DNA of 47,148 bases from Candidatus Methylomirabilis sp. (GTDB lineage: Bacteria; Methylomirabilota; Methylomirabilia; Methylomirabilales; JACPAU01). How positions within the stretch are numbered: position 1 is the first letter of the stretch; every line of letters starts with the position of its first letter. Positions 1 through 47,148 of this stretch are shown in pieces. The stretch spans positions 1 to 47,148 of the forward strand of contig DASYVA010000062.1 of assembly GCA_036000645.1 (NCBI GenBank), given 5' to 3'. The position numbers and the translations under genes were made by a program. The notes under the pieces were generated by a model that was not told the origin of the DNA, did no database searches, and worked only from the letters and a program-made list of their open reading frames with translations.

Positions 1-345
1 CCCGCCGCGACGAGCGTCGTATACCGGGTCGCGACAGACCGGCGAGTCGCCTACGCGATTGACGCGTCCGACCCACAGGCCCCCTGGCTGACGCGCGATA
101 CGGGAACCGGGCCCATGCGGCTCCACCCCGACATCGAGAGCCTGGAATTCTCCTTTGTGATGAACGACGGCGCGATCGTGAGTGATCCGTCCACCATCAC
201 CACCGCCGCCCAGGCAGCCAATATCCGGCTCGTGAGCGTGAGGGTGACGTCAAGGGCCGACCACCGGAGTGGCAGGATCGGAGGGGATGGCTATCGGCGC
301 CAGACCCTCGCCTCCCACGTGGACCTCCGGAATCTAGGGCAGTAG
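1..345 (+). CDS. type IV pilus minor pilin/assembly protein, PilW-like, C-terminal fragment (5' end outside window)
   Basis: Frame 1 is open from nt 1 to TAG 343-345. The beta-rich tail ...IRLVSVRVTSRADHRSG...LASHVDLRNLGQ ends like PilW-type minor pilins. A PilX_N-type gene follows 18 nt downstream. Confidence 0.45.
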   Translation, partial: PAATSVVYRVATDRRVAYAIDASDPQAPWLTRDTGTGPMRLHPDIESLEFSFVMNDGAIVSDPSTITTAAQAANIRLVSVRVTSRADHRSGRIGGDGYRRQTLASHVDLRNLGQ

Positions 346-362
346 GCCCCTCGGAGAGGACC

Positions 363-2042
363 ATGCGCCGCAAGACAGTCGCTAGCGGAGAAGGCGGGTA
401 CATCCTGTTCGTGGCCTTGGGGTTCGCCGTCCTCCTCGGCTTGGGGAGTGTGCTGGCGGTCACTGGAACGATCGCCGAGCTGCAGAGCGCCGGGCGGCAA
501 CTCCGCGACAAGCGCGCCTTCTTCCTGGCCGACGGGGGGGCGAATCTCTGCCTCCATGAGCTGCGCAACCGTCTCCAGCGCGACCTCGCGGGGCAGTTGC
601 GGATCCTGGCTGACATGCAGAGCGTGGGGAACTACGTCTCCAATAACGACCCAGCAGGATTCCTGGCGACGTACGCCTATGAGGCCGGGACCTCCTTGGG
701 GGACGCCTTCCAGCGGGTGAATGCCTCGGAGGCACGCCTGCCCCTGAGTTACACCGCGGCGGGGGCCCCGGGTCCCTACACGTGCACGCTCGCGGTCCTC
801 TCCCGCACAGCACCGGTGAATCGGGGAACCGCGATGTCCCCCGTTTACCTCTTTCGCTACCACTACGCTATCGACGGCTCGGCCACGGACGGGGAAATCG
901 CCCGGCGGGTCAACCTCCAGGGGACCTTCTCGGTACAGGTCGAAATGGAGAACTTCGCCCGCTATGCCCTGTTCACCAACCAGCAGCGGGATGCAGCGGG
1001 CTCGCCGATCTGGTTCACCAACCGGACCAACTTCTCGGGTCCGGTCCACACCAACGGGGAATTCAATTTCGCCCTGAACCCCGGCGGCTTGTTCACCGGG
1101 CCGGTGACCAGCGTCTCGTCCACCGCGACCTACTACAATGGGGGCGCACCGGTCCAGCTCAACGCCGACCGCAACGGCGATCGGGATGTCCCGACGTTCG
1201 AGGCGGGATTCGAGCGCGGGGTCCCGAACATCCCCATGCCCACGACGACCACCGCGGAGCGCCAGCGCGAGGCGGCCCTCGGCCTGCCCGGGGGATCTGG
1301 AATCCCCGCGCATCCGACCGGAGTCTATCTGGGGTCCTCCGGTGGGGCCATGACGGGCGGCATCTATATCAAAGGCGATGCGGCGATGACGTTGGGCGCT
1401 GGGGCCACCACCGCCACCTACACAATCACCCAGGGGGGCTCGACGACGACCGTTACGGTGAATCAGGCCGCAAATCAAACGATCCTCCAGGTCGGATCGG
1501 CCCCCCCCACCGTCTACAGCGGCGTCCCCAACGGGATGATTTTTGTTGACGGGGGAACCCTCAGCAGCCTTTCCGGAACCGTCCAACGGGACTCCAGGGT
1601 GACGGTGGCGACCACCGGCGATATCCAGATCACGAACAACATCACGTACCAGGACTACACGCCGGGCAGCGTCCCAAGCGCGGAGGGGACCACGAATGTC
1701 CTGGGGATCCTCTCCTGGAGTGGCAATGTGCGGATCGGCGCAACGGCTCCCAACGATATCAACGTCCACGCGACAGTCATGACCCCGAATGGCGAATTCC
1801 GGGTGGACAACTATACCACCGGACCCTTCCGGGGGACGGCCACGATCCTCGGGGGAGTCATCGAGAACACCTACGGCGCCTTCGGAACCGTCGGCACGAT
1901 AAAAACCGGGTACCTGCGGACCTTCGTCTATGACACCCGGATGGGAAGGGGAGTGGCCCCCCCGTTCTTTCCCACGACCGGAAAGATGGTCATCACTCTC
2001 CCAGGCGTCAATGACCGTCCAAACTGGCAGCAGACAAGCTGA
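363..2042 (+). CDS. large PilX_N-domain type IV pilus assembly / tip-associated protein (559 aa)
   Basis: ATG 363 is preceded by GGAGAGGA. The N-terminal hydrophobic segment GGYILFVALGFAVLLGLGSVLAV is followed by ELQSAGRQL..RAFFLADGGANL, the PilX N-terminal pattern. The rest is T/G/N-rich and beta-type, with a GPVHTNGEFNF motif resembling DUF4900-type PilX relatives. Confidence 0.6.
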   Translation: MRRKTVASGEGGYILFVALGFAVLLGLGSVLAVTGTIAELQSAGRQLRDKRAFFLADGGANLCLHELRNRLQRDLAGQLRILADMQSVGNYVSNNDPAGFLATYAYEAGTSLGDAFQRVNASEARLPLSYTAAGAPGPYTCTLAVLSRTAPVNRGTAMSPVYLFRYHYAIDGSATDGEIARRVNLQGTFSVQVEMENFARYALFTNQQRDAAGSPIWFTNRTNFSGPVHTNGEFNFALNPGGLFTGPVTSVSSTATYYNGGAPVQLNADRNGDRDVPTFEAGFERGVPNIPMPTTTTAERQREAALGLPGGSGIPAHPTGVYLGSSGGAMTGGIYIKGDAAMTLGAGATTATYTITQGGSTTTVTVNQAANQTILQVGSAPPTVYSGVPNGMIFVDGGTLSSLSGTVQRDSRVTVATTGDIQITNNITYQDYTPGSVPSAEGTTNVLGILSWSGNVRIGATAPNDINVHATVMTPNGEFRVDNYTTGPFRGTATILGGVIENTYGAFGTVGTIKTGYLRTFVYDTRMGRGVAPPFFPTTGKMVITLPGVNDRPNWQQTS

Positions 2043-2097
2043 CTGGCGCCGGCCTCCCGACCGGTCAAACCAGCCCTCCTCCACCGGGCGACTCGGT

Positions 2098-2349
2098 GTG
2101 GGGGGAATCCTGCTCCTCCTCGCCATCGTGGCAACGGTCTGGGTGCTCTTCAGCTCCTCGCGCACCCAGGAGATCCCACCCCCGAACGATGCCTCGCCAC
2201 CGCACCTGGGCTCTGCGGTGATGCCCCCAGGGTCGGCTGCGGCCGCGCAGGGATCCCCCCACACAGGAACAGGGGGGCGCCGCGGCCGCCCGCTTTCCGA
2301 CGAGGAGCTCGTTCAGCAACTCCCTCCCGGCGCTGCCCTCCCCGAGTAA
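2098..2349 (+). CDS. possible small membrane-anchored Pro-rich protein (start uncertain)
   Basis: A GTG 2098 start gives VGGILLLLAIVATVWVLF (one TM helix) followed by a P/A/G-rich tail. Third positions are mostly G/C. There is no clear SD and I recognise no homology. Confidence 0.25.
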   Translation: MGGILLLLAIVATVWVLFSSSRTQEIPPPNDASPPHLGSAVMPPGSAAAAQGSPHTGTGGRRGRPLSDEELVQQLPPGAALPE

Positions 2350-2576
2350 CCGGATCGCCTCCGGACATTTCTGCTGTCGCATCCCCCCGACGCACGCCGC
2401 TTCACGCGACCCCTCGACACGACTCGGTCTGAAGATTCTGGGAGAAGCGCGGGCGTGAAGGGGCGCCTGGGCGGTCCGGGAGAAGGCCCGGCCACCCGGG
2501 AGCGCGAGGAGAGCGGGGGAAACCCCTCGAGGGCGACGGCGGCCCGCAGCCCTTCGCTGGCCCGGGGCACTCCGCC

Positions 2577-2605
2577 TTGAGGCGAACCCACGGCTGGTGT
2601 AGACT
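2577..2605 (+). promoter_or_regulatory. putative sigma70-type promoter of the lipoprotein gene
   Basis: TTGAGG (2577-2582), 17 nt spacer, TAGACT (2600-2605), 27 nt upstream of GTG 2633. Confidence 0.3.
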
Positions 2606-2632
2606 CCCCGCGTCCCCCTCTCCGGAGACCCC

Positions 2633-3790
2633 GTGCGTCATCTTGGCCTGCTCCTCGTCGCCCTCGCCCTGGCCGGGTGCGGCCCGCGCCTCCTGCAGTG
2701 GGGCTGGGACGAGCCGGACCAGCAGGATCTCCTGCGCTACCGCTTTCTGATGGAGCGCTCCCCCTTCGACGGCGTCGTCCTCCGCCTCACCACCGTGGAT
2801 GCCGCCGGGCGGCCCCACAACTTCTCCTGGGAGGCCGCCGCCCGCCCCTTCCCCCCCGAGGAGCTGGCCCCGGCCGTCGAGACCCTCAAGGCCGCCGTCT
2901 CCGACCGGCTCCGCCATCACTTCCTCCGGGTGAACCTGAACCCGGCCGACCGCCCCTTCGATCTCTTCGACGACGCCGCCTGGGCGACCTTGACCGCCAA
3001 CCTGGTCGCCGCGGTACGAGCCGCCTGGCAGGCCGACCTGGCCGGCCTGCTCCTCGACCCCGAGGCCTACAGCGAGCCCGACCCCGGCACCGGCGGACGC
3101 CGCTACAACGTCTTCGATTACAGCCGACGGGGTCTGTCCGACCGGTCCTTCGCCGACTACCAGCAGGAGGCCTTCCGGCGCGGCTCCGCGATCGCTCAGG
3201 CCGTCGGCGGCGTCCACCCCGAGATCACGCTCCTCCTGGCCTTCGCCTACAGCGCCCCGTGCCTCCTGGAGGACGGGGCGCTGAGTGCGCGGGCCTACGG
3301 GCTCCTCCCCGCCTTCGTGGACGGTATGCTGGCCGCCCGGCCCTCCCGGATGCGCATCGTGGAAGGCTTCGAGCCGACCTACGGGGCCCGCCGGTGCGGG
3401 GAGTTCGCCGCGGCGCGCCGCGCCCTGCGGGATCGCTGCCCCGCCCTCTCGCTGGCGCCCGAGCGCCTCGCCAACCTCGAGGTAGCCTTCGGCCTGTGGA
3501 TGGATTACGGCTCGACCGGGCCCTGCGCCCGCTTCCGTGCCGCGGGGGAGCCCTGCCCCTGGTACGATCCCATGCTGCACCCGGAATCGCGGCAGGAGCG
3601 GCTCGATCCCGCCCGGTTCCGCGAGGGCGTGGCGGCCGCCCTGGCCCTGACCGACCGGTACGTCTGGATCTATGCCGAGCAGCCCCGCTGGTGGACGATG
3701 GACCCCCGCGCGGCCAACATGCCGGCCGCGTATGCCGAGGCGGTCCGGAGCGGCCGCCAGGCCGCCGGCGCGGCCTGCCGCGAACCCTGA
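2633..3790 (+). CDS. lipoprotein of unknown function
   Basis: GTG start with GGAG 8 nt upstream. Signal peptide MRHLGLLLVALALAGC contains a lipobox (LAGC). Coding-type GC3 is consistent over 385 codons. Confidence 0.7.
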   Translation: MRHLGLLLVALALAGCGPRLLQWGWDEPDQQDLLRYRFLMERSPFDGVVLRLTTVDAAGRPHNFSWEAAARPFPPEELAPAVETLKAAVSDRLRHHFLRVNLNPADRPFDLFDDAAWATLTANLVAAVRAAWQADLAGLLLDPEAYSEPDPGTGGRRYNVFDYSRRGLSDRSFADYQQEAFRRGSAIAQAVGGVHPEITLLLAFAYSAPCLLEDGALSARAYGLLPAFVDGMLAARPSRMRIVEGFEPTYGARRCGEFAAARRALRDRCPALSLAPERLANLEVAFGLWMDYGSTGPCARFRAAGEPCPWYDPMLHPESRQERLDPARFREGVAAALALTDRYVWIYAEQPRWWTMDPRAANMPAAYAEAVRSGRQAAGAACREP

Positions 3791-3806
3791 ATCGGGAGGT
3801 CTTCCC

Positions 3807-4655
3807 GTGGACCGCCCTTGTCGGCGCCTCGTCGTGATCCGGGGCGGAGGCGATCTCGCCTCCGCCGTCGCGCACCGGCTCTTCCGGGAGGGGCGCGCCG
3901 TGGTGATCGTGGAGGAGCCGGAGCCCCGGGTGGTCCGGCGGAGGATGGCCTTCGCTCAGGCGGTCTTCGCGGGGGAGGCGACCGTGGAGGGGGTGCGGGC
4001 GGTCCGCACGCAGGCGGGCCCGGCGCTCGAGCGCTTCCTCGAGAGCCGGGAGGAGATCCCCCTCCTGGTGGACCCGACGGGGGAGGCGGTCCGGACGCTC
4101 GGGCCGACCGTCCTGGTGGATGCCCGGATGCGGAAGAAGGAGCGGAGCGATTCCTCGGTCGCCGAGGCCCCCCTCGTCATCGGGCTCGGACCCGGGTTCC
4201 TGGCGGGGCGAGAGGCCCACGTCGTCATCGAAACGGCTCGGGGGGAACATCTCGGGAAGGTCCTCACCGAGGGAGAGGCGCTCCCCTACGACGGAATCCC
4301 GGTGGAGCTGGGGGGGTTCACGAGGGAGCGCTACCTGTACGCCCCGGTGGGGGGGGTCTTCCGGACACCCCTCGACATCGGCGCCCCGATCGAGGCCGGG
4401 CAGGCGATGGGAGAGGTGGCGGGCGTCCCCGTCGTCGCCAAGGTGGGCGGCACCATCCGGGGGATCCTGAAGGATGGGGTCCGGGTGAGCGCGGGCCAGA
4501 AGCTCGTGGACATCGATCCCCGGGAGGAGGCGGTCCTCACGGGGATCAGCGAGAAGGCGCAGGTGATCGCCGAGGGCGTGGCCGCAGCCATCGCGGCCTG
4601 GGAGGCCGCGGCGTCTCGCGGCCAGGACCGCCCCGGGCCGGGCCGGGAGACGTAG
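3807..4655 (+). CDS. selenium-dependent molybdenum hydroxylase system protein, YqeB family (short XdhC-like form)
   Basis: GTG 3807 follows GGGAGG (3794-3799). Family-typical blocks are present: VVIRGGGDLASAVAHRL, RRRMAFAQAVF.GEATVEGV, IPLLVDP, VLVDARMRKK, VIGLGPGFLAG, VVIETARGEHLGKV, GQKLVDIDPRE. Confidence 0.8.
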   Translation: MDRPCRRLVVIRGGGDLASAVAHRLFREGRAVVIVEEPEPRVVRRRMAFAQAVFAGEATVEGVRAVRTQAGPALERFLESREEIPLLVDPTGEAVRTLGPTVLVDARMRKKERSDSSVAEAPLVIGLGPGFLAGREAHVVIETARGEHLGKVLTEGEALPYDGIPVELGGFTRERYLYAPVGGVFRTPLDIGAPIEAGQAMGEVAGVPVVAKVGGTIRGILKDGVRVSAGQKLVDIDPREEAVLTGISEKAQVIAEGVAAAIAAWEAAASRGQDRPGPGRET

Positions 4656-4693
4656 TCTCCCCGCGAGCCAGCAGCCGGAGAGGAGGGAGGAGC

Positions 4694-4879
4694 GTGGCGC
4701 GGACGGCACAGACGCTGGAGCGGATGCTCACGGAGGTGGCGGAGGTGCGGCTGGACCCCCAGGAGCGGGCGGCCGTCGTGGCGGCGCTCTCGGCCCTCGG
4801 CCCGTCCCTCGACCGGCTCGCGGATCAGGATCCGGCGGGGCTGGAGCCGGTGACCGCGTTCCGCCGCGATGAGGCGTGA
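4694..4879 (+). CDS. AtzG-like small protein (DUF4089; GatC-like partner of AtzE-type amidases)
   Basis: GTG 4694 follows GGAGGGAGGAG. The 61-aa product LTEVAEVRLDPQERAAVVAALSALGPSLDRLADQDPAGLEPVTAFR fits the DUF4089 pattern (l.ld.e.r..V...l......v....l....EP...F). It overlaps the amidase start by 11 nt. Confidence 0.6.
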   Translation: MARTAQTLERMLTEVAEVRLDPQERAAVVAALSALGPSLDRLADQDPAGLEPVTAFRRDEA

Positions 4880-6296
4880 GGTGCGCGACCCCGCCCTTGC
4901 CCTCCTGAGCCTCACGGAAGTCGCCCGGCTCCTGAAGCGGCGCACCGTCTCCCCGGTGGAAGTGACCCGCGCCGTCCTCGACCGGATCGCCGCCGTCAAC
5001 GAGCGCCTGAATGCCTTCCTGACCATCACGGCGGACGACGCGCTGGCCGCCGCCCGCCGGGCGGAACGGGCGATCCGGGCCGGGCGGTACCGGGGACCGC
5101 TGCACGGGGTCCCGGTCTCGGTCAAGGACCTGATCCCGGCGGCGGGGACCCGCACGACGTGCGGCTCCCGCATCCTCGCCGATTGGATCCCGGACACGGA
5201 CGCCACCCTCATCCGCCGGCTCCGGGAGGCGGGGGCGATCCTGATCGGCAAGACGCACCTGCACGAGTTCGCCTACGGCCCGACCAACGTCAACCCGCAC
5301 TACGGAGCGGCCCGCAACCCTTGGGATCCCCAGCGGATGACCGGGGGCTCGAGCGGCGGCTCGGGGTCCGCCGTGGCGACGGGCTGCTCCTACGTCTCCA
5401 TCGGGACCGACACCGGCGGCTCCGTCCGGATCCCGGCGGCCCTCTGCGGCGTGGTCGGCCTGAAGCCGACGTACGGGCGGATCAGCCGGGCCGGGATCTT
5501 CCCCCTCTCCTGGTCGAACGACCACGCCGGCCCTCTCACCCGCACCGTGGCCGACGCCGCGCTCGCCCTGCAAGCCCTCTCCGGGTTCGACGCGGCCGAC
5601 CCCGGCTCCAGCCGGCACCCCCTGCCCAATTTCTCGCGGGGGCTCACGGCGGGTGTGAAGGGGCTGCGTCTCGGGGTCCCGCGGGAGTTCTTCTGGGACA
5701 ACGTGGACCCGGAGGTGGCCGAGGCGGTGAAAAAGGCGATTGCCGTGCTGGCGGGGCTGGGCGCCGCGGTCCGGCAGGTGAGCTGGCCGATGGCCGTCGA
5801 GGCGAAGGCCATCTCCTTCCTGATCATGGGGGCGGAGAGCTATAGCGTCCACGAGCGGTGGCTCAAGGCGCGGCCGGAGGACTATGGCCCCGATGTCCGG
5901 CAGCGCCTGGCGCAGGGTGCGACGATTCTCGCGGGGGACTATCTCCGGGCCCAGCGGCTCCGCCGCGGCCTCATCCAGACCCTCGACGCCGTCCTCGCGA
6001 CCTGTGACGTCCTGCTCACCCCCACGGTTCCCGTCGCGGCCCCCCGCCTGGACGAGACCACCCTGAAGTGGCCGAAGGAGGCCGAGAGCATGACCGCCGC
6101 CCTCCCCCGCCTGACCCGGGCGTTCAACCTGACCGGGACCCCGGCGCTCAGCGTGCCCTGCGGGCTCACGACGCAGGGGCTCCCCATCGGCCTGCAGATC
6201 GCGGGGCGCGCCTTCGATGAGGCCACGGTCCTCCGCGTGGGTCACGCCTACGAGCAGGCCGCGCGCATTCCGGTCCGCCGACCGCGGGAGCCCTGA
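4869..6296 (+). CDS. amidase-signature family hydrolase (AtzE / GatA-like)
   Basis: Catalytic Lys lies in GVPVSVKDL. The signature GGSSGGSGSAVA...GTDTGGSVRIPAALCGVVGLKPTYGRISR is present. Length is 475 aa. Confidence 0.9.
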   Translation: MRREVRDPALALLSLTEVARLLKRRTVSPVEVTRAVLDRIAAVNERLNAFLTITADDALAAARRAERAIRAGRYRGPLHGVPVSVKDLIPAAGTRTTCGSRILADWIPDTDATLIRRLREAGAILIGKTHLHEFAYGPTNVNPHYGAARNPWDPQRMTGGSSGGSGSAVATGCSYVSIGTDTGGSVRIPAALCGVVGLKPTYGRISRAGIFPLSWSNDHAGPLTRTVADAALALQALSGFDAADPGSSRHPLPNFSRGLTAGVKGLRLGVPREFFWDNVDPEVAEAVKKAIAVLAGLGAAVRQVSWPMAVEAKAISFLIMGAESYSVHERWLKARPEDYGPDVRQRLAQGATILAGDYLRAQRLRRGLIQTLDAVLATCDVLLTPTVPVAAPRLDETTLKWPKEAESMTAALPRLTRAFNLTGTPALSVPCGLTTQGLPIGLQIAGRAFDEATVLRVGHAYEQAARIPVRRPREP

Positions 6297-6619
6297 TGCC
6301 GGCCGATTCCGGCGAGGAGGCCGGCTCCCCCGTCCCGGTCCCCATCGAGGAGGTCCTCGACCTGCATCCCTTCCACCCCCGGGACGTCCCCTCGGTGGTC
6401 GAAGAATACCTCCGGGAGGCGGCGGCCCGGGGATTCCGGGAGGTCCGCCTCATCCACGGGCGGGGGAGCGGCTTTCAGCGGCAGGTGGTGCAGGACCTGC
6501 TGGCCCGCCATCCCCTGGTTCTGCGGTTCGCCGACGCCCCCTCCGAGCGGGGCGGGTGGGGGGCCACGCTCGTGTGGCTCAGGCCGAGCGCCCCCGACCC
6601 GGCCGGCTTGTCGGCCTGA
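6296..6619 (+). CDS. Smr domain protein
   Basis: The ATG overlaps the amidase TGA (TGATG). Motifs LDLHP...VRLIHGRGSG.LQ..V...L and GGWGATLVWL match the Smr / MutS2 C-terminal domain pattern. Confidence 0.75.
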   Translation: MPADSGEEAGSPVPVPIEEVLDLHPFHPRDVPSVVEEYLREAAARGFREVRLIHGRGSGFQRQVVQDLLARHPLVLRFADAPSERGGWGATLVWLRPSAPDPAGLSA

Positions 6620-6657
6620 ATGGCACCGCGGCGAGCGGGCCGAGGCGGGGGCCTCTC

Positions 6658-6687
6658 TTGCCTTTGCACCGGACCTTCTGCGATACT
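6658..6687 (+). promoter_or_regulatory. putative promoter of the PflX radical SAM gene (would give a leaderless mRNA)
   Basis: TTGCCT (6658-6663), 18 nt spacer, GATACT (6682-6687). The ATG at 6694 is only 6 nt past the -10 box and has no SD. Confidence 0.3.
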
Positions 6688-6693
6688 CTAGCC

Positions 6694-7656
6694 ATGCCGA
6701 CCGCCTTCCTGACCACCGAGTGCACCCCCGCCTACCTCAAGCTGGGGATCGCGGACCTGGAACGCCGGGCGGAGGAGGCGCTGGCCGGCCTCGCCTCCTG
6801 CCGGGTCTGCCCCCGAGACTGCGAGGTCAACCGGCTCGCCGACGAGGCCGCGATCTGCAAGGTCGGCCGGTACGCCAAGGTCGGCTCGGCCTTCCCCCAC
6901 TTCGGCGAGGAGGACTGCCTCAGGGGCTGGAAGGGCTCGGGGACCATCTTTTTCTCCCTGTGCAACCTCCGCTGCGTGTTCTGCCAGAACTTCGACATCA
7001 GCCAGGGGGGGGAGGGGAGCACCGCGATGCCCGAGCGCCTGGCCGCCCTGATGCTCGGGCTTCAGGACAAGGGATGCCACAACATCAACTTCGTGACGCC
7101 GGAGCACGTGGTCCCCCAGATCCTGGAGGCCCTGCCCCACGCGGTGCGGGGCGGCCTCCGCCTGCCGCTCGTGTACAACACCAGCGCCTACGATTCCCTG
7201 GAGAGCCTCCGGCACCTGGACGGGGTCGTGGACATCTACATGCCCGACTTCAAGGTCTGGGACCGGCAGGTGGCCAAGCGGTACCTGAAGGCCCCCGACT
7301 ACCCGGAGGCGGCGCGGGCGGCCGTCGGGGAGATGCACCGACAGGTCGGCCCCCTCGCCTTCGACGAGCGGGGGCTCGCCCGCCGCGGCCTCCTCGTCCG
7401 GCACCTGGTCATGCCCGGAGGGCTGGGCGGGACCCGGGAGGTCATGCGGTTCCTCGCCCGGGAGGTCTCGCGCGACACCTACGTCAACATCATGGGCCAG
7501 TACTACCCGGCCGGCCTGGTGAACGAGGAGCGCTACCCCGAGATCAACCGGCACGTCACGGCGGAAGAGCTGGCGGAGGCCCGCCGGATCGCCGCAGAGG
7601 AGGGCCTCTACCGCTTCGACGACCGCCGCCAGAGCCCCCTCCGCTGGCTCAACTGA
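6694..7656 (+). CDS. radical SAM protein, PflX family (pyruvate formate-lyase activase-like)
   Basis: CRVCPRDCEVNR...ICKVG...PHFGEEDCLRG.KGSGTIFFSLCNLRCVFCQNFDISQ carries the CxxxCxxC radical SAM motif and the PflX/COG1313 N-terminal Cys cluster. ATG 6694 is the first Met after the non-coding-looking part of the ORF. Confidence 0.85.
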   Translation: MPTAFLTTECTPAYLKLGIADLERRAEEALAGLASCRVCPRDCEVNRLADEAAICKVGRYAKVGSAFPHFGEEDCLRGWKGSGTIFFSLCNLRCVFCQNFDISQGGEGSTAMPERLAALMLGLQDKGCHNINFVTPEHVVPQILEALPHAVRGGLRLPLVYNTSAYDSLESLRHLDGVVDIYMPDFKVWDRQVAKRYLKAPDYPEAARAAVGEMHRQVGPLAFDERGLARRGLLVRHLVMPGGLGGTREVMRFLAREVSRDTYVNIMGQYYPAGLVNEERYPEINRHVTAEELAEARRIAAEEGLYRFDDRRQSPLRWLN

Positions 7657-7832
7657 TCCCCCGGATCCTCGCCCGATCTCCGGTCCCCCGCCGCCCCCGC
7701 CCGGCGGCCTTCCCGCTCCCCCGTCCCCCGCGCTATCATGCCGGAAGGGGAACCGCGCCCCGAGGGAGGGTCCCGTTGCCCAGCCGCACCGCACACCTCA
7801 CGGCCTGAGGGGAGGCCCGGAGGAGAGTCCCC

Positions 7833-8864
7833 GTGTCCGCGTCCGGCGCGCCCACCAAGGGCAGAGTCGTCTCCTTCGTGATCGCCGAGACCGATCAGAG
7901 TCTCGACGGCCCGGCCGCGGCCAGCCCCCGCGGCCTGCGCAGCGCGCCCAACTACCCGGCGTTCATCCCGGCCCTGACCGTCCTGGGGATGCGCCAGGAG
8001 ACCCTGAACGGCCGCCCGGTGGACCTCGTGGTCAAGGCGGTGCCGCCCCGCATCGTGATCGCGGAGGCGACCGCCGAGGTCGAGGACATCTTCCATGAGA
8101 CGGTGCTGGACCGGAAGAATGCCCTGCTCGCCGCGGCGCGCCGGGTCCTGGCCGAGTACCGATGTCGTCCCGACTTCGACGAGGAGTATACGGTCTACTG
8201 CGTGGCCGGCTACGGCGGCGAGGCAGATGCCTTCCTGGCCCTGCACGGCGGGACGGTGGCCGGGTTCCTCAAGAACGAGAAGATCCCCCTCGACGAGGGG
8301 ACCGTGGAGGCCACCCTCAAGAGCAGCATCAAGTACGCCCGCCACGACCTGGCCGTCGTGGACTGGGACGGGGCGTTCCTCTTCGACCCCTACGGGGACT
8401 TCGAAAGCACCATCGAGCTATTCGAGATCGCGAACCTCCAGCTCCTCCGCTGCCGGATCCTGGACTCGGCCCTCGATCAGCGGCTGGAGCGGGTCGCCGG
8501 CCTCCTGGGGGCGCCCGACCAGCGCATCCTCTTTCGGGCCCGGGAGGTGCGGGGCGTCCTCCGGGAGATCATGCGGCTGCGGTCCCAGTCCATCCTGGAG
8601 TTCCAGGGCATCGAGAAGAACATCAAGCTGATCGGGGACTGGTACTCGGCCGACCTGTACGACCTCATCGTCACCAAGTTCCACCTGCGCACCTGGCAGC
8701 GGAACGTCAAGGAGAAGCTGGACGCGCTGGAGGACATCTACACCATGACCTCGGAGAACTTCACCTTCTCCTTCTCCTCTACCGTGGACCTGGTCCAGAC
8801 GGCCGGCTGGTTCCTCCTCCTGGTCGGCTACTTCGCGCTGTTCTTCCTGGAGCTCTCCCGGTGA
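7833..8864 (+). CDS. hypothetical protein, possibly DUF155/RMD1-like, with C-terminal TM helix
   Basis: GTG 7833 follows GGAGGAGAG. The protein has a central helical region (LELFEIANLQLLRCRILDSALDQRLERV ... DWYSADLYDLIVTKFHLRTWQRNVKEKLDALEDIY) and a terminal TM helix (WFLLLVGYFALFFLEL). This architecture is reminiscent of RMD1/YagE proteins. The family call is tentative. Confidence 0.6.
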   Translation: MSASGAPTKGRVVSFVIAETDQSLDGPAAASPRGLRSAPNYPAFIPALTVLGMRQETLNGRPVDLVVKAVPPRIVIAEATAEVEDIFHETVLDRKNALLAAARRVLAEYRCRPDFDEEYTVYCVAGYGGEADAFLALHGGTVAGFLKNEKIPLDEGTVEATLKSSIKYARHDLAVVDWDGAFLFDPYGDFESTIELFEIANLQLLRCRILDSALDQRLERVAGLLGAPDQRILFRAREVRGVLREIMRLRSQSILEFQGIEKNIKLIGDWYSADLYDLIVTKFHLRTWQRNVKEKLDALEDIYTMTSENFTFSFSSTVDLVQTAGWFLLLVGYFALFFLELSR

Positions 8865-9814
8865 CCATCCTCCCCTCGGTCGCCGCCACCATCGGCCAGA
8901 CACCCCTGCTGGCTCTCGATCGCCTGGCCCGTGGCCTGCCGGGCCGGGTCCTGGCCAAGCTGGAGACCGTCAACCCCGGGGGGAGCGTGAAGGACCGGAT
9001 TGCCCTGGCCATCATCGAGGCCGCGGAGCGGGACGGGCGGCTGAAGCCGGGGGGGACCGTGGTGGAGCTCACCTCCGGGAACACCGGCATCGGCCTCGCC
9101 ATCGTCTGCGCCGTGAAGGGCTACCGCATGGTGGCGGTCATGTCGGAGGGGAACACGGTGGAGCGGCGGCGGATGCTTCAGGCGGTCGGGGCGGAGGTCG
9201 TCCTGGTGCCCCAGGTCGGCCGGCCCCGCCCGGGCCAGGTCTCGGGGGCGGACCTCGCCCGGGTGGAGGAGAAGACCCGCGAGCTGGTGAAGCGGCGCAA
9301 GGCCTTCCGCCCCGACCAGTTCCTGAACCCGGACAACGCGGCCGCCCACGAGCACGGCACCGGGCGGGAGATCTGGGAGCAGACCGGGGGCCGGCTGGAC
9401 GCCTTCTGCGCTCTGGTGGGGACCGGCGGGACCTTCGTGGGGGTGGCGCGGGCGCTCAAGGCCCGCAAGCCCGCCGTCCGTTGCTACGCGGTGGAGCCGG
9501 CGAGCGCCCCGGCCCTGGCCGGCAGACGCGTCCGGAATCCCCGCCACAAGCTCCAGGGGGGCGGCTACGCCTTCGTTCCCCCCCTCTGGGACCCGGCCTG
9601 CTGCGACGGGTTCCTCACCGCCTCGGACCCGGAGGCCCTCCGGGTGGCGCGGAGGCTCGGACGGGAGGAGGGAATCTGCGCCGGCTTCTCCTCGGGGGCC
9701 AACGTGGCCGCCGCCCTCACCCTGGCCCGGCGGGCCTCCCCGGGCGCCGTCATCGTGACCGTCATCGCCGACACCGGCCTCAAGTACCTGAGCACCGACC
9801 TCTTCCCGGCCTGA
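8861..9814 (+). CDS. cysK: cysteine synthase (O-acetylserine sulfhydrylase, PLP-dependent)
   Basis: GTG 8861 overlaps the upstream stop (GTGA). Motifs: the PLP lysine in NPGGSVKDRIAL, TSGNTGIGLA, and GTGGTF. Confidence 0.9.
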   Translation: MTILPSVAATIGQTPLLALDRLARGLPGRVLAKLETVNPGGSVKDRIALAIIEAAERDGRLKPGGTVVELTSGNTGIGLAIVCAVKGYRMVAVMSEGNTVERRRMLQAVGAEVVLVPQVGRPRPGQVSGADLARVEEKTRELVKRRKAFRPDQFLNPDNAAAHEHGTGREIWEQTGGRLDAFCALVGTGGTFVGVARALKARKPAVRCYAVEPASAPALAGRRVRNPRHKLQGGGYAFVPPLWDPACCDGFLTASDPEALRVARRLGREEGICAGFSSGANVAAALTLARRASPGAVIVTVIADTGLKYLSTDLFPA

Positions 9815-9844
9815 GGCGGCCGCTGCCCTCTCTGCCCCGGGGGC

Positions 9845-10834
9845 TCACCCGGCCGTCCGGCGCTGCCCGGCCCTCCCGAGCCACGTGCGCAGGAGCGCAG
9901 GGCTGCCCGCCAGACCCCCCGGGAACGCGAAGACGACCGCCACGAGCACCAGGCCGGAGAGGAGGGCCCGGGACCCCACCCAGCGGAGCGCCAGGTCCTC
10001 CAGGGCCACATAGGCAAAGGCCCCGAGGACGGGTCCCGCGAAGTGCCGCGTCCCCCCCAGCACCGTGGCGACCACGAGCTGGGCGGAAAACAGCCAGTCC
10101 AGGTGTTCGGGCGTCACCTGCCGGCTCAATTGCCCGTGGAGACCTCCCGCCAGGCCCGCGAACATCCCCGACAGGATGAAGGCGTACCAGCGGTACCGCC
10201 GGACCGGGATGCCGATGCAGGCGGCCCTCGTCTCGTTGTCCCGGATCGCCCGCAGGGCGTTGCCAAAGGGGGAGCGGCTGATCCGCCACAGGAGAGCGGT
10301 GGAGGCGAGGAAGGCGACCGCGATCACAGCAGCGTACGCCCGGGTGAACTCCTCGGGGCCGAACGGGATCCCGAGGATGGTGAAGCGCGGGATGTACAAC
10401 CCGCCGCCTCCGAGCAGGAACAGCCCCTTCCCGACCCCGCCGAACGGCCGGAACGCCATCCCGCCGATGAAGAGCGCGTGGACGATCTGCGCAAGCGCCA
10501 GCGTCAGGATGGTGAAGTGGATGCGCGTGGCCCGGACACAGAGGGAGCCGAAGGCCGTGGCGAGGGCGAGGGCCGAGAGGACGCCGGCGACCAGGTAGAG
10601 CTCGAGCGACGCGAGGGGCGTGAAGGCGTACAGGAACCCGCCCGTGTAGGCGCCGACGCCGAAGTACGCGGCATGACCGAGAGACAGGAGGCCGGTGGTG
10701 CCGAACAGGAGGTTCAGCCCCAGGCACGCGATGGAGAGGACCAGGGCATAGCAGAGCGTGATCAGTTGGTACGGGGAGAGGAGGAGCGGCGAGATGAGGA
10801 GGGCCGCCGCTCCGACCGCGGCCAGGAACAGCAT
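9845..10834 (-). CDS. livM: branched-chain amino acid ABC transporter permease, LivM type (no partner genes in window)
   Basis: Polytopic membrane protein. LNLLFGTTGLLSLGHAAYFGVGAYT is typical of the LivM/LivH family. Length is 329 aa. Confidence 0.85.
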   Translation of the reverse strand: MLFLAAVGAAALLISPLLLSPYQLITLCYALVLSIACLGLNLLFGTTGLLSLGHAAYFGVGAYTGGFLYAFTPLASLELYLVAGVLSALALATAFGSLCVRATRIHFTILTLALAQIVHALFIGGMAFRPFGGVGKGLFLLGGGGLYIPRFTILGIPFGPEEFTRAYAAVIAVAFLASTALLWRISRSPFGNALRAIRDNETRAACIGIPVRRYRWYAFILSGMFAGLAGGLHGQLSRQVTPEHLDWLFSAQLVVATVLGGTRHFAGPVLGAFAYVALEDLALRWVGSRALLSGLVLVAVVFAFPGGLAGSPALLRTWLGRAGQRRTAG

Positions 10835-10879
10835 TCCCTCACACCCGAGACGGCCCCCGGCATGGCCGGCACGCGGCGC

Positions 10880-12634
10880 TCACCTCGCCTTCAGGCGGCG
10901 GGCCAGGGCGTCGTGCTCCTCTCGGAGGCCCGCGGGGAGCCGGTCTCCGAATCGCTCGAAGAACTCGGCCTGGCTCCGGAGGTTCGCGCGCCACGCGTCG
11001 CGATCCACCCGGAGGAGCTCCTTGAGCGCGTCGGCCGAAACGTCGAGCCCCTTGCCCCAGAGCGCCGACTGCTCGGGCACGTATCCGATGGGCGTCTCCT
11101 CCGCCCTGCCGCCCCCCCCGCAGCGCTCGATCACCCACTTCAGGACCCGGAGGTTCTCGCCGTACCCGGGCCAGAGGAACCTTCCCCGCTCGTCGCGGCG
11201 GAACCAGTTGACCCGGAAGACCTGGGGGAGGCTCGACGCCCGCTTCTCCATGGAGAGCCAATGCCCCCAGTAGTCGGCCATGTTGTAGCCACAGAAGGGG
11301 AGCATGGCCATCGGGTCCCGCCGCACGACGCCGACGGCGCCGGTGGTCGCGGCGGTCGTCTCCGAGGAGAGGGTGGCCCCCAGGAAGGTCCCGTGCTGCC
11401 AACTGAAGGCCTGGAAGACCAACGGCACGAGCGTCTGGCGCCGCGCGCCGAAGAGAATCGCACTGATCGGGACACCCTTCGGGTTCCCCCACTCGGGCGA
11501 AATGGAGGGGCACCCGCTCGCGGGCGCGGTAAACCGGCTGTTCGGGTGCGCCGCCGGCTCCCCCTTCCCCGGCGTCCACGGCCGCCCGCGCCAGTCGAGC
11601 GCGTTCGGCGGGGGGGGATCATCGTGCCCCTCCCACCACACGGTTCCGTCGGGCCTGAGGGCGACGTTGGTGTAGAGGGTGTTCCTCCGGATGGTCGCCA
11701 TCGCGTTGGCGTTGGTCTTCGAGCTGGTGCCCGGGACCACCCCGAAGAAGCCGGCCTCGGGGTTGACGGCCCACAGCCGCCCGTCAGAACCGACGCGCAG
11801 CCACGCGATGTCGTCCCCCAGGGTGTGGACGCGCCAGCCCTTCATGGAGGCCGGGGGCACCAGCATGGCGAGGTTGGTCTTGCCGCAGGCGCTGGGGAAC
11901 GCGCCGCAGAGGTAGGTGACCTCGCCGTCCGGGCTCTCGACCCCGATGATCAGCATGTGCTCGGCGAGCCACCCCTCGCGCCGGCCGATATGGCTGGCAA
12001 TCCGAAGGGCCATGCACTTCTTGGAGAGGAGCGCGTTGCCGCCGTAGCCCGACCCCACGCTCCAGATCGTGTTGTCCTCGGGGAAGTGGCAGATGAAACG
12101 CCGATCGACGCTCAGATCGGCCTTGGCGTGCACGCCGCGGGTGAAGTCGTCCGACTCGCCGAGGTGCTCGAGGGCGATCGCTCCCATCCGGGTCATCATC
12201 CGCATGTTGAGGACGACGTAGAGGCTGTCGGTGACCTGGACCCCGACCTTGCTGAAGGGGGAGCCGGGCGGCCCCAGGAGGAAGGGGATGATGTACATCG
12301 TCCGGCCCGCCATCGCGCCGGCAAGGAGCTTGGAGAGCCGGTCGTAGGCCTCGGCCGGGGCCATCCAGTTGTTGGTGGGGCCGGCGTCGTCCTTCTCCCG
12401 GGAGCAGAGGAAGGTCAGATGCTCGGTGCGGGCAACATCATTCACGGCGCTCCGGTGCAGGTAGCACTCCGGCAGCTCCCGCTGGTTCAAGGGGAGGAGA
12501 TCCCCCACGCGGACGGCGGCCTTCAGGAGGCGGTCGCGCTCGTCCTCGGACCCGTCGCACCAGACGACGTCCGCCGGGCGGCACATCTCCACCACCTCGC
12601 GAACCCAGGCGCGGACGGATGGGTTCATCGCCAT
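10880..12634 (-). CDS. pckG: phosphoenolpyruvate carboxykinase (GTP)
   Basis: Diagnostic blocks are present: GPTNNWM, GSGYGGNALLSKKC, FPSACGKTNLAML, GDDIAWL, NPEAGFFGVVPGTS, HPNSRFT, NWFRRDE.GRFLWPGYGENLRVL. SD GGAGTGAGG lies before the ATG. Confidence 0.97.
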   Translation of the reverse strand: MAMNPSVRAWVREVVEMCRPADVVWCDGSEDERDRLLKAAVRVGDLLPLNQRELPECYLHRSAVNDVARTEHLTFLCSREKDDAGPTNNWMAPAEAYDRLSKLLAGAMAGRTMYIIPFLLGPPGSPFSKVGVQVTDSLYVVLNMRMMTRMGAIALEHLGESDDFTRGVHAKADLSVDRRFICHFPEDNTIWSVGSGYGGNALLSKKCMALRIASHIGRREGWLAEHMLIIGVESPDGEVTYLCGAFPSACGKTNLAMLVPPASMKGWRVHTLGDDIAWLRVGSDGRLWAVNPEAGFFGVVPGTSSKTNANAMATIRRNTLYTNVALRPDGTVWWEGHDDPPPPNALDWRGRPWTPGKGEPAAHPNSRFTAPASGCPSISPEWGNPKGVPISAILFGARRQTLVPLVFQAFSWQHGTFLGATLSSETTAATTGAVGVVRRDPMAMLPFCGYNMADYWGHWLSMEKRASSLPQVFRVNWFRRDERGRFLWPGYGENLRVLKWVIERCGGGGRAEETPIGYVPEQSALWGKGLDVSADALKELLRVDRDAWRANLRSQAEFFERFGDRLPAGLREEHDALARRLKAR

Positions 12635-12709
12635 GCCTCACTCCGAGTCAGGGCGGCGGCCGCTCCCCGGCCGGGCGGCACCCGCGCGGGGGAGGCGGGA
12701 GGGGCCGGC

Positions 12710-13507
12710 CTAATGCATGTAGATGCCGCCGTCCACGTTCAGGGCCTGGCCGGTGATGTTGCGGGCCTCCTCGGAGGCCAGGAAGGCGACGGCGTGCCCG
12801 ACGTCCTCCGGCGTCTGCTCCCGCCGGAGCGGGACCCACTCCCGCACCCGCATCTCGAAGACCTCCCGGGGCGTTTTTCCCTTGAGGGCGGCCACGTTTC
12901 GGATCATGCCGGCCCCGATGAACTCCCACATGGGGGTCCACAGGAGCCCGGGGCAGACGGCGTTGACCGTGATGCCGTGCGCGGCCAGGTCCCGGGCGAG
13001 GACGCGGGTCAGGGTGATCACGCCGCCCTTGGAGACGCTGTAGGGCGGGCTGGTGGCGGCCCCGAGCTGCCCGGCGATGGAGGCGATGTTGACGATCCTC
13101 CCGGCCTTCCGGGTGATCATGTGGGGGGCCACGGCCTTGCAGCAGAGAAAGATGGCCTTCACGTTGACCTGGTAGACCCGATCCCAGTCGCGCTCCACGT
13201 TGTTGGTGAAGGGCAGGCCGATCGGGGCGGGGATGCCGGCGTTGTTTACCAGGATGTCTACGACTCCGAAGGTCTTGAGGGCCTGGCGGAGCATCGCCGC
13301 CACGGCCGCCCCCTTCGTCACGTCGGTCTGGACCGCCAGCGCGCGTCGGCCGACCCGGGTGATCTCCGCGGCCACGGCCTTCGCCCCCGCGAGGCTGATG
13401 TCCGGGACGATGACGTCGGCCCCCTCCCGGGCCAGGCAGAGGGCGATCGCCCGGCCGATGCCGCTCCCCCCTCCCGTGACGATCGCCGTCTTCCCCTTGA
13501 GGCGCAT
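12710..13507 (-). CDS. SDR family oxidoreductase (classical, FabG-like)
   Basis: ATG 13507. Motifs: TGGGSGIGRA, NNAG, NIASIAG, YSVSKGG. The upstream part of the 387-aa track ORF is Arg/Gly junk. Confidence 0.9.
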   Translation of the reverse strand: MRLKGKTAIVTGGGSGIGRAIALCLAREGADVIVPDISLAGAKAVAAEITRVGRRALAVQTDVTKGAAVAAMLRQALKTFGVVDILVNNAGIPAPIGLPFTNNVERDWDRVYQVNVKAIFLCCKAVAPHMITRKAGRIVNIASIAGQLGAATSPPYSVSKGGVITLTRVLARDLAAHGITVNAVCPGLLWTPMWEFIGAGMIRNVAALKGKTPREVFEMRVREWVPLRREQTPEDVGHAVAFLASEEARNITGQALNVDGGIYMH

Positions 13508-13530
13508 GCTCCCCCCGGCCCCCCCGCCGC

Positions 13531-14292
13531 TCAGGCGCCGGCCCCGAGGGTGGTGAGGCCCCCGTCCACCACGATGACCTGGCCCGTGAGCGCCACGTCG
13601 GTGGCCAGGTAGAGGGCGGCCGCCGCGACATCCTCCACGGTAGCCAGCCGCTTGAGCGGGGTCGTCTGTTGCACCTTCTCCTTCAGGTTCGGGGGCGGGT
13701 TGCTGAAGCCGGTGTCCACGTACCCGGGCGCTACGGTGTTGACGCGGATGGTCGGAGCCAGCGCCCGGGCGAGCGAGCAGGTCATGGTGGTCAGGCCGGC
13801 CTTCGCGGCGGCGTAGGCGATGGAGGAGCCGGCGCCCGTGAACGCCGCCACGGTGCCGACGTTGATGACGCACCCCCCGCCCCGCTGGCGCATGGCCGGG
13901 ACCGCCGCCCGGACGCAGAAGAACGGGCCCTTGAGGTTGACCGCGAGGGCCCGGTCCCAGATGGCCTCGGTCAGCCCTTCCAGGTCATCGTGCGGGACCC
14001 GCTGGGTCCAGCCCGCGTTGTTCACCAGGATGTCCAGGTGACCGAGTTTCTCCACGGCGGCCTGGACGAGCCGCCGCGCCTCCGCGTCCCGCGCCACGTC
14101 CGCCTGGAGGGTCACCGCGCCCCCGCCGGATGCCGCAATCTCGGCCACCACGGCTTCCGCCGCCGCCCGGGAGCGGGAGTAGTTGACGGCCACCGCCGCT
14201 CCCTCCCGCGCCAGGGCGAGCGCGATGGCTCGCCCGATCCCCGTCCCGCCCCCCGTCACCAGGGCGGCCCTTCCCCGCAGTCGCATGTCCAT
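13531..14292 (-). CDS. SDR family oxidoreductase (3-oxoacyl-ACP reductase-like)
   Basis: Motifs: TGGGTGIGRA, NNAG, YAAAKAG, PGYVDT. Confidence 0.9.
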   Translation of the reverse strand: MDMRLRGRAALVTGGGTGIGRAIALALAREGAAVAVNYSRSRAAAEAVVAEIAASGGGAVTLQADVARDAEARRLVQAAVEKLGHLDILVNNAGWTQRVPHDDLEGLTEAIWDRALAVNLKGPFFCVRAAVPAMRQRGGGCVINVGTVAAFTGAGSSIAYAAAKAGLTTMTCSLARALAPTIRVNTVAPGYVDTGFSNPPPNLKEKVQQTTPLKRLATVEDVAAAALYLATDVALTGQVIVVDGGLTTLGAGA

Positions 14293-14301
14293 TCTCTCCG
14301 G

Positions 14302-14511
14302 CTACGCCGGCGCCGGCCGCCGGTACTTCTCCTTCAGGTCGGCCGGGGCGATGGCGATCCGCTTGCCGCCGACATCGTCCAGGATGTAGACCTCGCCCTT
14401 GAGCGTCCCGCTGGCGAACACCTCGAACACCTCCAGGACCTCCTCCATGCTCGCCTCGGAGCGCGCCGCCATCATCTGCTCCACCTCGGGGATCGTCAGC
14501 CGCCGTCCCAT
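14302..14511 (-). CDS. small hypothetical protein (69 aa)
   Basis: ATG 14511 shares one nt with the stop of the preceding micro-ORF (TGATG) and has GGGGGAG as SD. The product is MGRRLTIPEVEQMMAARSEASMEEVLEVFEVFASGTLKGEVYILDDVGGKRIAIAPADLKEKYRRPAPA, with high GC3. Confidence 0.55.
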   Translation of the reverse strand: MGRRLTIPEVEQMMAARSEASMEEVLEVFEVFASGTLKGEVYILDDVGGKRIAIAPADLKEKYRRPAPA

Positions 14512-14690
14512 CACTCCCCCCAGGGGTTCCCCCGGTCCAGCTTCTCCTGCTGCTCCCGCAGCTCCTTCACGATGTGGTGAAGCTGCTCGGCCACATGCCC
14601 GGGGGAGCAGAGCTCCACGTAGGCCCCGATGAGCACCTCCAGGGCGCGCTGGATCCCCGATTCGTCCTCGGGATCGTAGGTGAGCTTCAT
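14511..14690 (-). CDS. small hypothetical protein (59 aa; below the ORF-track size cutoff)
   Basis: Hand translation of the minus strand gives ATG 14690 ... TGA 14511: MKLTYDPEDESGIQRALEVLIGAYVELCSPGHVAEQLHHIVKELREQQEKLDRGNPWGE. GGAG lies about 11 nt upstream and the ORF starts 12 nt after the S66 peptidase stop. GC3 is almost uniformly G/C. Confidence 0.5.
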   Translation of the reverse strand: MKLTYDPEDESGIQRALEVLIGAYVELCSPGHVAEQLHHIVKELREQQEKLDRGNPWGE

Positions 14691-14702
14691 GGAGTGGCTC
14701 CG

Positions 14703-15644
14703 TCAGTAGCCCAGGCTGAGGCGAGCCCGCCCGGCCCCCTCCGGACGGCAGTCCACCCAGCCGCCGAGAGGCAGGACCACATTGTCGCGGCGGTGTCCGG
14801 CGGGGATGGGACCGAAGCAGGGGACATCCGCGACGGCCGCGTACTCCTCCAGGATCTCCGCGAGCGGGCGGGAGGGCCGCCCCGGCGCCGGGCGGCAGCG
14901 GGTGAAGTCCCCGTAGAGCAGTCCGCGCAGCCCGCGAAGTTTCCCCGCGGCCCGGAGCTGCCAGAGCATCCGATCCACCCGGTACGGCTCCTCGTTGACG
15001 TCCTCCAGGAAGAGGACCCGCCCCGCCGTGCGGATCTCGTCCGGCGTCCCCAGCGAGCCGGCCACGAGGGTCAGGTTCCCCCCGGTCAGGCATCCTCGGA
15101 GCGGCGCTCGGCCGCGCCTGCCCCACCACCGCCCCAGCACGCCCAGGGTGTGGCGCCGGCCCGGGTGCAGGAGCAGGGCCCGGACGCTCTCCCGGGTCCG
15201 GCTGGACCGGAGGAGGCCGAAGTCGGGAGCCACCATGGGCCCGTGAAAGACCACAAGCCGGGCCCGCTGCAAGAGCGCCAGCAGGAGGATGGTGACGTCG
15301 CTCGACCCGACGAAGATCTTGGGATAGCGCCGGATGACGGCGAAGTCCAGATGCTCCAGGAGGCGACCCGCCCCGTACCCGCCCCGGGCACAGAAGATGC
15401 CCCGGACGTCCGGGTCGGTCACCATGGCCATGATGCCGGTGGCCCGCAGGGCGTCCGGCCCCGCCAGGTAGCCCCACCGCGCGTCGAGGTTCGGTGCCAG
15501 CCGCACGGCAAAAGGGCCGAGGCGCTCCAGCGCGCGCAGCCCGCGCCTGAGCGGCCCGCGCGCCGGGGGGCCCGAGGGAGCCACAACCCCCAGGGTGTCC
15601 CCCGGATGCAGGCAGGGGGGAACCCGGAGGCCCCGCTCAGCCAC
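14703..15644 (-). CDS. S66 family LD-carboxypeptidase (LdcA / MccF-like)
   Basis: Motifs: nucleophile GSSDVTILL, FLEDVNEEPYRVDRML, and GH...LPLG. The start is set at GTG 15644 (VAERGLRV..GDTLGVVAPSG) to give about 313 aa and avoid overlap with the upstream gene. The start is uncertain. Confidence 0.85.
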   Translation of the reverse strand: MAERGLRVPPCLHPGDTLGVVAPSGPPARGPLRRGLRALERLGPFAVRLAPNLDARWGYLAGPDALRATGIMAMVTDPDVRGIFCARGGYGAGRLLEHLDFAVIRRYPKIFVGSSDVTILLLALLQRARLVVFHGPMVAPDFGLLRSSRTRESVRALLLHPGRRHTLGVLGRWWGRRGRAPLRGCLTGGNLTLVAGSLGTPDEIRTAGRVLFLEDVNEEPYRVDRMLWQLRAAGKLRGLRGLLYGDFTRCRPAPGRPSRPLAEILEEYAAVADVPCFGPIPAGHRRDNVVLPLGGWVDCRPEGAGRARLSLGY

Positions 15645-15739
15645 GGCCCGATCTCGCGCGGCCGCCCCGGTTTTTCGTCGCCACGCCCCTCGCTGCCGGC
15701 ATCGCCAGGCCGCCACGTTACCAGCGGAGGTCAGCGGGG

Positions 15740-16543
15740 TCAAGCCCCTCCGCTCCCCGAGCGGAGGGTGAAGGTCAAGCCCCGCTCCGGGGCGCGGGTC
15801 CACGCGGCGTGAAGCGCCGCCGGATCGGGAAGCCGGGTCGCGGGGAGCAGGCGTCCGGTGACCGAGAAGCGACCCGGGGCCTCGGTGAAGGGATAAGGCC
15901 TGAGCAAGGCACCTCCCGCCTCCGGCGTGAACTCGAGATCGGTCCGCCGCAGCCCCTCACCGAGCGGGACTGCGGTGAAGGTCTGGGCCTCCGTGGCGCC
16001 GCAACAGAGCAGGAGGGAGAGCGCGTCCAGGAACTGCAGGAGGCGGAAGTTGGTCGTCAGGCGGGCCCTGGCGACCGCCTCCCGGTACCGGGAGCGCGTC
16101 GCGAGGCCCTCCCGCAGGGCCGCCTGCAGGCGCTCCTGCTCCGCGAGGAACGTCCGGACGGCGGCCCGATCCGCCTCCGGCGTGCGGGCCGCCTTCTCGA
16201 GTCGGAAGCGCATCAGGGCGGCGCCGTGCATGCTGACCAGGAGCCCCGCGTAGGGGTTCCGTTCCAGCATCCGCTGCACCCCGCGCCGCCAGATGACCAG
16301 ATGGTCCGCGACCGACATCTCGGTGAAGTGGACCGGGCAGCCGGCTGCCGGGTCGAGGCCCGGGGCCGCCTCCCACTCCGCCCAGCCGTTGTCGTGCTCG
16401 GCCACCGCCTGGAGGACCTCGGTCCTCGGCTCCGGAGGAAGAAAGGGGGTCCGTCCCCAGGCCTCGGCCATCGCGCCGGCGAGACGGGCATGCTCGGGCT
16501 GGCCGATGCAGAGCCAGTACGAATTCAGCGCGCGGCGGATCAT
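15740..16543 (-). CDS. DUF3891 family protein
   Basis: The N-terminus ...IGQPEHARLAGAMAEAW...AVAEHDNGW matches my recollection of the DUF3891 signature (Q..HA.lsg.lA..W ... HD.GW). It has an ATGA overlap with the MaoC gene. Confidence 0.65.
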   Translation of the reverse strand: MIRRALNSYWLCIGQPEHARLAGAMAEAWGRTPFLPPEPRTEVLQAVAEHDNGWAEWEAAPGLDPAAGCPVHFTEMSVADHLVIWRRGVQRMLERNPYAGLLVSMHGAALMRFRLEKAARTPEADRAAVRTFLAEQERLQAALREGLATRSRYREAVARARLTTNFRLLQFLDALSLLLCCGATEAQTFTAVPLGEGLRRTDLEFTPEAGGALLRPYPFTEAPGRFSVTGRLLPATRLPDPAALHAAWTRAPERGLTFTLRSGSGGA

Positions 16544-17007
16544 CCCGCCTCCGGCGGCGCGGGTGGCAAGGGCGCGGGCGGCGCGGGGCGGCGCGGCGGC
16601 ACCACCGTGGCCCCACCCCGCAGGACCACATCCCCCCGTTGATTCACCCCGACCACGTCCAGGGTGATCCAGTGGCGCCCCGGGTCCTTGGCGACCACGG
16701 TCCCCGTCAGCGTCACCGTATCGGCGAAGAAGACGGGGGCGACGTACTCGATGCTGAACCCGGCCCCGATGGTCCCAGGACCGGGCAGGCAGGTGCCGGC
16801 GAGCGTCGGAATCATGCTCGCGGTCAGGACCCCGTGGACGATCCGCCGGCCGAAGTGGGTCGTCCGGCAGTAGGCCTCGTCCAGGTGGAGGGGATTGGCG
16901 TCCCCGATCAGGCGGGCGCAGCGGGCCGTCTCCTGTTCCGTCCAGGTCCGGACGAGGGTGGCGCGGTCTCCCAGGCGGATCTCGTCAAACGTGCGCGATG
17001 GCTCCAC
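16540..17007 (-). CDS. MaoC-like (R)-specific enoyl-CoA hydratase / hot-dog dehydratase
   Basis: GDANPLHLDEAYC..THFGRRIVHGVL is the hydratase 2 motif. The C-terminal tail is Pro-rich. Confidence 0.85.
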   Translation of the reverse strand: MEPSRTFDEIRLGDRATLVRTWTEQETARCARLIGDANPLHLDEAYCRTTHFGRRIVHGVLTASMIPTLAGTCLPGPGTIGAGFSIEYVAPVFFADTVTLTGTVVAKDPGRHWITLDVVGVNQRGDVVLRGGATVVPPRRPAPPAPLPPAPPEAG

Positions 17008-17041
17008 GGCCCCCTCCTCGCGCGCGCAGGGCGCGCCCGGG

Positions 17042-17070
17042 TTGAACCTACCGGACCAAGCGCGTAGAAT
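17042..17070 (+). promoter_or_regulatory. promoter of the Memo-family gene
   Basis: TTGAAC (17042-17047), 17 nt spacer, TAGAAT (17065-17070), 23 nt upstream of ATG 17094, in an 86-nt divergent intergenic region. Confidence 0.55.
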
Positions 17071-17093
17071 GCAACCGGTCCACCGGAGTGCCC

Positions 17094-18314
17094 ATGGAGA
17101 GACCGCGGCTCCGCCCGATCGACGCCTTCCCCACCGAGGTGGACGGGACCCCGGCCCTGTGCCTGCGGGACCCGCAGGGCCTCACCGACCGGGTCCTCTT
17201 CCTCCCCCTGGCGGCCGTCGAGATCCTCCAGCATCTGGACGGGACCCACAGCATCCTGGACATCCAGGCCGCTTGGGTCCGGCGGCACGGGGATTTCCTC
17301 TTCCGGGAGCAGGTGGAGGAGCTCCTCGCGCTCCTGGACGAGCACCTGCTCCTGGATACCCCGCGCGCGGCCGCCGCCCGCGAGGCCGCGGAGCGGGAGT
17401 TCAGCGCCGCCCCCGTGCGCCCCGCCTTTCACGCCGGCCGCGCCTACGACGCCGACCCGGCCCGCCTCCGGGCGACCCTCGACAGCTTCTTCACGAGCCC
17501 CGAGGGCCCGGGGGTGCCGGGGCCCCCGCGCGGGACGAGGCTGCAGGCGGTGCTCGCCCCCCACATCGACTTCGCCCGGGGGGGCCCCACATACGCCTGG
17601 GCCTACCGGGCGGTCGTGGAGGCCGCGGAGGCGGACACCTTCATCGTGCTGGGGACGGCCCACTCGCCCCTCGGAGGCCGCTTCTCTCCCGGCCGGAAGG
17701 ACTTCGCCACGCCCTTCGGGCCCCTCGAGACCGACCGGGGGTTCGTCGACCGGCTGGTCGCGCGCACCGGGGGGGACGGCATCGTGCTGGATGACTTCGT
17801 CCACCGAGCGGAGCACTCCATCGACTTCCAGGCGGTCTTCCTCCAGTACCTGTACGCGGGAAGGCGACCGATCCGTCTGGTCCCGATTCTGTGCGGGACC
17901 CTCTCGGACTTCGTCCTGACGGGGATGTCCCCGGCGGATGACCCGGTGGTTCGCCGCTTCGTGACGGCCCTGCAGGAGACCATCGGAACGGCGAAAGGGC
18001 GGATGTGTCTGGTGGGAGGGGTGGACCTGGCCCACCTCGGGCCCCGCTTCGGGGACCCGAAGCCCCTCACGGCCGCGCACCTCCGGCGGGCAGCCCAGGA
18101 CGACGCGGCGATGCTGCAAGCGGTCACGGCCGGAGATGCGGAGGGATTCTTCTGCTTCGTCCAGCAGGAGCGGGACCGTCGGCGGATCTGCGGCCTCTCC
18201 CCCATCTACATCCTGCTGAAAGTCCTGGAGGGGGCGAAGGGCACACTCCTCCGCTACAGCCAGTGGCCGGACCCGCAGGGAACAGTGACCTTCGCCGGCC
18301 TGACCTTCCCGTGA
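17094..18314 (+). CDS. Memo-family protein (AmmeMemoRadiSam system protein B-like) with ~105-aa N-terminal PqqD/RRE-like extension
   Basis: ATG 17094 lies 5 nt after GGAG; a GTG at 17088 is also possible. The Memo core runs from VRPAFHAGRAYDADP..L onward, with APHIDF, AEHSIDFQ, VDLAHLG and ICGLSP. The N-terminal extension is described in the findings. Confidence 0.85.
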   Translation: MERPRLRPIDAFPTEVDGTPALCLRDPQGLTDRVLFLPLAAVEILQHLDGTHSILDIQAAWVRRHGDFLFREQVEELLALLDEHLLLDTPRAAAAREAAEREFSAAPVRPAFHAGRAYDADPARLRATLDSFFTSPEGPGVPGPPRGTRLQAVLAPHIDFARGGPTYAWAYRAVVEAAEADTFIVLGTAHSPLGGRFSPGRKDFATPFGPLETDRGFVDRLVARTGGDGIVLDDFVHRAEHSIDFQAVFLQYLYAGRRPIRLVPILCGTLSDFVLTGMSPADDPVVRRFVTALQETIGTAKGRMCLVGGVDLAHLGPRFGDPKPLTAAHLRRAAQDDAAMLQAVTAGDAEGFFCFVQQERDRRRICGLSPIYILLKVLEGAKGTLLRYSQWPDPQGTVTFAGLTFP

Positions 18315-18386
18315 CGACAGGGCGGGCAGGGGAGGGGCGCGGTCGGTTGGGCAACGCGGAAGCGGGGGAAGAAGGGGCCGGAGACC

Positions 18387-18692
18387 TCAGAACCGGCCGC
18401 CCCGCTCGGGGCCTCGGCCGGGCGGCCCGACCCCGCGGTCCCGCTCGGGAGGCCGGGCCTCGTTGACGACGAGCTGGCGGCTCTTCAGGGCATGCCCGTT
18501 GAACAGGGAGATGGCCTTCTGCGCCTCCTCGTCCGTGGCCATCTCCACGAAGCCGAAGCCCCGCGACTGGCCGGTGTAGGCGTCGGTGATGATCTTCACC
18601 GAGGCGACTGAGCCCGCCTGGGCGAACAGATCGCGCAGATCGGCCTCCGTTGCCTGGTAGGACAGGTTCCCCACGTACAGTCTCCGTGCCAT
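18387..18692 (-). CDS. RRM-type RNA-binding protein with Arg/Gly-rich tail
   Basis: RNP2 LYVGNL and RNP1 RGFGFVEM are present. Length is 101 aa. SD GGGAGGAG lies upstream. Confidence 0.95.
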   Translation of the reverse strand: MARRLYVGNLSYQATEADLRDLFAQAGSVASVKIITDAYTGQSRGFGFVEMATDEEAQKAISLFNGHALKSRQLVVNEARPPERDRGVGPPGRGPERGGRF

Positions 18693-18731
18693 GCGCTCTC
18701 CTCCCTCTCCCCTTCCCGGTCCGCCAGACGC

Positions 18732-18768
18732 AAAAAACCCCTCAAAGGTATCTCAGTCCTTTGAGGGG
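18732..18768 (-). terminator. intrinsic-terminator-like hairpin + U6 inside the rbp 5' leader (candidate attenuator)
   Basis: A perfect 11-bp stem (CCCCTCAAAGG 18738-18748 / CCTTTGAGGGG 18758-18768) with a 9-nt loop is followed on the minus strand by TTTTTT (18737-18732). It lies 39 nt upstream of the rbp ATG. No co-directional gene lies upstream. Confidence 0.6.
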
Positions 18769-18826
18769 CACGCGCTCACGGGAATCGTCCTGTCCTGGGG
18801 GGTCCCACGGTGAGAACTGCGGCCCC

Positions 18827-18855
18827 AAGGTAGTCGAGGCCCCCGGGCGTGTCAA
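18827..18855 (-). promoter_or_regulatory. putative promoter of the RRM RNA-binding protein gene
   Basis: On the minus strand: CCTTGACAC with TTGACA at 18855-18850, 17 nt spacer, TACCTT (18832-18827). Confidence 0.4.
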
Positions 18856-18936
18856 GGCAAATCCCACCCGCAGCGGCCACCCCGTCCAGGCGGGCGCCGG
18901 CGGCACGCCGGCCGTGCGGGAGCAAGGAGTCGGCCC

Positions 18937-18966
18937 TTGACACCTCCAGGTGCGCCCCCCCATTAT
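18937..18966 (+). promoter_or_regulatory. putative promoter of the aquaporin gene
   Basis: CCTTGACAC with TTGACA at 18937-18942, 18 nt spacer, CATTAT (18961-18966), about 70 nt upstream of ATG 19039. Confidence 0.5.
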
Positions 18967-19038
18967 CGGCCTGTTGCCCCGCGGCCCGCGGCCTCGGGCG
19001 CCCCCGCCCCCACTGCGCCATCCAAGGAGGCACAGCTC

Positions 19039-19704
19039 ATGAGCGCGTTCGTCGCGGAGCTGGTCGGGACCTTCACGCTCGTCTTCGTGGGTGCCGGCGC
19101 CATCATCCTGGACGCCCACACGCGTGGCGGCGTCGCGCTGCTCGGCATCGCCGTCGCCCACGGCCTTGCCCTCGGCGTCGCGGTCACCATCACCGGCCCC
19201 ACCTCCGGCGGGCACCTGAACCCCGTCGTCACGGCCGCCATGCTGGCCACGAAGCGGATCGCCCCCGGCAAGGCGGGAGGCTACATCGTCGCCCAGCTCC
19301 TGGGGGCCACGGTGGCCGGGGTCCTCCTGAAGGGACTCTATCCCGCCGAGGCGGTGGCCCGGAGTACGCTGGGGACCCCCACCCTCGGCCCCGGTGTCAC
19401 CTTCGGCCAGGGGATCGTCATCGAGGCGATCCTGACGTTCCTCCTCCTCTTCACCATCTTTGCGGTCGCGGTGGATCCGCGGGGGCCCCAGCAGATCGGC
19501 GGCTTCTGCATCGGGCTCACGGTCGCCTTCGACATCCTGGCCGGCGGGCCCCTGACGGGGGCCGCCATGAACCCGGCCCGGGCCTTCGGCCCGGCCCTGG
19601 CGGCCGGCTTCTGGGACAACCACCTCGTCTACTGGAGCGGCCCCGCCCTGGGAGGCCTGCTGGGGGCGTTCCTCTATGAGGGCCTGATTCTGCCCCGGAA
19701 GTAG
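19039..19704 (+). CDS. aqpZ: MIP-family aquaporin
   Basis: AAGGAGG lies 8 nt before ATG 19039. There are six TM segments. The first signature is HLNPVVT (NPV) and the second is AMNPARA (NPA). Confidence 0.95.
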   Translation: MSAFVAELVGTFTLVFVGAGAIILDAHTRGGVALLGIAVAHGLALGVAVTITGPTSGGHLNPVVTAAMLATKRIAPGKAGGYIVAQLLGATVAGVLLKGLYPAEAVARSTLGTPTLGPGVTFGQGIVIEAILTFLLLFTIFAVAVDPRGPQQIGGFCIGLTVAFDILAGGPLTGAAMNPARAFGPALAAGFWDNHLVYWSGPALGGLLGAFLYEGLILPRK

Positions 19705-19737
19705 CCCCCGGCGACCCCGGCCGGTGCCAGCCCCACC

Positions 19738-20763
19738 ATGACGATCCTCAGCGAACAGAAGCTCACCCGCCTCCGGGAGCTGCTCCCCCAGCACCCCCGG
19801 ATGCTCATCCTCACCCACGACAACCCCGATCCCGACTCCCTGGCCAGCGCTGCGGCCCTCCACTTCCTGCTGGCGGAGCTGTGCGGGGCCGAGGGCGTCC
19901 TCGCCTTTGGGGGAATCGTGGGACGCGCCGAGAACCGCGCCCTGCTGCGCTACCTCCCCATCAAAGCGCAGCCGGTGGAAGCCCTTTCCTTCGAGGAGTT
20001 CGACCTGGTCGCCCTGGTGGACACCCAGCCCCGCACCGGAAACAACTCCCTCCCCCCCGACCGGCTCCCCGGCATCGTCATCGACCATCACCCCCTGCGC
20101 CGCCAGACGCGGCAGGTGCCGTTCCGCGACATCCGGCGCGGCTACGGGGCCACCTCAACCATTCTCACCGAGTACCTGCAGGCCGCGGGGATCAGCTCCG
20201 AGGCCCGGCTGGCCACCGCCCTCTTCTACGCCATCCGCTCGGAGACGCAGGACCTCGGCCGCGAGGCCTCCCGGGCCGACGTGGAGGCGGCACGGTACCT
20301 CTACCCGTTCACGAACCGCCGTTTGCTCTCTCGGATCGAGTACTCGCGGGTCCCCCCCGAGTACTTCCGGGCCCTGGGCCGGGTCCTGAAGCGCGCCACG
20401 ATCCACGACGGCGTGGTCGTCTCCCGTCTGGGAGAGCTGGAGTACCCCGACATGGTGGCGGAGATGGCCGACCTCCTCCTCCGGCTGGAGGACGCGCGGT
20501 GGGCCATCTGCCTCGGGACCTACGGGGAGAGCCTCTTCCTGTCGCTCAGGACCTCGGAGGGGGACGTCAACGCCGGGGCGTTCATCCGGAGGGCGGTTGG
20601 GCGGACGGGGGCGGCCGGGGGACACGGCATGATGGCGGGAGGGCGGATCCGCCTCAAGGACCGGGGGGCGAAGGCAGTGGCCCGGCTGGAGGAGCGGCTG
20701 ATCCGGCGGTTCCTCCGGGCGCTCAAGATCCCGCCGGGCCCCGGCGTCCGGCTGGTTCCCTGA
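19738..20763 (+). CDS. DHH family phosphoesterase (NrnA-like)
   Basis: Motifs: HDNPDPDSLASA, VDT, VIDHH, and the DHHA1-type GGHGMMAGG. Confidence 0.85.
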   Translation: MTILSEQKLTRLRELLPQHPRMLILTHDNPDPDSLASAAALHFLLAELCGAEGVLAFGGIVGRAENRALLRYLPIKAQPVEALSFEEFDLVALVDTQPRTGNNSLPPDRLPGIVIDHHPLRRQTRQVPFRDIRRGYGATSTILTEYLQAAGISSEARLATALFYAIRSETQDLGREASRADVEAARYLYPFTNRRLLSRIEYSRVPPEYFRALGRVLKRATIHDGVVVSRLGELEYPDMVAEMADLLLRLEDARWAICLGTYGESLFLSLRTSEGDVNAGAFIRRAVGRTGAAGGHGMMAGGRIRLKDRGAKAVARLEERLIRRFLRALKIPPGPGVRLVP

Positions 20764-20769
20764 GCAGCG

Positions 20770-21432
20770 TCAGTTCCAGCGGCCGCCCTCCGCGGCGCAG
20801 TCGCCCCCGCCGTAACGCGCCAGCAGCGCCTCCGAGACCGCCGCCGTCACCAGGCCCAGGCGGTCCCCCAGGTCCAGGGTCTCCAGGATCCGCTGACGCT
20901 GGGCGGCCCCCACGACGACCACGGAGGCCACCCGGTCAATCAGCGCCGCGGGGCTGGGCGCCTCCGTCGCCAACCGGCTGAGCGCCCGCTCGCCCCGCCC
21001 GACCTCCCTCAGCAGACGCAGGTACGAAGCCGTGAGGGCCTCGAGGCCCCGCTGGATTGGGGCGGACCCGGCGTCGGGGAGCCGGTCCTCCAGCACGCGG
21101 CAACGGACCAGCCGATAGGCGCCGGGAGCGGGGAGCTCCTCCTCGATGAGGACCCGGGCGAACCCCTCCAGGAGGATATTGGACCTCCCGTCCGGCAGCC
21201 GCTCCGCCTCCACCACCTGCCCCGCCCCGGCCACGGTGTGGATCGGCGGCCGCCCGGAGTATTCCCGCTCCCACCCCGGCAGGAGCCTCACCACCACCAT
21301 CCGCTTCTCCCCCGCCAGACAGTCGGCCAGCATGGCCCGGTAGCGCGGCTCGAAGACGTGGAGCGGCAGGAGCGTATGGGGGAACAAAACCGTCTCGGGG
21401 AGGGGAAACAGCGGGAGGGTGAGCGGGGCCAC
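20770..21432 (-). CDS. stand-alone LON substrate-binding (Lon N-terminal) domain protein
   Basis: GTG 21432 is preceded by GAGGAG. LPLFPLPETVLFPHTLLPLHVFEPRYRAM is the classic Lon-N start. No AAA+ or protease domain follows. Confidence 0.8.
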   Translation of the reverse strand: MAPLTLPLFPLPETVLFPHTLLPLHVFEPRYRAMLADCLAGEKRMVVVRLLPGWEREYSGRPPIHTVAGAGQVVEAERLPDGRSNILLEGFARVLIEEELPAPGAYRLVRCRVLEDRLPDAGSAPIQRGLEALTASYLRLLREVGRGERALSRLATEAPSPAALIDRVASVVVVGAAQRQRILETLDLGDRLGLVTAAVSEALLARYGGGDCAAEGGRWN

Positions 21433-21440
21433 GCGACTCC

Positions 21441-22070
21441 TCAGCGGCGGAGACTCAGCCCCACGCCGTCCCGGAGGGGGAGGATGACGGTGAGGAGCTC
21501 GGGCGAAGCGTAGAGCAGGCGCGTGTACTCCTGCACGGCCCGGGTGCTGGGGGCGGGCGGCTCCTCCGTGGCCACTCGCCCGGACCACAGGAGGTTGTCG
21601 GTGATGAGCAGGCCGCCCGGCCGAAGCCGGGGCAGGAGCTTGGGGAAGGCGGGCGGGTACTGCTCCTTGTCTATATCATTGAAGATGAGGTCGAAGGGGC
21701 CCGGCGTCCGGTCGAGAAGCGCCAGGGCATCGCCCACTTCGAAGCGGACCCGGTCCGCGATCTCCGCCCGCCGGAAGACCTCGGCCGCAATCGCCGCGTT
21801 CTCCGCCGAGCCGTCCACGCAGAGCAGGGTGCCGTCCCGTTCCATTCCCCGCGCCAGCCAGAGCGCCGAGTAGCCGAACCCCGAGCCCACCTCCAGGATC
21901 CGGCGCGCCCGGACGAGCTGCGCGCACAGCTCGAGCAAGCGGCCGACCAGGGGCCCCACGATGGGAAACCCGCGCTCCGCCGCGGACGCCTCCAGCTCCC
22001 CGAACAGGGGATCGGGGCCCGCCGGCAGGCCCTGCAGGTACGCCTCGACGAGGGGAGGGAGGAGGGTCAG
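21441..22070 (-). CDS. class I SAM-dependent O-methyltransferase (caffeoyl-CoA OMT / YrrM-like); start codon unresolved
   Basis: Motifs: ILEVGSGFGYSALWLA, FDLIFNDIDK, GGLLITDNLLW. The only in-frame ATG/GTG/TTG upstream of the conserved N-terminus is GTG 22178, which would add about 36 Arg/Gly-rich residues and a 112-nt overlap. CTG 22070 overlaps the upstream stop (CTGA). Confidence 0.8.
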   Translation of the reverse strand: MTLLPPLVEAYLQGLPAGPDPLFGELEASAAERGFPIVGPLVGRLLELCAQLVRARRILEVGSGFGYSALWLARGMERDGTLLCVDGSAENAAIAAEVFRRAEIADRVRFEVGDALALLDRTPGPFDLIFNDIDKEQYPPAFPKLLPRLRPGGLLITDNLLWSGRVATEEPPAPSTRAVQEYTRLLYASPELLTVILPLRDGVGLSLRR

Positions 22071-22642
22071 TCCGCCTTGAGGATGGCCTTGACCGCGGCC
22101 ACCCGCCCCGCGAAGGCGGCGTCGGACAGGACCGGAACGGCGCCGCCGGTGGCGACCGGAGCCTCCAGGGTGACCCACGATTTACACCCCCGGTATTCTG
22201 GGGTCTCCACCACCTCCGTCGCCCGAGGGAGCCGGTGGACCCGCAGGAGCATCAAGTAGAGCGGCGTGCCGGGCCGGTAGTGGAAACGCATGTCCACGTA
22301 GGCGGGCGTCCAGAGGTGGTGCTCGGCGAGCTTGTGGAGGCGGGCGAGGTCGGTCGCTTCCAGCACCTCGCCGACCATCGCGTAGGTGTCCAGGACAATC
22401 CGCTCGACGGTCCAGGGCGGCGGAGCCGCGGCAGCGAAGTCCGCGTGAAACTCCGGCCGGACGTGCTCGCGCTGCTGGTGGACGTAGGTCGGGTAGAAGA
22501 CGAACTCGGGGTGATCCACCCGGAACTCTCCCCCCTCCTCCGCAATCCCCCCCTTGCGCAGAAGGACGATCTGCCTCCCCTCCCGCAAGGCGTTCACCAC
22601 CACCGCCCACTCCTTGAGCGCGATCCGATTCTCCTGGAGCAC
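22067..22642 (-). CDS. DUF1802 family protein
   Basis: GTG 22642 follows GGGAGGAGGGGG. ALKEWAVVVNALREGRQIVLLRKGGI.E...F and FYPTYVHQ match the DUF1802 pattern as I recall it. Confidence 0.7.
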   Translation of the reverse strand: MLQENRIALKEWAVVVNALREGRQIVLLRKGGIAEEGGEFRVDHPEFVFYPTYVHQQREHVRPEFHADFAAAAPPPWTVERIVLDTYAMVGEVLEATDLARLHKLAEHHLWTPAYVDMRFHYRPGTPLYLMLLRVHRLPRATEVVETPEYRGCKSWVTLEAPVATGGAVPVLSDAAFAGRVAAVKAILKAD

Positions 22643-22665
22643 GACGCCCCCTCCTCCCTCGCCCG

Positions 22666-22695
22666 GTGATACTCCATCCGCGGAGCGGGTGTCAA
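22666..22695 (-). promoter_or_regulatory. putative promoter of the DUF1802-OMT-LonN operon
   Basis: On the minus strand: CCTTGACAC (TTGACA 22695-22690), 18 nt spacer, TATCAC (22671-22666), about 24 nt upstream of GTG 22642. Confidence 0.4.
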
Positions 22696-22811
22696 GGCGC
22701 CGGGGGGATTTGCCTGGCTGCCCCCGGCAAGGGCCGTTATACTCGGCGGGCGGCGGACCCCCCCGGCGGCAACGGGCAGGCCCGAAGCCCCACGCGCACG
22801 CGGAGGATTGG

Positions 22812-24275
22812 ATGGAAGTCCGGAAGGGGCTCGTGGTCCTGGCCGTGTGCCTGGGGATGCTCCTCGCCGCCCTGGACGCCACCATCGTGGGGACCGCCAT
22901 GCCCACCGTCGCGGCCAGCCTGGGCGGCCTCCCCCTCTATGCCTGGGTCTTCTCCATCTACATGCTGGCCGCCACAACCTCCATGCCCCTCTTCGGGAAG
23001 CTCTCGGACCTCCACGGTCGGCGGCGCCTCTTCCTGGCCGCCATCGGGATCTTCACCGCCGGCTCCGCCCTCTGCGGGGGGGCGGCCTCGATGTCGCAGC
23101 TGATCGCGGCCCGGGCCATCCAGGGGCTCGGGGCCGGCGGCATCTTCGCGCTGTCGCAGGCCATCTTCGGGGACCTCTTCTCCCCCGCGGAGCGGGGACG
23201 GATGCAGGGCTACCTCGCCTCCGTCTGGGGCCTGAGCAGCATCGTGGGCCCGCTCCTCGGGGGGCTCATCGTGGATACGCTCGGCTGGCGCTGGACCTTC
23301 CTGGTGAACGTCCCCCTCGGGGCCTTCGCCGCCGTCATGATCCAGCATGGCATGACAGGGGCGCTCGCCCGCGGGAGCCGGCGCCCGCTGGATCTCCCCG
23401 GAGCCTTCGCCCTCACGGGTGCCATCCTGGCCCTCCTGCTGGCCGCGCTCCGCCTCGGAGAAACGGGGACCCTTGCCGCCCCCGGGACGCTATTCCCCCT
23501 CGCCCTCTTCGGCCTGCTGAGCGGGATCCTGCTCCACCTCGAGCGCCGCGCTCCGGAGCCGGTCCTGCCCCTCCGCCTCTTCGAGAGCCGGGCCTTCAGT
23601 GCCTCCATCCTCGTTGGCATCTTCTCGGGGGTGGGGATGTTCGGCGCCATCTCCTTCCTCCCCCTGTTCGTCCAGGGGGTGCTGGGCGGGAGCGCCACCG
23701 CCGCCGGCTCGGTCCTGACCCCCATGAGCCTCGGATGGTCCTCGGGCAGCACGCTCGGGGGACGGGTCGTCAACCGGACGGGCTACCGGGCGCTGGGCCT
23801 GACGGGGATGACCCTGATGGCCGGGGCGTACCTGCGCATCGCGGCCCTGACGGAGGGATCCACCCTCTGGGGGATCATCGGGACCGTGTTCGTCCTGGGC
23901 CTGGGCATGGGGTTCGTCACCGTGACGACCGTCGTGGCGGTCCAGAACGCGGTGCGGCGGGAGGACCTGGGCATCGCCACCACCGCTCCCTTTTTCTTCC
24001 GCAGCATCGGTGCCACCGTGGGAGTGGCGCTCATGGGGGCGATGCTGACGCGTCGCCTGGGAACCGGCGCCGGCGGCGCGCTCCTCCGCCTCGAACCCAC
24101 CCTCGCGCTCCAGGCGTTCGCGGGGCTGCGGGGCACCCTGGCCGCGGCCCTCTCCGCCGCCTTCGCCGTCGGCCTGGTCACCTGTTTCCTCGGCCTCGCC
24201 GCGAGTCTCCTGCTCCCGAACACGTCGCCCACGCGCGGCGCACCGGCCCCCGCCTCGCCGCGGCTCGAGGCATGA
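22812..24275 (+). CDS. MFS transporter, DHA2 (EmrB/QacA-like, 14-TMS type)
   Basis: ATG 22812 follows GGAGGA. Motifs: LDATIVGTAMP, GKLSDLHGRRRLF, RAIQGLGAGG. Confidence 0.9.
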   Translation: MEVRKGLVVLAVCLGMLLAALDATIVGTAMPTVAASLGGLPLYAWVFSIYMLAATTSMPLFGKLSDLHGRRRLFLAAIGIFTAGSALCGGAASMSQLIAARAIQGLGAGGIFALSQAIFGDLFSPAERGRMQGYLASVWGLSSIVGPLLGGLIVDTLGWRWTFLVNVPLGAFAAVMIQHGMTGALARGSRRPLDLPGAFALTGAILALLLAALRLGETGTLAAPGTLFPLALFGLLSGILLHLERRAPEPVLPLRLFESRAFSASILVGIFSGVGMFGAISFLPLFVQGVLGGSATAAGSVLTPMSLGWSSGSTLGGRVVNRTGYRALGLTGMTLMAGAYLRIAALTEGSTLWGIIGTVFVLGLGMGFVTVTTVVAVQNAVRREDLGIATTAPFFFRSIGATVGVALMGAMLTRRLGTGAGGALLRLEPTLALQAFAGLRGTLAAALSAAFAVGLVTCFLGLAASLLLPNTSPTRGAPAPASPRLEA

Positions 24276-24503
24276 CTCTCTCGCGCCGAGTCCAGGAATG
24301 ATATCGGGGGAGGACCCCCCACGCCCTATTCGGCGGGAAGCTCCAACGGCTTCAGAAGACCGACGCTTCCGGTAGGGCTCCGGCGACTCACCGGAACCAG
24401 TCGTCGATTGTCCGGAGACCGCCCCGGAGGGCCAAGCCAGCGGTGAGCCCGGCTGCCAGAGAGAGGAGGATCGGCCAGCGTCAGTCCCGGTTCATCGGCG
24501 TGC

Positions 24504-24746
24504 TCACCGGCTGTCCTTGAGTTGTTTGATCTCTTCGCGCAGGTCACGAACCTCTTGCGCTAACTGGGCCACCTCGCCGCCCCCCGCGCTTCTATGGCCG
24601 CCCATGCACATGAACGGCCGCCCTCCGCCCATCGCGCGGACCAGCGCGATGACGAACACGAGGGCGATCGACAAGCCAATCAGGGGGAAGATCCACCAGA
24701 ACCCTCCCATCGGCGGCCCCCACCACCCCGGTCCCCACATGGCCAT
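24504..24746 (-). CDS. small membrane protein with Trp/Gly-rich N-terminus, MCMGGH motif and C-terminal coiled coil
   Basis: ATG 24746 (or 24740) lies directly after GGAGAGGAGGAA. The product is MAMWGPGWWGPPMGGFWWIFPLIGLSIALVFVIALVRAMGGGRPFMCMGGHRSAGGGEVAQLAQEVRDLREEIKQLKDSR, with one TM helix. Confidence 0.55.
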   Translation of the reverse strand: MAMWGPGWWGPPMGGFWWIFPLIGLSIALVFVIALVRAMGGGRPFMCMGGHRSAGGGEVAQLAQEVRDLREEIKQLKDSR

Positions 24747-24897
24747 TTCCTCCTCTCCATCAGTGCCAAGGTCACCGTCTTCCCAATTTGCATCGGCAAT
24801 GCCAGTGAGTGGGAGCGACAATTCAACAGGTTAGGGGACAGCGTCCGGCTCCGGGGTGAGGACACCATGCCCCAGGCGGGGTGCCTGCGCCCCACCG

Positions 24898-25953
24898 CTA
24901 CGCGGCTCCGACCTCCGCGCGGACGCGGTCGAGGAGCGGCGCGAAGGCGGGATCGCCCGCCGTGAGATCCCGCGCCACGATCTCCACCTCGACACCGCTC
25001 TGCACCCCGAGGCCGAGCGCGATCGCCCGTCGGATCTGGCCCTGGTCCCAGACCCCCTTTCCCACCACGTGATCGGCCTTCCCGTAGTGCTTGAGGATCC
25101 CGAGACCCACCGCGTCCAACGCCACCGGGTCGGTGCCGGCCAGGATGCACCCGGGGCGCACCACGTCGCCGGACCAGGGGCCGCCGCTCGCCATGACCGT
25201 GAGGGCGTCGGCCACGTACAGGCGGGGGTGGACCGCCAGGTTCAGCTCGGCGACCACCTCCTCCCAGGCCGAGCCCCCGTAGGCCCAGGGCTTGTTCCGC
25301 GCGTGGACGACCCCGACCGTGTTCTTCAGGGCGAAGCTGTAGGAGGCCGAGCGGTGCGCCTTCAGGACCGGGACGCTGACGAGCCGCTCCGCCTCGTAGA
25401 CCGCCCGCGCGACGTGAAAGGCCGTGGCGTGGCGGGCCCGAGGCGGCCGGACCTCGACCCAGTCGCCCTCCTCGAGGGCCAGAAGATCGGCCCCGGCGGC
25501 CGCCGCGACGGCCGCCATCCCGGTGGCCTCCAGGTTCGGACGGGTCGGGAGGCTCACGACCGCGGACATGTCTCCCATGCTGAGGCGCGAGGCGCCGGTC
25601 TCCCTCAGCAGGGCGAGGAGCGCCGCCACCACGCGGGGATCGGTCGTTGCGGGCGGCGGCCTGCCGGACACGACGTTCGGCTTCACGAGAACCTGTCGCC
25701 CCCGGCAATCCAGGGCGGCCAGGCCGTCCACCAGGGCGACGGCCTCCCGAACGCCCGCCGCCACGCCGTCGGCGCGGACGATCGCCACGCGCCGTTTCGC
25801 GCCGACGGCGGCAGGCGGTACCGGGCGTGGCGGGACCACCTCCCCGCCGGGGGAGAAGAGAAACTGCCGCAGGACCGCGCGGCACTGGGGGAAGAAGAGC
25901 GCCGAAGCGGCGAGGCCGCCGAGGGCCAGAAGATGGCGGCGGGTCAGCCGCAC
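24898..25953 (-). CDS. DUF362 domain protein with twin-arginine signal
   Basis: GTG 25953 lies 1 nt after the ArsM::ArsN2 stop. The Tat motif is TRRHLLALGGLAASALF. DUF362-like blocks include VLVKPNVV....ATTDPRVV.ALL.LLRE.GA. Confidence 0.75.
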   Translation of the reverse strand: MRLTRRHLLALGGLAASALFFPQCRAVLRQFLFSPGGEVVPPRPVPPAAVGAKRRVAIVRADGVAAGVREAVALVDGLAALDCRGRQVLVKPNVVSGRPPPATTDPRVVAALLALLRETGASRLSMGDMSAVVSLPTRPNLEATGMAAVAAAAGADLLALEEGDWVEVRPPRARHATAFHVARAVYEAERLVSVPVLKAHRSASYSFALKNTVGVVHARNKPWAYGGSAWEEVVAELNLAVHPRLYVADALTVMASGGPWSGDVVRPGCILAGTDPVALDAVGLGILKHYGKADHVVGKGVWDQGQIRRAIALGLGVQSGVEVEIVARDLTAGDPAFAPLLDRVRAEVGAA

Positions 25954-25954
25954 C

Positions 25955-27202
25955 TTACAGGTCCTTCGCCATCAGGGCCGCAGAGGCGGGGCAGCACCCC
26001 GTGAGCTCCGGCGACGAGCGGAGGGCGGCGGGCACCGTCTCGCGCGGCACCCGGGTGAACTCCCAGGCTCGGCAGCGGGCCTCGATCGTCTCCGTGAGGA
26101 GATAGGCCCGCTTGACACCCCTGGCCCGGGCAACTGCCTCCAGCGCGCGGAAGAGGCGCTCGCCGATCCCCCGGTGCCGCGCGTCCGGCCGGACGACCAG
26201 CGAGCGGAAGAGGGCGACCTCGCCGGCCCGCTCCATCCCCACCCCCCCCACCACGGTCCCGGCCTCCTCCGCCACCAGGAAGTCCCCGAGGTGCTCCGCC
26301 ACGCCGGCCGTCGGGAGGCGCGCCTCCTCGAGCAGGGCGAGAATGGCCGGCAGATCCCCCGCCCCGGCCGCCCGGACCGTGGGCCCGTCCGCCCCGCCCG
26401 GTTTGCGCGCGGAGAAGCTCGCACTCCAGACCTTGCCGGCGAGATCCTCCGCCCGAACCCCGGAGGCCGCCCCGCATCCGCACGCCCCCTCCGGCGCCCC
26501 CGCCAGGGCCGCGACCTGTCCGGCCTCGTAGGGGAGGCGGGAGACGACCCGCACGTCCGCGAAGCCCGCCGCCGCGAGCCCGGCCACGTACTGCCCCTCG
26601 CTGATCGCGCCCGCGAGGCAGCTCGACCAGGCCGTGAGATCCGCCCGCACCGGCTCCGGCAAGCCCTCCGCGACCACGTCTGAGATCAGGAGCCGGCCTC
26701 CAGGCCGCAGGACCCGGTGGATCTCCCGAAAGACGGCGGGCTTGTCGGGCGAGAGGTTGATCACGCAGTTGCTGATAATCCAGTCCACCGAGGCATCCGT
26801 CACGGGCAGGCGCTCCGCCTCCCCCAGGCGGAACTCCACGTTGGTCTGTCCCGCCGCGGCGGCGTTCGCTTCGGCCCGCCGGAGCATCTCGGGGGTCATG
26901 TCCACTCCGATGACGCGCCCCGCAGGCCCCACGCGCTCCGCCGCCAACAGGCAGTCGATCCCCGCCCCGGAGCCGATGTCCAGGACCGTCTGCCCCGGCT
27001 CGACGCCGGCGAAGGCCAGGGGGTTGCCGCAGCCGAAGGCGCTCAGGACGGCCTGCGGCGGCAGGTCCTTCAGCTCGTCCACCCCGTACCCCGCCGCCTG
27101 GAACGTCACCGAGGGGGACGAACCACAGCATCCGCTCCCCTCCTGGACCGCCTGCGTGTAGCGCGCCCGGACTGCCGCCTTGATCTCCTCCTCAGTCCTC
27201 AT
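25955..27202 (-). CDS. arsM: fusion protein: arsenite S-adenosylmethionine methyltransferase (ArsM) N-terminal + ArsN2-type GNAT acetyltransferase C-terminal
   Basis: ATG 27202 follows GGGAGGA. ArsM part: the SAM motif VLDIGSGAGID and the conserved cysteines in GCCGS, FGCGNP, SNCVINL and SSCLAGA. ArsN2 part: DLPAILALLEEARLPTAGV, FLVAE, LFRSLVVRPDARHRGIGERL, and CPASAALMAKDL at the C-terminus. It is one uninterrupted ORF. Confidence 0.85.
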   Translation of the reverse strand: MRTEEEIKAAVRARYTQAVQEGSGCCGSSPSVTFQAAGYGVDELKDLPPQAVLSAFGCGNPLAFAGVEPGQTVLDIGSGAGIDCLLAAERVGPAGRVIGVDMTPEMLRRAEANAAAAGQTNVEFRLGEAERLPVTDASVDWIISNCVINLSPDKPAVFREIHRVLRPGGRLLISDVVAEGLPEPVRADLTAWSSCLAGAISEGQYVAGLAAAGFADVRVVSRLPYEAGQVAALAGAPEGACGCGAASGVRAEDLAGKVWSASFSARKPGGADGPTVRAAGAGDLPAILALLEEARLPTAGVAEHLGDFLVAEEAGTVVGGVGMERAGEVALFRSLVVRPDARHRGIGERLFRALEAVARARGVKRAYLLTETIEARCRAWEFTRVPRETVPAALRSSPELTGCCPASAALMAKDL

Positions 27203-27714
27203 CCTGATCCTCCCGCCCGGCGAGTCGCTCCGGGCCCCCCGGAGACCGGGCCACACCCCTCGGGCCCACACCCGTCCTGCCACCGCGTCACGGCCTCGAC
27301 GAGGCCCTCCAGCGTCTTCAGCACCGCCTCCCGCTCCACCCGGGCCAGAGGGGAAAGGAGCGCGCGCTGGGTCTCCACCAACTCCGCCCGGATCCGACCG
27401 AGGAGGCTCCTGCCCCGGGGCGTGATCGCGATCCGAACCTCCCGGCGGTCCCCCGTGCCCCGCCGCCGGCGGGCTAGGCCCTTCCGCTCCAGGGGCTCCA
27501 GGATGCGCGTCACGGTGCTGACCGCCAGGAAGAGGTGCCGGGCCAGGGCCGTGACAGTCAGCTCGCCGCCGTCCGTCAGGGCATCCAGGGCGTAGCACTG
27601 GGTCACGGAGAGCCCGTGGCAGCAGATGGCGTTCCGGTCGCGGAACTGGTAGCGCCGCGACAGCTCCTTCGTGATCCGGTGCATCCGTTCGGCCGCGGCC
27701 GTGACCTCGTCCAT
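27199..27714 (-). CDS. MarR family transcriptional regulator, cysteine-rich
   Basis: ATG 27714 follows GAGGGGG. The wHTH is LSVTQCYALDALTDGGELTVTALARHLFLAVSTVTRILEPLERKGLARR. Its stop overlaps the arsM start (ATGA type). Confidence 0.85.
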   Translation of the reverse strand: MDEVTAAAERMHRITKELSRRYQFRDRNAICCHGLSVTQCYALDALTDGGELTVTALARHLFLAVSTVTRILEPLERKGLARRRRGTGDRREVRIAITPRGRSLLGRIRAELVETQRALLSPLARVEREAVLKTLEGLVEAVTRWQDGCGPEGCGPVSGGPGATRRAGGSG

Positions 27715-27723
27715 AGCCCCCTC

Positions 27724-27754
27724 AGAGATTAGTTGTATCTTACAAGTAATCTCT
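27724..27754. promoter_or_regulatory. AT-rich palindromic operator candidate in the marR-arsM promoter region
   Basis: AGAGATTAGTTGTA-tct-TACAAGTAATCTCT has 14-nt arms with 13/14 complementarity. It lies 10 nt upstream of the MarR ATG (27714) and 13 nt downstream of a minus-strand CCTTGACAC (-35, 27772-27767). Confidence 0.5.
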
Positions 27755-27893
27755 CCCACCCCCCGGTGTCAAGGAAAATCTCGGGGAGCCGTGGAGGGGA
27801 GCCGGTGGGTTTCAGCGAGCAGGGATGATCACGCCCGCTCCAGGCCGTCGCCGGAGGGGGGGAGCCGTCAGGGCCGGCAAGGCGAGGCCACCC

Positions 27894-28190
27894 TCAATCC
27901 CCATCCCTGCCCCGCTCCCAGCGGCGGCGGGCGTAGTAGCACCGATCGCAGAATCCGCGCCGGGGATCCTCAGCGTCAATCCACATGTCGAGCGCCGGGA
28001 ACAGTTCTCGACATCCCTGGCAGGGAAGGCGGTCTTGCCGCTCCCGGGTCGGGCGGGCCGGGGCCACGACGCTCCGGGGAAGGACCGGCTGGACGAGGAC
28101 GCGGCCGTCCGCCAGGGTGCGGACCGCCAGGGTCTGGCTTCCCCAGCGGACGACGTACGCGCGCCCCGGGCGCCCCCGCATCCTGGTCAT
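27894..28190 (-). CDS. small zinc-ribbon protein (hypothetical, 98 aa)
   Basis: ATG 28190 lies 2 nt after the phosphatase stop. The motif is CQGC-x22-CDRC. The reading frame is G/C3-rich. Confidence 0.5.
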   Translation of the reverse strand: MTRMRGRPGRAYVVRWGSQTLAVRTLADGRVLVQPVLPRSVVAPARPTRERQDRLPCQGCRELFPALDMWIDAEDPRRGFCDRCYYARRRWERGRDGD

Positions 28191-28192
28191 GC

Positions 28193-28846
28193 CTAGAAGA
28201 AGCCCCGGCCGAGCCCCCGAACCTGGATGAGCTCCCGGTCCGGCAGCTTCAGGCAAGTCAGCTTGCCCCCGTACACGCAGCCGGTGTCGATCCCGATCCG
28301 GTCCTCCCGCATCAGGACCTCCCGCATCGGGGTATGGCCGAAGACGACCGGCTTCTCAAAGCGGCCAATGAAGTGGAAGAACTCGTGCCGGATCCAGACC
28401 AGGTCCTCCAGGGTCTGCCGGTCCAGGGGGACCAGCGGCCGGATCCCCGCATGCACGAAGAGGAAGTCCGGTGTGTCGTAGTAGGGGCGGAGGTTCTTGA
28501 AGAAGGTGAGATGGGCTTCCGGAATGACGGGCGACTCCCCATAGGACCGGAGGGTCTCCTCCCCCCCGTTGAGGAGATAGAGGGCCTCCTGCTTTCCTTC
28601 CAGGTAGTCCAGCAGCATCTTCTCGTGGTTCCCGATCAGGAAGGTGGTCCGCCCCGGCAGCTCCCGCACCAGCTCCACCACCTCCCGAGACTGGGGCCCC
28701 CGGTCGATGTAATCGCCGATGAAGACCAGCTCGTCCGCGGAGCCGGGCCCGATCTTGTCCAGGAGGCGCTGCAGCGGGATGAGACACCCGTGCACGTCCC
28801 CGATGACATAGCGGGTCCCACCCGCTGCGCTCCCCTCGCTCATCAT
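28193..28846 (-). CDS. PPP-family serine/threonine protein phosphatase (PrpA/ApaH-like metallophosphoesterase)
   Basis: Motifs: GDVHGC, GDYIDRGP, GNHE, VHAG, GHTP. Confidence 0.9.
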   Translation of the reverse strand: MMSEGSAAGGTRYVIGDVHGCLIPLQRLLDKIGPGSADELVFIGDYIDRGPQSREVVELVRELPGRTTFLIGNHEKMLLDYLEGKQEALYLLNGGEETLRSYGESPVIPEAHLTFFKNLRPYYDTPDFLFVHAGIRPLVPLDRQTLEDLVWIRHEFFHFIGRFEKPVVFGHTPMREVLMREDRIGIDTGCVYGGKLTCLKLPDRELIQVRGLGRGFF

Positions 28847-28884
28847 CCCTCCCGCGGGCCCCGCGCCGGCGCCCGTGCCGCCCT

Positions 28885-28914
28885 ACTCTACGGGAAACGT
28901 CGGAGAGGGGTCAA
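28885..28914 (-). promoter_or_regulatory. putative promoter of the phosphatase / zinc-ribbon operon
   Basis: On the minus strand: TTGACC (28914-28909), 18 nt spacer, TAGAGT (28890-28885), about 39 nt upstream of ATG 28846. Confidence 0.45.
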
Positions 28915-28994
28915 GGCGAGCGGGAGCTGGCGGCAGAAAAAGCACACCCCGGCGGGGCTCCCCCCGCCGGGGTGTGCGCGTGGTCCTTCCGCAA

Positions 28995-29201
28995 TCAGGC
29001 GGTCTTGGCGACGTTGGCGGCCTGCTTGCCCTTCGGCCCGTCCACGACGTCGAACTCCACCTGCTGGCCTTCGCTCAGCGTCTTGAAGCCCTCGCCCTGG
29101 ATCGCCGAGTAGTGGACGAAGACATCCGGCCCATCACTGCGCGAGATGAAGCCGTAGCCCTTCGCGTCGTTGAACCACTTCACGGTTCCCGTGCTGCGCA
29201 C
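28995..29201 (-). CDS. cspA: cold-shock protein (CspA family)
   Basis: GTG 29201 follows GGAAGGGGGGGAGAG. The product has [15 protein letters not shown]...DVFVHYSAI. Length is 68 aa. Confidence 0.95.
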
Positions 29202-29288
29202 TGCGCTCTCCCCCCCTTCCTGTCTGGAACTGTCGGGGTCCTGTGGCCCCGAGCTGGCCCGGCCCCTGTGCGGACCGGTTCGACCCAC

Positions 29289-29330
29289 AAAAAAAACCGC
29301 AAGAGCGTCAAGGTGCCCGGCTCTTGCGGT
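29289..29330 (-). terminator. intrinsic terminator hairpin + U8 between the MFS gene and cspA, inside the predicted cspA leader
   Basis: An 11-bp stem (ACCGCAAGAGC 29296-29306 / GCTCTTGCGGT 29320-29330) with a 13-nt loop is followed on the minus strand by eight T (29296-29289). It lies 87 nt upstream of GTG 29201 and downstream of the TTGACA at 29412. Confidence 0.6.
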
Positions 29331-29382
29331 CTCGCCGTACCCTTCCTCTGCTCCTGTCGAAGTTGCGACCAAAACAGCCGAG

Positions 29383-29412
29383 AAAGTAGAGCAGCCGGGG
29401 GGAAGCTGTCAA
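29383..29412 (-). promoter_or_regulatory. putative cspA promoter
   Basis: On the minus strand: TTGACA (29412-29407), 18 nt spacer, TACTTT (29388-29383). No better box pair exists between the hairpin and the start codon. Confidence 0.4.
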
Positions 29413-29471
29413 GCAGATTCTTTGCCCGGCCAGGATTCCCGCGGCGGCGCCCGGGACGCCCGGCAGACCTG

Positions 29472-30680
29472 CTACCGACGCGGCGCCCCTCCGGCGGGCC
29501 GGGGGAGCCGGAGGGGGGCGACCCGCTCGAGGAGCATCGCCAGGCACGCCCCCCCCAGCAGGACCAGCGCGAAGAAGGTAAAGCAGGCCTTGAGGCCGAA
29601 CGCCTCGGCGACCCAGCCGCCCAGGACCGCCGAGAGGGAGGCGATCCCCTCGTTCACCCCGAAGATCACCCCCATGGTGGTGCTCTGGAGACCCTGGCGG
29701 CTCAGTTCCGTCGCCTCGGCGTGGATGACCGGGCGCACCGCCAGCAGAACGAACCCCAGGAGGCCGCTGACCAGGAAGGCTCCCGCCGGCGAGGCCACCC
29801 GGGTCATGACCAGCGTGAGGAGCCCACCCGCGGCGAGGAGGAGGGAGAGAATGAGGGTCCGCCCGTGCCGGTCCGAGAGGCGCCCGGCCACCGGCTGGGA
29901 GAGAACTCCCAGGCCGTAGAAGACGGAGACCAGAAGCCCCGTTGCCCCGGACCCCAGACCCAGGACCTGGGCGGCGAAGAGCGGGATGAAGACCACGATC
30001 CCCTTCTGCCCCATGATCCGGAAGGTGGAGGTCAGGAGGAGGAGGAGCAGCGGCCGATTCTGGAGAATCCCGACCCGGAAGTTCCCGGCCAGTTCCCGGA
30101 GGCTCCACGGCCGCGGCGCCCGCTCGGGGAGGACCACGAACACCGCAACCGCGACCAGGAGGCCCGGGAGCGCCACGAGCTGGATCGCCTGGCGCCAGCC
30201 CATGTAGAGGGCCGCGACCCCGGTCACGAGGGGGTAGAGGCTCATCCCGAGGCTCCCCCCCACCCCGTGGCAGCCGATCGCGAAGCCCCGCTGGTCGGCA
30301 AACTCTTCTGCCAGGATCGCCACCGCCTGGGGGTGGTGGGTGCTCGCCCCCACCCCGGCCAGCACCATCAGGACGAGGATGCTGAGGTACCCTTGGGCCT
30401 GGCCGAAGGCGACGAAGGCGGCCGCCGAGAGCCCCAGCCCGGCCGCGAAGAAGATCCGGTTCTTCCCGCTCAGGTCGGAGAGGAGGGCGAGGGGGAGCTG
30501 GAGGACCGAAGAGGTGAGATTGTAGACGGCGACCAGGACACCGGCCTGCAGGGCGCCCAGGCCCAGCTCCCCCATCACCAGGGGGAGCAGGGGGAGGAAG
30601 AAGACTGCCCCCCCGTCGGTCGCCCCGTGGGCTGCCGTGATGGCGGTGAGCTTCAGGCCCCTGCTCGCGTTCCGGGTCAT
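29472..30680 (-). CDS. MFS transporter (12-TMS type)
   Basis: The 402-aa polytopic protein has the loop motifs LSDLSGKNR and GRLSDRHGR. Confidence 0.9.
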   Translation of the reverse strand: MTRNASRGLKLTAITAAHGATDGGAVFFLPLLPLVMGELGLGALQAGVLVAVYNLTSSVLQLPLALLSDLSGKNRIFFAAGLGLSAAAFVAFGQAQGYLSILVLMVLAGVGASTHHPQAVAILAEEFADQRGFAIGCHGVGGSLGMSLYPLVTGVAALYMGWRQAIQLVALPGLLVAVAVFVVLPERAPRPWSLRELAGNFRVGILQNRPLLLLLLTSTFRIMGQKGIVVFIPLFAAQVLGLGSGATGLLVSVFYGLGVLSQPVAGRLSDRHGRTLILSLLLAAGGLLTLVMTRVASPAGAFLVSGLLGFVLLAVRPVIHAEATELSRQGLQSTTMGVIFGVNEGIASLSAVLGGWVAEAFGLKACFTFFALVLLGGACLAMLLERVAPLRLPRPAGGAPRR

Positions 30681-30701
30681 CGCCCCCCGGGGCCCCGCGC
30701 G

Positions 30702-31496
30702 CTAATAGGTGACGCCGCGGGTGGCCCCACCGTCCACCGCGATGGTCGTCCCGGTCACGTAGGAGGCCCGCTCCGAGGCCAGGAAGGTGACCATGGCCGC
30801 CACCTCCTCCGGTTCGGCGATCCGCCCGAGCGGCATCCGGGCGCCTTCTTCCCGGATGGCCACCTCCAGGCTCTTCCCCTCGGCAGCCGCCCGCGCTGCG
30901 ACCCGCTTTTCCCAGCGGGAGGTGCGGGTGGTGCTGGGGTGCACGGCCGTGACCAGGATGTTGTGCGGCGCGCCCAGGTCCGCCAGGGCCTTGGTGAAGT
31001 TCACGATCGCAGCGTTGCCCGTCCCGCCCGTCATGAAGGTCGGCACGGGGTTGCGGGCGGCGACGCCGACGATATTGATAATCCGCCCCCACCGCTGTCG
31101 TTGCATGTGGGAGAAGACCTCCCGGCTCAGGCGGATGGTGGCGAAGAGCTTCCCGTTCCAGTCGGCCCAGTACTGCTCGTCCGGAACGGTGAGGAAGTCC
31201 CCCCGCTGCGTGCTGCCGGCGTTGTTGACCAGAATGTCCACGCGCCCGAAGGTCGCCACCGTCCGGGCTGCCACCGTCCGGACCCCGTCACCCTGGGCCA
31301 AGTCGGCCACCACGGCCAACACCTCGGCGCCCGTCTCCGCCCGGATCCGCCCGGCCGCCTCCTCCAGGGTGGTCGCGGTCCGGGCGCAGATGCTGAGGCG
31401 TGTCCCCTCCAGGGCCAACGCGCGGGCGATGGCCAGGCCGATCCCCTGGCTCGCCCCCGTCACCAGTGCCACCTTCCCCTTCAGGCCGAGATCCAT
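30702..31496 (-). CDS. SDR-fold protein lacking the Ser-Tyr-Lys catalytic residues
   Basis: ATG 31496. TGASQGIGLA and NNAG are present. An ungapped alignment to the SDR at 12710-13507 gives S->G, Y->G and K->N (NIVGVAARNPVPTFMTGGTGNAAIV versus NIASIAGQLGAATSPPYSVSKGGVI). Confidence 0.85.
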   Translation of the reverse strand: MDLGLKGKVALVTGASQGIGLAIARALALEGTRLSICARTATTLEEAAGRIRAETGAEVLAVVADLAQGDGVRTVAARTVATFGRVDILVNNAGSTQRGDFLTVPDEQYWADWNGKLFATIRLSREVFSHMQRQRWGRIINIVGVAARNPVPTFMTGGTGNAAIVNFTKALADLGAPHNILVTAVHPSTTRTSRWEKRVAARAAAEGKSLEVAIREEGARMPLGRIAEPEEVAAMVTFLASERASYVTGTTIAVDGGATRGVTY

Positions 31497-31506
31497 CCGG
31501 TCTCCT

Positions 31507-32208
31507 TCACGCGAAGAGGGGGAGCGGGTCCTCCAGGCGCAGCGCGTCCTGGACGTAGAAGGCCTGGCCATACTTCGCGCCGATGAGCGCCCCGTAGTAC
31601 CCGGCGGTAGCCTCGAGGCGACTCGGGAAGAAGGGAGGGCGGTCGGTCCGGTTGAATTGGGAGGCGTGCGCGCGCATCGCCTCGATCGCCTCGGGGAACT
31701 CCTCGTCCACCGGGACGATGAAGGTGGGGCGGAAGTAGGGGGCCAGGAAGTAGTAGAAGACCTTCTTGACGACGTGGGGCTTCCCCTGGGCCGGGAACTT
31801 CTCCAGGTGGGCGAAGTTCGCGGCGTGGCTCGCCAGGTGACCGCCCGTGATGTGGTCGGCGTGGCCGCGGCCCCGGCCCGGCTCCAGGCCGTAGTAGGGG
31901 GCGAGGACCACCGCCGGCCGGTACTTCCGGATCAGGGAGGCCACGGCCACGCGATTGTCGAAGGAGTCCTCGAGGCGCGTGTCCCCCAGGTTCAGGATCT
32001 CGAAGGCGTCCACCTTGAGGCCGGCCGCGGCCTCCGCCGCCTCCTTCCGCCGCTGGTCGGGGGTCCCGCTCCCCATGTCCCCCTCCGTCAGGCAGAGGAT
32101 TCCGGTCCGATGGCCCCGCTTCTTCATCTTCAGGAGGAATGCCCCGGTCCCGATCTCGGCGTCGTCGGGATGGGCCCCAATGCTCAGGAAGTCCAGCGCT
32201 GTCGGCAT
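31507..32208 (-). CDS. PIG-L/LmbE family deacetylase
   Basis: Motifs: IGAHPDDAEIG, and HADH further on. Length is 233 aa. Confidence 0.85.
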   Translation of the reverse strand: MPTALDFLSIGAHPDDAEIGTGAFLLKMKKRGHRTGILCLTEGDMGSGTPDQRRKEAAEAAAGLKVDAFEILNLGDTRLEDSFDNRVAVASLIRKYRPAVVLAPYYGLEPGRGRGHADHITGGHLASHAANFAHLEKFPAQGKPHVVKKVFYYFLAPYFRPTFIVPVDEEFPEAIEAMRAHASQFNRTDRPPFFPSRLEATAGYYGALIGAKYGQAFYVQDALRLEDPLPLFA

Positions 32209-32229
32209 CCGCGCTCTCCTCGATGGGGG

Positions 32230-32715
32230 TCAGCCCCCCACCTCGGGCAGGGGGAAAATCTCGGTGGCCAGCTTCTCCCCGGTGACGGTGAGACGGGCCA
32301 CGGAGCGGGGCAGGCCGAAGCGCCGGGGCCCGGCCCCCCCGGGGTTCAGGAACAGGATCCCGTCGTGCACCGCCCGGTAGGGACGATGCGTGTGGCCGAA
32401 GCAGACCGCGTGGGGGCGGACCCGCCTCAGCAGGTCGCGGACGGCCGGGTCCGGGGCCTCCGGCCGGCCGATCTGGTGGAGCAACAAGAGGCGGGCCGTC
32501 CCCACCCGCTCCACCCGGTGCCAGGGATGCCTTTCGTCCAGGACTCCCCGGTCGGCGTTCCCCATGACCGCCCGGACCGGCGCCACAAGCGCCAGCGCCG
32601 CCAGCACCCCCTCGTCCCCGATGTCCCCCGCATGCAGGATCAGGCCGACGCCGGCGAAGAGGCGGAAGACAGCCGGGTCCAACCGGCCGTGGGTATCCGC
32701 GATGAGGCCGACCAG
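32230..32715 (-). CDS. YfcE/MJ0936-like metallophosphoesterase; non-canonical or unresolved start
   Basis: Motifs: LHAGDIG, GNAD and GHTH. The in-frame metal motif I (GLIADTHG) lies upstream of the first canonical start (TTG 32682). The only plausible initiator before it is CTG 32715. Confidence 0.7.
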   Translation of the reverse strand: MVGLIADTHGRLDPAVFRLFAGVGLILHAGDIGDEGVLAALALVAPVRAVMGNADRGVLDERHPWHRVERVGTARLLLLHQIGRPEAPDPAVRDLLRRVRPHAVCFGHTHRPYRAVHDGILFLNPGGAGPRRFGLPRSVARLTVTGEKLATEIFPLPEVGG

Positions 32716-32838
32716 GTGCCGCCCGCCCCGTCCTCCGGAGCTAGCAGGTGAAGCCCCGATCGCTCTCCACCCCTATCCCGGCGTCCCCCACCCCGTCTTG
32801 GGATGCGGAGCACGCCGTCCCATGCCACGGACCCCTCC

Positions 32839-33738
32839 TCACCGGAAAAACACCTCCCGCTCCCCGCTCCGGAGGCTTACCTTCAGGCGCTCCTCTTCGC
32901 GACGGATCGTGAGGGTCACCTGCTCCCCCGCGCGGTACTTCCACAGCTCCTCGTAGAGGTCGCGGCGGCCGCTCACACTGCAGAACCCGACCTCCCGGAT
33001 CCGGTCCCCCGGTTTCAGGCCGCCGACCTCCGCGGGTCCGCCGGGGACCAGGCCGGAGATGAGCACCTCCCCCTCGTCGCCCCGCACGTAGCATCCCAGC
33101 CAGGCGCGGTGCGGCCGGCTGACGATCCCCCCGTGCTCCAGCAGCTCGAGCCGGTGCAGCCGGTAGGCCTCCACGGGGATGGCCAGGCTGGCCTGGCCGA
33201 CCCCCTCCAGGGTCAGCGAGACGCTTCCCACCATCAGGCCCCGGCTGTCGAAGAGGGGCCCGCCGCCGTACCCGGGGTTCTCCGCGGTGGAGACGATGGC
33301 GCGATCCAGCATGTACTCCCACTCCGCGTCGAACTCCCCCAGGTAGGTGACCAACCCCCCGCTCCCCCGCCGCTCAGCCTGGCCGGTGCTCCCCACCGCA
33401 AAGACCGGGTCCCCGAGCGTGAGATCCAGGGACGAGCCCATCCGAAGGGCCAGGAGGCCCGCCTCCTCCACCCGCAGGAGGGCCAGACCGCTGTCGTAGT
33501 CCTGGGCAGCCACGCCCGCCTCGACCGTCCGACCGTCCGTGAGGCCCACGGTGATCTCCTCCGCGCCCAACACCAGGTAATTGACGGTGAGGATATAGCC
33601 GCGGCCATCCACCACGGCCCCGCTTCCCATCCGCTCCTCCCCCAGGATGGGGATCGAGCGGTGTCCTTCCCGGATCCGGACGGCCACGGCGACCGTCCCG
33701 GGGAGGACGTCCTGGATGAGGTCCGGGGGGGCGTCCAT
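32839..33738 (-). CDS. HtrA/DegP-like trypsin-fold + PDZ protein lacking the catalytic triad (paralogue 1)
   Basis: The domain order and blocks match HtrA: GSGAVVD..GYILTVNYLV, DSGLALLRV, AENPGYGGGPLFD, SLAIPV, and the PDZ GLVPGGPAEVGGLKPGDRI. However His->Tyr, Asp->Gly and Ser->Gly. Confidence 0.85.
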   Translation of the reverse strand: MDAPPDLIQDVLPGTVAVAVRIREGHRSIPILGEERMGSGAVVDGRGYILTVNYLVLGAEEITVGLTDGRTVEAGVAAQDYDSGLALLRVEEAGLLALRMGSSLDLTLGDPVFAVGSTGQAERRGSGGLVTYLGEFDAEWEYMLDRAIVSTAENPGYGGGPLFDSRGLMVGSVSLTLEGVGQASLAIPVEAYRLHRLELLEHGGIVSRPHRAWLGCYVRGDEGEVLISGLVPGGPAEVGGLKPGDRIREVGFCSVSGRRDLYEELWKYRAGEQVTLTIRREEERLKVSLRSGEREVFFR

Positions 33739-33753
33739 GGGCCGTCCCGCCCC

Positions 33754-34917
33754 CTACCAGAGACGGGTGGGGGCATGGGTGATGACCTCGGGTCTCCCCT
33801 CCGTCACCAGAATCTCCTGCTCCACGCAGACGCCCCCCAGTTCGGGGACGTAGATTCCCGGCTCGACGCAGAGAGCCATGCCGGGTCGAAGCGGCGTCGC
33901 GACGCCCGGGAGGAGATAGGGCTCCTCGACGGTCTCGAGGCCGATCGCGTGGCCGGCGAAGGGACGGGCGTACCCCCCGAACCCCGCCGCCGCAATCCGG
34001 TCGTGGGCAACGGCCACGAGATGCTCGGCGGGGACGCCGGGCCGGGCAGCCTCCACCGCCGCCGTGGTCGCCTCCAGGCCCGCCTCCAACAGGCGGCGTT
34101 GCTCCGGGGAGACTTCCCCCGCCACCGTCGTCCGGAGGACATCGAACTGGTACCCCTGGCGGGCGCCGATCAGATCCAGCGTCACCATCTCCCCCTGGCC
34201 GATCACCCGATCCGTTGCCTGGGGCCACCGCGAGGTCCAGGTGGCCCACGGGCCCGAGTGGACCCGGAGGTACCGGACGAAGTCTGCGCCGGCCAGCAGT
34301 GCCGCGCCGACCCCCGCCGCGCAGACCTCCCGCTCCGACACGCCGGGCTTCACGGCGCTGACCGCCGCCGCGAGTCCCGCGGCGGCCACGGCCGCCGCCT
34401 GCCGCAGCAGATCCTGCTCGGCCGGACTCTTCACCTGGCGCATCCCGTTCACGATCTCTTCCGCCGGCTCCCAGGTGACGGCGGGGAGGGCGGCCGCCAT
34501 CTCGCGGAACAGGGTCAGCGGGAGGATGTCCGCGCCGGCCAGCCCGATCCGGGCCGTCGCCAACCCCCGCCCCTGCACGACACCGGCGAGGGCCCGGGGA
34601 AGGTCGCTGCTCACCTCCACCGCCTCCACCGCCACGAGGTCCCGCCGGACCGCGGGCCCGTCCGCCACCAGGATGGGGGCTCCCTGCTGCGGGAGGAGCA
34701 ATGCGGCGTGCCCCAGCCCCCGCATCGCCCCGCTCACCACGGCCGTCGGGAACGGGGGAAAGTGATTCGTGAGGTAGGCCAGACTCCCCGGCCGGTCATA
34801 GAAGGCTCGGCCGACCACGAGCAGGGCGGCGAGGCCGCGGGCCGCGCAGGCCCGCCGCGCCTCCTCCTGCCGGGCCGCGAACTCCTCCGGGGGGATCCCC
34901 AGCGCCTCGGCGCTCAT
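33754..34917 (-). CDS. M24 family metallopeptidase (Xaa-Pro dipeptidase / creatinase-like)
   Basis: ATG 34917 follows GGAGGGAGG. The metal ligand blocks are VTLDLIGARQGYQFDVLRT, GHAIGLE, LCVEPGIY and VCVEQEI. Confidence 0.9.
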   Translation of the reverse strand: MSAEALGIPPEEFAARQEEARRACAARGLAALLVVGRAFYDRPGSLAYLTNHFPPFPTAVVSGAMRGLGHAALLLPQQGAPILVADGPAVRRDLVAVEAVEVSSDLPRALAGVVQGRGLATARIGLAGADILPLTLFREMAAALPAVTWEPAEEIVNGMRQVKSPAEQDLLRQAAAVAAAGLAAAVSAVKPGVSEREVCAAGVGAALLAGADFVRYLRVHSGPWATWTSRWPQATDRVIGQGEMVTLDLIGARQGYQFDVLRTTVAGEVSPEQRRLLEAGLEATTAAVEAARPGVPAEHLVAVAHDRIAAAGFGGYARPFAGHAIGLETVEEPYLLPGVATPLRPGMALCVEPGIYVPELGGVCVEQEILVTEGRPEVITHAPTRLW

Positions 34918-35507
34918 TGCCCCTCCCTCCCCCCGGCCGGTCCGGGGGCGAAGAGGAGATCCAGGAGCTCCCGGAGGATCCGCGCCGTCGCCCCCCAGAT
35001 GACCTCGGTGCCGGCCCGGTAGAAGTACACGGGAAACGTCCGCCCGTCCCGCTCCCACTGCTCCTCCCGGAAGTTCGCCGGCTCCCGAAGCAGGGCCAGC
35101 GACACGGGGAGGATGGCCTCCACCTCGGCCGGATGGGGGGCGAGCTCCGTGCCGGGGCGGACCCACGCGACGAACGGGCGGATGCAGAAGCGGGAGGTCG
35201 CCGTGACGGCGTCGCTCAGGGCCCCCAGGACCTCCACGTCCGCCCGCCGGAGGCTGATCTCCTCCTCCGCCTCCCGGAGGGCCGTGGCCAACAGGTCGGC
35301 GTCGGTCGGCTCCCACGTGCCGCCGGGGAACGCGATCTGTCCGCCGTGCAGGTGCAGGGTCGCGCTCCGGCGAACGAGGAGCACGCGCGGCCCCGCGGCG
35401 CCGCCGGTCAGCGGGACCAGGACGGCGGCCCGGCGCAGCCCGGTCCCCTCAGCGGGAGGGTTCCGCCGGTTGGCCAGGACCCTCCGCAGCGCCGCCAGCT
35501 CCAGCAT
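34914..35507 (-). CDS. Nudix hydrolase, CoA pyrophosphatase-like
   Basis: The Nudix box is GGTWEPTDADLLATALREAEEEISL. AAVLVPL lies upstream of it. It has an ATGA overlap with the M24 gene. Confidence 0.8.
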   Translation of the reverse strand: MLELAALRRVLANRRNPPAEGTGLRRAAVLVPLTGGAAGPRVLLVRRSATLHLHGGQIAFPGGTWEPTDADLLATALREAEEEISLRRADVEVLGALSDAVTATSRFCIRPFVAWVRPGTELAPHPAEVEAILPVSLALLREPANFREEQWERDGRTFPVYFYRAGTEVIWGATARILRELLDLLFAPGPAGGREGQ

Positions 35508-36006
35508 CCTCTCCCTCGGCCGGCGGCGCCGGGGTGCCGGGGATCCGCTCCTGGAGGAGGCCCCAAGCCCGCCGGAGGATCTGCCGCTCGTTGTCGTGGC
35601 TGAGGCGCTCGTACGCCTCGGGGAGGAGGACCCAGCGAACCTCCTCCACCTCCTGATCATGGTCGCCGGGCCGGCCCCCGGCGTACTCCAGCAGGTAGAA
35701 GTGCACGGTCTTGTGGACGCGGGCCCGGGCCTCCTTCTCGTAGAACCAGTACTGGACGCTGCCCAGCGGGGCGACGAGCGCCCCGTCCAGGCCGGTCTCC
35801 TCCCGGACCTCCCGGCGGGCGGTCAGCTCCACATCCTCCCCCGGCTCCACCGTCCCCTTGGGGAGCCCCCAGACGCTCCCCTGCCGGGTCCCGATGAGCG
35901 CCACCTCCGGCAGCCCCTCCTGGACCCGGAAGATCACGCCCCCCGCCGAGACATGCCGGCGCACCGGGGCGCGCGCCCCTCTCATCCTCCCCCGTGGCTC
36001 GGCCAC
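35449..36006 (-). CDS. Nudix hydrolase
   Basis: GTG 36006 lies 6 nt after AAGGAG. The Nudix box is GLPKGTVEPGEDVELTARREVREETGL. Confidence 0.8.
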   Translation of the reverse strand: MAEPRGRMRGARAPVRRHVSAGGVIFRVQEGLPEVALIGTRQGSVWGLPKGTVEPGEDVELTARREVREETGLDGALVAPLGSVQYWFYEKEARARVHKTVHFYLLEYAGGRPGDHDQEVEEVRWVLLPEAYERLSHDNERQILRRAWGLLQERIPGTPAPPAEGEDAGAGGAAEGPGQPAEPSR

Positions 36007-36075
36007 GCGCGCTCCTTTCGCCGCGGGCGATTCGGCGATTATAGCCGTCCCGGGCTGGACGGCCAAGAGATCGGG

Positions 36076-36864
36076 TCACTCCGAGAGGCGGAGGAGCATG
36101 CCGCTCCGTCGCGCGGAGCGCGAAGCCCAGTGGAGCCCGAGACCCCCCGCCGCCAGGTAGGCCACCCCCCAGGCGAACCCCGCCGCCCAGGGAGCCGAGA
36201 CAGTCGGCGCGAAGCCATAGCCTGCCCGGAACCCCTCCAGGATGCCGGTCAGGGGGAGGGCGCGACCGACCGCCGCCAGCGGAGCCGGGAGCACGCCCAC
36301 CGGGTAGTAGACCCCGCACAGGACCATCAGCATGCTGACAAGCGACCAGGCCGCCACCTCCGCCCGGTAGCCGAAGCAGAGGACCAGGATGCAGACCAGG
36401 ACCCCCACGGCACCCGCGCTGAGGAGGCAGCCGAGGAGGAAGAGGACCAGCGGGAGGGGGCCGGCCTTCAAGAAATCGAAACCGAAGGCCCAGGTGCTGA
36501 AGCTCGCCATCACCAAGAAGGCCAGCACCCCCCGGACGGCGCCCACGGCCCAGGAGCCGGCCACCAGATGCCCTACCCCGATCGGGGCCAGGAACTGGTG
36601 CTTCACGCTCTTGCTCCACATGTCGAAGAGCAGGCCGTAGGCCACGTCCAGCTGACAGACCTGGACCACGCTGAGGGCGATGGTCCCGGTGAGGACGAAG
36701 GCGGTGGTATCGGGGTCCAGGGCCAGGAAGCGGGTCAAGAGGCCGAGCGAGGCCAGCCCCACCGCAGGCCAGAAGAGGACCTCGAAGAGGGTGAAGGCAT
36801 TGCGGCGGGTCATCCGGAGGTTCCGGACGAAGAATGCCCCCGCCTTAATGATGTGGCTTGGCAT
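36076..36864 (-). CDS. ABC-2 type transporter permease
   Basis: ATG 36864 overlaps the ATPase gene end by 20 nt. There are six predicted TM segments. The protein sits downstream of its ATPase. Confidence 0.8.
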   Translation of the reverse strand: MPSHIIKAGAFFVRNLRMTRRNAFTLFEVLFWPAVGLASLGLLTRFLALDPDTTAFVLTGTIALSVVQVCQLDVAYGLLFDMWSKSVKHQFLAPIGVGHLVAGSWAVGAVRGVLAFLVMASFSTWAFGFDFLKAGPLPLVLFLLGCLLSAGAVGVLVCILVLCFGYRAEVAAWSLVSMLMVLCGVYYPVGVLPAPLAAVGRALPLTGILEGFRAGYGFAPTVSAPWAAGFAWGVAYLAAGGLGLHWASRSARRSGMLLRLSE

Positions 36865-37786
36865 ACTCGACAAAGACGTCCTCCAGGTCGGGCTCGACGA
36901 CGCGGAGCTGCTCGACCCGCACGCCACCCGCTTGGAGCAGGCCGAGGAGGCTCGGGAGGCGGGCGGCGGCTTCGTCCACGGTGCAGGTGAGCTGGCCGTC
37001 CTGAACCACCCACCGGAGCAAGCCCGGGAGGCCGGCCAGGTCGGGCAGCGGCCCCGTGGTCCGGAGATGGACGGCGTCCCCCAGCCCGAGGCCCCGCTTG
37101 AGCTCGGCCGGAGGTCCCTCGGCCAGGATCATGCCCCGCTTGAGGAACGCCACCCGGTCGCACAGCTGCTCCGCCTCCCGCATGTAATGGGTGCAGAGGA
37201 GGATGGTGACCCCCTCGGATGCCCGCAGCGCGGCGATCTGTGCCCGAACCTTCAGGGCCATGTCCGGGTCGAGACCGACGGTCGGCTCGTCCAACAGGAG
37301 GACCTCGGGGCGGTTGACGAGGCCCTTGGCGAGCGCCAGCCGCTGCTTCAGGCCCGTGGAGAGCTCATTGTAGGGCACGGCCCGATACGGTGTGAGCTCG
37401 CACCAGTCGAGCAGCTCCTCGACGCGCAGCCGCCGCGCCCGGGCCGGCAGCCCGTAGAGGCGGGCGTAGAAGTCGAGAATCTCCGCGACCCGCAGGCTCC
37501 AGACGAAGTTCGCGTGCCCGCTGACGAGGTTGAGGCGCCGCCGGATTGCCCCCGGCTCCCGCATGAGGTCGTGCCCGAGGAGGGCGGCCCGACCGGCGTC
37601 GGGGGTGAGGATGGTCGCCAGGATGGAGAGGAGGGTCGTCTTGCCGGCGCCGTTCGGCCCCACGATGCCGTAGATGGTCCCGGGGGCGACCCGGAGGGAG
37701 ACCCCGGTGAGCGCCTCACGGCGGCGCGGCCGGAGCCACCCGGTCACGAAGGTCTTCCGCAGCCCCTCTGCCTCCACCGCCCACAT
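36845..37786 (-). CDS. ABC transporter ATP-binding protein (ABC-2 exporter type)
   Basis: ATG 37786 follows GGAGGG. Motifs: Walker A GPNGAGKTT, signature LSTGLKQRL, Walker B LLLDEPT. Confidence 0.9.
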   Translation of the reverse strand: MWAVEAEGLRKTFVTGWLRPRRREALTGVSLRVAPGTIYGIVGPNGAGKTTLLSILATILTPDAGRAALLGHDLMREPGAIRRRLNLVSGHANFVWSLRVAEILDFYARLYGLPARARRLRVEELLDWCELTPYRAVPYNELSTGLKQRLALAKGLVNRPEVLLLDEPTVGLDPDMALKVRAQIAALRASEGVTILLCTHYMREAEQLCDRVAFLKRGMILAEGPPAELKRGLGLGDAVHLRTTGPLPDLAGLPGLLRWVVQDGQLTCTVDEAAARLPSLLGLLQAGGVRVEQLRVVEPDLEDVFVEYAKPHH

Positions 37787-37867
37787 GGAGCCCTCCGCGT
37801 GTCTCTCCAGGATACCCCAACCGCGGGGGCGTTTCCACGCCGGGCGCTCCCGGGGGAGCCCGACCCC

Positions 37868-37940
37868 AAAAGAAATTCGGCCGGGAAAGCCCGCTGGGGT
37901 GTGGCAATTGGGGGGCACACCCCTTCGGACTTTCCCGGCC
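37868..37940 (-). terminator. long nested hairpin + U-rich tract (terminator or attenuator) upstream of the ABC exporter operon
   Basis: The outer 11-bp stem pairs 37879-37889 with 37930-37940 (GGCCGGGAAAG / CTTTCCCGGCC). The inner 8-bp stem pairs 37896-37903 with 37916-37923 (GGGGTGTG / CACACCCC). On the minus strand GAATTTCTTTT follows. Confidence 0.5.
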
Positions 37941-38139
37941 TGGGATGCAGCGCTCGGGAGGGAGGGATCGACGCGCCGCATTCCCATGCCCCGAGGCCGA
38001 GGCAAGTGCTCGAACCCCTCCCCGGGACACCATCCAGGTGGCCGGCTGCTGCGCCGGCTATCCAATCCTGATTGCGCTCTCCGGTCGCTACCGGGCCGCC
38101 GCCGGGATTCCTCCAGGACAACTGGTGCCGACTATTCTA
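37941..38139 (-). promoter_or_regulatory. unassigned structured non-coding leader or small RNA candidate
   Basis: TAGAAT on the minus strand (38139-38134) could serve as a -10 box. About 190 nt with several GC hairpins follow (for example GCCGGC-gcagca-GCCGGC) before the nested terminator hairpin. No credible ORF exists in any frame. Confidence 0.3.
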
Positions 38140-38207
38140 GTGTACCTTGCCCGCGGCTTCCCGGCTACCCCTTTCGCCTTCGGTCCGTCCCGCCCTGCCT
38201 GCGCCCC

Positions 38208-38960
38208 CTAGATCACCCGGTTGCGCAGAACGCCGATCCCCTCGATCTCCACCTCCACCACATCGCCGCGCTTGAGCGGCCCCACGCCGGGGGGGGTCCC
38301 GGTCACGATGACGTCCCCGGGGGAGAGCGTCATGACCTGGGAGACAAAGGCCACCAGCGTCGGCACGTCGAAGATGAGCTGATCGGTGTTGGAGGACTGC
38401 CGGACCTCGCCGCCCACCCGCGCCTCGATGTGCAGCCGGTGCGGATCGAGGCCCGTGGCGACGCAGGGCCCCAGGGGCGCGAAGGTGTCGAAGGACTTGG
38501 CGCGCGTCCACTGGCCGTCCTTCTTCTGGAGGTCCCGGGCAGTGACGTCGTTGTGGCAGGTATAGCCCAGGACGTAGCGGAGGGCCTGGCCGCGGGGGAT
38601 GTTCCGGCCCTTGCGCTTCATCACGATGGCCAGCTCGGCCTCGTAGTCCACCCGCTGCGCGACGGCCGGATAGACGATCCTGTCTCCGGGACCGATGAGG
38701 GCCGTGAGCGGTTTGAGGAAGAGGATCGGCTCGTCCGGGATGGGGTGGCCGAACTCGGCGGCGTGGTCCCGGTAATTGAGCCCCACGGCGACGATCTTCG
38801 TCGGCTCGCAGGGGGGGAGGAGGCGGACCCGGGCGAGTGGATAACTCGTCCGAGTGCGCCGGTACCGGCCGTAGATGCTCCCCCGGATCTCTGTGACCCG
38901 CCCATCCTCCAGGATGCCATAGCGGGGCGTCCCCCCTGCCCGGAACCGGACGAACTTCAT
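38208..38960 (-). CDS. fumarylacetoacetate hydrolase (FAH) family protein
   Basis: Motifs: KIVAVGLNYRDHA, DYEAELAIV, KSFDTFAPLGP, PGDVIVTGTPPGVG. Confidence 0.93.
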   Translation of the reverse strand: MKFVRFRAGGTPRYGILEDGRVTEIRGSIYGRYRRTRTSYPLARVRLLPPCEPTKIVAVGLNYRDHAAEFGHPIPDEPILFLKPLTALIGPGDRIVYPAVAQRVDYEAELAIVMKRKGRNIPRGQALRYVLGYTCHNDVTARDLQKKDGQWTRAKSFDTFAPLGPCVATGLDPHRLHIEARVGGEVRQSSNTDQLIFDVPTLVAFVSQVMTLSPGDVIVTGTPPGVGPLKRGDVVEVEIEGIGVLRNRVI

Positions 38961-38996
38961 TTCGCTTCCTCGCGGGTTGAGGCCCGGGGGGGGCCC

Positions 38997-40079
38997 CTAG
39001 GGGAGAAACGCCGGGGTGTAGACTTCCAGCAGCGCGAAGGTCCGCGGGAGCTGTCCCCCCGCCGCCATCAGCCTCTGGGTGACGTCCAGGGCTCGCTGGC
39101 TCATCCGCCCGTGCGGGGGGAAGGCCCCCTTCAGGGAGGCGACGGCCGCCAGCAGGACCCCCCTGGGGAACTTGCCCAGCGGGGTCTGCTGGAGAACCTC
39201 GGTGATCTCCTCCGGGCTCCGGTCGGTGATGTACCGGCTCCCCTTCAGGAGGGCCCGGACCATCCGGCGGACCGTGTCGGGGTGCTGCCGGGCGTACTCC
39301 TGCCGGACCAGAAGGCTCTCCAGCATGTACTCGCCGAGCTCCGAGTCCTCCCCCCTGGCCAGGTTGAAGAGCATGAGCGCGGTTCCCCGATCCACCGCCG
39401 TTTCCGGAACTGGAACGGTCTCGACGAGCACGTCGATCTTCCGCTGCTCGAGCGCCGCCAGGAGGACCGGCCCGGCCCCGGCGGCGATCATCTGGACGTC
39501 CTGTTCGGGGGTGTAGCCCGCCCGGCTGACGAGGGACGCGGCCACCTGCCAGGGGAGGGCGCCAGGCCCGCTGACCCCGAAGGTGAGACCTCGGATCGCC
39601 TGGAGCCGCTCCGCGAAGGGGGTTCCCTCGGTAATCCTCCTGGCCTTGGCCACGTCCCGGTGAATGGCGACGTTGACCGCCACCTTGTCGCCGACGTTCG
39701 CGACGGCAAGGAGCCTCGCCCCCTTCTCCATCGCGAGGAGCTGGGAGGCGCCGCCGGCCACGGCGAAGTCCACCTCCCCGGCGATGAGGGCCTGTACCTC
39801 GCGCCCGTTGCCCCCCGTCGGAAGCTGGGTGACCTCCAGGCCCTGCTCCCTGAAGTAGCCCCGGGCCGAGGCCACGTAGGCCGGCAGGAACAGGGGGCTC
39901 TCCCCCGCCTGGGCGACCCTGATCTCCTTCGGCTCCGCCCCGGGGGCAGCCGGCGCGCGCACCGCCCCGACGGCCAAGGTCACCGCCAGGGGCAGGATCC
40001 CCACGGCTCGGCTCGCGCGGCGACGCCCCCGTCCTCGGGGTGCAGGCACCAGGGGAAGACCCCCCTCTCGCAAGAGCAT
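38997..40079 (-). CDS. ABC transporter substrate-binding protein, NMT1/THI5-like (nitrate/sulfonate/bicarbonate type), Arg-rich signal peptide
   Basis: ATG 40079 lies 9 nt after GGGAGGG. The signal is RGRGRRRASRAVGILPLAVTLAVGAVRA. The mature part has IRVAQAGESPLFLPAYVA...GYF. No cognate permease or ATPase is adjacent. Confidence 0.8.
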   Translation of the reverse strand: MLLREGGLPLVPAPRGRGRRRASRAVGILPLAVTLAVGAVRAPAAPGAEPKEIRVAQAGESPLFLPAYVASARGYFREQGLEVTQLPTGGNGREVQALIAGEVDFAVAGGASQLLAMEKGARLLAVANVGDKVAVNVAIHRDVAKARRITEGTPFAERLQAIRGLTFGVSGPGALPWQVAASLVSRAGYTPEQDVQMIAAGAGPVLLAALEQRKIDVLVETVPVPETAVDRGTALMLFNLARGEDSELGEYMLESLLVRQEYARQHPDTVRRMVRALLKGSRYITDRSPEEITEVLQQTPLGKFPRGVLLAAVASLKGAFPPHGRMSQRALDVTQRLMAAGGQLPRTFALLEVYTPAFLP

Positions 40080-40233
40080 GCGGCCCGCCCTCCCTTCGCA
40101 CGCCGATCCGGCAGGAGGGCCTGGGGAGCGCGGAACAAGACCCGACCGGAGAGGACCGGGCACGTGGGTGCAGAACCTCGGCTGCGACGGGAAGCGAGCT
40201 CCGCGGCATGACGGACGCCGGCGGAGCGGGGCG

Positions 40234-40261
40234 ATTATACCGACCAGGGTTGGAGTGTCAA
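40234..40261 (-). promoter_or_regulatory. near-consensus promoter of the NMT1-type binding-protein gene
   Basis: On the minus strand: TTGACA (40261-40256), 16 nt spacer, TATAAT (40239-40234). This predicts a leader of about 148 nt before ATG 40079. Confidence 0.6.
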
Positions 40262-40325
40262 CGGGAAAGGCTCCCGGCGCAACGCCCTCGGTGCCCCCTC
40301 CCCTTCCCGGCAGCATTCCGTCGCG

Positions 40326-40331
40326 TATAAT
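40326..40331 (+). promoter_or_regulatory. consensus -10 box upstream of tldD (weak -35)
   Basis: TATAAT at 40326-40331 lies 24 nt before ATG 40355. The -35 position reads CTTCCC. Confidence 0.3.
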
Positions 40332-40354
40332 GGGGGAGCTCATGGGAACCGCAG

Positions 40355-41920
40355 ATGCCATCGTTACACCTCGAGCTCATTGACGAGGTCCGGGAGCGGC
40401 TGAGCGCCCTGGCCACCGACCTCTCCCGCCGCCTGCCGGCCTGCCGGTACCTGGACATCCGGCTGGAAGTCCGGGAAGCCCAGGAGGCCAGTGCGGAGGA
40501 CGGCCGCCCCCGGGCCTCGGGTCGCGAGGCCACCGCCGCCTTCGGCGTCCGGGTCATCGCGGGGGACCCGATGCCGGTCCCCGGATACATCGGGCGGAGC
40601 CTTGCGCCGGGCGAGACCCCCAACCTCTCCCGCCTGCTCCGGGCCGCCTGCCGCCGGGCCCACGCCAGGGCCGTGGCCGGCGCCGCGGGCAAGGCCGCCC
40701 TGCGCCGCGCCCTCCCCCGGCTCGCCCGCACGCTGGCCGATCTCCCCCTCGCTCCGATCCCGGTCCGACGGGACACTGTCCCCGCATCCTTCCGAGTCGA
40801 CCCGCGGCAGGTCCCGCTCCAGGCGGTGGCCACACTCGCCCTCGAGACCTCCCGCAGCCTGCGGGACCAGCATCCCGCCCTCGTCCACAACGCCATTCAC
40901 CTCGTGACGGAGCGAAGCCGACACTGCTTCGCCAGCTCGGAAGGGGCCTGCCTCGACCAGGGGCAGGCCCTGACCCAGGGCTGGGTCACCGTGGTCGCCG
41001 AGCGGAACGGCGTGAGCGAGGAGCTCTCCGATGTCCTCGGGCATCCCGGGGGGTGGGAGGTCCTGACCGACGGGGTCTTCACGCCCTACACCGCCCTCCC
41101 CCACTTCCCGGCCTTCACCTTCGCGCTGGCCGAGGACGCCCTCGCCCTGGCGGCGGCCCCCCCCTGCCCCACGAGTGCAGGGGAGGTGGTGATCGTCACG
41201 GACCCCCACTACAACGCACTGCTCAGCCACGAGATCGTGGGACATCCCTGCGAGGCCGACCGGGCCCTCAAGATGGAGGCCGCCTATGCCGGGCGATCCT
41301 GGCTCTTGACCGACCTCACGCGCCATCGCGTCGGGGAGCGGATCGCCTCCCCGCTGGTGACGGCCTACTCCGACCCGGCCCTGCCCGGATACGGCCAGTA
41401 CCGCTACGACCACGAGGGGACCCCCGGAACGAAGGTCGTGCACATTGACGAGGGGCTGTTCCGCGGCTTCCTCCACAGCCGGCAGACCGCGGCGCTTCTG
41501 CAGGCGGCGCCGAACGGCGCCTACACCGCGACCGCCGCGAGCCTCGTCCCCCTCATCCGGATGAACAACACCGTCTTCGGCCCCGGCCGCAGTGACCCGG
41601 CGGAGATCCTCGCCGATGTGGAGGAGGGCTACTACCTGGTCGGGCACCGCACTCCCTCCATCGCGGAGTCCCGCGAGCAGTTCCGGATCTCGGCCATGAA
41701 AGTGTACGAGATCCGCCGGGGGGAGGTGGGGCGCCTCTACCGGGACGGGGGGCTGGCCGCCGGGAGCCGCGCCTTCCTCAGCGCGGTAGACGCGGTCGGC
41801 ACCGACCTCTGCCTCTTCCCGATCCCGAACTGCGGCAAGGGCCAGCCGATGCAGACGAAGCGGGTGGGCAACGGCGGCCCGACGATGCGCAGCCGGGCCC
41901 GGCTCGTGGGAAGCGCCTGA
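40355..41920 (+). CDS. tldD: TldD-type metalloprotease subunit
   Basis: The metal motif HEIVGHPCEAD (HExxGH) and the TldD/PmbA C-terminal blocks (GYYLVG, ISAMKVYEIRRGE) are present. An Arg/Ala-rich insertion lies near the N-terminus. Confidence 0.85.
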   Translation: MPSLHLELIDEVRERLSALATDLSRRLPACRYLDIRLEVREAQEASAEDGRPRASGREATAAFGVRVIAGDPMPVPGYIGRSLAPGETPNLSRLLRAACRRAHARAVAGAAGKAALRRALPRLARTLADLPLAPIPVRRDTVPASFRVDPRQVPLQAVATLALETSRSLRDQHPALVHNAIHLVTERSRHCFASSEGACLDQGQALTQGWVTVVAERNGVSEELSDVLGHPGGWEVLTDGVFTPYTALPHFPAFTFALAEDALALAAAPPCPTSAGEVVIVTDPHYNALLSHEIVGHPCEADRALKMEAAYAGRSWLLTDLTRHRVGERIASPLVTAYSDPALPGYGQYRYDHEGTPGTKVVHIDEGLFRGFLHSRQTAALLQAAPNGAYTATAASLVPLIRMNNTVFGPGRSDPAEILADVEEGYYLVGHRTPSIAESREQFRISAMKVYEIRRGEVGRLYRDGGLAAGSRAFLSAVDAVGTDLCLFPIPNCGKGQPMQTKRVGNGGPTMRSRARLVGSA

Positions 41921-41939
41921 TCCTCGGGAGAATCCACTG

Positions 41940-43466
41940 ATGAACGGGCGGCTCACGAAGGCGGTAGGGGAAGCGCTGGCCCACCTGCGATCCCTCCCTG
42001 ACGTCCTCGAGGTGGAGGCCTACGCCTGCCGGAGCGCGCGCCTCACCGTCCGCCTGAACTACACCTCCCACCTGCCGTGCCACGGCCTGGAGGAGTCCAA
42101 GTCGGAGGAGGAGGCGGGCGTGGCGGTCCGCGCCCTCTTCCAGACGCCGGAGGGGTCCCGCGTCGGCTTCGGCTCCGCCTCCGGCCCCCCCACCGGCGCG
42201 GCCTGGGAGGAGGCCCTTGCCCGGGCCCGGCAGGGGGCCGTCGCCGATCCGGATTTCCCCGGGTTGCCGGCCGGGACGGGGGAGCGCCGGAGACTGCGAC
42301 GGCACCACGACCCCGCCCTGCTCCACCTGTCCGACGAGGCCCTGGCGGCCGCAGGCTGGCGGGTGCTCGAGGGGGCGCTCCGGACCTTCGATGCCCCCGG
42401 CGCCCTCCGCGGCGCCGAGCCTGCCGCCCTCGGGCTCATCGTGGGCGGGGACGTGACCGTCCGCCAGGAGACGATGGCCGTCGGCTCGAGCCACCTGCCC
42501 GTGGAGGCCGATACCGCGGCGTCCGCCCTGGCGAACGTCACCGCGATGGTGGAGGCCTGGGACGCCAAGGGGACGGGGGGGCAGGTGGCGGCCCGGCTCG
42601 CGGACCTGACCGAAGCCCCAGGAGTGGAGGCGGCCTCCGCTGCCCTGGCCGCCCGCGGCGGAGTCCGCGTCCCCGGTGGAGTGGTCCCGGTGATCTTCGG
42701 ACCGGCCGCCGTGGCCGACCTGCTCACCTACCTGATCCTCCCGTCGGTCTCCTTGGACCACCTCCTCCGGGGGACCTCCGCCTTCCAGGGCCAGGTGGGC
42801 CGGCAAATCGCCATGCCCGCGCTCTCCCTCGCGGACGACGGGGCCGCCCCCGGCCTGCCCGCGAGCCGCGGCATCACCTGCGAAGGGCTGCCGACGGGGC
42901 GAACCCGTCTGATCGAGCGGGGGGTCCTGGTCGGGACGCTCACGAACGCCTACGAGGCGGGGCGCGCCCTCCGCGACGCCACGGCGGCGGCCAAGCTCGG
43001 CTGCGAGCCGAAGGAGGTGCCGGAGGCGCTCGTCCCGCGCAACGGCTTCCGCCAGACGGGCGGGCTGCGCTCGGCCGAGGTTCCTCCGAGCATCGCCGCG
43101 ACGAATGTCCTACTGACGGGGGAGCCGGCGGAGCCGCTTACCGCGCTCCTGGCCCGGGTGGGGCGGGGCCTCTACCTCGGGCGCCTCTGGTACACGTACC
43201 CCATCAACGGCCTCAGGGCCGGCGACTTCACCGGGACCGCAGTGGCCGACTCGTTCCTGATCCGGGACGGGCGGCTGGCGGAACCGCTCGCCGTCAACGC
43301 GGTCCGGGTGAACGACAACATCCGGCGGCTCCTCACGGCCATCCTGGGGGTGGGTGATACGGCGAGGTCGGTGGCGGGATGGGGGGCGGACGAGGTCATC
43401 CTCGCGCCGCCGGTGGCGGTGGCCGAGGTCCCCGTCGACGCGATCAGTTCCGGCGAACCCGTCTAA
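41940..43466 (+). CDS. pmbA: TldE/PmbA-type subunit (no HExxxH)
   Basis: The protein belongs to the TldD/PmbA family (GLYLGRLWYTYPIN...GDFTGTAVADSFLIRDGRL) and lacks the metal motif. It starts 20 nt after tldD. Confidence 0.8.
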   Translation: MNGRLTKAVGEALAHLRSLPDVLEVEAYACRSARLTVRLNYTSHLPCHGLEESKSEEEAGVAVRALFQTPEGSRVGFGSASGPPTGAAWEEALARARQGAVADPDFPGLPAGTGERRRLRRHHDPALLHLSDEALAAAGWRVLEGALRTFDAPGALRGAEPAALGLIVGGDVTVRQETMAVGSSHLPVEADTAASALANVTAMVEAWDAKGTGGQVAARLADLTEAPGVEAASAALAARGGVRVPGGVVPVIFGPAAVADLLTYLILPSVSLDHLLRGTSAFQGQVGRQIAMPALSLADDGAAPGLPASRGITCEGLPTGRTRLIERGVLVGTLTNAYEAGRALRDATAAAKLGCEPKEVPEALVPRNGFRQTGGLRSAEVPPSIAATNVLLTGEPAEPLTALLARVGRGLYLGRLWYTYPINGLRAGDFTGTAVADSFLIRDGRLAEPLAVNAVRVNDNIRRLLTAILGVGDTARSVAGWGADEVILAPPVAVAEVPVDAISSGEPV

Positions 43467-44155
43467 CCCCGGACGCGGCGCCAGGTCGTCTTCAAACGCT
43501 CCGGGGTGAAGTCCGGCGCCTGGCAGGCGCCGATGATCTCCCGCTCCTGCCGCTCCACCGCGGCCGCCCCGTCCGGGATCTTCGCCGCGAGATCGAGAGG
43601 GACCTGCACGACGCCGTGGCGATCGGCATGGAGGAGATCGCCGGGCTGGACGAGCAGGCCGCCCACGCTCACGGGGCCGCCGAAGTCCACCAGGTGGACG
43701 TAGGCATGGGAGACCTGGACGTGGGCGGCGAAGAAGGCGAAGCCGAGAGCGGCGACCTCGACGAGGTCCCGCACGCCCCCGTCGGTGATGGTCCCCGCGC
43801 AGCCGAGCGCCCGGTGGATGTTGGCCTGCACCTCCCCCCAGAAGGCCCCGAGGGAGGGGCGATCCAGGTCCTGCATCACCACGACGCGCGGCTCGGGCAG
43901 GGTGAGGAGGTAGTCCCACCAGCGCTCGGGCGGGATGCGGCGTCCCTCCCCGGGGGGCCGGCCCGCCATGATGCGGGCCGTGGCGGCGTAGCCCACCAGT
44001 GGGGGCAGCTCCGGGAACATGCACCGGATCTCGGCCCGCATGAACCCCTCCGCGCGGGAGCGGTAGTTGAAGGTCTCGATGGCGTTCGCCACCGTCGGGC
44101 TCGAGAGCCGGCGGAGGTCCTCCAGAATGGCGAAGCTGAGCGGACCGGCGGGCAT
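43463..44155 (-). CDS. RraA family protein (HMG/CHA aldolase-like)
   Basis: ATG 44155 follows GAGGGAGG. Motifs: LSSPTVANAIE, GAFWGEVQA, GCAGTITDGGVRD. Confidence 0.85.
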   Translation of the reverse strand: MPAGPLSFAILEDLRRLSSPTVANAIETFNYRSRAEGFMRAEIRCMFPELPPLVGYAATARIMAGRPPGEGRRIPPERWWDYLLTLPEPRVVVMQDLDRPSLGAFWGEVQANIHRALGCAGTITDGGVRDLVEVAALGFAFFAAHVQVSHAYVHLVDFGGPVSVGGLLVQPGDLLHADRHGVVQVPLDLAAKIPDGAAAVERQEREIIGACQAPDFTPERLKTTWRRVRG

Positions 44156-44184
44156 GGGACCTCCCTCGCGCGCTGGCGGCGCGG

Positions 44185-45081
44185 CTAGCGGTAGAACGCC
44201 GCCCGGTCGCCGGCCGTCACCTCGATGGCCTTCGGGGTTCCCCCCCGCAGCAGGCTGAGGAGGACCGGTTCCCCCGGGCGGTGCTTCCACAGTTCGGTGT
44301 AGAATTCCCGGCGGCTGGTCAGGCGGACCACATCGAGGCCGATGAGGAGATCTCCTTCCCGCACGCCGGCCCGGGCGGCGGGGGAGTCCGGGATGACCCC
44401 GACCACCTGCACCCCGCCGGCCCGTCCCTGGCTGAACAGCCCGAGCCACGCCCGGGGAGGGCGGCTCAGGATCCTCCCGTGCCGGAGGAGCTCCTCCCGG
44501 TGGTCGCGGTACAGGTCCACGGGAATCGCCAGCGAGGCCCGGGCCACCTCCGCGAGATTCAGGGAGACCACGCCCAGCATCCGCCCCCTCAGGTCGCACA
44601 GGGCGCCCCCGCCGAAACCGGGGTTCGCGGCATTCGCCTTGAGCGCCCGATCCAGCATGTACTCCCAGGCCGCGTCGAAGGGGCCTACCTCAATCAGATG
44701 GCCCCCCCGGACCCGCCGGGCCGTGGGGGCGGTGCTGGCGAGGAGGAAAACCGGTTGCCCCGGTGCCGCTGCTGCCGCTTCCCCCAGGGGGGCGGGCGGG
44801 CCGAGGCCCCGGGGGACCTTCACGAGCGCGAGCCCGCTGTCGAAATCCCGCGCCACCACCTCTCCAGTTGCCTGGCGGCCGTGCGGCCCGGTGACGGTGA
44901 CGCCAGCGGCCCCGAGGGTGACGGAGTTCACCGTGAGGACCAGGTCCGCCTCGACCAGCGTCCCCGAGCCCATCCGCTCCGTCCCGAGGGGAACGACGGA
45001 GGGGTGGCTCGCCGGGACGGTCACCTCGAGGTGCACGCTCGACGGGACAACCTGCTGCGCCAACTGAGGAGCCGCATCCAT
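44185..45081 (-). CDS. HtrA/DegP-like trypsin-fold + PDZ protein lacking the catalytic triad (paralogue 2)
   Basis: ATG 45081 follows GGAGGGG. The N-terminus MDAAPQL aligns with MDAPPDL of paralogue 1. LVLTVNSVTLG (His->Ser), DSGLALVKV (Asp->Gly), ANPGFGGGALCD (Ser->Gly). The PDZ is GVIPDSPAARAGVREGDLL. Confidence 0.85.
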   Translation of the reverse strand: MDAAPQLAQQVVPSSVHLEVTVPASHPSVVPLGTERMGSGTLVEADLVLTVNSVTLGAAGVTVTGPHGRQATGEVVARDFDSGLALVKVPRGLGPPAPLGEAAAAAPGQPVFLLASTAPTARRVRGGHLIEVGPFDAAWEYMLDRALKANAANPGFGGGALCDLRGRMLGVVSLNLAEVARASLAIPVDLYRDHREELLRHGRILSRPPRAWLGLFSQGRAGGVQVVGVIPDSPAARAGVREGDLLIGLDVVRLTSRREFYTELWKHRPGEPVLLSLLRGGTPKAIEVTAGDRAAFYR

Positions 45082-45766
45082 GGCCGCTGCCCCTCCGCCC
45101 CGCCGCGCACGACGGGCCCTGGACATCAACACGATCGTCCGGACGTTGAAGCGGGCTGTCCGCGCCTGGGCCCCGCCCGCCGTCGCCCAGGTCCAGGCAG
45201 ATCGCCCCGACCCATTCCGGGTCCTGGTCTCCTGCCTGCTCAGCCTCCGGACTAAGGATGCCGTGACCGAGGCGGCATCCCGGCGCCTCTTCGCCCTGGC
45301 CGACACGCCCGCCGCAATCCTCGCCCTGCCCCGCCGGACCATCGAGCGGACCATCTACCCGGTGTGTTTCTACCGGGTGAAGGCCCGCACCCTCCAGGAG
45401 GTCTCGCGGGATCTCCTGACCCGCTTCGGCGGCAGGGTCCCCGACACCCTGGAAGACCTGCTCACGCTGAAGGGGGTGGGGCGAAAGACGGCCAACCTGG
45501 TGGTGACGGTAGGCTACAACAAGGCTGGCATCTGCGTCGACACCCACGTCCATCGGATCAGCAACCGGTGGGGCTACGTCCGGACGAAAACCCCGGAGGC
45601 GACGGAGGAAGCCCTGCGGGCCACCCTTCCCCGGAGGCACTGGATCTCCTTCAACGACCTCCTCGTCCCCTTCGGCCAGAACTGCTGCAAGCCGATCTCC
45701 CCCCTCTGCAGCCAGTGCCCGGTCGAGGCCCACTGCGCCAAGGTGGGTGTGACCCACCACCGCTAG
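45080..45766 (+). CDS. nth: endonuclease III (DNA glycosylase/AP lyase)
   Basis: ATG 45080 lies 8 nt after GAGGAG. Motifs: the HhH-GPD LKGVGRKTANLV, VDTHV.R, and the 4Fe-4S ligands CKPISPLCSQCPVEAHC. Confidence 0.93.
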   Translation: MAAAPPPRRARRALDINTIVRTLKRAVRAWAPPAVAQVQADRPDPFRVLVSCLLSLRTKDAVTEAASRRLFALADTPAAILALPRRTIERTIYPVCFYRVKARTLQEVSRDLLTRFGGRVPDTLEDLLTLKGVGRKTANLVVTVGYNKAGICVDTHVHRISNRWGYVRTKTPEATEEALRATLPRRHWISFNDLLVPFGQNCCKPISPLCSQCPVEAHCAKVGVTHHR

Positions 45767-45804
45767 CCTCGCTTGCTCACCAGGGGCGACGGCTCCAGCA
45801 ATCG

Positions 45805-45833
45805 TTGACAAGTAGTTGCAAATTCGCGAGGAT
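45805..45833 (+). promoter_or_regulatory. possible promoter in the lower-GC spacer before the cupin gene
   Basis: TTGACA (45805-45810), 17 nt spacer, GAGGAT (45828-45833). A second TTGACC lies at 45853-45858. Both have weak -10 boxes. Confidence 0.25.
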
Positions 45834-46013
45834 CTCGCCTGCCGTAAGAATCTTGACCGTTGGGATATGCTGACCACCATACTCAATAGATGCGCCGACG
45901 CTCGCGGCCTCCGGGTCGCTCGCTGTCGGCGCATCGGGGCGGCGGCTCTCGCCCGCCGCCCCGTTAGGCGTCAGGCAGTAAGTTCGCAACAGCAGGGAAA
46001 CCAAGGAGGCCAC

Positions 46014-46613
46014 ATGAAACGGATTCTCGTCGCTCTGATCGTGGTTTTGGCATCGGGATTATGGTCATTGCCATCGACGGCGATCGCCCAGCAGCCGCTT
46101 GTCATCAAGGCGAAGGCCGAAAAGAAAGTCGCGGAGTTGCCGGCTGGACCGCTCTTCTGGCGGATAGAGAACTTTACTGCGCTCGCGCACGCGCGGGCCG
46201 CCGCGGGCCCCTGGGCGTTGGTCGCCGAGTCGGCGGGCAAAGTCTGGCTCTTCACGCTCGGCCCGGCGGGTGGGTCATCCGCGGGCGGCACTACGGTTGC
46301 GGAATTGGGACCAATCCCCCGGATCGTTGCACCACAGTATCTCCTTCGGATCAACGAAGCCAGCGGCCCGCCGGGCAGCATTACGCCCGTGCATACTCAT
46401 CCGGGCTCCGAGGCATTCTTCGTGCTGGCCGGGGAGCAAAGCATCCGGAGTCCCCACGGGGTGATGCGTGTCAAGGTTGGCCAGCCCGAAGCGGGTCAGG
46501 GTGCCAATATGCCTATGCAGGTCTCGAGCAGCGGCTCGACGGATCTGCACGCCCTGGTGATGTTTGTGGTGGACGCCACCAAACCGTTTTCATCTCCGGC
46601 CACTTTTCCGTGA
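46014..46613 (+). CDS. secreted cupin-domain protein
   Basis: AAGGAGG lies 4 nt before ATG 46014. The Sec signal is MKRILVALIVVLASGLWSLPSTAIA/QQ. The cupin motif is VHTHPGSEAFFVLAGE. Codon usage is atypical, including TTA, TTG and ATA codons. Confidence 0.75.
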   Translation: MKRILVALIVVLASGLWSLPSTAIAQQPLVIKAKAEKKVAELPAGPLFWRIENFTALAHARAAAGPWALVAESAGKVWLFTLGPAGGSSAGGTTVAELGPIPRIVAPQYLLRINEASGPPGSITPVHTHPGSEAFFVLAGEQSIRSPHGVMRVKVGQPEAGQGANMPMQVSSSGSTDLHALVMFVVDATKPFSSPATFP

Positions 46614-46664
46614 GTGTCAGCGCCCGAAATCGTCCCGACCGTTTCCGGCCTTCGAGGGCTTGCC

Positions 46665-47148
46665 CTAGATCTTCTTCCGGAACGGCGCCGCGTAGCCCGT
46701 CATCTCCACGTAGCCCTGCCCCCGCACAGTCTGCCCGGCCCGCTCCCCCGTGACCCGCACACCCCCCTCCCAGTAGATGACCTGGGTGCTCTTCGCCGTG
46801 TCCAGTTCCTGGTCTGGGAAGAGGGGCGTGAGGGTGAGAGTCAGGGCCGATCCCGGGACGCGGATCCGCCAGCCCATGGGGTAGATCCCCCCGCTCCGCG
46901 GGCTCCTCCAGCGGCCGAGGGGCTCGACGGCAAACTCGGCAAGGGCGAGGGCGCGGGCCGTCCCGTCGGGGGCGACGAGCGTCCCGCTCGAGAAGGGATC
47001 GGGGCGCCCGTCCCGGTGGCGGATGAGGTAAAGCATGAGATCCGTCCCGTCCTCGAGCTGGACGCTGAACCAGTCCCACCCCACCTGCTCGGGCGACAGC
47101 TCCGTCGAGCCGAACTCGTGGTCCATCCAGGCGAGGCCGGTGACGGGC
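46665..47148 (-). CDS. AttH-like / lipocalin-like domain protein (CrtC-related), C-terminal part; 5' end outside window
   Basis: The frame stays open to the window edge (PVTGLAWMDHEFGS...). Motifs: GWDWFSVQLEDGTDLMLY, YPMGWRI, DQEL, YWEGGVRVTG, GYVEMTGY. Confidence 0.7.
   Translation of the reverse strand, partial: PVTGLAWMDHEFGSTELSPEQVGWDWFSVQLEDGTDLMLYLIRHRDGRPDPFSSGTLVAPDGTARALALAEFAVEPLGRWRSPRSGGIYPMGWRIRVPGSALTLTLTPLFPDQELDTAKSTQVIYWEGGVRVTGERAGQTVRGQGYVEMTGYAAPFRKKI

Follow-up and report, generated by a model that had tools for sequence, protein, structure and literature searches.

A widespread Memo paralogue with a predicted RRE-like N-terminal domain, encoded beside canonical Memo and AMMECR1 genes in one clade

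Memo proteins, and the triad that Memo forms with AMMECR1 and a radical SAM enzyme, are a long-standing biochemical puzzle in bacteria, archaea and humans alike, and the interest of the family described here rests on that puzzle more than on the single locus from which we started. In the papers found to use it, the term 'AmmeMemoRadiSam' is a passing mention. Of RiPP recognition elements (RREs), on the other side of the fusion, every characterised one binds a peptide (PMC12710340). Fusions of the two have been listed by Bregman et al. 2025 (mSystems) among proteins with high-confidence RREs, and are represented by the RREFam044 'Memo_RRE' HMM, which returns 72% true positives at a 20-bit cut-off; for this family the paper gives neither substrate nor gene context nor taxonomy and distribution (PMC12710340). 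The protein we analysed has the same architecture, an N-terminal RRE fold followed by PF01875, with no difference in kind from the RRE-Finder fusions (PMC12710340), and by this architecture is very probably an RREFam044 member. The first-pass annotation of this DNA had read the fold correctly; the fusion was already catalogued in 2025, so that reading is not new and the window copy alone adds little. Its further suggestion of a possibly undescribed system does not hold either, as an RRE-Finder HMM for the fusion has existed since November 2025. What is added here is that neither a neighbour common to the family nor a nearby precursor was found, and that it is linked to Memo and AMMECR1 in a clade of Thermodesulfobacteriota.

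The gene for this fusion, which we call RRE-Memo, lies in a window of 47,148 nucleotides (the whole stretch of DNA analysed) with a G+C content of about 72%, and the closest relatives of its product come from Methylomirabilota/NC10 MAGs. In the list of open reading frames the frame opens at GTG 17088 and encodes 408 aa, whereas the nearest homologues are 406 aa long and begin with MERPRL. Given these homologues, the GGAG upstream and the sigma-70-like site (Table 1), ATG 17094 is the likely start, and the choice made in the first-pass annotation is thereby favoured. The sigma-70-like site is a consensus match only, observed once against 0.0 expected from shuffles. Translation of 17094-17410 gives MERPRLRPIDAFPTEVDG...EREFSA, and residue 108 is the first of VRPAFHAG, in agreement with a Memo core previously placed from about residue 108. 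With a divergent MaoC-dehydratase gene on one side and a convergent RRM gene on the other, the gene looks monocistronic; from the sequence of the intervening gap, it appears to have its own promoter.

Table 1. Features of the RRE-Memo locus, in window coordinates.
Feature	Position	Strand	Basis or remark
RRE-Memo fusion CDS	17094..18314	+	406 aa, stop codon counted in; homologues, translation
Predicted RRE-like domain (PqqD-like, circularly permuted wHTH), residues 1-88	17094..17357	+	AlphaFold2, Foldseek, weak sequence matches
Predicted linker helix, residues 90-105	17361..17408	+	Present in N-terminal and full-length AlphaFold2 models
Memo (LigB-superfamily) domain, residues 109-406	17418..18311	+	PF01875, Foldseek, invariant columns
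Invariant Memo codon H157	17562-17564	+	
Invariant Memo codon H190	17661-17663	+	
Invariant Memo codon D311	18024-18026	+	
Invariant Memo codon H314	18033-18035	+	
Invariant Memo codon C366	18189-18191	+	
Shine-Dalgarno-like GGAG	17083..17086	+	7 nt 5' of ATG 17094; from the sequence itself
Candidate sigma-70-like promoter, TTGAAC-17-TAGAAT	17042..17070	+	In the 86-bp MaoC/Memo divergent gap
MaoC-dehydratase gene	16540-17007	-	Divergent flank of the Memo gene
RRM RNA-binding protein gene	18387-18692	-	Convergent flank of the Memo gene
59-aa ORF	14511-14690	-	Called gene, 2.4 kb upstream of the Memo gene
69-aa ORF	14302-14510	-	Called gene, 2.4 kb upstream of the Memo gene

The C-terminal part of the protein is a Memo domain. 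Residues 113-395 of the 408-aa frame match PF01875 with 127.7 bits (cut-off 27; E 6.4e-37), and TIGR04336, the model for AmmeMemoRadiSam system protein B, scores 101.1 bits (cut-off 26). Foldseek matched the AlphaFold2 model of the whole protein (pLDDT 93.8, pTM 0.90) to human MEMO1 (7kq8) with an E-value of 2.7e-17 and a TM-score of 0.81 by target length, and LigB-type extradiol dioxygenases rank after the MEMO1 structures in the same list. The catalytic-domain fold is thus shared with human MEMO1 (3bcz, 7kq8, 7l5c) at an identity of only ~20%; unlike the window protein, MEMO1 has no N-terminal RRE-like domain. Across 26 sequences that are 33-86% identical to the window protein, the Memo-site columns H157, H190, E240/H241, D311, H314 and C366 are invariant, and the APH and ICG motifs were aligned by phmmer to their MEMO1 counterparts. 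Judged from these alignments, the Memo domain keeps the conserved His/Asp/Cys site positions; D311 and H314 we take to be Asp189 and His192 of MEMO1. Ordinary members of the family had been put at about 270 aa, and consistent with this the TIGR04336 and PF01875 models comprise 270 and 269 positions and two canonical genes from the loci described below (L033 and L093) encode 279 and 275 aa. Compared with AmmeMemoRadiSam protein B, the window protein carries an additional N-terminal region of 108 residues.

In the AlphaFold2 model of this region (mean pLDDT 94.9, pTM 0.84), strands at residues 10-16, 19-25 and 34-38 are followed by helices at 41-45, 54-65 and 71-83, and the same order of three strands and three helices recurs in the full-length model. 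As modelled, residues 1-88 have the three strands then three helices by which an RRE is structurally defined. The three short beta segments and three helices that had been read from the sequence agree with this prediction; the helix at 90-105 had not been listed. When the domain was compared with the PDB using Foldseek, four RRE-bearing RiPP enzymes stood within the top 18 of 350,542 chains: TruD (E 0.03, probability 0.98), TbiB1 with its leader peptide (E 0.29, TM-score 0.61 by target length), ThcOx and TglHI. Also in the list were two protein lysine methyltransferases, PKMT2 and Rv2067c. No PDB chain matched the domain at E<=1e-3, and TM-scores by query length were about 0.5. Together these data support one part of the proposed PqqD/RRE-like identity, namely the order of secondary structure elements, which over ~85 residues is that of PqqD and of the RREs of TbiB1, TruD/LynD, PaaA and ThcOx, with RRE enzymes near the top of the structural list.

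The sequence comparisons point in the same direction, with every match sub-threshold. Of the PqqD and RRE sequence models, none reaches its curated cut-off on the N-terminal domain. TIGR03859 (PqqD) matches the window N-terminus with an E-value of 0.014 and 15.3 bits where 46 are needed, and Pfam returns nothing at E<=10 for the N-terminal 108 aa of the window protein. PF05402 (PqqD) gives weak matches in 11 of 66 relatives, the best at E 0.0014 and below its cut-off; other sub-threshold Pfam matches, counted per member, are to PaaA-like_N (7/66) and HTH_47 (8/66). Among PDB profiles the top match, also sub-threshold, is PaaA (chain residues 40-94), and the PqqD and PaaA sequence matches are in register across the helical part. 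Widening the profile to 66 sequences brought no gain against the PDB: PKMT2 (E 0.048) came out on top together with EF-hand troponin C noise, and the PaaA match weakened to E 0.29. As a control, the N-terminal profile was aligned by hhalign with a canonical short Memo, in which it found no counterpart (probability 0.2%). Because no PqqD model attains its cut-off, we describe the domain as PqqD-like in fold, not as a scored PqqD member.

A winged helix could instead bind nucleic acid, and the protein would then be a regulator or an enzyme associated with DNA or RNA; weak Pfam matches to the winged-helix families HTH_47, DUF4423_like and MCM_C point that way. However, HTH_47 is itself non-DNA-binding; its defining example is a circularly permuted wHTH, for which the authors proposed peptide recognition (PMC4000134). 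The domain is moreover acidic, with a median pI of 4.68 and a net negative charge in 99% of 259 members. Acidity and permuted topology together argue against nucleic-acid binding, which we regard as very improbable.

The N-terminal extension is strongly conserved and is not a chance extension of the open reading frame. In each of the best 120 homologues 96-100% of the query is covered. Among 25 sequences sharing 42-77% identity with the window protein, 13 N-terminal positions are invariant, those in domain 1-88 being P4, L6, R7, L24, R25, D26, P27, G50, Q58, G66, L81 and D82; in the 66-sequence set, a further 10 N-terminal positions are conserved at 90% or more. A profile of the domain, searched against 1.84 billion representatives clustered at 50% identity, retrieved 1,933 clusters at E<=1e-3, of which 1,105 remain at E<=1e-10. 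Within the best 150 of the 1,933 clusters, all proteins are Memo fusions of ~400-440 aa or truncated or frameshifted fragments, and the domain is thus found solely with Memo. Two longer proteins that might have represented other fusions were discarded: P0137 (986 aa) looks chimeric, changing to TPR sequence just after Memo begins, and P0264 (689 aa) is an artefact with a junk tail.

As to how widespread the ~400-aa form is, a question raised in the first-pass annotation, scanning one genome per species turned up the fusion in at least 597 genomes from roughly ten phyla. The best 80 of these genomes are all MAGs, and in them the query is covered near end to end, from residue 1-4 to residue 399-406. 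Their labels are Methylomirabilota/Rokubacteria, Brocadiales/Scalindua and other Planctomycetota, Nitrospinota, Acidobacteriota, Poribacteria, Abyssobacteria, Sumerlaeota, Dormibacterota, and Syntrophia and Thermodesulfobacteriota-type lineages.

The 59- and 69-aa products encoded upstream of the window gene had been put forward as candidate ligands. Both ORFs are called genes, and both recur with 78-100% identity in five close-relative loci, about as far from Memo as here; were they precursors, RRE-Memo would belong to a local RiPP-like system. Against this, tblastn was negative in the other 85 loci searched, 78 of which have distinct RRE-Memo genes. The two ORFs run opposite to the Memo gene, within an operon that also contains LD-carboxypeptidase and SDR genes; DUF3891 and MaoC genes stand between them and the Memo gene, and the latter appears to be transcribed from a promoter of its own. 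Given their restriction to close relatives, their strand and the LD-carboxypeptidase operon, there is no evidence for a cis-encoded precursor here. We consider a local system with these precursors largely refuted and hold its probability to be very small. The first-pass annotation had also asked which small ORFs accompany the ~400-aa form; in the loci surveyed none does so family-wide.

For gene context we clustered ORFs from 81 loci and went through about ten distinct contexts annotated with Pfam. The clustering was noisy with shadow ORFs in high-GC loci and yielded lineage-specific synteny only; no neighbour is common to the whole family across the 81 loci, and the ten or so annotated contexts contain housekeeping neighbours. 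An M20 peptidase gene ends ~0-26 bp from the RRE-Memo start in no fewer than 22 of 71 loci, a pattern of Rokubacteria and of some Methylomirabilota, with a 105-aa protein encoded farther upstream and a DUF1285-like protein downstream. In Syntrophia-type lineages the upstream gene, at 65-236 bp in 8 loci, encodes Lon protease and the downstream one YjbQ/UPF0047, and the clade of the window protein shows the order MaoC / RRE-Memo / RRM. Searched against the window with tblastn, the 105-aa protein, the DUF1285-like protein, the M20 peptidase and YjbQ gave no match at E<=1e-3. No precursor-peptide gene was found near RRE-Memo in the loci surveyed, and genes for RiPP tailoring, proteolysis or transport are likewise missing around the window gene. 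The surveyed loci thus do not qualify as RiPP biosynthetic gene clusters, and in this, as in its sub-cut-off sequence scores, RRE-Memo differs from PqqD and the other RREs. We know of no RiPP precedent for Memo as an enzyme class.

These data allow us to propose a mechanism, to which we assign a probability of about 0.5: the RRE-like domain would take hold of an extended, probably basic segment of some peptide or protein whose gene lies elsewhere, and would bring it into place for a metal-dependent Memo reaction. We infer peptide binding only from the predicted fold. By analogy with other RREs, the captured tail, of a peptide or of a protein, would add a strand next to beta-3 within the beta-3/alpha-3 groove. 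Since the domain has a net charge of about -6, its partner would probably be basic. Residues neighbouring the bound tail would then be presented to the Memo metal centre for modification. The gene for the target would lie elsewhere in the genome, and the enzyme would thus act in trans, outside any compact RiPP gene cluster. The pTM of the full-length model, 0.90, suggests that the domains are fixed relative to each other, and we picture a stand-alone, two-domain enzyme whose RRE-like domain would be held on Memo by the linker helix. In at least one clade, the enzyme would probably share a pathway with canonical Memo and AMMECR1.

The same observations can be read another way. The domain may be a partner-docking or regulatory module, with a nucleotide base, an isoprenoid or some other small molecule as the Memo substrate, a reading that is possible and to which we give clearly less weight than to peptide capture. 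The domain would tether the enzyme to AMMECR1/Memo, to a radical SAM enzyme or to a peptidase, or would gate the active site. A cis-encoded peptide was found in no lineage surveyed and the domain is predicted to sit fixed on Memo, both of which would suit such a role. So would the tight coupling of the M20 peptidase gene and the upstream position of Lon. PqqD, too, docks onto its radical SAM partner PqqE. Furthermore, Burroughs et al. 2019 (JBC) reportedly tied Memo/AMMECR1/radical-SAM systems to the modification of nucleotide bases or isoprenoids and not of peptides, and these predicted non-peptide substrates favour the docking or regulatory role. On the other side, the active-site cleft of human MEMO1 is reported to bind peptide (Qiu et al. 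2008). The candidate partners vary by lineage, yet the domain is near-invariant at 10-13 positions, which suggests a common ligand. Finally, the characterised RREs, all of which bind peptide, speak against a purely docking or regulatory function (PMC12710340).

A hint of a functional connection comes from a search of the RRE-Memo loci for the AMMECR1 hallmark motif, which found L033 as the sole match. Here a short Memo (279 aa), an AMMECR1 (218 aa) and RRE-Memo are encoded in that order. Five more RRE-Memo proteins, 53-65% identical to the L033 protein, come from the same clade of Thermodesulfobacteriota, and in total six distinct RRE-Memo genes of this clade lie 13-150 bp downstream of canonical Memo and AMMECR1 on the same strand. 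Co-transcription of the three in this clade is probable, and a shared pathway is possible. The absence of AMMECR1 and radical SAM partners, which the first-pass annotation had noted, therefore stands for the window and fails for this clade, where Memo and AMMECR1 are directly upstream. In the 47-kb window no LRGCIG-type AMMECR1 motif occurs in any frame. The only radical-SAM-like ORF in it, at 6694-7653, belongs to an unrelated operon 9.4 kb from the Memo gene and scores 26.5 bits with TIGR04337 against a cut-off of 220. No radical SAM gene was found within 7 kb of the Thermodesulfobacteriota operons.

Given that in the Thermodesulfobacteriota clade a canonical short Memo sits directly upstream in the same operon, RRE-Memo is a second, paralogous Memo. 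The resemblance to AmmeMemoRadiSam protein B is real: the Memo domain exceeds the TIGR04336 cut-off, the His/Asp/Cys positions are kept and homologues bear that name in databases. However, the window protein differs in its N-terminal region, in having neither AMMECR1 nor a dedicated radical SAM gene within the 47-kb window, and in its far lower Pfam Memo score (128 bits, against 229 for the canonical copy at L033), and in the Thermodesulfobacteriota clade RRE-Memo coexists with the canonical short form. Despite the database names, it is a paralogue of protein B and not protein B itself.

The position of the gene next to Memo and AMMECR1 would also suit a docking or regulatory module. Returning to peptide capture, we can draw a more tentative picture by analogy with PqqD, PqqA and PqqE, in which RRE-Memo is a widespread, trans-acting housekeeping enzyme that hands a peptide or protein tail to the AMMECR1-Memo-radical SAM machinery; we think this rather unlikely as it stands. 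If it were true, the system, which has the disease-linked human homologues MEMO1 and AMMECR1, would modify proteins and not small molecules. A Memo paralogue bearing a domain of the peptide-gripping type offers an experimental handle in any case, as the domain can be used as bait, and the search is narrowed to a ligand that is not encoded next door and is probably basic, with an operon link to Memo and AMMECR1 in one clade.

The Thermodesulfobacteriota operons differ among themselves. Memo and AMMECR1 are separate genes in L033 and L093 and are fused in L091/92, L094, L095/96 and L098. Small ORFs in the intergenic gaps, compared by eye, are not visibly shared, and the genes downstream of Memo, AMMECR1 and RRE-Memo vary from locus to locus. 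FtsY is mostly encoded upstream, with L094 as the exception. Because the Memo and AMMECR1 adjacency is confined to one clade in which FtsY is mostly retained, it may partly be inherited gene order. In L097, a 48%-identical relative, the RRE-Memo gene stands alone.

Searching the PDB with the N-terminal, RRE-like domain of RRE-Memo using Foldseek, we obtained structural matches to Rickettsia PKMT2 (5doo/5dpl) and M. tuberculosis Rv2067c (8hkr). In the case of PKMT2, residues 458-495 also match the domain weakly by sequence profile (E 0.048). Both proteins are methyltransferases that take whole proteins as targets. If the matched regions of PKMT2 and Rv2067c are RRE-like, they would set a precedent for finding this kind of domain in an enzyme whose substrate is a full-size protein and not a RiPP.

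In about eight loci of Syntrophia/Desulfobacterota type (L053, L056, L059, L061, L063, L065, L068 and L070), the gene for a full-length Lon protease precedes RRE-Memo at a distance of 65-236 bp. An M20 peptidase gene adjoins or overlaps the RRE-Memo start in at least 22 Rokubacteria/Methylomirabilota loci. Two unrelated peptidases thus occupy the upstream position in different phyla; this could be chance, or it could point to a protein-level function. In the window itself, the Lon N-terminal (substrate-binding) domain is encoded as a stand-alone protein, at a distance of 2.4 kb downstream from the Memo gene.

Several Thermodesulfobacteriota contigs encode canonical Memo and AMMECR1 as one fused protein of 474-476 aa, and in the four loci listed in the table the RRE-Memo paralog lies directly downstream of the fusion gene. 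The two domains are encoded by separate genes in the related loci L033 and L093.

Coordinates of the features discussed, in the window unless a related locus (L0xx) is named
Feature	Locus	Position	Strand	Remark
Memo-AMMECR1 fusion	L091	5531-6961
Memo-AMMECR1 fusion	L094	5426-6850
Memo-AMMECR1 fusion	L095	5487-6917
Memo-AMMECR1 fusion	L098	5476-6906
Divergent radical SAM protein	window	6694-7653	+	PF04055 29.3 bits, just below the cut-off of 29.5
MJ0711_N protein	window	7833-8864	+	label from precomputed annotation of near-identical locus L087
PLP-dependent PALP enzyme	window	within 6694-9814	+	third gene of apparent operon 6694-9814
69-aa gene	window	14302-14510	-
59-aa gene	window	14511-14690	-
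LD-carboxypeptidase	window	within ORF 14703-15803
DUF3891 (267 aa) and MaoC-like dehydratase (155 aa)	window	15740-17007	-
Lon N-terminal domain protein	window	20770-21588	-

P0137, a 986-aa protein from the search of representative clusters, begins with the RRE-like domain, continues with the first ~25 Memo-core residues and then changes to unrelated TPR-containing sequence. It probably represents an assembly chimera and not a second fusion partner of the RRE-like domain.

The radical SAM, MJ0711_N-labelled and PALP genes of the window form an apparent three-gene operon. The top NCBIfam match of the radical SAM protein is the AmmeMemoRadiSam radical SAM model, a local match of 26.5 bits.

The LD-carboxypeptidase gene lies directly upstream of the 59-aa and 69-aa genes (14302-14690). 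The coding regions of these two genes share a few bases, and their products gave no Pfam matches. This small pair is kept, at 78-100% identity, in close Methylomirabilota relatives only. The DUF3891 and MaoC-like dehydratase genes, which overlap by 4 bp and are transcribed divergently from the Memo gene, are likewise kept in close relatives only.

Follow-up and report, generated by a model that had tools for sequence, protein, structure and literature searches.

A single-frame ArsM-ArsN2 fusion in a MarR-headed three-gene operon of an NC10/Methylomirabilota-type bacterium

The window analysed here, a contig of 47,148 nucleotides from Candidatus Methylomirabilis sp. (DASYVA010000062.1), carries a tight chromosomal three-gene operon of an NC10/Methylomirabilota-type bacterium. 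A gene for a MarR-family regulator is followed by one for an arsenite methyltransferase (ArsM) joined to an ArsN2-type acetyltransferase, and the third gene encodes a DUF362 protein (Table 1). Spacing is minimal at both boundaries, as the marR stop codon overlaps the start codon of the fusion gene (ATGA) and one nucleotide lies between the fusion stop codon and the DUF362 start codon.

Table 1. Features of the marR, arsM-arsN2, DUF362 operon, numbered from the first letter of the window
Feature	Position	Strand	Basis
Inverted repeat, 14 nt + 3-nt spacer (AGAGATTACTTGTA aga TACAACTAATCTCT)	27724..27754		candidate MarR operator
MarR-family regulator, 171 aa	27199..27714	minus	Pfam MarR, NCBIfam
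ArsM-ArsN2 fusion gene	25955..27202	minus	single ORF, 415 aa + stop; ATG at 27202, stop codon 25957-25955
ArsM domain, aa 1-268	26399..27202	minus	NF008823, structure matches, cysteines
Linker (KPGGADGP), aa 267-274	26381..26404	minus	AF2 strands, unfused ArsM ends
ArsN2 GNAT domain, aa 275-415	25958..26380	minus	NF040501, AF2, structure matches
DUF362 protein, 351 aa	24898..25953	minus	operon's third gene

The two-domain protein is genuine, consisting of a complete short-type ArsM and a complete ArsN2 GNAT domain connected by an eight-residue linker. A first-pass annotation of this DNA had proposed that one reading frame encodes both enzymes, and this proposal is borne out by the uninterrupted 415-codon frame and by the passing of both family models; the strand, which it left unstated, is minus. 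Every motif that it quoted was located in the translated protein, with the linker stretch RKPGGADG at about residues 266-273 (roughly nt 26384-26407). It had also named a frameshift or stop at the junction as grounds for abandoning the fusion, and none was found in two assemblies or in the open frame of the homologues. Compared with a JGI contig and with a Logan contig assembled independently, the gene shows three substitutions and no indels; the frame is identical in L001 and L002, and the coding signal is continuous, with third-position GC of 0.83-1.0 throughout the junction. The open frame is likewise kept in 118 full-length fusion homologues from JGI, ENA, NCBI and Logan, and when the same fusion was sought in other sequences, the best 120 database matches were all fusions. 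Together, the agreement of two independent assemblies, the 118 homologues and the unbroken coding signal rule out an assembly or frameshift artefact, and we regard the fusion architecture as solid.

The ArsM half is, as predicted from its sequence, a complete As(III) S-adenosylmethionine (SAM) methyltransferase of the short type. It scores 291.3 bits against the arsenite methyltransferase model NF008823 (cut-off 263), with residues 2-268 covering positions 2-268 of the 272 in the model. Like CmArsM (4FR0/4FS8) and CrArsM (5EVJ), it therefore passes the family model, here of the short bacterial PRK11873 type, over the full model length, and it shares with them the SAM motif, the four catalytic or arsenic-binding cysteine positions and the fold. 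The SAM-binding motif VLDIGSGAGID (residues 73-83) fits VLDxGxGxG and is invariant in 60 aligned fusions. The cysteines lie in GCCGS (C25/C26), FGCGNP (C58), SNCVINL (C146) and SSCLAGA (C195), with conservation of 0.96-1.0 among the 118 fusions, and C84 and C241 are likewise conserved. In CmArsM, the four conserved cysteines are C44, C72, C174 and C224. Cysteine aligns with cysteine in CrArsM 5evj and CmArsM 4fr0 at FGCG, SNCV and CLAGA, and C58, C146 and C195 also align to cysteines in 4kw7 and 5evj; the N-terminal C25/C26 pair is 97% conserved, and its equivalence to CmArsM C44 rests on a loose alignment. The closest sequence matches are CrArsM 5evj (4.9e-34) and CmArsM 4fr0 (5.6e-32), and the top Foldseek matches are 4fr0 (E 2.8e-18), 4kw7, 6cx6 and 5evj, all with E near 1e-18 and probability 1.0. 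Unlike CmArsM and CrArsM, the fusion has an additional C-terminal GNAT domain, its regulator is of the MarR rather than the ArsR type, and no arsenic efflux gene adjoins it in the window.

The domain behind it belongs to ArsN2, the clade of ars-operon acetyltransferases defined as resembling N-acetylglutamate synthase (NAGS) (PMC6465285), to which it is tied by a passing family score and a NAGS-like GNAT fold. Residues 283-413 match the ArsN2 model NF040501 with 130.2 bits in the whole protein and 133.3 bits as a domain alone, which is just about 5-8 bits over the cut-off of 125. The next acetyltransferase model, PRK07757, reaches 40 bits, and ArgA/NAGS models reach 29-33 bits. A better fit to a generic GNAT or ArgA family, the other outcome that the first-pass annotation had said would undo its claim, was thus not seen: the ArsN2 model leads any such model by about 90 bits, and with at most 40 bits against 133.3 a generic GNAT or ArgA identity is ruled out. 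The ArsN2 half contains the acetyl-CoA motif RHRGIG, the stretch LFRSLVVRPDARHRGIGERL (residues 331-350 of the fusion protein) and the C-terminal CPASAALMAKDL. Residues conserved across the family are retained, including D283, LL, LP, LxRS, RGxG, LLT and R as well as the family-wide C-terminal motif CPxSAxxM. This last motif contains Cys404, which is conserved in 97% of 116 aligned stand-alone ArsN2 representatives; the fusion has a vicinal pair, C403-C404, where most ArsN2 members have a single cysteine. Most ArsN2 proteins are stand-alone and about 145-160 aa long, unlike the domain here, which is joined behind ArsM.

Structure comparison points the same way. The fold search with the full-length model gave methyltransferases only, so the GNAT domain was modelled on its own, and the AF2 pLDDT was 80 for the whole fusion protein and 92 for this domain alone. 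Its best structure matches are GNAT domains of N-acetylglutamate synthases, led by 2r8v (TM 0.85, E 6.6e-12; also the best PDB sequence match) and followed by 5yo2, 5yge and 3e0k, and PAT structures rank 23 or lower. ArsN1, the arsinothricin N-acetyltransferase (PpArsN1), is likewise a GNAT acetyltransferase of arsenic gene clusters; it differs in belonging to a PAT-like clade, and no ArsN1 model matched the GNAT domain at E<=0.01. At the junction, the AF2 model places a strand at 258-266 and the first GNAT strand at 275-278. The linker starts after 'SAR', the point where unfused ArsMs stop: the unfused ArsM at locus L003 ends '...VRARKSERR*', and the fusion at L006 runs on '...ITARKPAQP...'.

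In the MarR regulator, the motif YQFRD.N..C is invariant and comes with a vicinal cysteine pair, and CGPEGCG is found at the C-terminus; the cysteines of this protein are conserved across loci, and at L083-L086 and L005 its gene immediately precedes the fusion or an arsN2-arsM pair. The inverted repeat in front of marR is AT-rich against a genome of about 70% GC and has a TTGACA box (27767-27772) on one side and the marR start codon on the other. With the criteria used, a sigma-70 promoter scan gave no match in the region of the operon, and the TTGACA box was spotted by eye. The core of the repeat, TTGyA-N3-TrCAA, recurs ahead of marR at the corresponding position in L086, L083, L084, L085 and L005. 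The literature searched on MarR together with arsM yielded nothing relevant. The regulator and its conserved candidate operator suggest that arsenic can be sensed by a protein that is not of the ArsR family. The DUF362 protein is of an exported type with a twin-arginine-type signal (MRLTRRHLLALGG...), and relatives with fusion proteins of 79-84% identity retain its synteny; a second fusion clade lacks this gene.

No canonical ars gene (acr3, arsC, arsR, arsD or arsP) was found within the window, where the sole arsenic gene beside ArsN2 is its own ArsM half. A tblastn search of the window with Acr3, ArsC, ArsR, ArsD, ArsP and thioredoxin from a relative, L084, matched the MarR gene alone. In L084 itself, the fusion is located inside a full ars island comprising ArsR, Acr3, ArsC, ArsD, ArsP and thioredoxin.

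The fusion is widespread in public data, with at least 118 distinct clusters at 90% identity, and is common in metagenome bins of NC10, Chloroflexota and bins labelled Acidobacteriota. Other lineages also have the module of marR, arsM and arsN2, in which the two enzymes are fused in some cases and encoded by adjacent separate genes in others. Either gene may come first in such pairs, and the same cysteine-rich MarR regulator often accompanies them: the unfused arrangements include marR, arsN2, arsM (L005), arsM, arsN2, arsR (L092), and arsR, arsM, a 3-nt gap and arsN2 (L003). Among the ArsM loci listed from species-representative genomes, ArsN2 lies within 6 kb in 3 of 80; ArsM-only loci dominated that scan, its three informative loci being L003, L005 and L006, and it is not a census of the fusion. 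A fusion from Anaerolineales falls within a group of unfused ArsMs (80-88% identity), and the fusion therefore arose at least twice; two loci of these ArsMs were inspected and contain no arsN2. We infer that a stop codon was lost between adjacent arsM and arsN2 genes on at least two occasions, in NC10-type clades and in Anaerolineales. ArsN2 also has partners other than ArsM. Among the best 150 ArsN2-family representatives, 33 are at least 230 aa long, and nearly all of the 20 of these that were scanned carry a further, very varied domain, a few being just ArsN2/GNAT. These partners include ArsC (in both orders), MarR, other GNATs, an FAD monooxygenase, an ATP-grasp enzyme, a hydratase and generic methyltransferases, and ArsC-ArsN2 pairs are also found as overlapping genes.

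ArsN was reportedly first found by Chauhan et al. in 2009, and the function of ArsN2 is said to have been open ever since; ArsN1 was reportedly solved in 2019, in work that explicitly set ArsN2 aside. PMC6465285 and PMC13163355 bear out the view in the first-pass annotation that ArsN2 has no established substrate. In PMC6205960 and PMC12607644, both citing Chauhan 2009, ArsN-type genes are reported to raise the resistance of E. coli to inorganic arsenic, and ArsN is reported as fused with arsC or arsD. Our observation of ArsC-ArsN2 and ArsN2-ArsC proteins repeats the ArsC cases. The present protein resembles these and other known ars fusions (ArsR-ArsC, Acr3-ArsC, AqpS-ArsC and the ArsR-ArsM protein 'ArsRM') in combining small arsenic-handling proteins in one polypeptide (PMC6205960, PMC10190100); it differs from the known ArsN fusions with ArsC or ArsD in that the partner is a methyltransferase. 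No mention of an ArsM-ArsN fusion was found in the literature searched. The architecture thus seems new to that literature, as the first-pass annotation had supposed, but its sequences are already in databases in many copies.

How might the two halves work together? The explanation we favour, and consider reasonably probable, is that, in this genuine fusion, ArsN2 acts on an arsenic-bearing amino acid or adduct beside the site of methylation. In this scheme, As(III) or methylarsenite would bind the vicinal cysteines of MarR, which would then leave its palindromic candidate operator. The ArsM half would hold As(III) on C146 and C195, with SAM as the methyl donor and with C25/26 and C58 serving as relay cysteines, as in CmArsM. 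The ArsN2 half would N-acetylate an amino-acid-like amine from acetyl-CoA, and its invariant Cys404 would most likely hold a trivalent arsenic moiety, so that the substrate is probably an arsenic-bearing amino acid or an arsenic-thiol amino-acid adduct and not a free methylarsenical. Because the halves are tethered, they would be present at 1:1 stoichiometry and close to each other. In favour of this explanation are the domains, motifs and confident structure models, the agreement between assemblies, the operon and its synteny, the unfused adjacent pairs, the independent fusion in Anaerolineales, the ars island of L084, the family-wide Cys404, the conserved MarR cysteines and candidate operator, and the arsenic resistance reported for ArsN-type genes. 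The narrow margin of the ArsN2 score, the mere 3 of 80 listed ArsM loci with ArsN2 within 6 kb and the failure to find a canonical ars gene in the window count against it. Its weakest part is the chemistry assigned to ArsN2.

The ArsM products MAs, DMAs and TMAs carry no amino group. Successive action of both halves on the same small molecule is therefore chemically impossible, unless that molecule is an amino-arsenical or an adduct. Functional coupling of the halves is plausible, and the shared or successive substrate advanced in the first-pass annotation is a hypothesis that the independent, repeated fusion and the recurring arsM-arsN2 adjacency support, and that the varied fusion partners of ArsN2 and the amine-free methylarsenicals count against. 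Because ArsN2 fuses with many partners, the fusion may reflect only co-expression, with two independent arsenic-tolerance activities joined through gene adjacency and with neither a common substrate nor channelling. This reading, which we judge somewhat unlikely, is favoured by the promiscuity of ArsN2, the overlapping ArsC-ArsN2 genes, the short linker placed exactly where unfused ArsMs stop and the missing amine. Yet fusion took place independently at least twice and the unfused pair recurs in both orders, often with the same MarR regulator, which points to selection for the pairing beyond chance adjacency.

A bolder version of coupling is that the MarR, ArsM and ArsN2 module constitutes an undescribed, mercapturate-like two-step arsenic pathway. 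ArsN2 would hold a trivalent arsenical on its invariant cysteine and transfer the acetyl group to the amine of an arsenic-bearing amino acid, or of an arsenic-cysteine-type adduct, that the ArsM site either produces or uses up, and a MarR repressor of a new, arsenic-sensing class would replace ArsR. We offer this extension tentatively and think it unlikely to hold in full.

More improbable still is a role in arsinothricin metabolism, in which the ArsM half would methylate hydroxyarsinothricin to arsinothricin and the ArsN2 half would N-acetylate the product, for self-resistance or detoxification. The ArsN2 fold is of the glutamate N-acetyltransferase type and arsinothricin is a glutamate analogue (PMC6465285), and the ArsM half partially matches the arsinothricin-biosynthesis ArsM model NF040538. 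However, that match reaches 160 bits where the cut-off is 500, the genes found in the window include no radical-SAM gene of the ArsL type, and the radical-SAM gene adjoining the L084 fusion is of a maturase type, neither ArsL nor ArsS; on these three grounds, we reject a link to arsinothricin biosynthesis. The failure of ArsN1 models to match the GNAT domain and the protection against inorganic arsenic reported for ArsN in E. coli (PMC12607644) also speak against it. That sequencing or assembly error merged two genes, or that the C-terminus is an ordinary arginine-pathway acetyltransferase, is vanishingly unlikely given the concordant frames, homologues, coding signal and model scores described above.

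The recurrent methyltransferase-ArsN2 fusion and the conserved gene adjacency narrow the search for the function of ArsN2 to the step at which As(III) or methylarsenite is handled. The fusion is thus a lead on the role of ArsN2, and it also offers a ready single-polypeptide construct for speciation work. The names of these proteins in databases are automatic: JGI uses a combined acetyltransferase/methyltransferase name, and NCBI names one half, either 'arsenite methyltransferase' or 'ArsN2', so surveys of arsM and arsN may miscount them.

In regard to its identity, the 415-residue protein that the first-pass annotation had read as a fusion of the arsenite methyltransferase ArsM with an ArsN2-type acetyltransferase was, by family models and junction checks alike, read correctly. 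The reading frame opens with the ATG at 27202, closes with the stop codon at 25955-25957 and is uninterrupted throughout; all of the motifs quoted in that annotation lie where it placed them. The mechanical open reading frame reaches upstream to 27598; the ATG, however, shares bases with the preceding gene's stop codon (ATGA) and is also the start in public gene calls. When NCBIfam models are applied with their curated cut-offs (263 bits for NF008823, 125 bits for NF040501), residues 2-268 match the full length of the arsenite methyltransferase model NF008823 at 291.3 bits, and the ArsN2 model NF040501 scores 130.2 bits over residues 283-413 (133.3 bits for the domain scanned alone), a small margin over the cut-off. 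Pfam gives the same order, with Methyltransf_31/25/11 followed by Acetyltransf_1/7. The second-best acetyltransferase model reaches 40 bits and the ArgA/NAGS models 29-33 bits, and therefore a better fit of the C-terminal domain to a generic GNAT or ArgA family, which would have undone the original reading, is ruled out. Judged by sequence, the fusion is a genuine, conserved and bifunctional-looking polypeptide with all the sequence features expected of an active ArsM and of an ArsN2.

The junction between the two halves, flagged at first as a possible frameshift or artefact, is in the same frame and without indels in two public contigs. A JGI metagenome contig matches window positions 20918-37202 at 99.86% identity and a Logan contig, assembled independently from run SRR11829739, matches positions 19519-29118 at 99.82%, both without gaps and with three substitutions and zero indels inside the fusion gene. 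Third-position GC stays at 0.83-1.0 in each 30-codon block, including the blocks that span the linker. These contigs, the continuous third-position GC and 118 full-length homologues rule out an assembly artefact. The window differs from the public contigs of the same locus by 23 mismatches in 16.3 kb, with no gaps, and the fusion protein by two residues (L53 versus A; E355 versus G).

The fusion extends well beyond this genome, and many copies are already public. Among the best 120 matches in a collection of 5.8 billion proteins, drawn from JGI, ENA, NCBI and Logan, every one carries both domain types; 118 are full-length (393-476 aa) and two are fragments. They are named 'arsenite methyltransferase', 'arsenic resistance N-acetyltransferase ArsN2' or with a JGI double COG name, and submitters label them candidate division NC10, Methylomirabilales, Candidatus Methylomirabilis or Candidatus Acidoferrum. 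Because the closest named relatives (79-90% identity) come from NC10/Methylomirabilales bins, the window most likely originates from that phylum. A second fusion clade comprises longer proteins (444-476 aa) that are 54-58% identical to the window's. The suggestion that this architecture was undescribed thus holds only in part: databases contain many copies, with NCBI naming one half only, but we found no description of an ArsM-ArsN fusion in the accessible literature, which excludes most subscription journals, and no mention of ArsM-ArsN2 in two global arsM surveys. As far as could be searched, the architecture has no prior description; ArsM fusions already on record include those to ArsR and to SelD.

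The ArsM half would be expected to methylate As(III) in the manner of CmArsM. Its nearest sequences in the PDB are CrArsM (5evj, 4.9e-34) and CmArsM (4fr0, 5.6e-32), and cysteines align with those of ArsM structures in the FGCG (C58), SNCV (C146) and CLAGA (C195) motifs. Across the 118 fusions, C58, C146 and C195 are 100% conserved, C84 99%, C25/C26 97% and C241 96%. The full-length AlphaFold2 model (mean pLDDT 80), whose best PDB matches are ArsM structures (E ~1e-18), is poorly defined only in the N-terminal cysteine loop (22-60) and at residues 237-244; about eight residues separate its last ArsM strand (258-266) from its first GNAT strand (275-278).

Modelled separately (pLDDT 92), the C-terminal domain finds its top structural matches among the GNAT domains of N-acetylglutamate synthases (NAGS), including Neisseria NAGS (2r8v, TM 0.85), M. 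tuberculosis Rv2747 (5yo2, 5yge) and Vibrio NAGS (3e0k), and phosphinothricin acetyltransferases first appear at rank 23. This modelled likeness is consistent with Nadar et al. 2019 (PMC6465285), who defined arsN2 as the clade closer to glutamate N-acetyltransferases. Aligned with 116 stand-alone ArsN2 representatives, the domain retains the family-conserved positions, among them the C-terminal CPxSAxxM hallmark, whose cysteine (Cys404) is 97% conserved in those representatives. The window clade has an extra cysteine directly before Cys404 and the second fusion clade has one directly after it.

What ArsN2 acts on has been a long-standing question, and the first-pass annotation's statement that its substrate is not established agrees with the literature. 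Nadar et al. 2019 distinguished two kinds of arsN (PMC6465285): arsN1 acetylates arsinothricin, and arsN2 was not studied there. In a genome paper from 2026 the role of ArsN2 is still an open matter. According to passages in two reviews that cite Chauhan et al. 2009, arsN is at times found fused to arsC or arsD, and its precise function has not been elucidated (PMC6205960, PMC12607644); arsN is also said there to raise arsenate resistance in dependence on other ars components, and ArsN is reported in a passage of one to protect E. coli against inorganic arsenic (PMC12607644). For the catalytic mechanism that we infer, the ArsN2 half has the fold of enzymes that acetylate free amino acids at their alpha-amino group, together with an invariant cysteine of its own. 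Because of this NAGS-like fold and cysteine, because ArsM products carry no amine, and because ArsN reportedly protects against inorganic arsenic, we take an amino-acid-type molecule that carries or binds trivalent arsenic to be the most likely substrate; it would not be a methylarsenical as such, nor need it be arsinothricin.

Alternatively, the fusion may merely secure co-expression of two separate activities, which is quite possible because ArsN2 readily fuses with other proteins. Searched exhaustively with HMMER, the ArsN2 domain returned 2,525 clusters (50% identity) at E<=1e-10; the best 150 representatives comprise 116 stand-alone proteins (135-210 aa), 33 of at least 230 aa and one fragment. 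A domain scan of 20 of these 33 revealed ArsN2-ArsC, ArsC-ArsN2 (LMWP type), MarR-ArsN2 and double-GNAT proteins, others in which the partner is an FAD monooxygenase, an ATP-grasp enzyme, a hydratase or a generic methyltransferase, and one with a GspH domain after ArsN2; in a few, the ArsN2/GNAT part alone was seen. ArsM-ArsN2 itself was represented in this search by one protein (P0032) and a fragment (P0222). One sampled stand-alone ArsN2 gene (P0122) overlaps an upstream ArsC gene, and ArsN2 lies within 6 kb in only 3 of the 80 ArsM loci listed, a biased set from species-representative genomes. ArsN2 thus often accompanies proteins that bind As(III) on cysteines (ArsC, ArsD, ArsM) and is not tied to ArsM alone. 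A role in arsinothricin metabolism is disfavored, since the ArsM half falls below the arsinothricin-type model (160 versus 500 bits), the ArsN1 models give no match and a search of the window turned up no ArsL-type radical-SAM gene. The fusion is one more case of the known fusing habit of ars proteins, ArsN2 especially, and a concrete experimental handle on an unsolved function.

Loci with separate genes suggest how the fusion arose. In one (L003), arsR is followed by arsM (239 aa), a 3-nt gap and arsN2 (144 aa); in another (L092), arsM (247 aa) precedes a 12-nt gap, arsN2 and arsR, and its product is 40% identical with the same cysteine motifs; a third (L005) has a cysteine-rich marR, arsN2 and arsM. 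The unfused ArsMs terminate at '...ARK', exactly where the fusions run on as 'ARKP' plus linker, and therefore stop-codon loss between neighboring genes would be the obvious origin. An Anaerolineales genome encodes a 391-aa fusion behind an ArsR gene (L006), which shares only 44% identity with the protein in the window. Among its best 120 matches, the fusions are itself, two full-length close relatives (P0271, 85%; P0272, 63%) and the more distant P0335 and P0340; all others are stand-alone ArsMs (237-366 aa). Identity over the ArsM part is 80-88% for the nearest six (P0273-P0278), and there is no ArsN2 gene at the loci of two of these, P0275 (L088, L089) and P0278 (L090). Because this fusion is nested among unfused ArsMs and its ArsN2 domain is farther from the window's (40% identity) than many stand-alone ArsN2 proteins (45-52%), fusion must have occurred at least twice. 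Evolutionary evidence of this kind suggests that the arsM-arsN2 pairing has been selected.

Selected features of the operon and its surroundings in the window
Feature	Position	Strand	Remark
MarR-family regulator, 171 aa	27714..27199	minus	overlaps fusion start
ArsM-ArsN2 fusion, 415 aa	27202..25955	minus	middle gene of compact three-gene operon
DUF362 protein, 351 aa	25953..24898	minus	twin-arginine-type signal; starts one base past fusion stop
Small ORF, ~68 aa	24504-24710	minus	downstream of DUF362; in public gene calls
Aquaporin/MIP-family channel	18937-19704	plus	~6 kb from operon
RRM_1 protein, 101 aa	18387-18692	minus	eukaryote-type RNA recognition motif; E 1e-22
Two adjacent paralogous TldD/PmbA-type metallopeptidases	40355-43466	plus	

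The arrangement of marR, fusion and DUF362 genes, with wider synteny, is retained in relatives with a fusion-protein identity of 79-84%. The DUF362 gene, kept in these relatives, is without a counterpart in the second fusion clade. The small ORF beyond it encodes a Trp/Gly-rich hydrophobic N-terminus and a charged C-terminal tail, with no family match. Otherwise the window consists of ordinary chromosomal housekeeping genes (amidase, PEP carboxykinase, SDRs, LD-carboxypeptidase, ABC transporter, TldD/PmbA), and no genes for Acr3, ArsB, ArsC, ArsR, ArsD, ArsP or radical-SAM proteins were found within it. Aquaporin/MIP-family channels conduct arsenite in other bacteria.

The operon's regulator belongs to the MarR rather than the ArsR family. 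Its motif YQFRD.N..C, which includes a vicinal cysteine pair, is invariant, and most of its relatives have a C-terminal CC pair. The gene and its upstream region span 27199-27772 (minus strand); upstream of marR, a TTGACA box is followed by an AT-rich palindrome, whose core, TTGyA-N3-TrCAA, is conserved across the loci (window, L083-L086, L005) at a MarR identity of only 34-75%. This MarR may be an arsenic sensor, with the palindrome as a candidate operator.

In the second fusion clade (loci L083-L085), a MarR gene of the same type lies upstream of the fusion. The L084 fusion sits inside a full arsenic island, whose other genes encode ArsR, Acr3, LMWP-type ArsC, an ArsD-AhpD fusion, a second ArsR, ArsP and thioredoxin. 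In the ArsD-AhpD protein (10750-11385), the ArsD metallochaperone is joined to an AhpD-core domain, and its neighbors are an ECF sigma factor, a DGC-domain protein, ArsR, a split ArsP and thioredoxin. Between marR and the fusion, these loci also carry a small AhpD/CMD-like gene (7587-7985 in L084; ~7696-7990 in L083 and L085) that is not present in the window. It is broken in all three by an in-frame TGA within a C-Y-P-TGA motif and is probably a CxxU selenoprotein split by gene callers, whose pieces are a 43-aa ORF and a downstream part that is called as an ORF of its own (51 aa) only in L084.

Follow-up and report, generated by a model that had tools for sequence, protein, structure and literature searches.

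Triad-less HtrA-like paralogues in a Methylomirabilota genome belong to a wider clade marked by a Trp-Glu-Tyr motif

A gene on a contig from a soil NC10/Methylomirabilota bacterium raises the question of what an HtrA-type protein is for once every catalytic residue seems to have gone. The window, which is the whole stretch of 47,148 nucleotides that was analysed (contig DASYVA010000062.1 of assembly GCA_036000645.1, G+C 71.7%), holds two such genes. An earlier note, made from the letters alone, described them as a duplicated pseudo-protease family whose shared substitutions argued for purifying selection on a non-proteolytic function rather than recent gene decay. It was therefore asked whether the triad is truly missing, whether the two copies are maintained, how far the family extends, and what job the proteins might do.

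The fold and the missing triad

Both open reading frames were found intact, with neither frameshifts nor internal stops. P0001, the second paralogue of the earlier note, has 298 codons and a GC3 of 0.88, which is the level expected for real genes in the window, and a Shine-Dalgarno-like box, GGAGGGG, lies 7-13 nt ahead of its ATG. P0002, the first paralogue, has 299 codons and a GC3 of 0.92, also at the level expected. The features of the two genes are as follows.

44185-45081, minus strand: P0001 gene (paralogue 2), triad-less and HtrA-like, 298 amino acids plus stop
44467-45081, minus strand: P0001 chymotrypsin-fold protease-like domain, residues 1-205, from Pfam, AF2 beta-barrel strands and Foldseek
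44923-44925, minus strand: P0001 Ser53, at the catalytic His position, where the family consensus is Tyr
44833-44835, minus strand: P0001 Gly83, at the catalytic Asp position
44659-44667, minus strand: P0001 Trp139-Glu140-Tyr141, the tip of a beta-hairpin matching the HtrA sensor loop L3 and a hallmark of the wider clade
44611-44613, minus strand: P0001 Gly157, at the catalytic Ser position, within the L1 loop NPG[FY]GGG
44188-44466, minus strand: P0001 PDZ domain and C-terminal helix, residues 206-298, including the conserved tail R..F.R
44440-44454, minus strand: P0001 carboxylate-binding loop RAWLG
44287-44289, minus strand: P0001 Trp265, invariant, on PDZ helix alphaB
32839-33738, minus strand: P0002 gene (paralogue 1), 299 amino acids plus stop
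33577-33579, minus strand: P0002 Tyr54, at the catalytic His position
33487-33489, minus strand: P0002 Gly84, at the catalytic Asp position
33313-33321, minus strand: P0002 Trp-Glu-Tyr
33265-33267, minus strand: P0002 Gly158, at the catalytic Ser position

The full-length proteins share 135 of 299 positions in BLASTP (45% identity, one gap, E 5e-84). All the similar starts and sequence blocks that the earlier note had picked out are present in both, namely MDAAPQL/MDAPPDL, ERMGSG, LTVN, DSGLAL, DA.WEYMLDRA, NPG.GGG, ASLAIPV, RAWLG and ELWK.R.GE. Pfam Trypsin_2, which covers residues 38-171 of P0001, matched the pair with E values of 3e-16 and 9e-19, and PDZ_2 matched it with E values of 5e-12 and 3e-10, one PDZ in each protein. 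With intact frames and both domains in each copy, the description of the genes as an intact HtrA/PDZ paralogue pair was upheld. The best NCBIfam model was the Do/DegP subfamily TIGR02037, at 81 and 119.8 bits against a cut-off of 416.2, and every NCBIfam equivalog scored far under its own cut-off, so the proteins are relatives of HtrA that do not pass as members of the family.

The triad positions were mapped with phmmer onto solved AlgW and DegP-like chains, and with a 71-sequence family profile against the PDB. The HtrA motif TNNHV falls opposite TVNSV of P0001 and TVNYL of P0002, ETDLAV is matched in each protein by DSGLAL, and GNSGG by GFGGG and GYGGG respectively. The triad columns thus read Ser/Gly/Gly in P0001 and Tyr/Gly/Gly in P0002; single-sequence and profile alignments agree on this, and no alternative register that restores any triad residue was found in the phmmer or the profile alignments. 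The earlier note had assigned the same three substitutions to both copies. Asp to Gly and Ser to Gly are indeed common to the two, while His to Ser is found in P0001 only and P0002 has His to Tyr instead. A relocated catalytic Asp two residues before Gly83, in the motif DF[DE]xG, was considered and rejected: an acidic residue is common there, but other members have A, H, P, R, F or S, so this is not a displaced Asp. Because His, Asp and Ser have been replaced by Ser or Tyr, Gly and Gly, the two proteins, as far as their sequences tell, cannot act as classical serine proteases.

AlphaFold 2, run with the family alignment, predicted confident structures for P0001 (pLDDT 93.0, pTM 0.89) and P0002 (pLDDT 91.6, pTM 0.88). 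The best Foldseek matches were DegP, DegQ, MucD, AlgW and DegS, with E values from 1e-25 to 1e-22 and a whole-chain TM of about 0.6, a value which in these models hints at the same two domains with a somewhat different mutual orientation of PDZ and protease. The pair shares with HtrA, DegP, DegQ, DegS and AlgW (MEROPS S1C) the two-domain fold, the domain order, the GSG strand, the L1 frame NPGxxGG, the length of the protease-PDZ1 unit and the carboxylate-binding loop of the PDZ, where RAWLG aligns with RGWLG of AlgW. Unlike these proteases, it has no triad, no signal peptide and no membrane anchor, and it has a clade-specific Trp-Glu-Tyr on L3, Arg36 and Trp265.

Canonical bacterial HtrAs are exported, and the HtrA fold is not expected in the bacterial cytoplasm. 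Both proteins have N-termini of low hydrophobicity, with no hydrophobic stretch. P0002 has an in-frame stop 5 codons ahead of its ATG, and in many relatives one likewise stands 3-8 codons before the conserved MDA start, too close for a signal peptide to be encoded in between. The N-termini thus place both proteins, by prediction, in the cytoplasm as soluble proteins with neither export signal nor membrane anchor.

Age of the pair and the family around it

P0001 gave dN/dS values (NG86) of 0.16-0.25 against three orthologues at 80-88% identity (L011-L013), and P0002 gave 0.11 against one orthologue (L091); the values from YN00 were lower still. Contigs of a 97-98% identical strain, from two other runs, differ from the P0001 gene by 14 synonymous and 5 conservative non-synonymous changes. 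The rest of the family has 63 columns with a conservation of at least 95%; P0001 keeps 60 of them and P0002 keeps 59. These comparisons indicate that both paralogues are under purifying selection, as the earlier note had proposed, and not in recent decay. P0001 is the faster-evolving copy and may have shifted its ligand preference.

The P0001 gene is covered at 97-98% identity by contigs of two runs labelled 'GENOMIC RNA-Seq'. These contigs may be DNA, and as a sign of transcription they are weak and ambiguous.

The duplication itself seems to be old. The dS between P0001 and P0002 is saturated, and each has its own orthologues at 80-96% identity. The trees put P0001 and P0002 in separate clades, each fully supported and each on a long stem (0.6 substitutions per site for P0001 and 0.45-0.57 for P0002), and the two clades are not sisters. 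A second genome, GCA_022614955.1, has both paralogues about 11 kb apart with the gene order unchanged, within 12 kb of synteny. Saturated dS, separate clades on long stems and shared synteny together indicate that the duplication is old and that both copies have been maintained; the 45% identity, the saturated dS and the intact frames exclude a pair of near-identical recent duplicates with frameshifts.

Ser53 is present in just 2 of the 16 members of the P0001 clade, 13 of which have Tyr, so it is a recent change from the family Tyr. Six P0002 orthologues have His at the triad His position, with the other two positions still Gly/Gly. The sequences place the loss of the triad before the duplication, so the substitutions common to the two copies are inherited rather than kept independently. 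For this reason their agreement, which the earlier note had offered as an argument for selection, is no evidence in itself; the dN/dS values are.

Nor is this a small duplicated family confined to one genome. Protein searches with P0001 and P0002 returned hundreds of full-length homologues of about 300 amino acids, mostly from metagenome-assembled genomes of Methylomirabilota (Rokubacteria and NC10), which are named by automatic annotation only, as 'S1C family serine protease'. The triad columns read Tyr/Gly/Gly in 213 of 226 close homologues, and a pattern scan with one genome per species found a relative encoded in at least 345 species genomes, again mostly of Methylomirabilota. A profile search of 1.84 billion representatives then placed this cytoplasmic family as the short (about 300 amino acids), signal-less branch of a wider clade. 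Among the best 124 representatives with all three triad columns, 86 have Trp-Glu-[Tyr/Phe] on the L3-equivalent hairpin. Of these 86, 82 have Tyr at the His position and 85 have Gly at the Asp position; Glu140 is conserved in every one, and the Ser position varies among G, A, S, P, N, D and E. The nearest representative with a complete triad, P0254 (TSNHV / DLAL / GYSGG), is without the Trp. As a statement of activity, the 'S1C family serine protease' annotation is almost certainly wrong for the whole family.

Many members of the wider clade form a secreted branch, with lengths of 320-370 amino acids and signal-like N-termini. Kiloniellales and Burkholderiales supply named examples. In a locus scan based on a 12-sequence subset of the secreted members, at least 600 stretches in metagenome contigs matched the two search patterns. 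These secreted 'TIGYL / G[FL]GL / WEY' proteins, from Proteobacteria and others, share with the cytoplasmic family the Tyr for His, the Gly for Asp, the Trp-Glu-Tyr on L3, the Arg before GSG and the Trp on alphaB. They differ from it in their length, in their N-termini, in a Ser position that is often S, A or P, and in having no His26-Pro-Ser28.

The positions that are at least 85% conserved in both branches and that differ from AlgW are Arg36, Tyr53, Gly83, Phe135, Trp139-Glu140-Tyr141, Trp265 and Arg293. Arg36 precedes the GSG strand, Trp265 sits on PDZ helix alphaB, and Arg293 lies in the C-terminal tail. P0001 and P0002 both carry the Gly at the Asp position, the Trp-Glu-Tyr of L3, the Arg before GSG and the Trp of alphaB; at the His position P0002 has the clade's Tyr (Tyr54) and P0001 has Ser53. 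The L1 loop, NPG[FY]GGG, is nearly invariant despite the absence of a nucleophile. Loop LA carries His26-Pro-Ser28; in the 71-sequence cytoplasmic alignment His26 and Ser28 never vary, and the secreted branch does not conserve them.

Neighbouring genes

The genes next to the two paralogues are as follows.

43463-44155, minus strand: RraA-like gene, 30 nt downstream of P0001 and probably co-transcribed with it
45080-45766, plus strand: endonuclease III-like gene (HhH-GPD, nth), divergent from P0001, its first ATG overlapping that of P0001 (CCATGG)
33754-34917, minus strand: M24 (creatinase/prolidase-type) peptidase gene, 15 nt upstream of P0002

The adjacency of P0001 and the RraA-like gene is kept in one related locus (L011), and in two others (L010 and L092) an inserted AbiEi/AbiEii pair separates the P0001 orthologue from the RraA-like gene. 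PADLOC gave no match, and a link to a defence system was set aside. In the window the block of P0001 and the RraA-like gene is convergent with a TldD/PmbA pair. At P0002 the gene order is M24 peptidase, P0002, Metallophos_2, PIG-L, SDR and MFS transporter. The M24 gene is missing from L092 and reduced to a 74-amino-acid remnant in another relative, the HtrA-like gene being intact in both, so the peptidase is no obligate partner of P0002.

Across 75-76 related loci the commonest order is DLH/S9-like hydrolase, HtrA-like gene, SDR and BrkB. In 30 of 75 loci the immediate upstream neighbour is the DLH/S9-like gene, often with a gap of -17 to +10 nt, and an SDR is present in 35 of 76. A divergent nth is the upstream neighbour in 8 of 75; other arrangements have a divergent TPR gene (8 loci), a 5-FTHF cyclo-ligase (7), or a response regulator / GAF histidine kinase (4). 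Two genes of the secreted branch are preceded by an S10 carboxypeptidase and an AstE/AspA-type gene. Clustering of the 113 neighbours in 80 metagenome loci of that branch gave 89 clusters, and no peptidase was found among the 28 neighbours that lie upstream on the same strand. The spread over 89 clusters and the count of 0 in 28 indicate that the family has no conserved operon partner. An exopeptidase partner (M24, DLH/S9-like, S10 or AstE/AspA-type) was accordingly rejected as a general rule, given also the loss of M24 in relatives.

Docking of the PDZ on the C-terminal tail of a neighbour was also considered and rejected, as the SDR and DLH tails gave no consistent signal. The SDR tails are hydrophobic in Rokubacteria (...GGL[IV]R[SG][VL][VL]) and end in ...ATRGVTY in the window, and the DLH-type neighbours end in basic C-termini, which would make poor PDZ ligands.

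What the proteins may do

Protease-dead DegP still works as a holdase, and in real HtrAs the elements of L3 and the PDZ link a PDZ-bound peptide to the cleft. The hallmark set of the clade is mostly aromatic, with one acid and two bases, and it lies on these same elements, so it suits a binding surface better than a hydrolytic site. On balance we favour, with moderate confidence, the reading that P0001 and P0002 are HtrA-derived, non-proteolytic, probably oligomeric cytoplasmic proteins that bind peptides or proteins through their PDZ. By analogy with the dead DegP, they would bind their ligands non-catalytically. The PDZ groove with its RAWLG loop would hold a C-terminal or beta-strand ligand. 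From the positions of L3 and the PDZ groove in known HtrA structures, it is proposed that Trp-Glu-Tyr, Trp265 and Arg293 cluster; the remainder of the binding surface would be made up of this constellation of L3, PDZ Trp and C-tail Arg and of the L1 loop, still conserved in the dead cleft. A trimer, as in other HtrA proteins, is the probable assembly.

HtrA proteins are known to oligomerise through the protease domain, and both paralogues are in fixed synteny in at least two genomes. This would also fit regulatory subunits, in which P0001 forms mixed oligomers with P0002, or either of them with an active protease encoded elsewhere, and gates or targets that enzyme. We regard this as unlikely. 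No triad-bearing HtrA was found near either gene in the window or in the related loci, most members of the family appear to be single stand-alone genes, and canonical HtrAs are exported, whereas P0001 and P0002 have no signal.

The proteins could instead be cryptic enzymes in which an active site has been rebuilt, either from Glu140 with Tyr53 and Tyr141 or, in the cytoplasmic branch, from His26 and Ser28 on loop LA, and which hydrolyse a peptide or some other substrate. The complete conservation of Glu140 in the 86 representatives of the wider clade, the invariance of His26 and Ser28 in the cytoplasmic alignment, and a nearly invariant L1 loop that has lost its nucleophile all speak for such a site. 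However, the conservation of His26 and Ser28 does not extend to the secreted branch, so the two cannot account for the hallmarks of the whole clade. What is invariant across the clade is one Glu, one Arg and several aromatics, among which no pair of nucleophile and base stands out. In addition, P0001 has lost Tyr53 with no other decay, and we know of no chymotrypsin-fold hydrolase with such a set of residues. Hydrolysis at a rebuilt site is on these grounds judged improbable.

The close packing of hydrolase genes suggests another role, that of an adaptor whose PDZ feeds peptides to a neighbouring hydrolase or docks on its tail, the partner being M24 here and the DLH/S9-like enzyme in Rokubacteria. 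The 15-nt gap between M24 and P0002, the short gaps upstream in 30 of 75 related loci, and the two secreted members that follow S10 and AstE/AspA-type genes would agree with it. We consider it very unlikely, since the HtrA-like gene stays intact where M24 is missing or decayed, P0001 has no such neighbour, upstream peptidases are absent among the 28 secreted-branch neighbours and the neighbours scatter over 89 clusters, and basic DLH-type tails make poor PDZ ligands. That the genes are functionless pseudogenes, decaying or recently duplicated, is hardly credible: the triad is lost, dN/dS is somewhat higher for P0001 than for P0002 and its stem is long, but every orthologue has an intact frame, dN/dS lies far under 1, nearly all of the 63 near-invariant positions are kept, the predicted folds are confident, and copies 45% identical with saturated dS are not recent.

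The preferred reading, a non-proteolytic binder, has precedents. A search of the literature for triad-less HtrA-like proteins found MamO and PflC and nothing on the 'Tyr/Gly/x + WEY' family; the literature searched also held no description of a bacterial cytoplasmic use of the HtrA fold. MamO has a C-terminal transporter-like domain, unlike P0001 and P0002, which consist of Trypsin_2 and one PDZ with no further C-terminal domain and are, by prediction, cytoplasmic and soluble. They also have no magnetosome genes near them, their neighbours being M24, metallophosphoesterase, PIG-L, RraA-like and nth genes. The MamO equivalog NF040961 scored 19.5 bits with P0002 against a cut-off of 800, and did not match P0001. 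The likeness lies in the history of the protein: MamO of magnetotactic bacteria is reported to be an HtrA-derived pseudoprotease repurposed for metal binding, in which an HtrA protease domain with a degenerate triad has been kept for a non-proteolytic role (PMC4794232). PflC of Campylobacter jejuni is a triad-less, HtrA-derived scaffold of the flagellar medial disk, with a structural role that works through oligomerisation; it is periplasmic, has two PDZ-like domains, and its active-site region is its most atrophied part (PMC12222027). P0001 and P0002, by contrast, carry a single PDZ and lack an export signal, and their cleft loops L1 and L3 rank among the most conserved parts. The architecture, location and hallmark residues of the family are found in neither MamO nor PflC.

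A bolder interpretation, which we put forward tentatively and regard as rather doubtful, is that the 'Tyr/Gly/x + WEY' proteins form an ancient and abundant branch of the HtrA superfamily that has been overlooked, and that traded its triad for an aromatic-plus-glutamate site situated between L3, the dead cleft and the PDZ helix, with a new specific ligand-binding or catalytic activity. The Methylomirabilota would then have put the HtrA fold to use in the cytoplasm, with two specialised paralogues in the NC10 lineage studied here.

In the dead HtrAs studied so far, MamO and PflC, an unforeseen new function came to light each time, and the present family is far larger than either. Its cytoplasmic branch puts the HtrA fold where bacterial HtrAs are unexpected, and its sharply defined replacement residues are open to direct mutation and assay. 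Methylomirabilota have few cultured members and are important in soil and in methane and nitrogen cycling. Knowing the ligand would allow many annotations to be put right, and might bring to light a new module for protein quality control or binding in these bacteria.

Catalytic positions in the orthologues

Some orthologues of the two triad-less HtrA-like PDZ proteins carry a canonical residue at a catalytic position. Six orthologues of paralogue 1 (P0125-P0130), which are 87-88% identical to the product of 32839-33738, read TVNHV, which puts His back at the catalytic-His position, with the Asp and Ser positions still Gly. In the paralogue 2 clade, P0009 reads GFSGG, so it has Ser at the nucleophile position.

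Neighborhood of paralogue 2

45078-45083: CCATGG palindrome shared by two overlapping ATG codons, the start of paralogue 2 on the minus strand and, on the plus strand, the first ATG in the endonuclease III-like (nth) ORF

This overlap leaves no promoter space between paralogue 2 and the divergent nth gene, unless the true nth start lies further downstream. Two soil sequencing runs (X9 and X18) labeled "GENOMIC RNA-Seq", which may be RNA or DNA, contain contigs from a strain with 97-98% identity. These contigs span 44358-45235, taking in the greater part of paralogue 2 and a portion of nth.

On the other side, the RraA-like gene directly adjoins paralogue 2 or its orthologue, with no AbiE pair, in the window and in the related locus L011. 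In GCA_022614955.1 the two genes are split by an inserted pair:

L010:1077-2707, the same stretch as L092:1016-2646: AbiEi-like antitoxin and AbiEii toxin genes

The block between the paralogues and the M24 gene

40331-43466, plus strand: TldD/PmbA-type metallopeptidase pair, convergent with the RraA-like gene
33754-34917: gene for an M24 peptidase of the creatinase/prolidase type, upstream of paralogue 1

In related genomes, the block between both HtrA-like paralogues holds TldD/PmbA, an NMT1-like binding protein, an FAA hydrolase, an ABC exporter and two NUDIX genes, and the TldD/PmbA block of the window is this same inter-paralogue block. The M24 gene is found upstream of paralogue 1 in the window and in L091, is missing from L092 (site 11943-11988), and is cut down to a remnant of 74 aa on the contig of P0127, from a further relative. 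Loss of this peptidase gene is under way in the window's lineage.

Gene contexts in the wider family

Copies of the HtrA-like gene are also borne by six SMAG-series MAGs (L029, L032, L047, L052, L055 and L060) labeled as Nitrosotalea (an archaeon), Verrucomicrobiia, Dormiibacterota, Limnocylindria, Acidoferrum and Baltobacteraceae. In the tree these copies fall among those from Rokubacteria/Methylomirabilota MAGs, and in three of the six (L029, L032 and L047) a DLH-type gene lies upstream. Mis-binned contigs may explain this.

In one NC10/Methylomirabilales sub-clade (L019, L037, L045 and L057), the HtrA-like gene lies on the same strand as both of its neighbors, with a response-regulator gene on one side and a gene for a double-GAF histidine kinase on the other. 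A regulatory link of the HtrA-like gene to these two neighbors is possible in this sub-clade.
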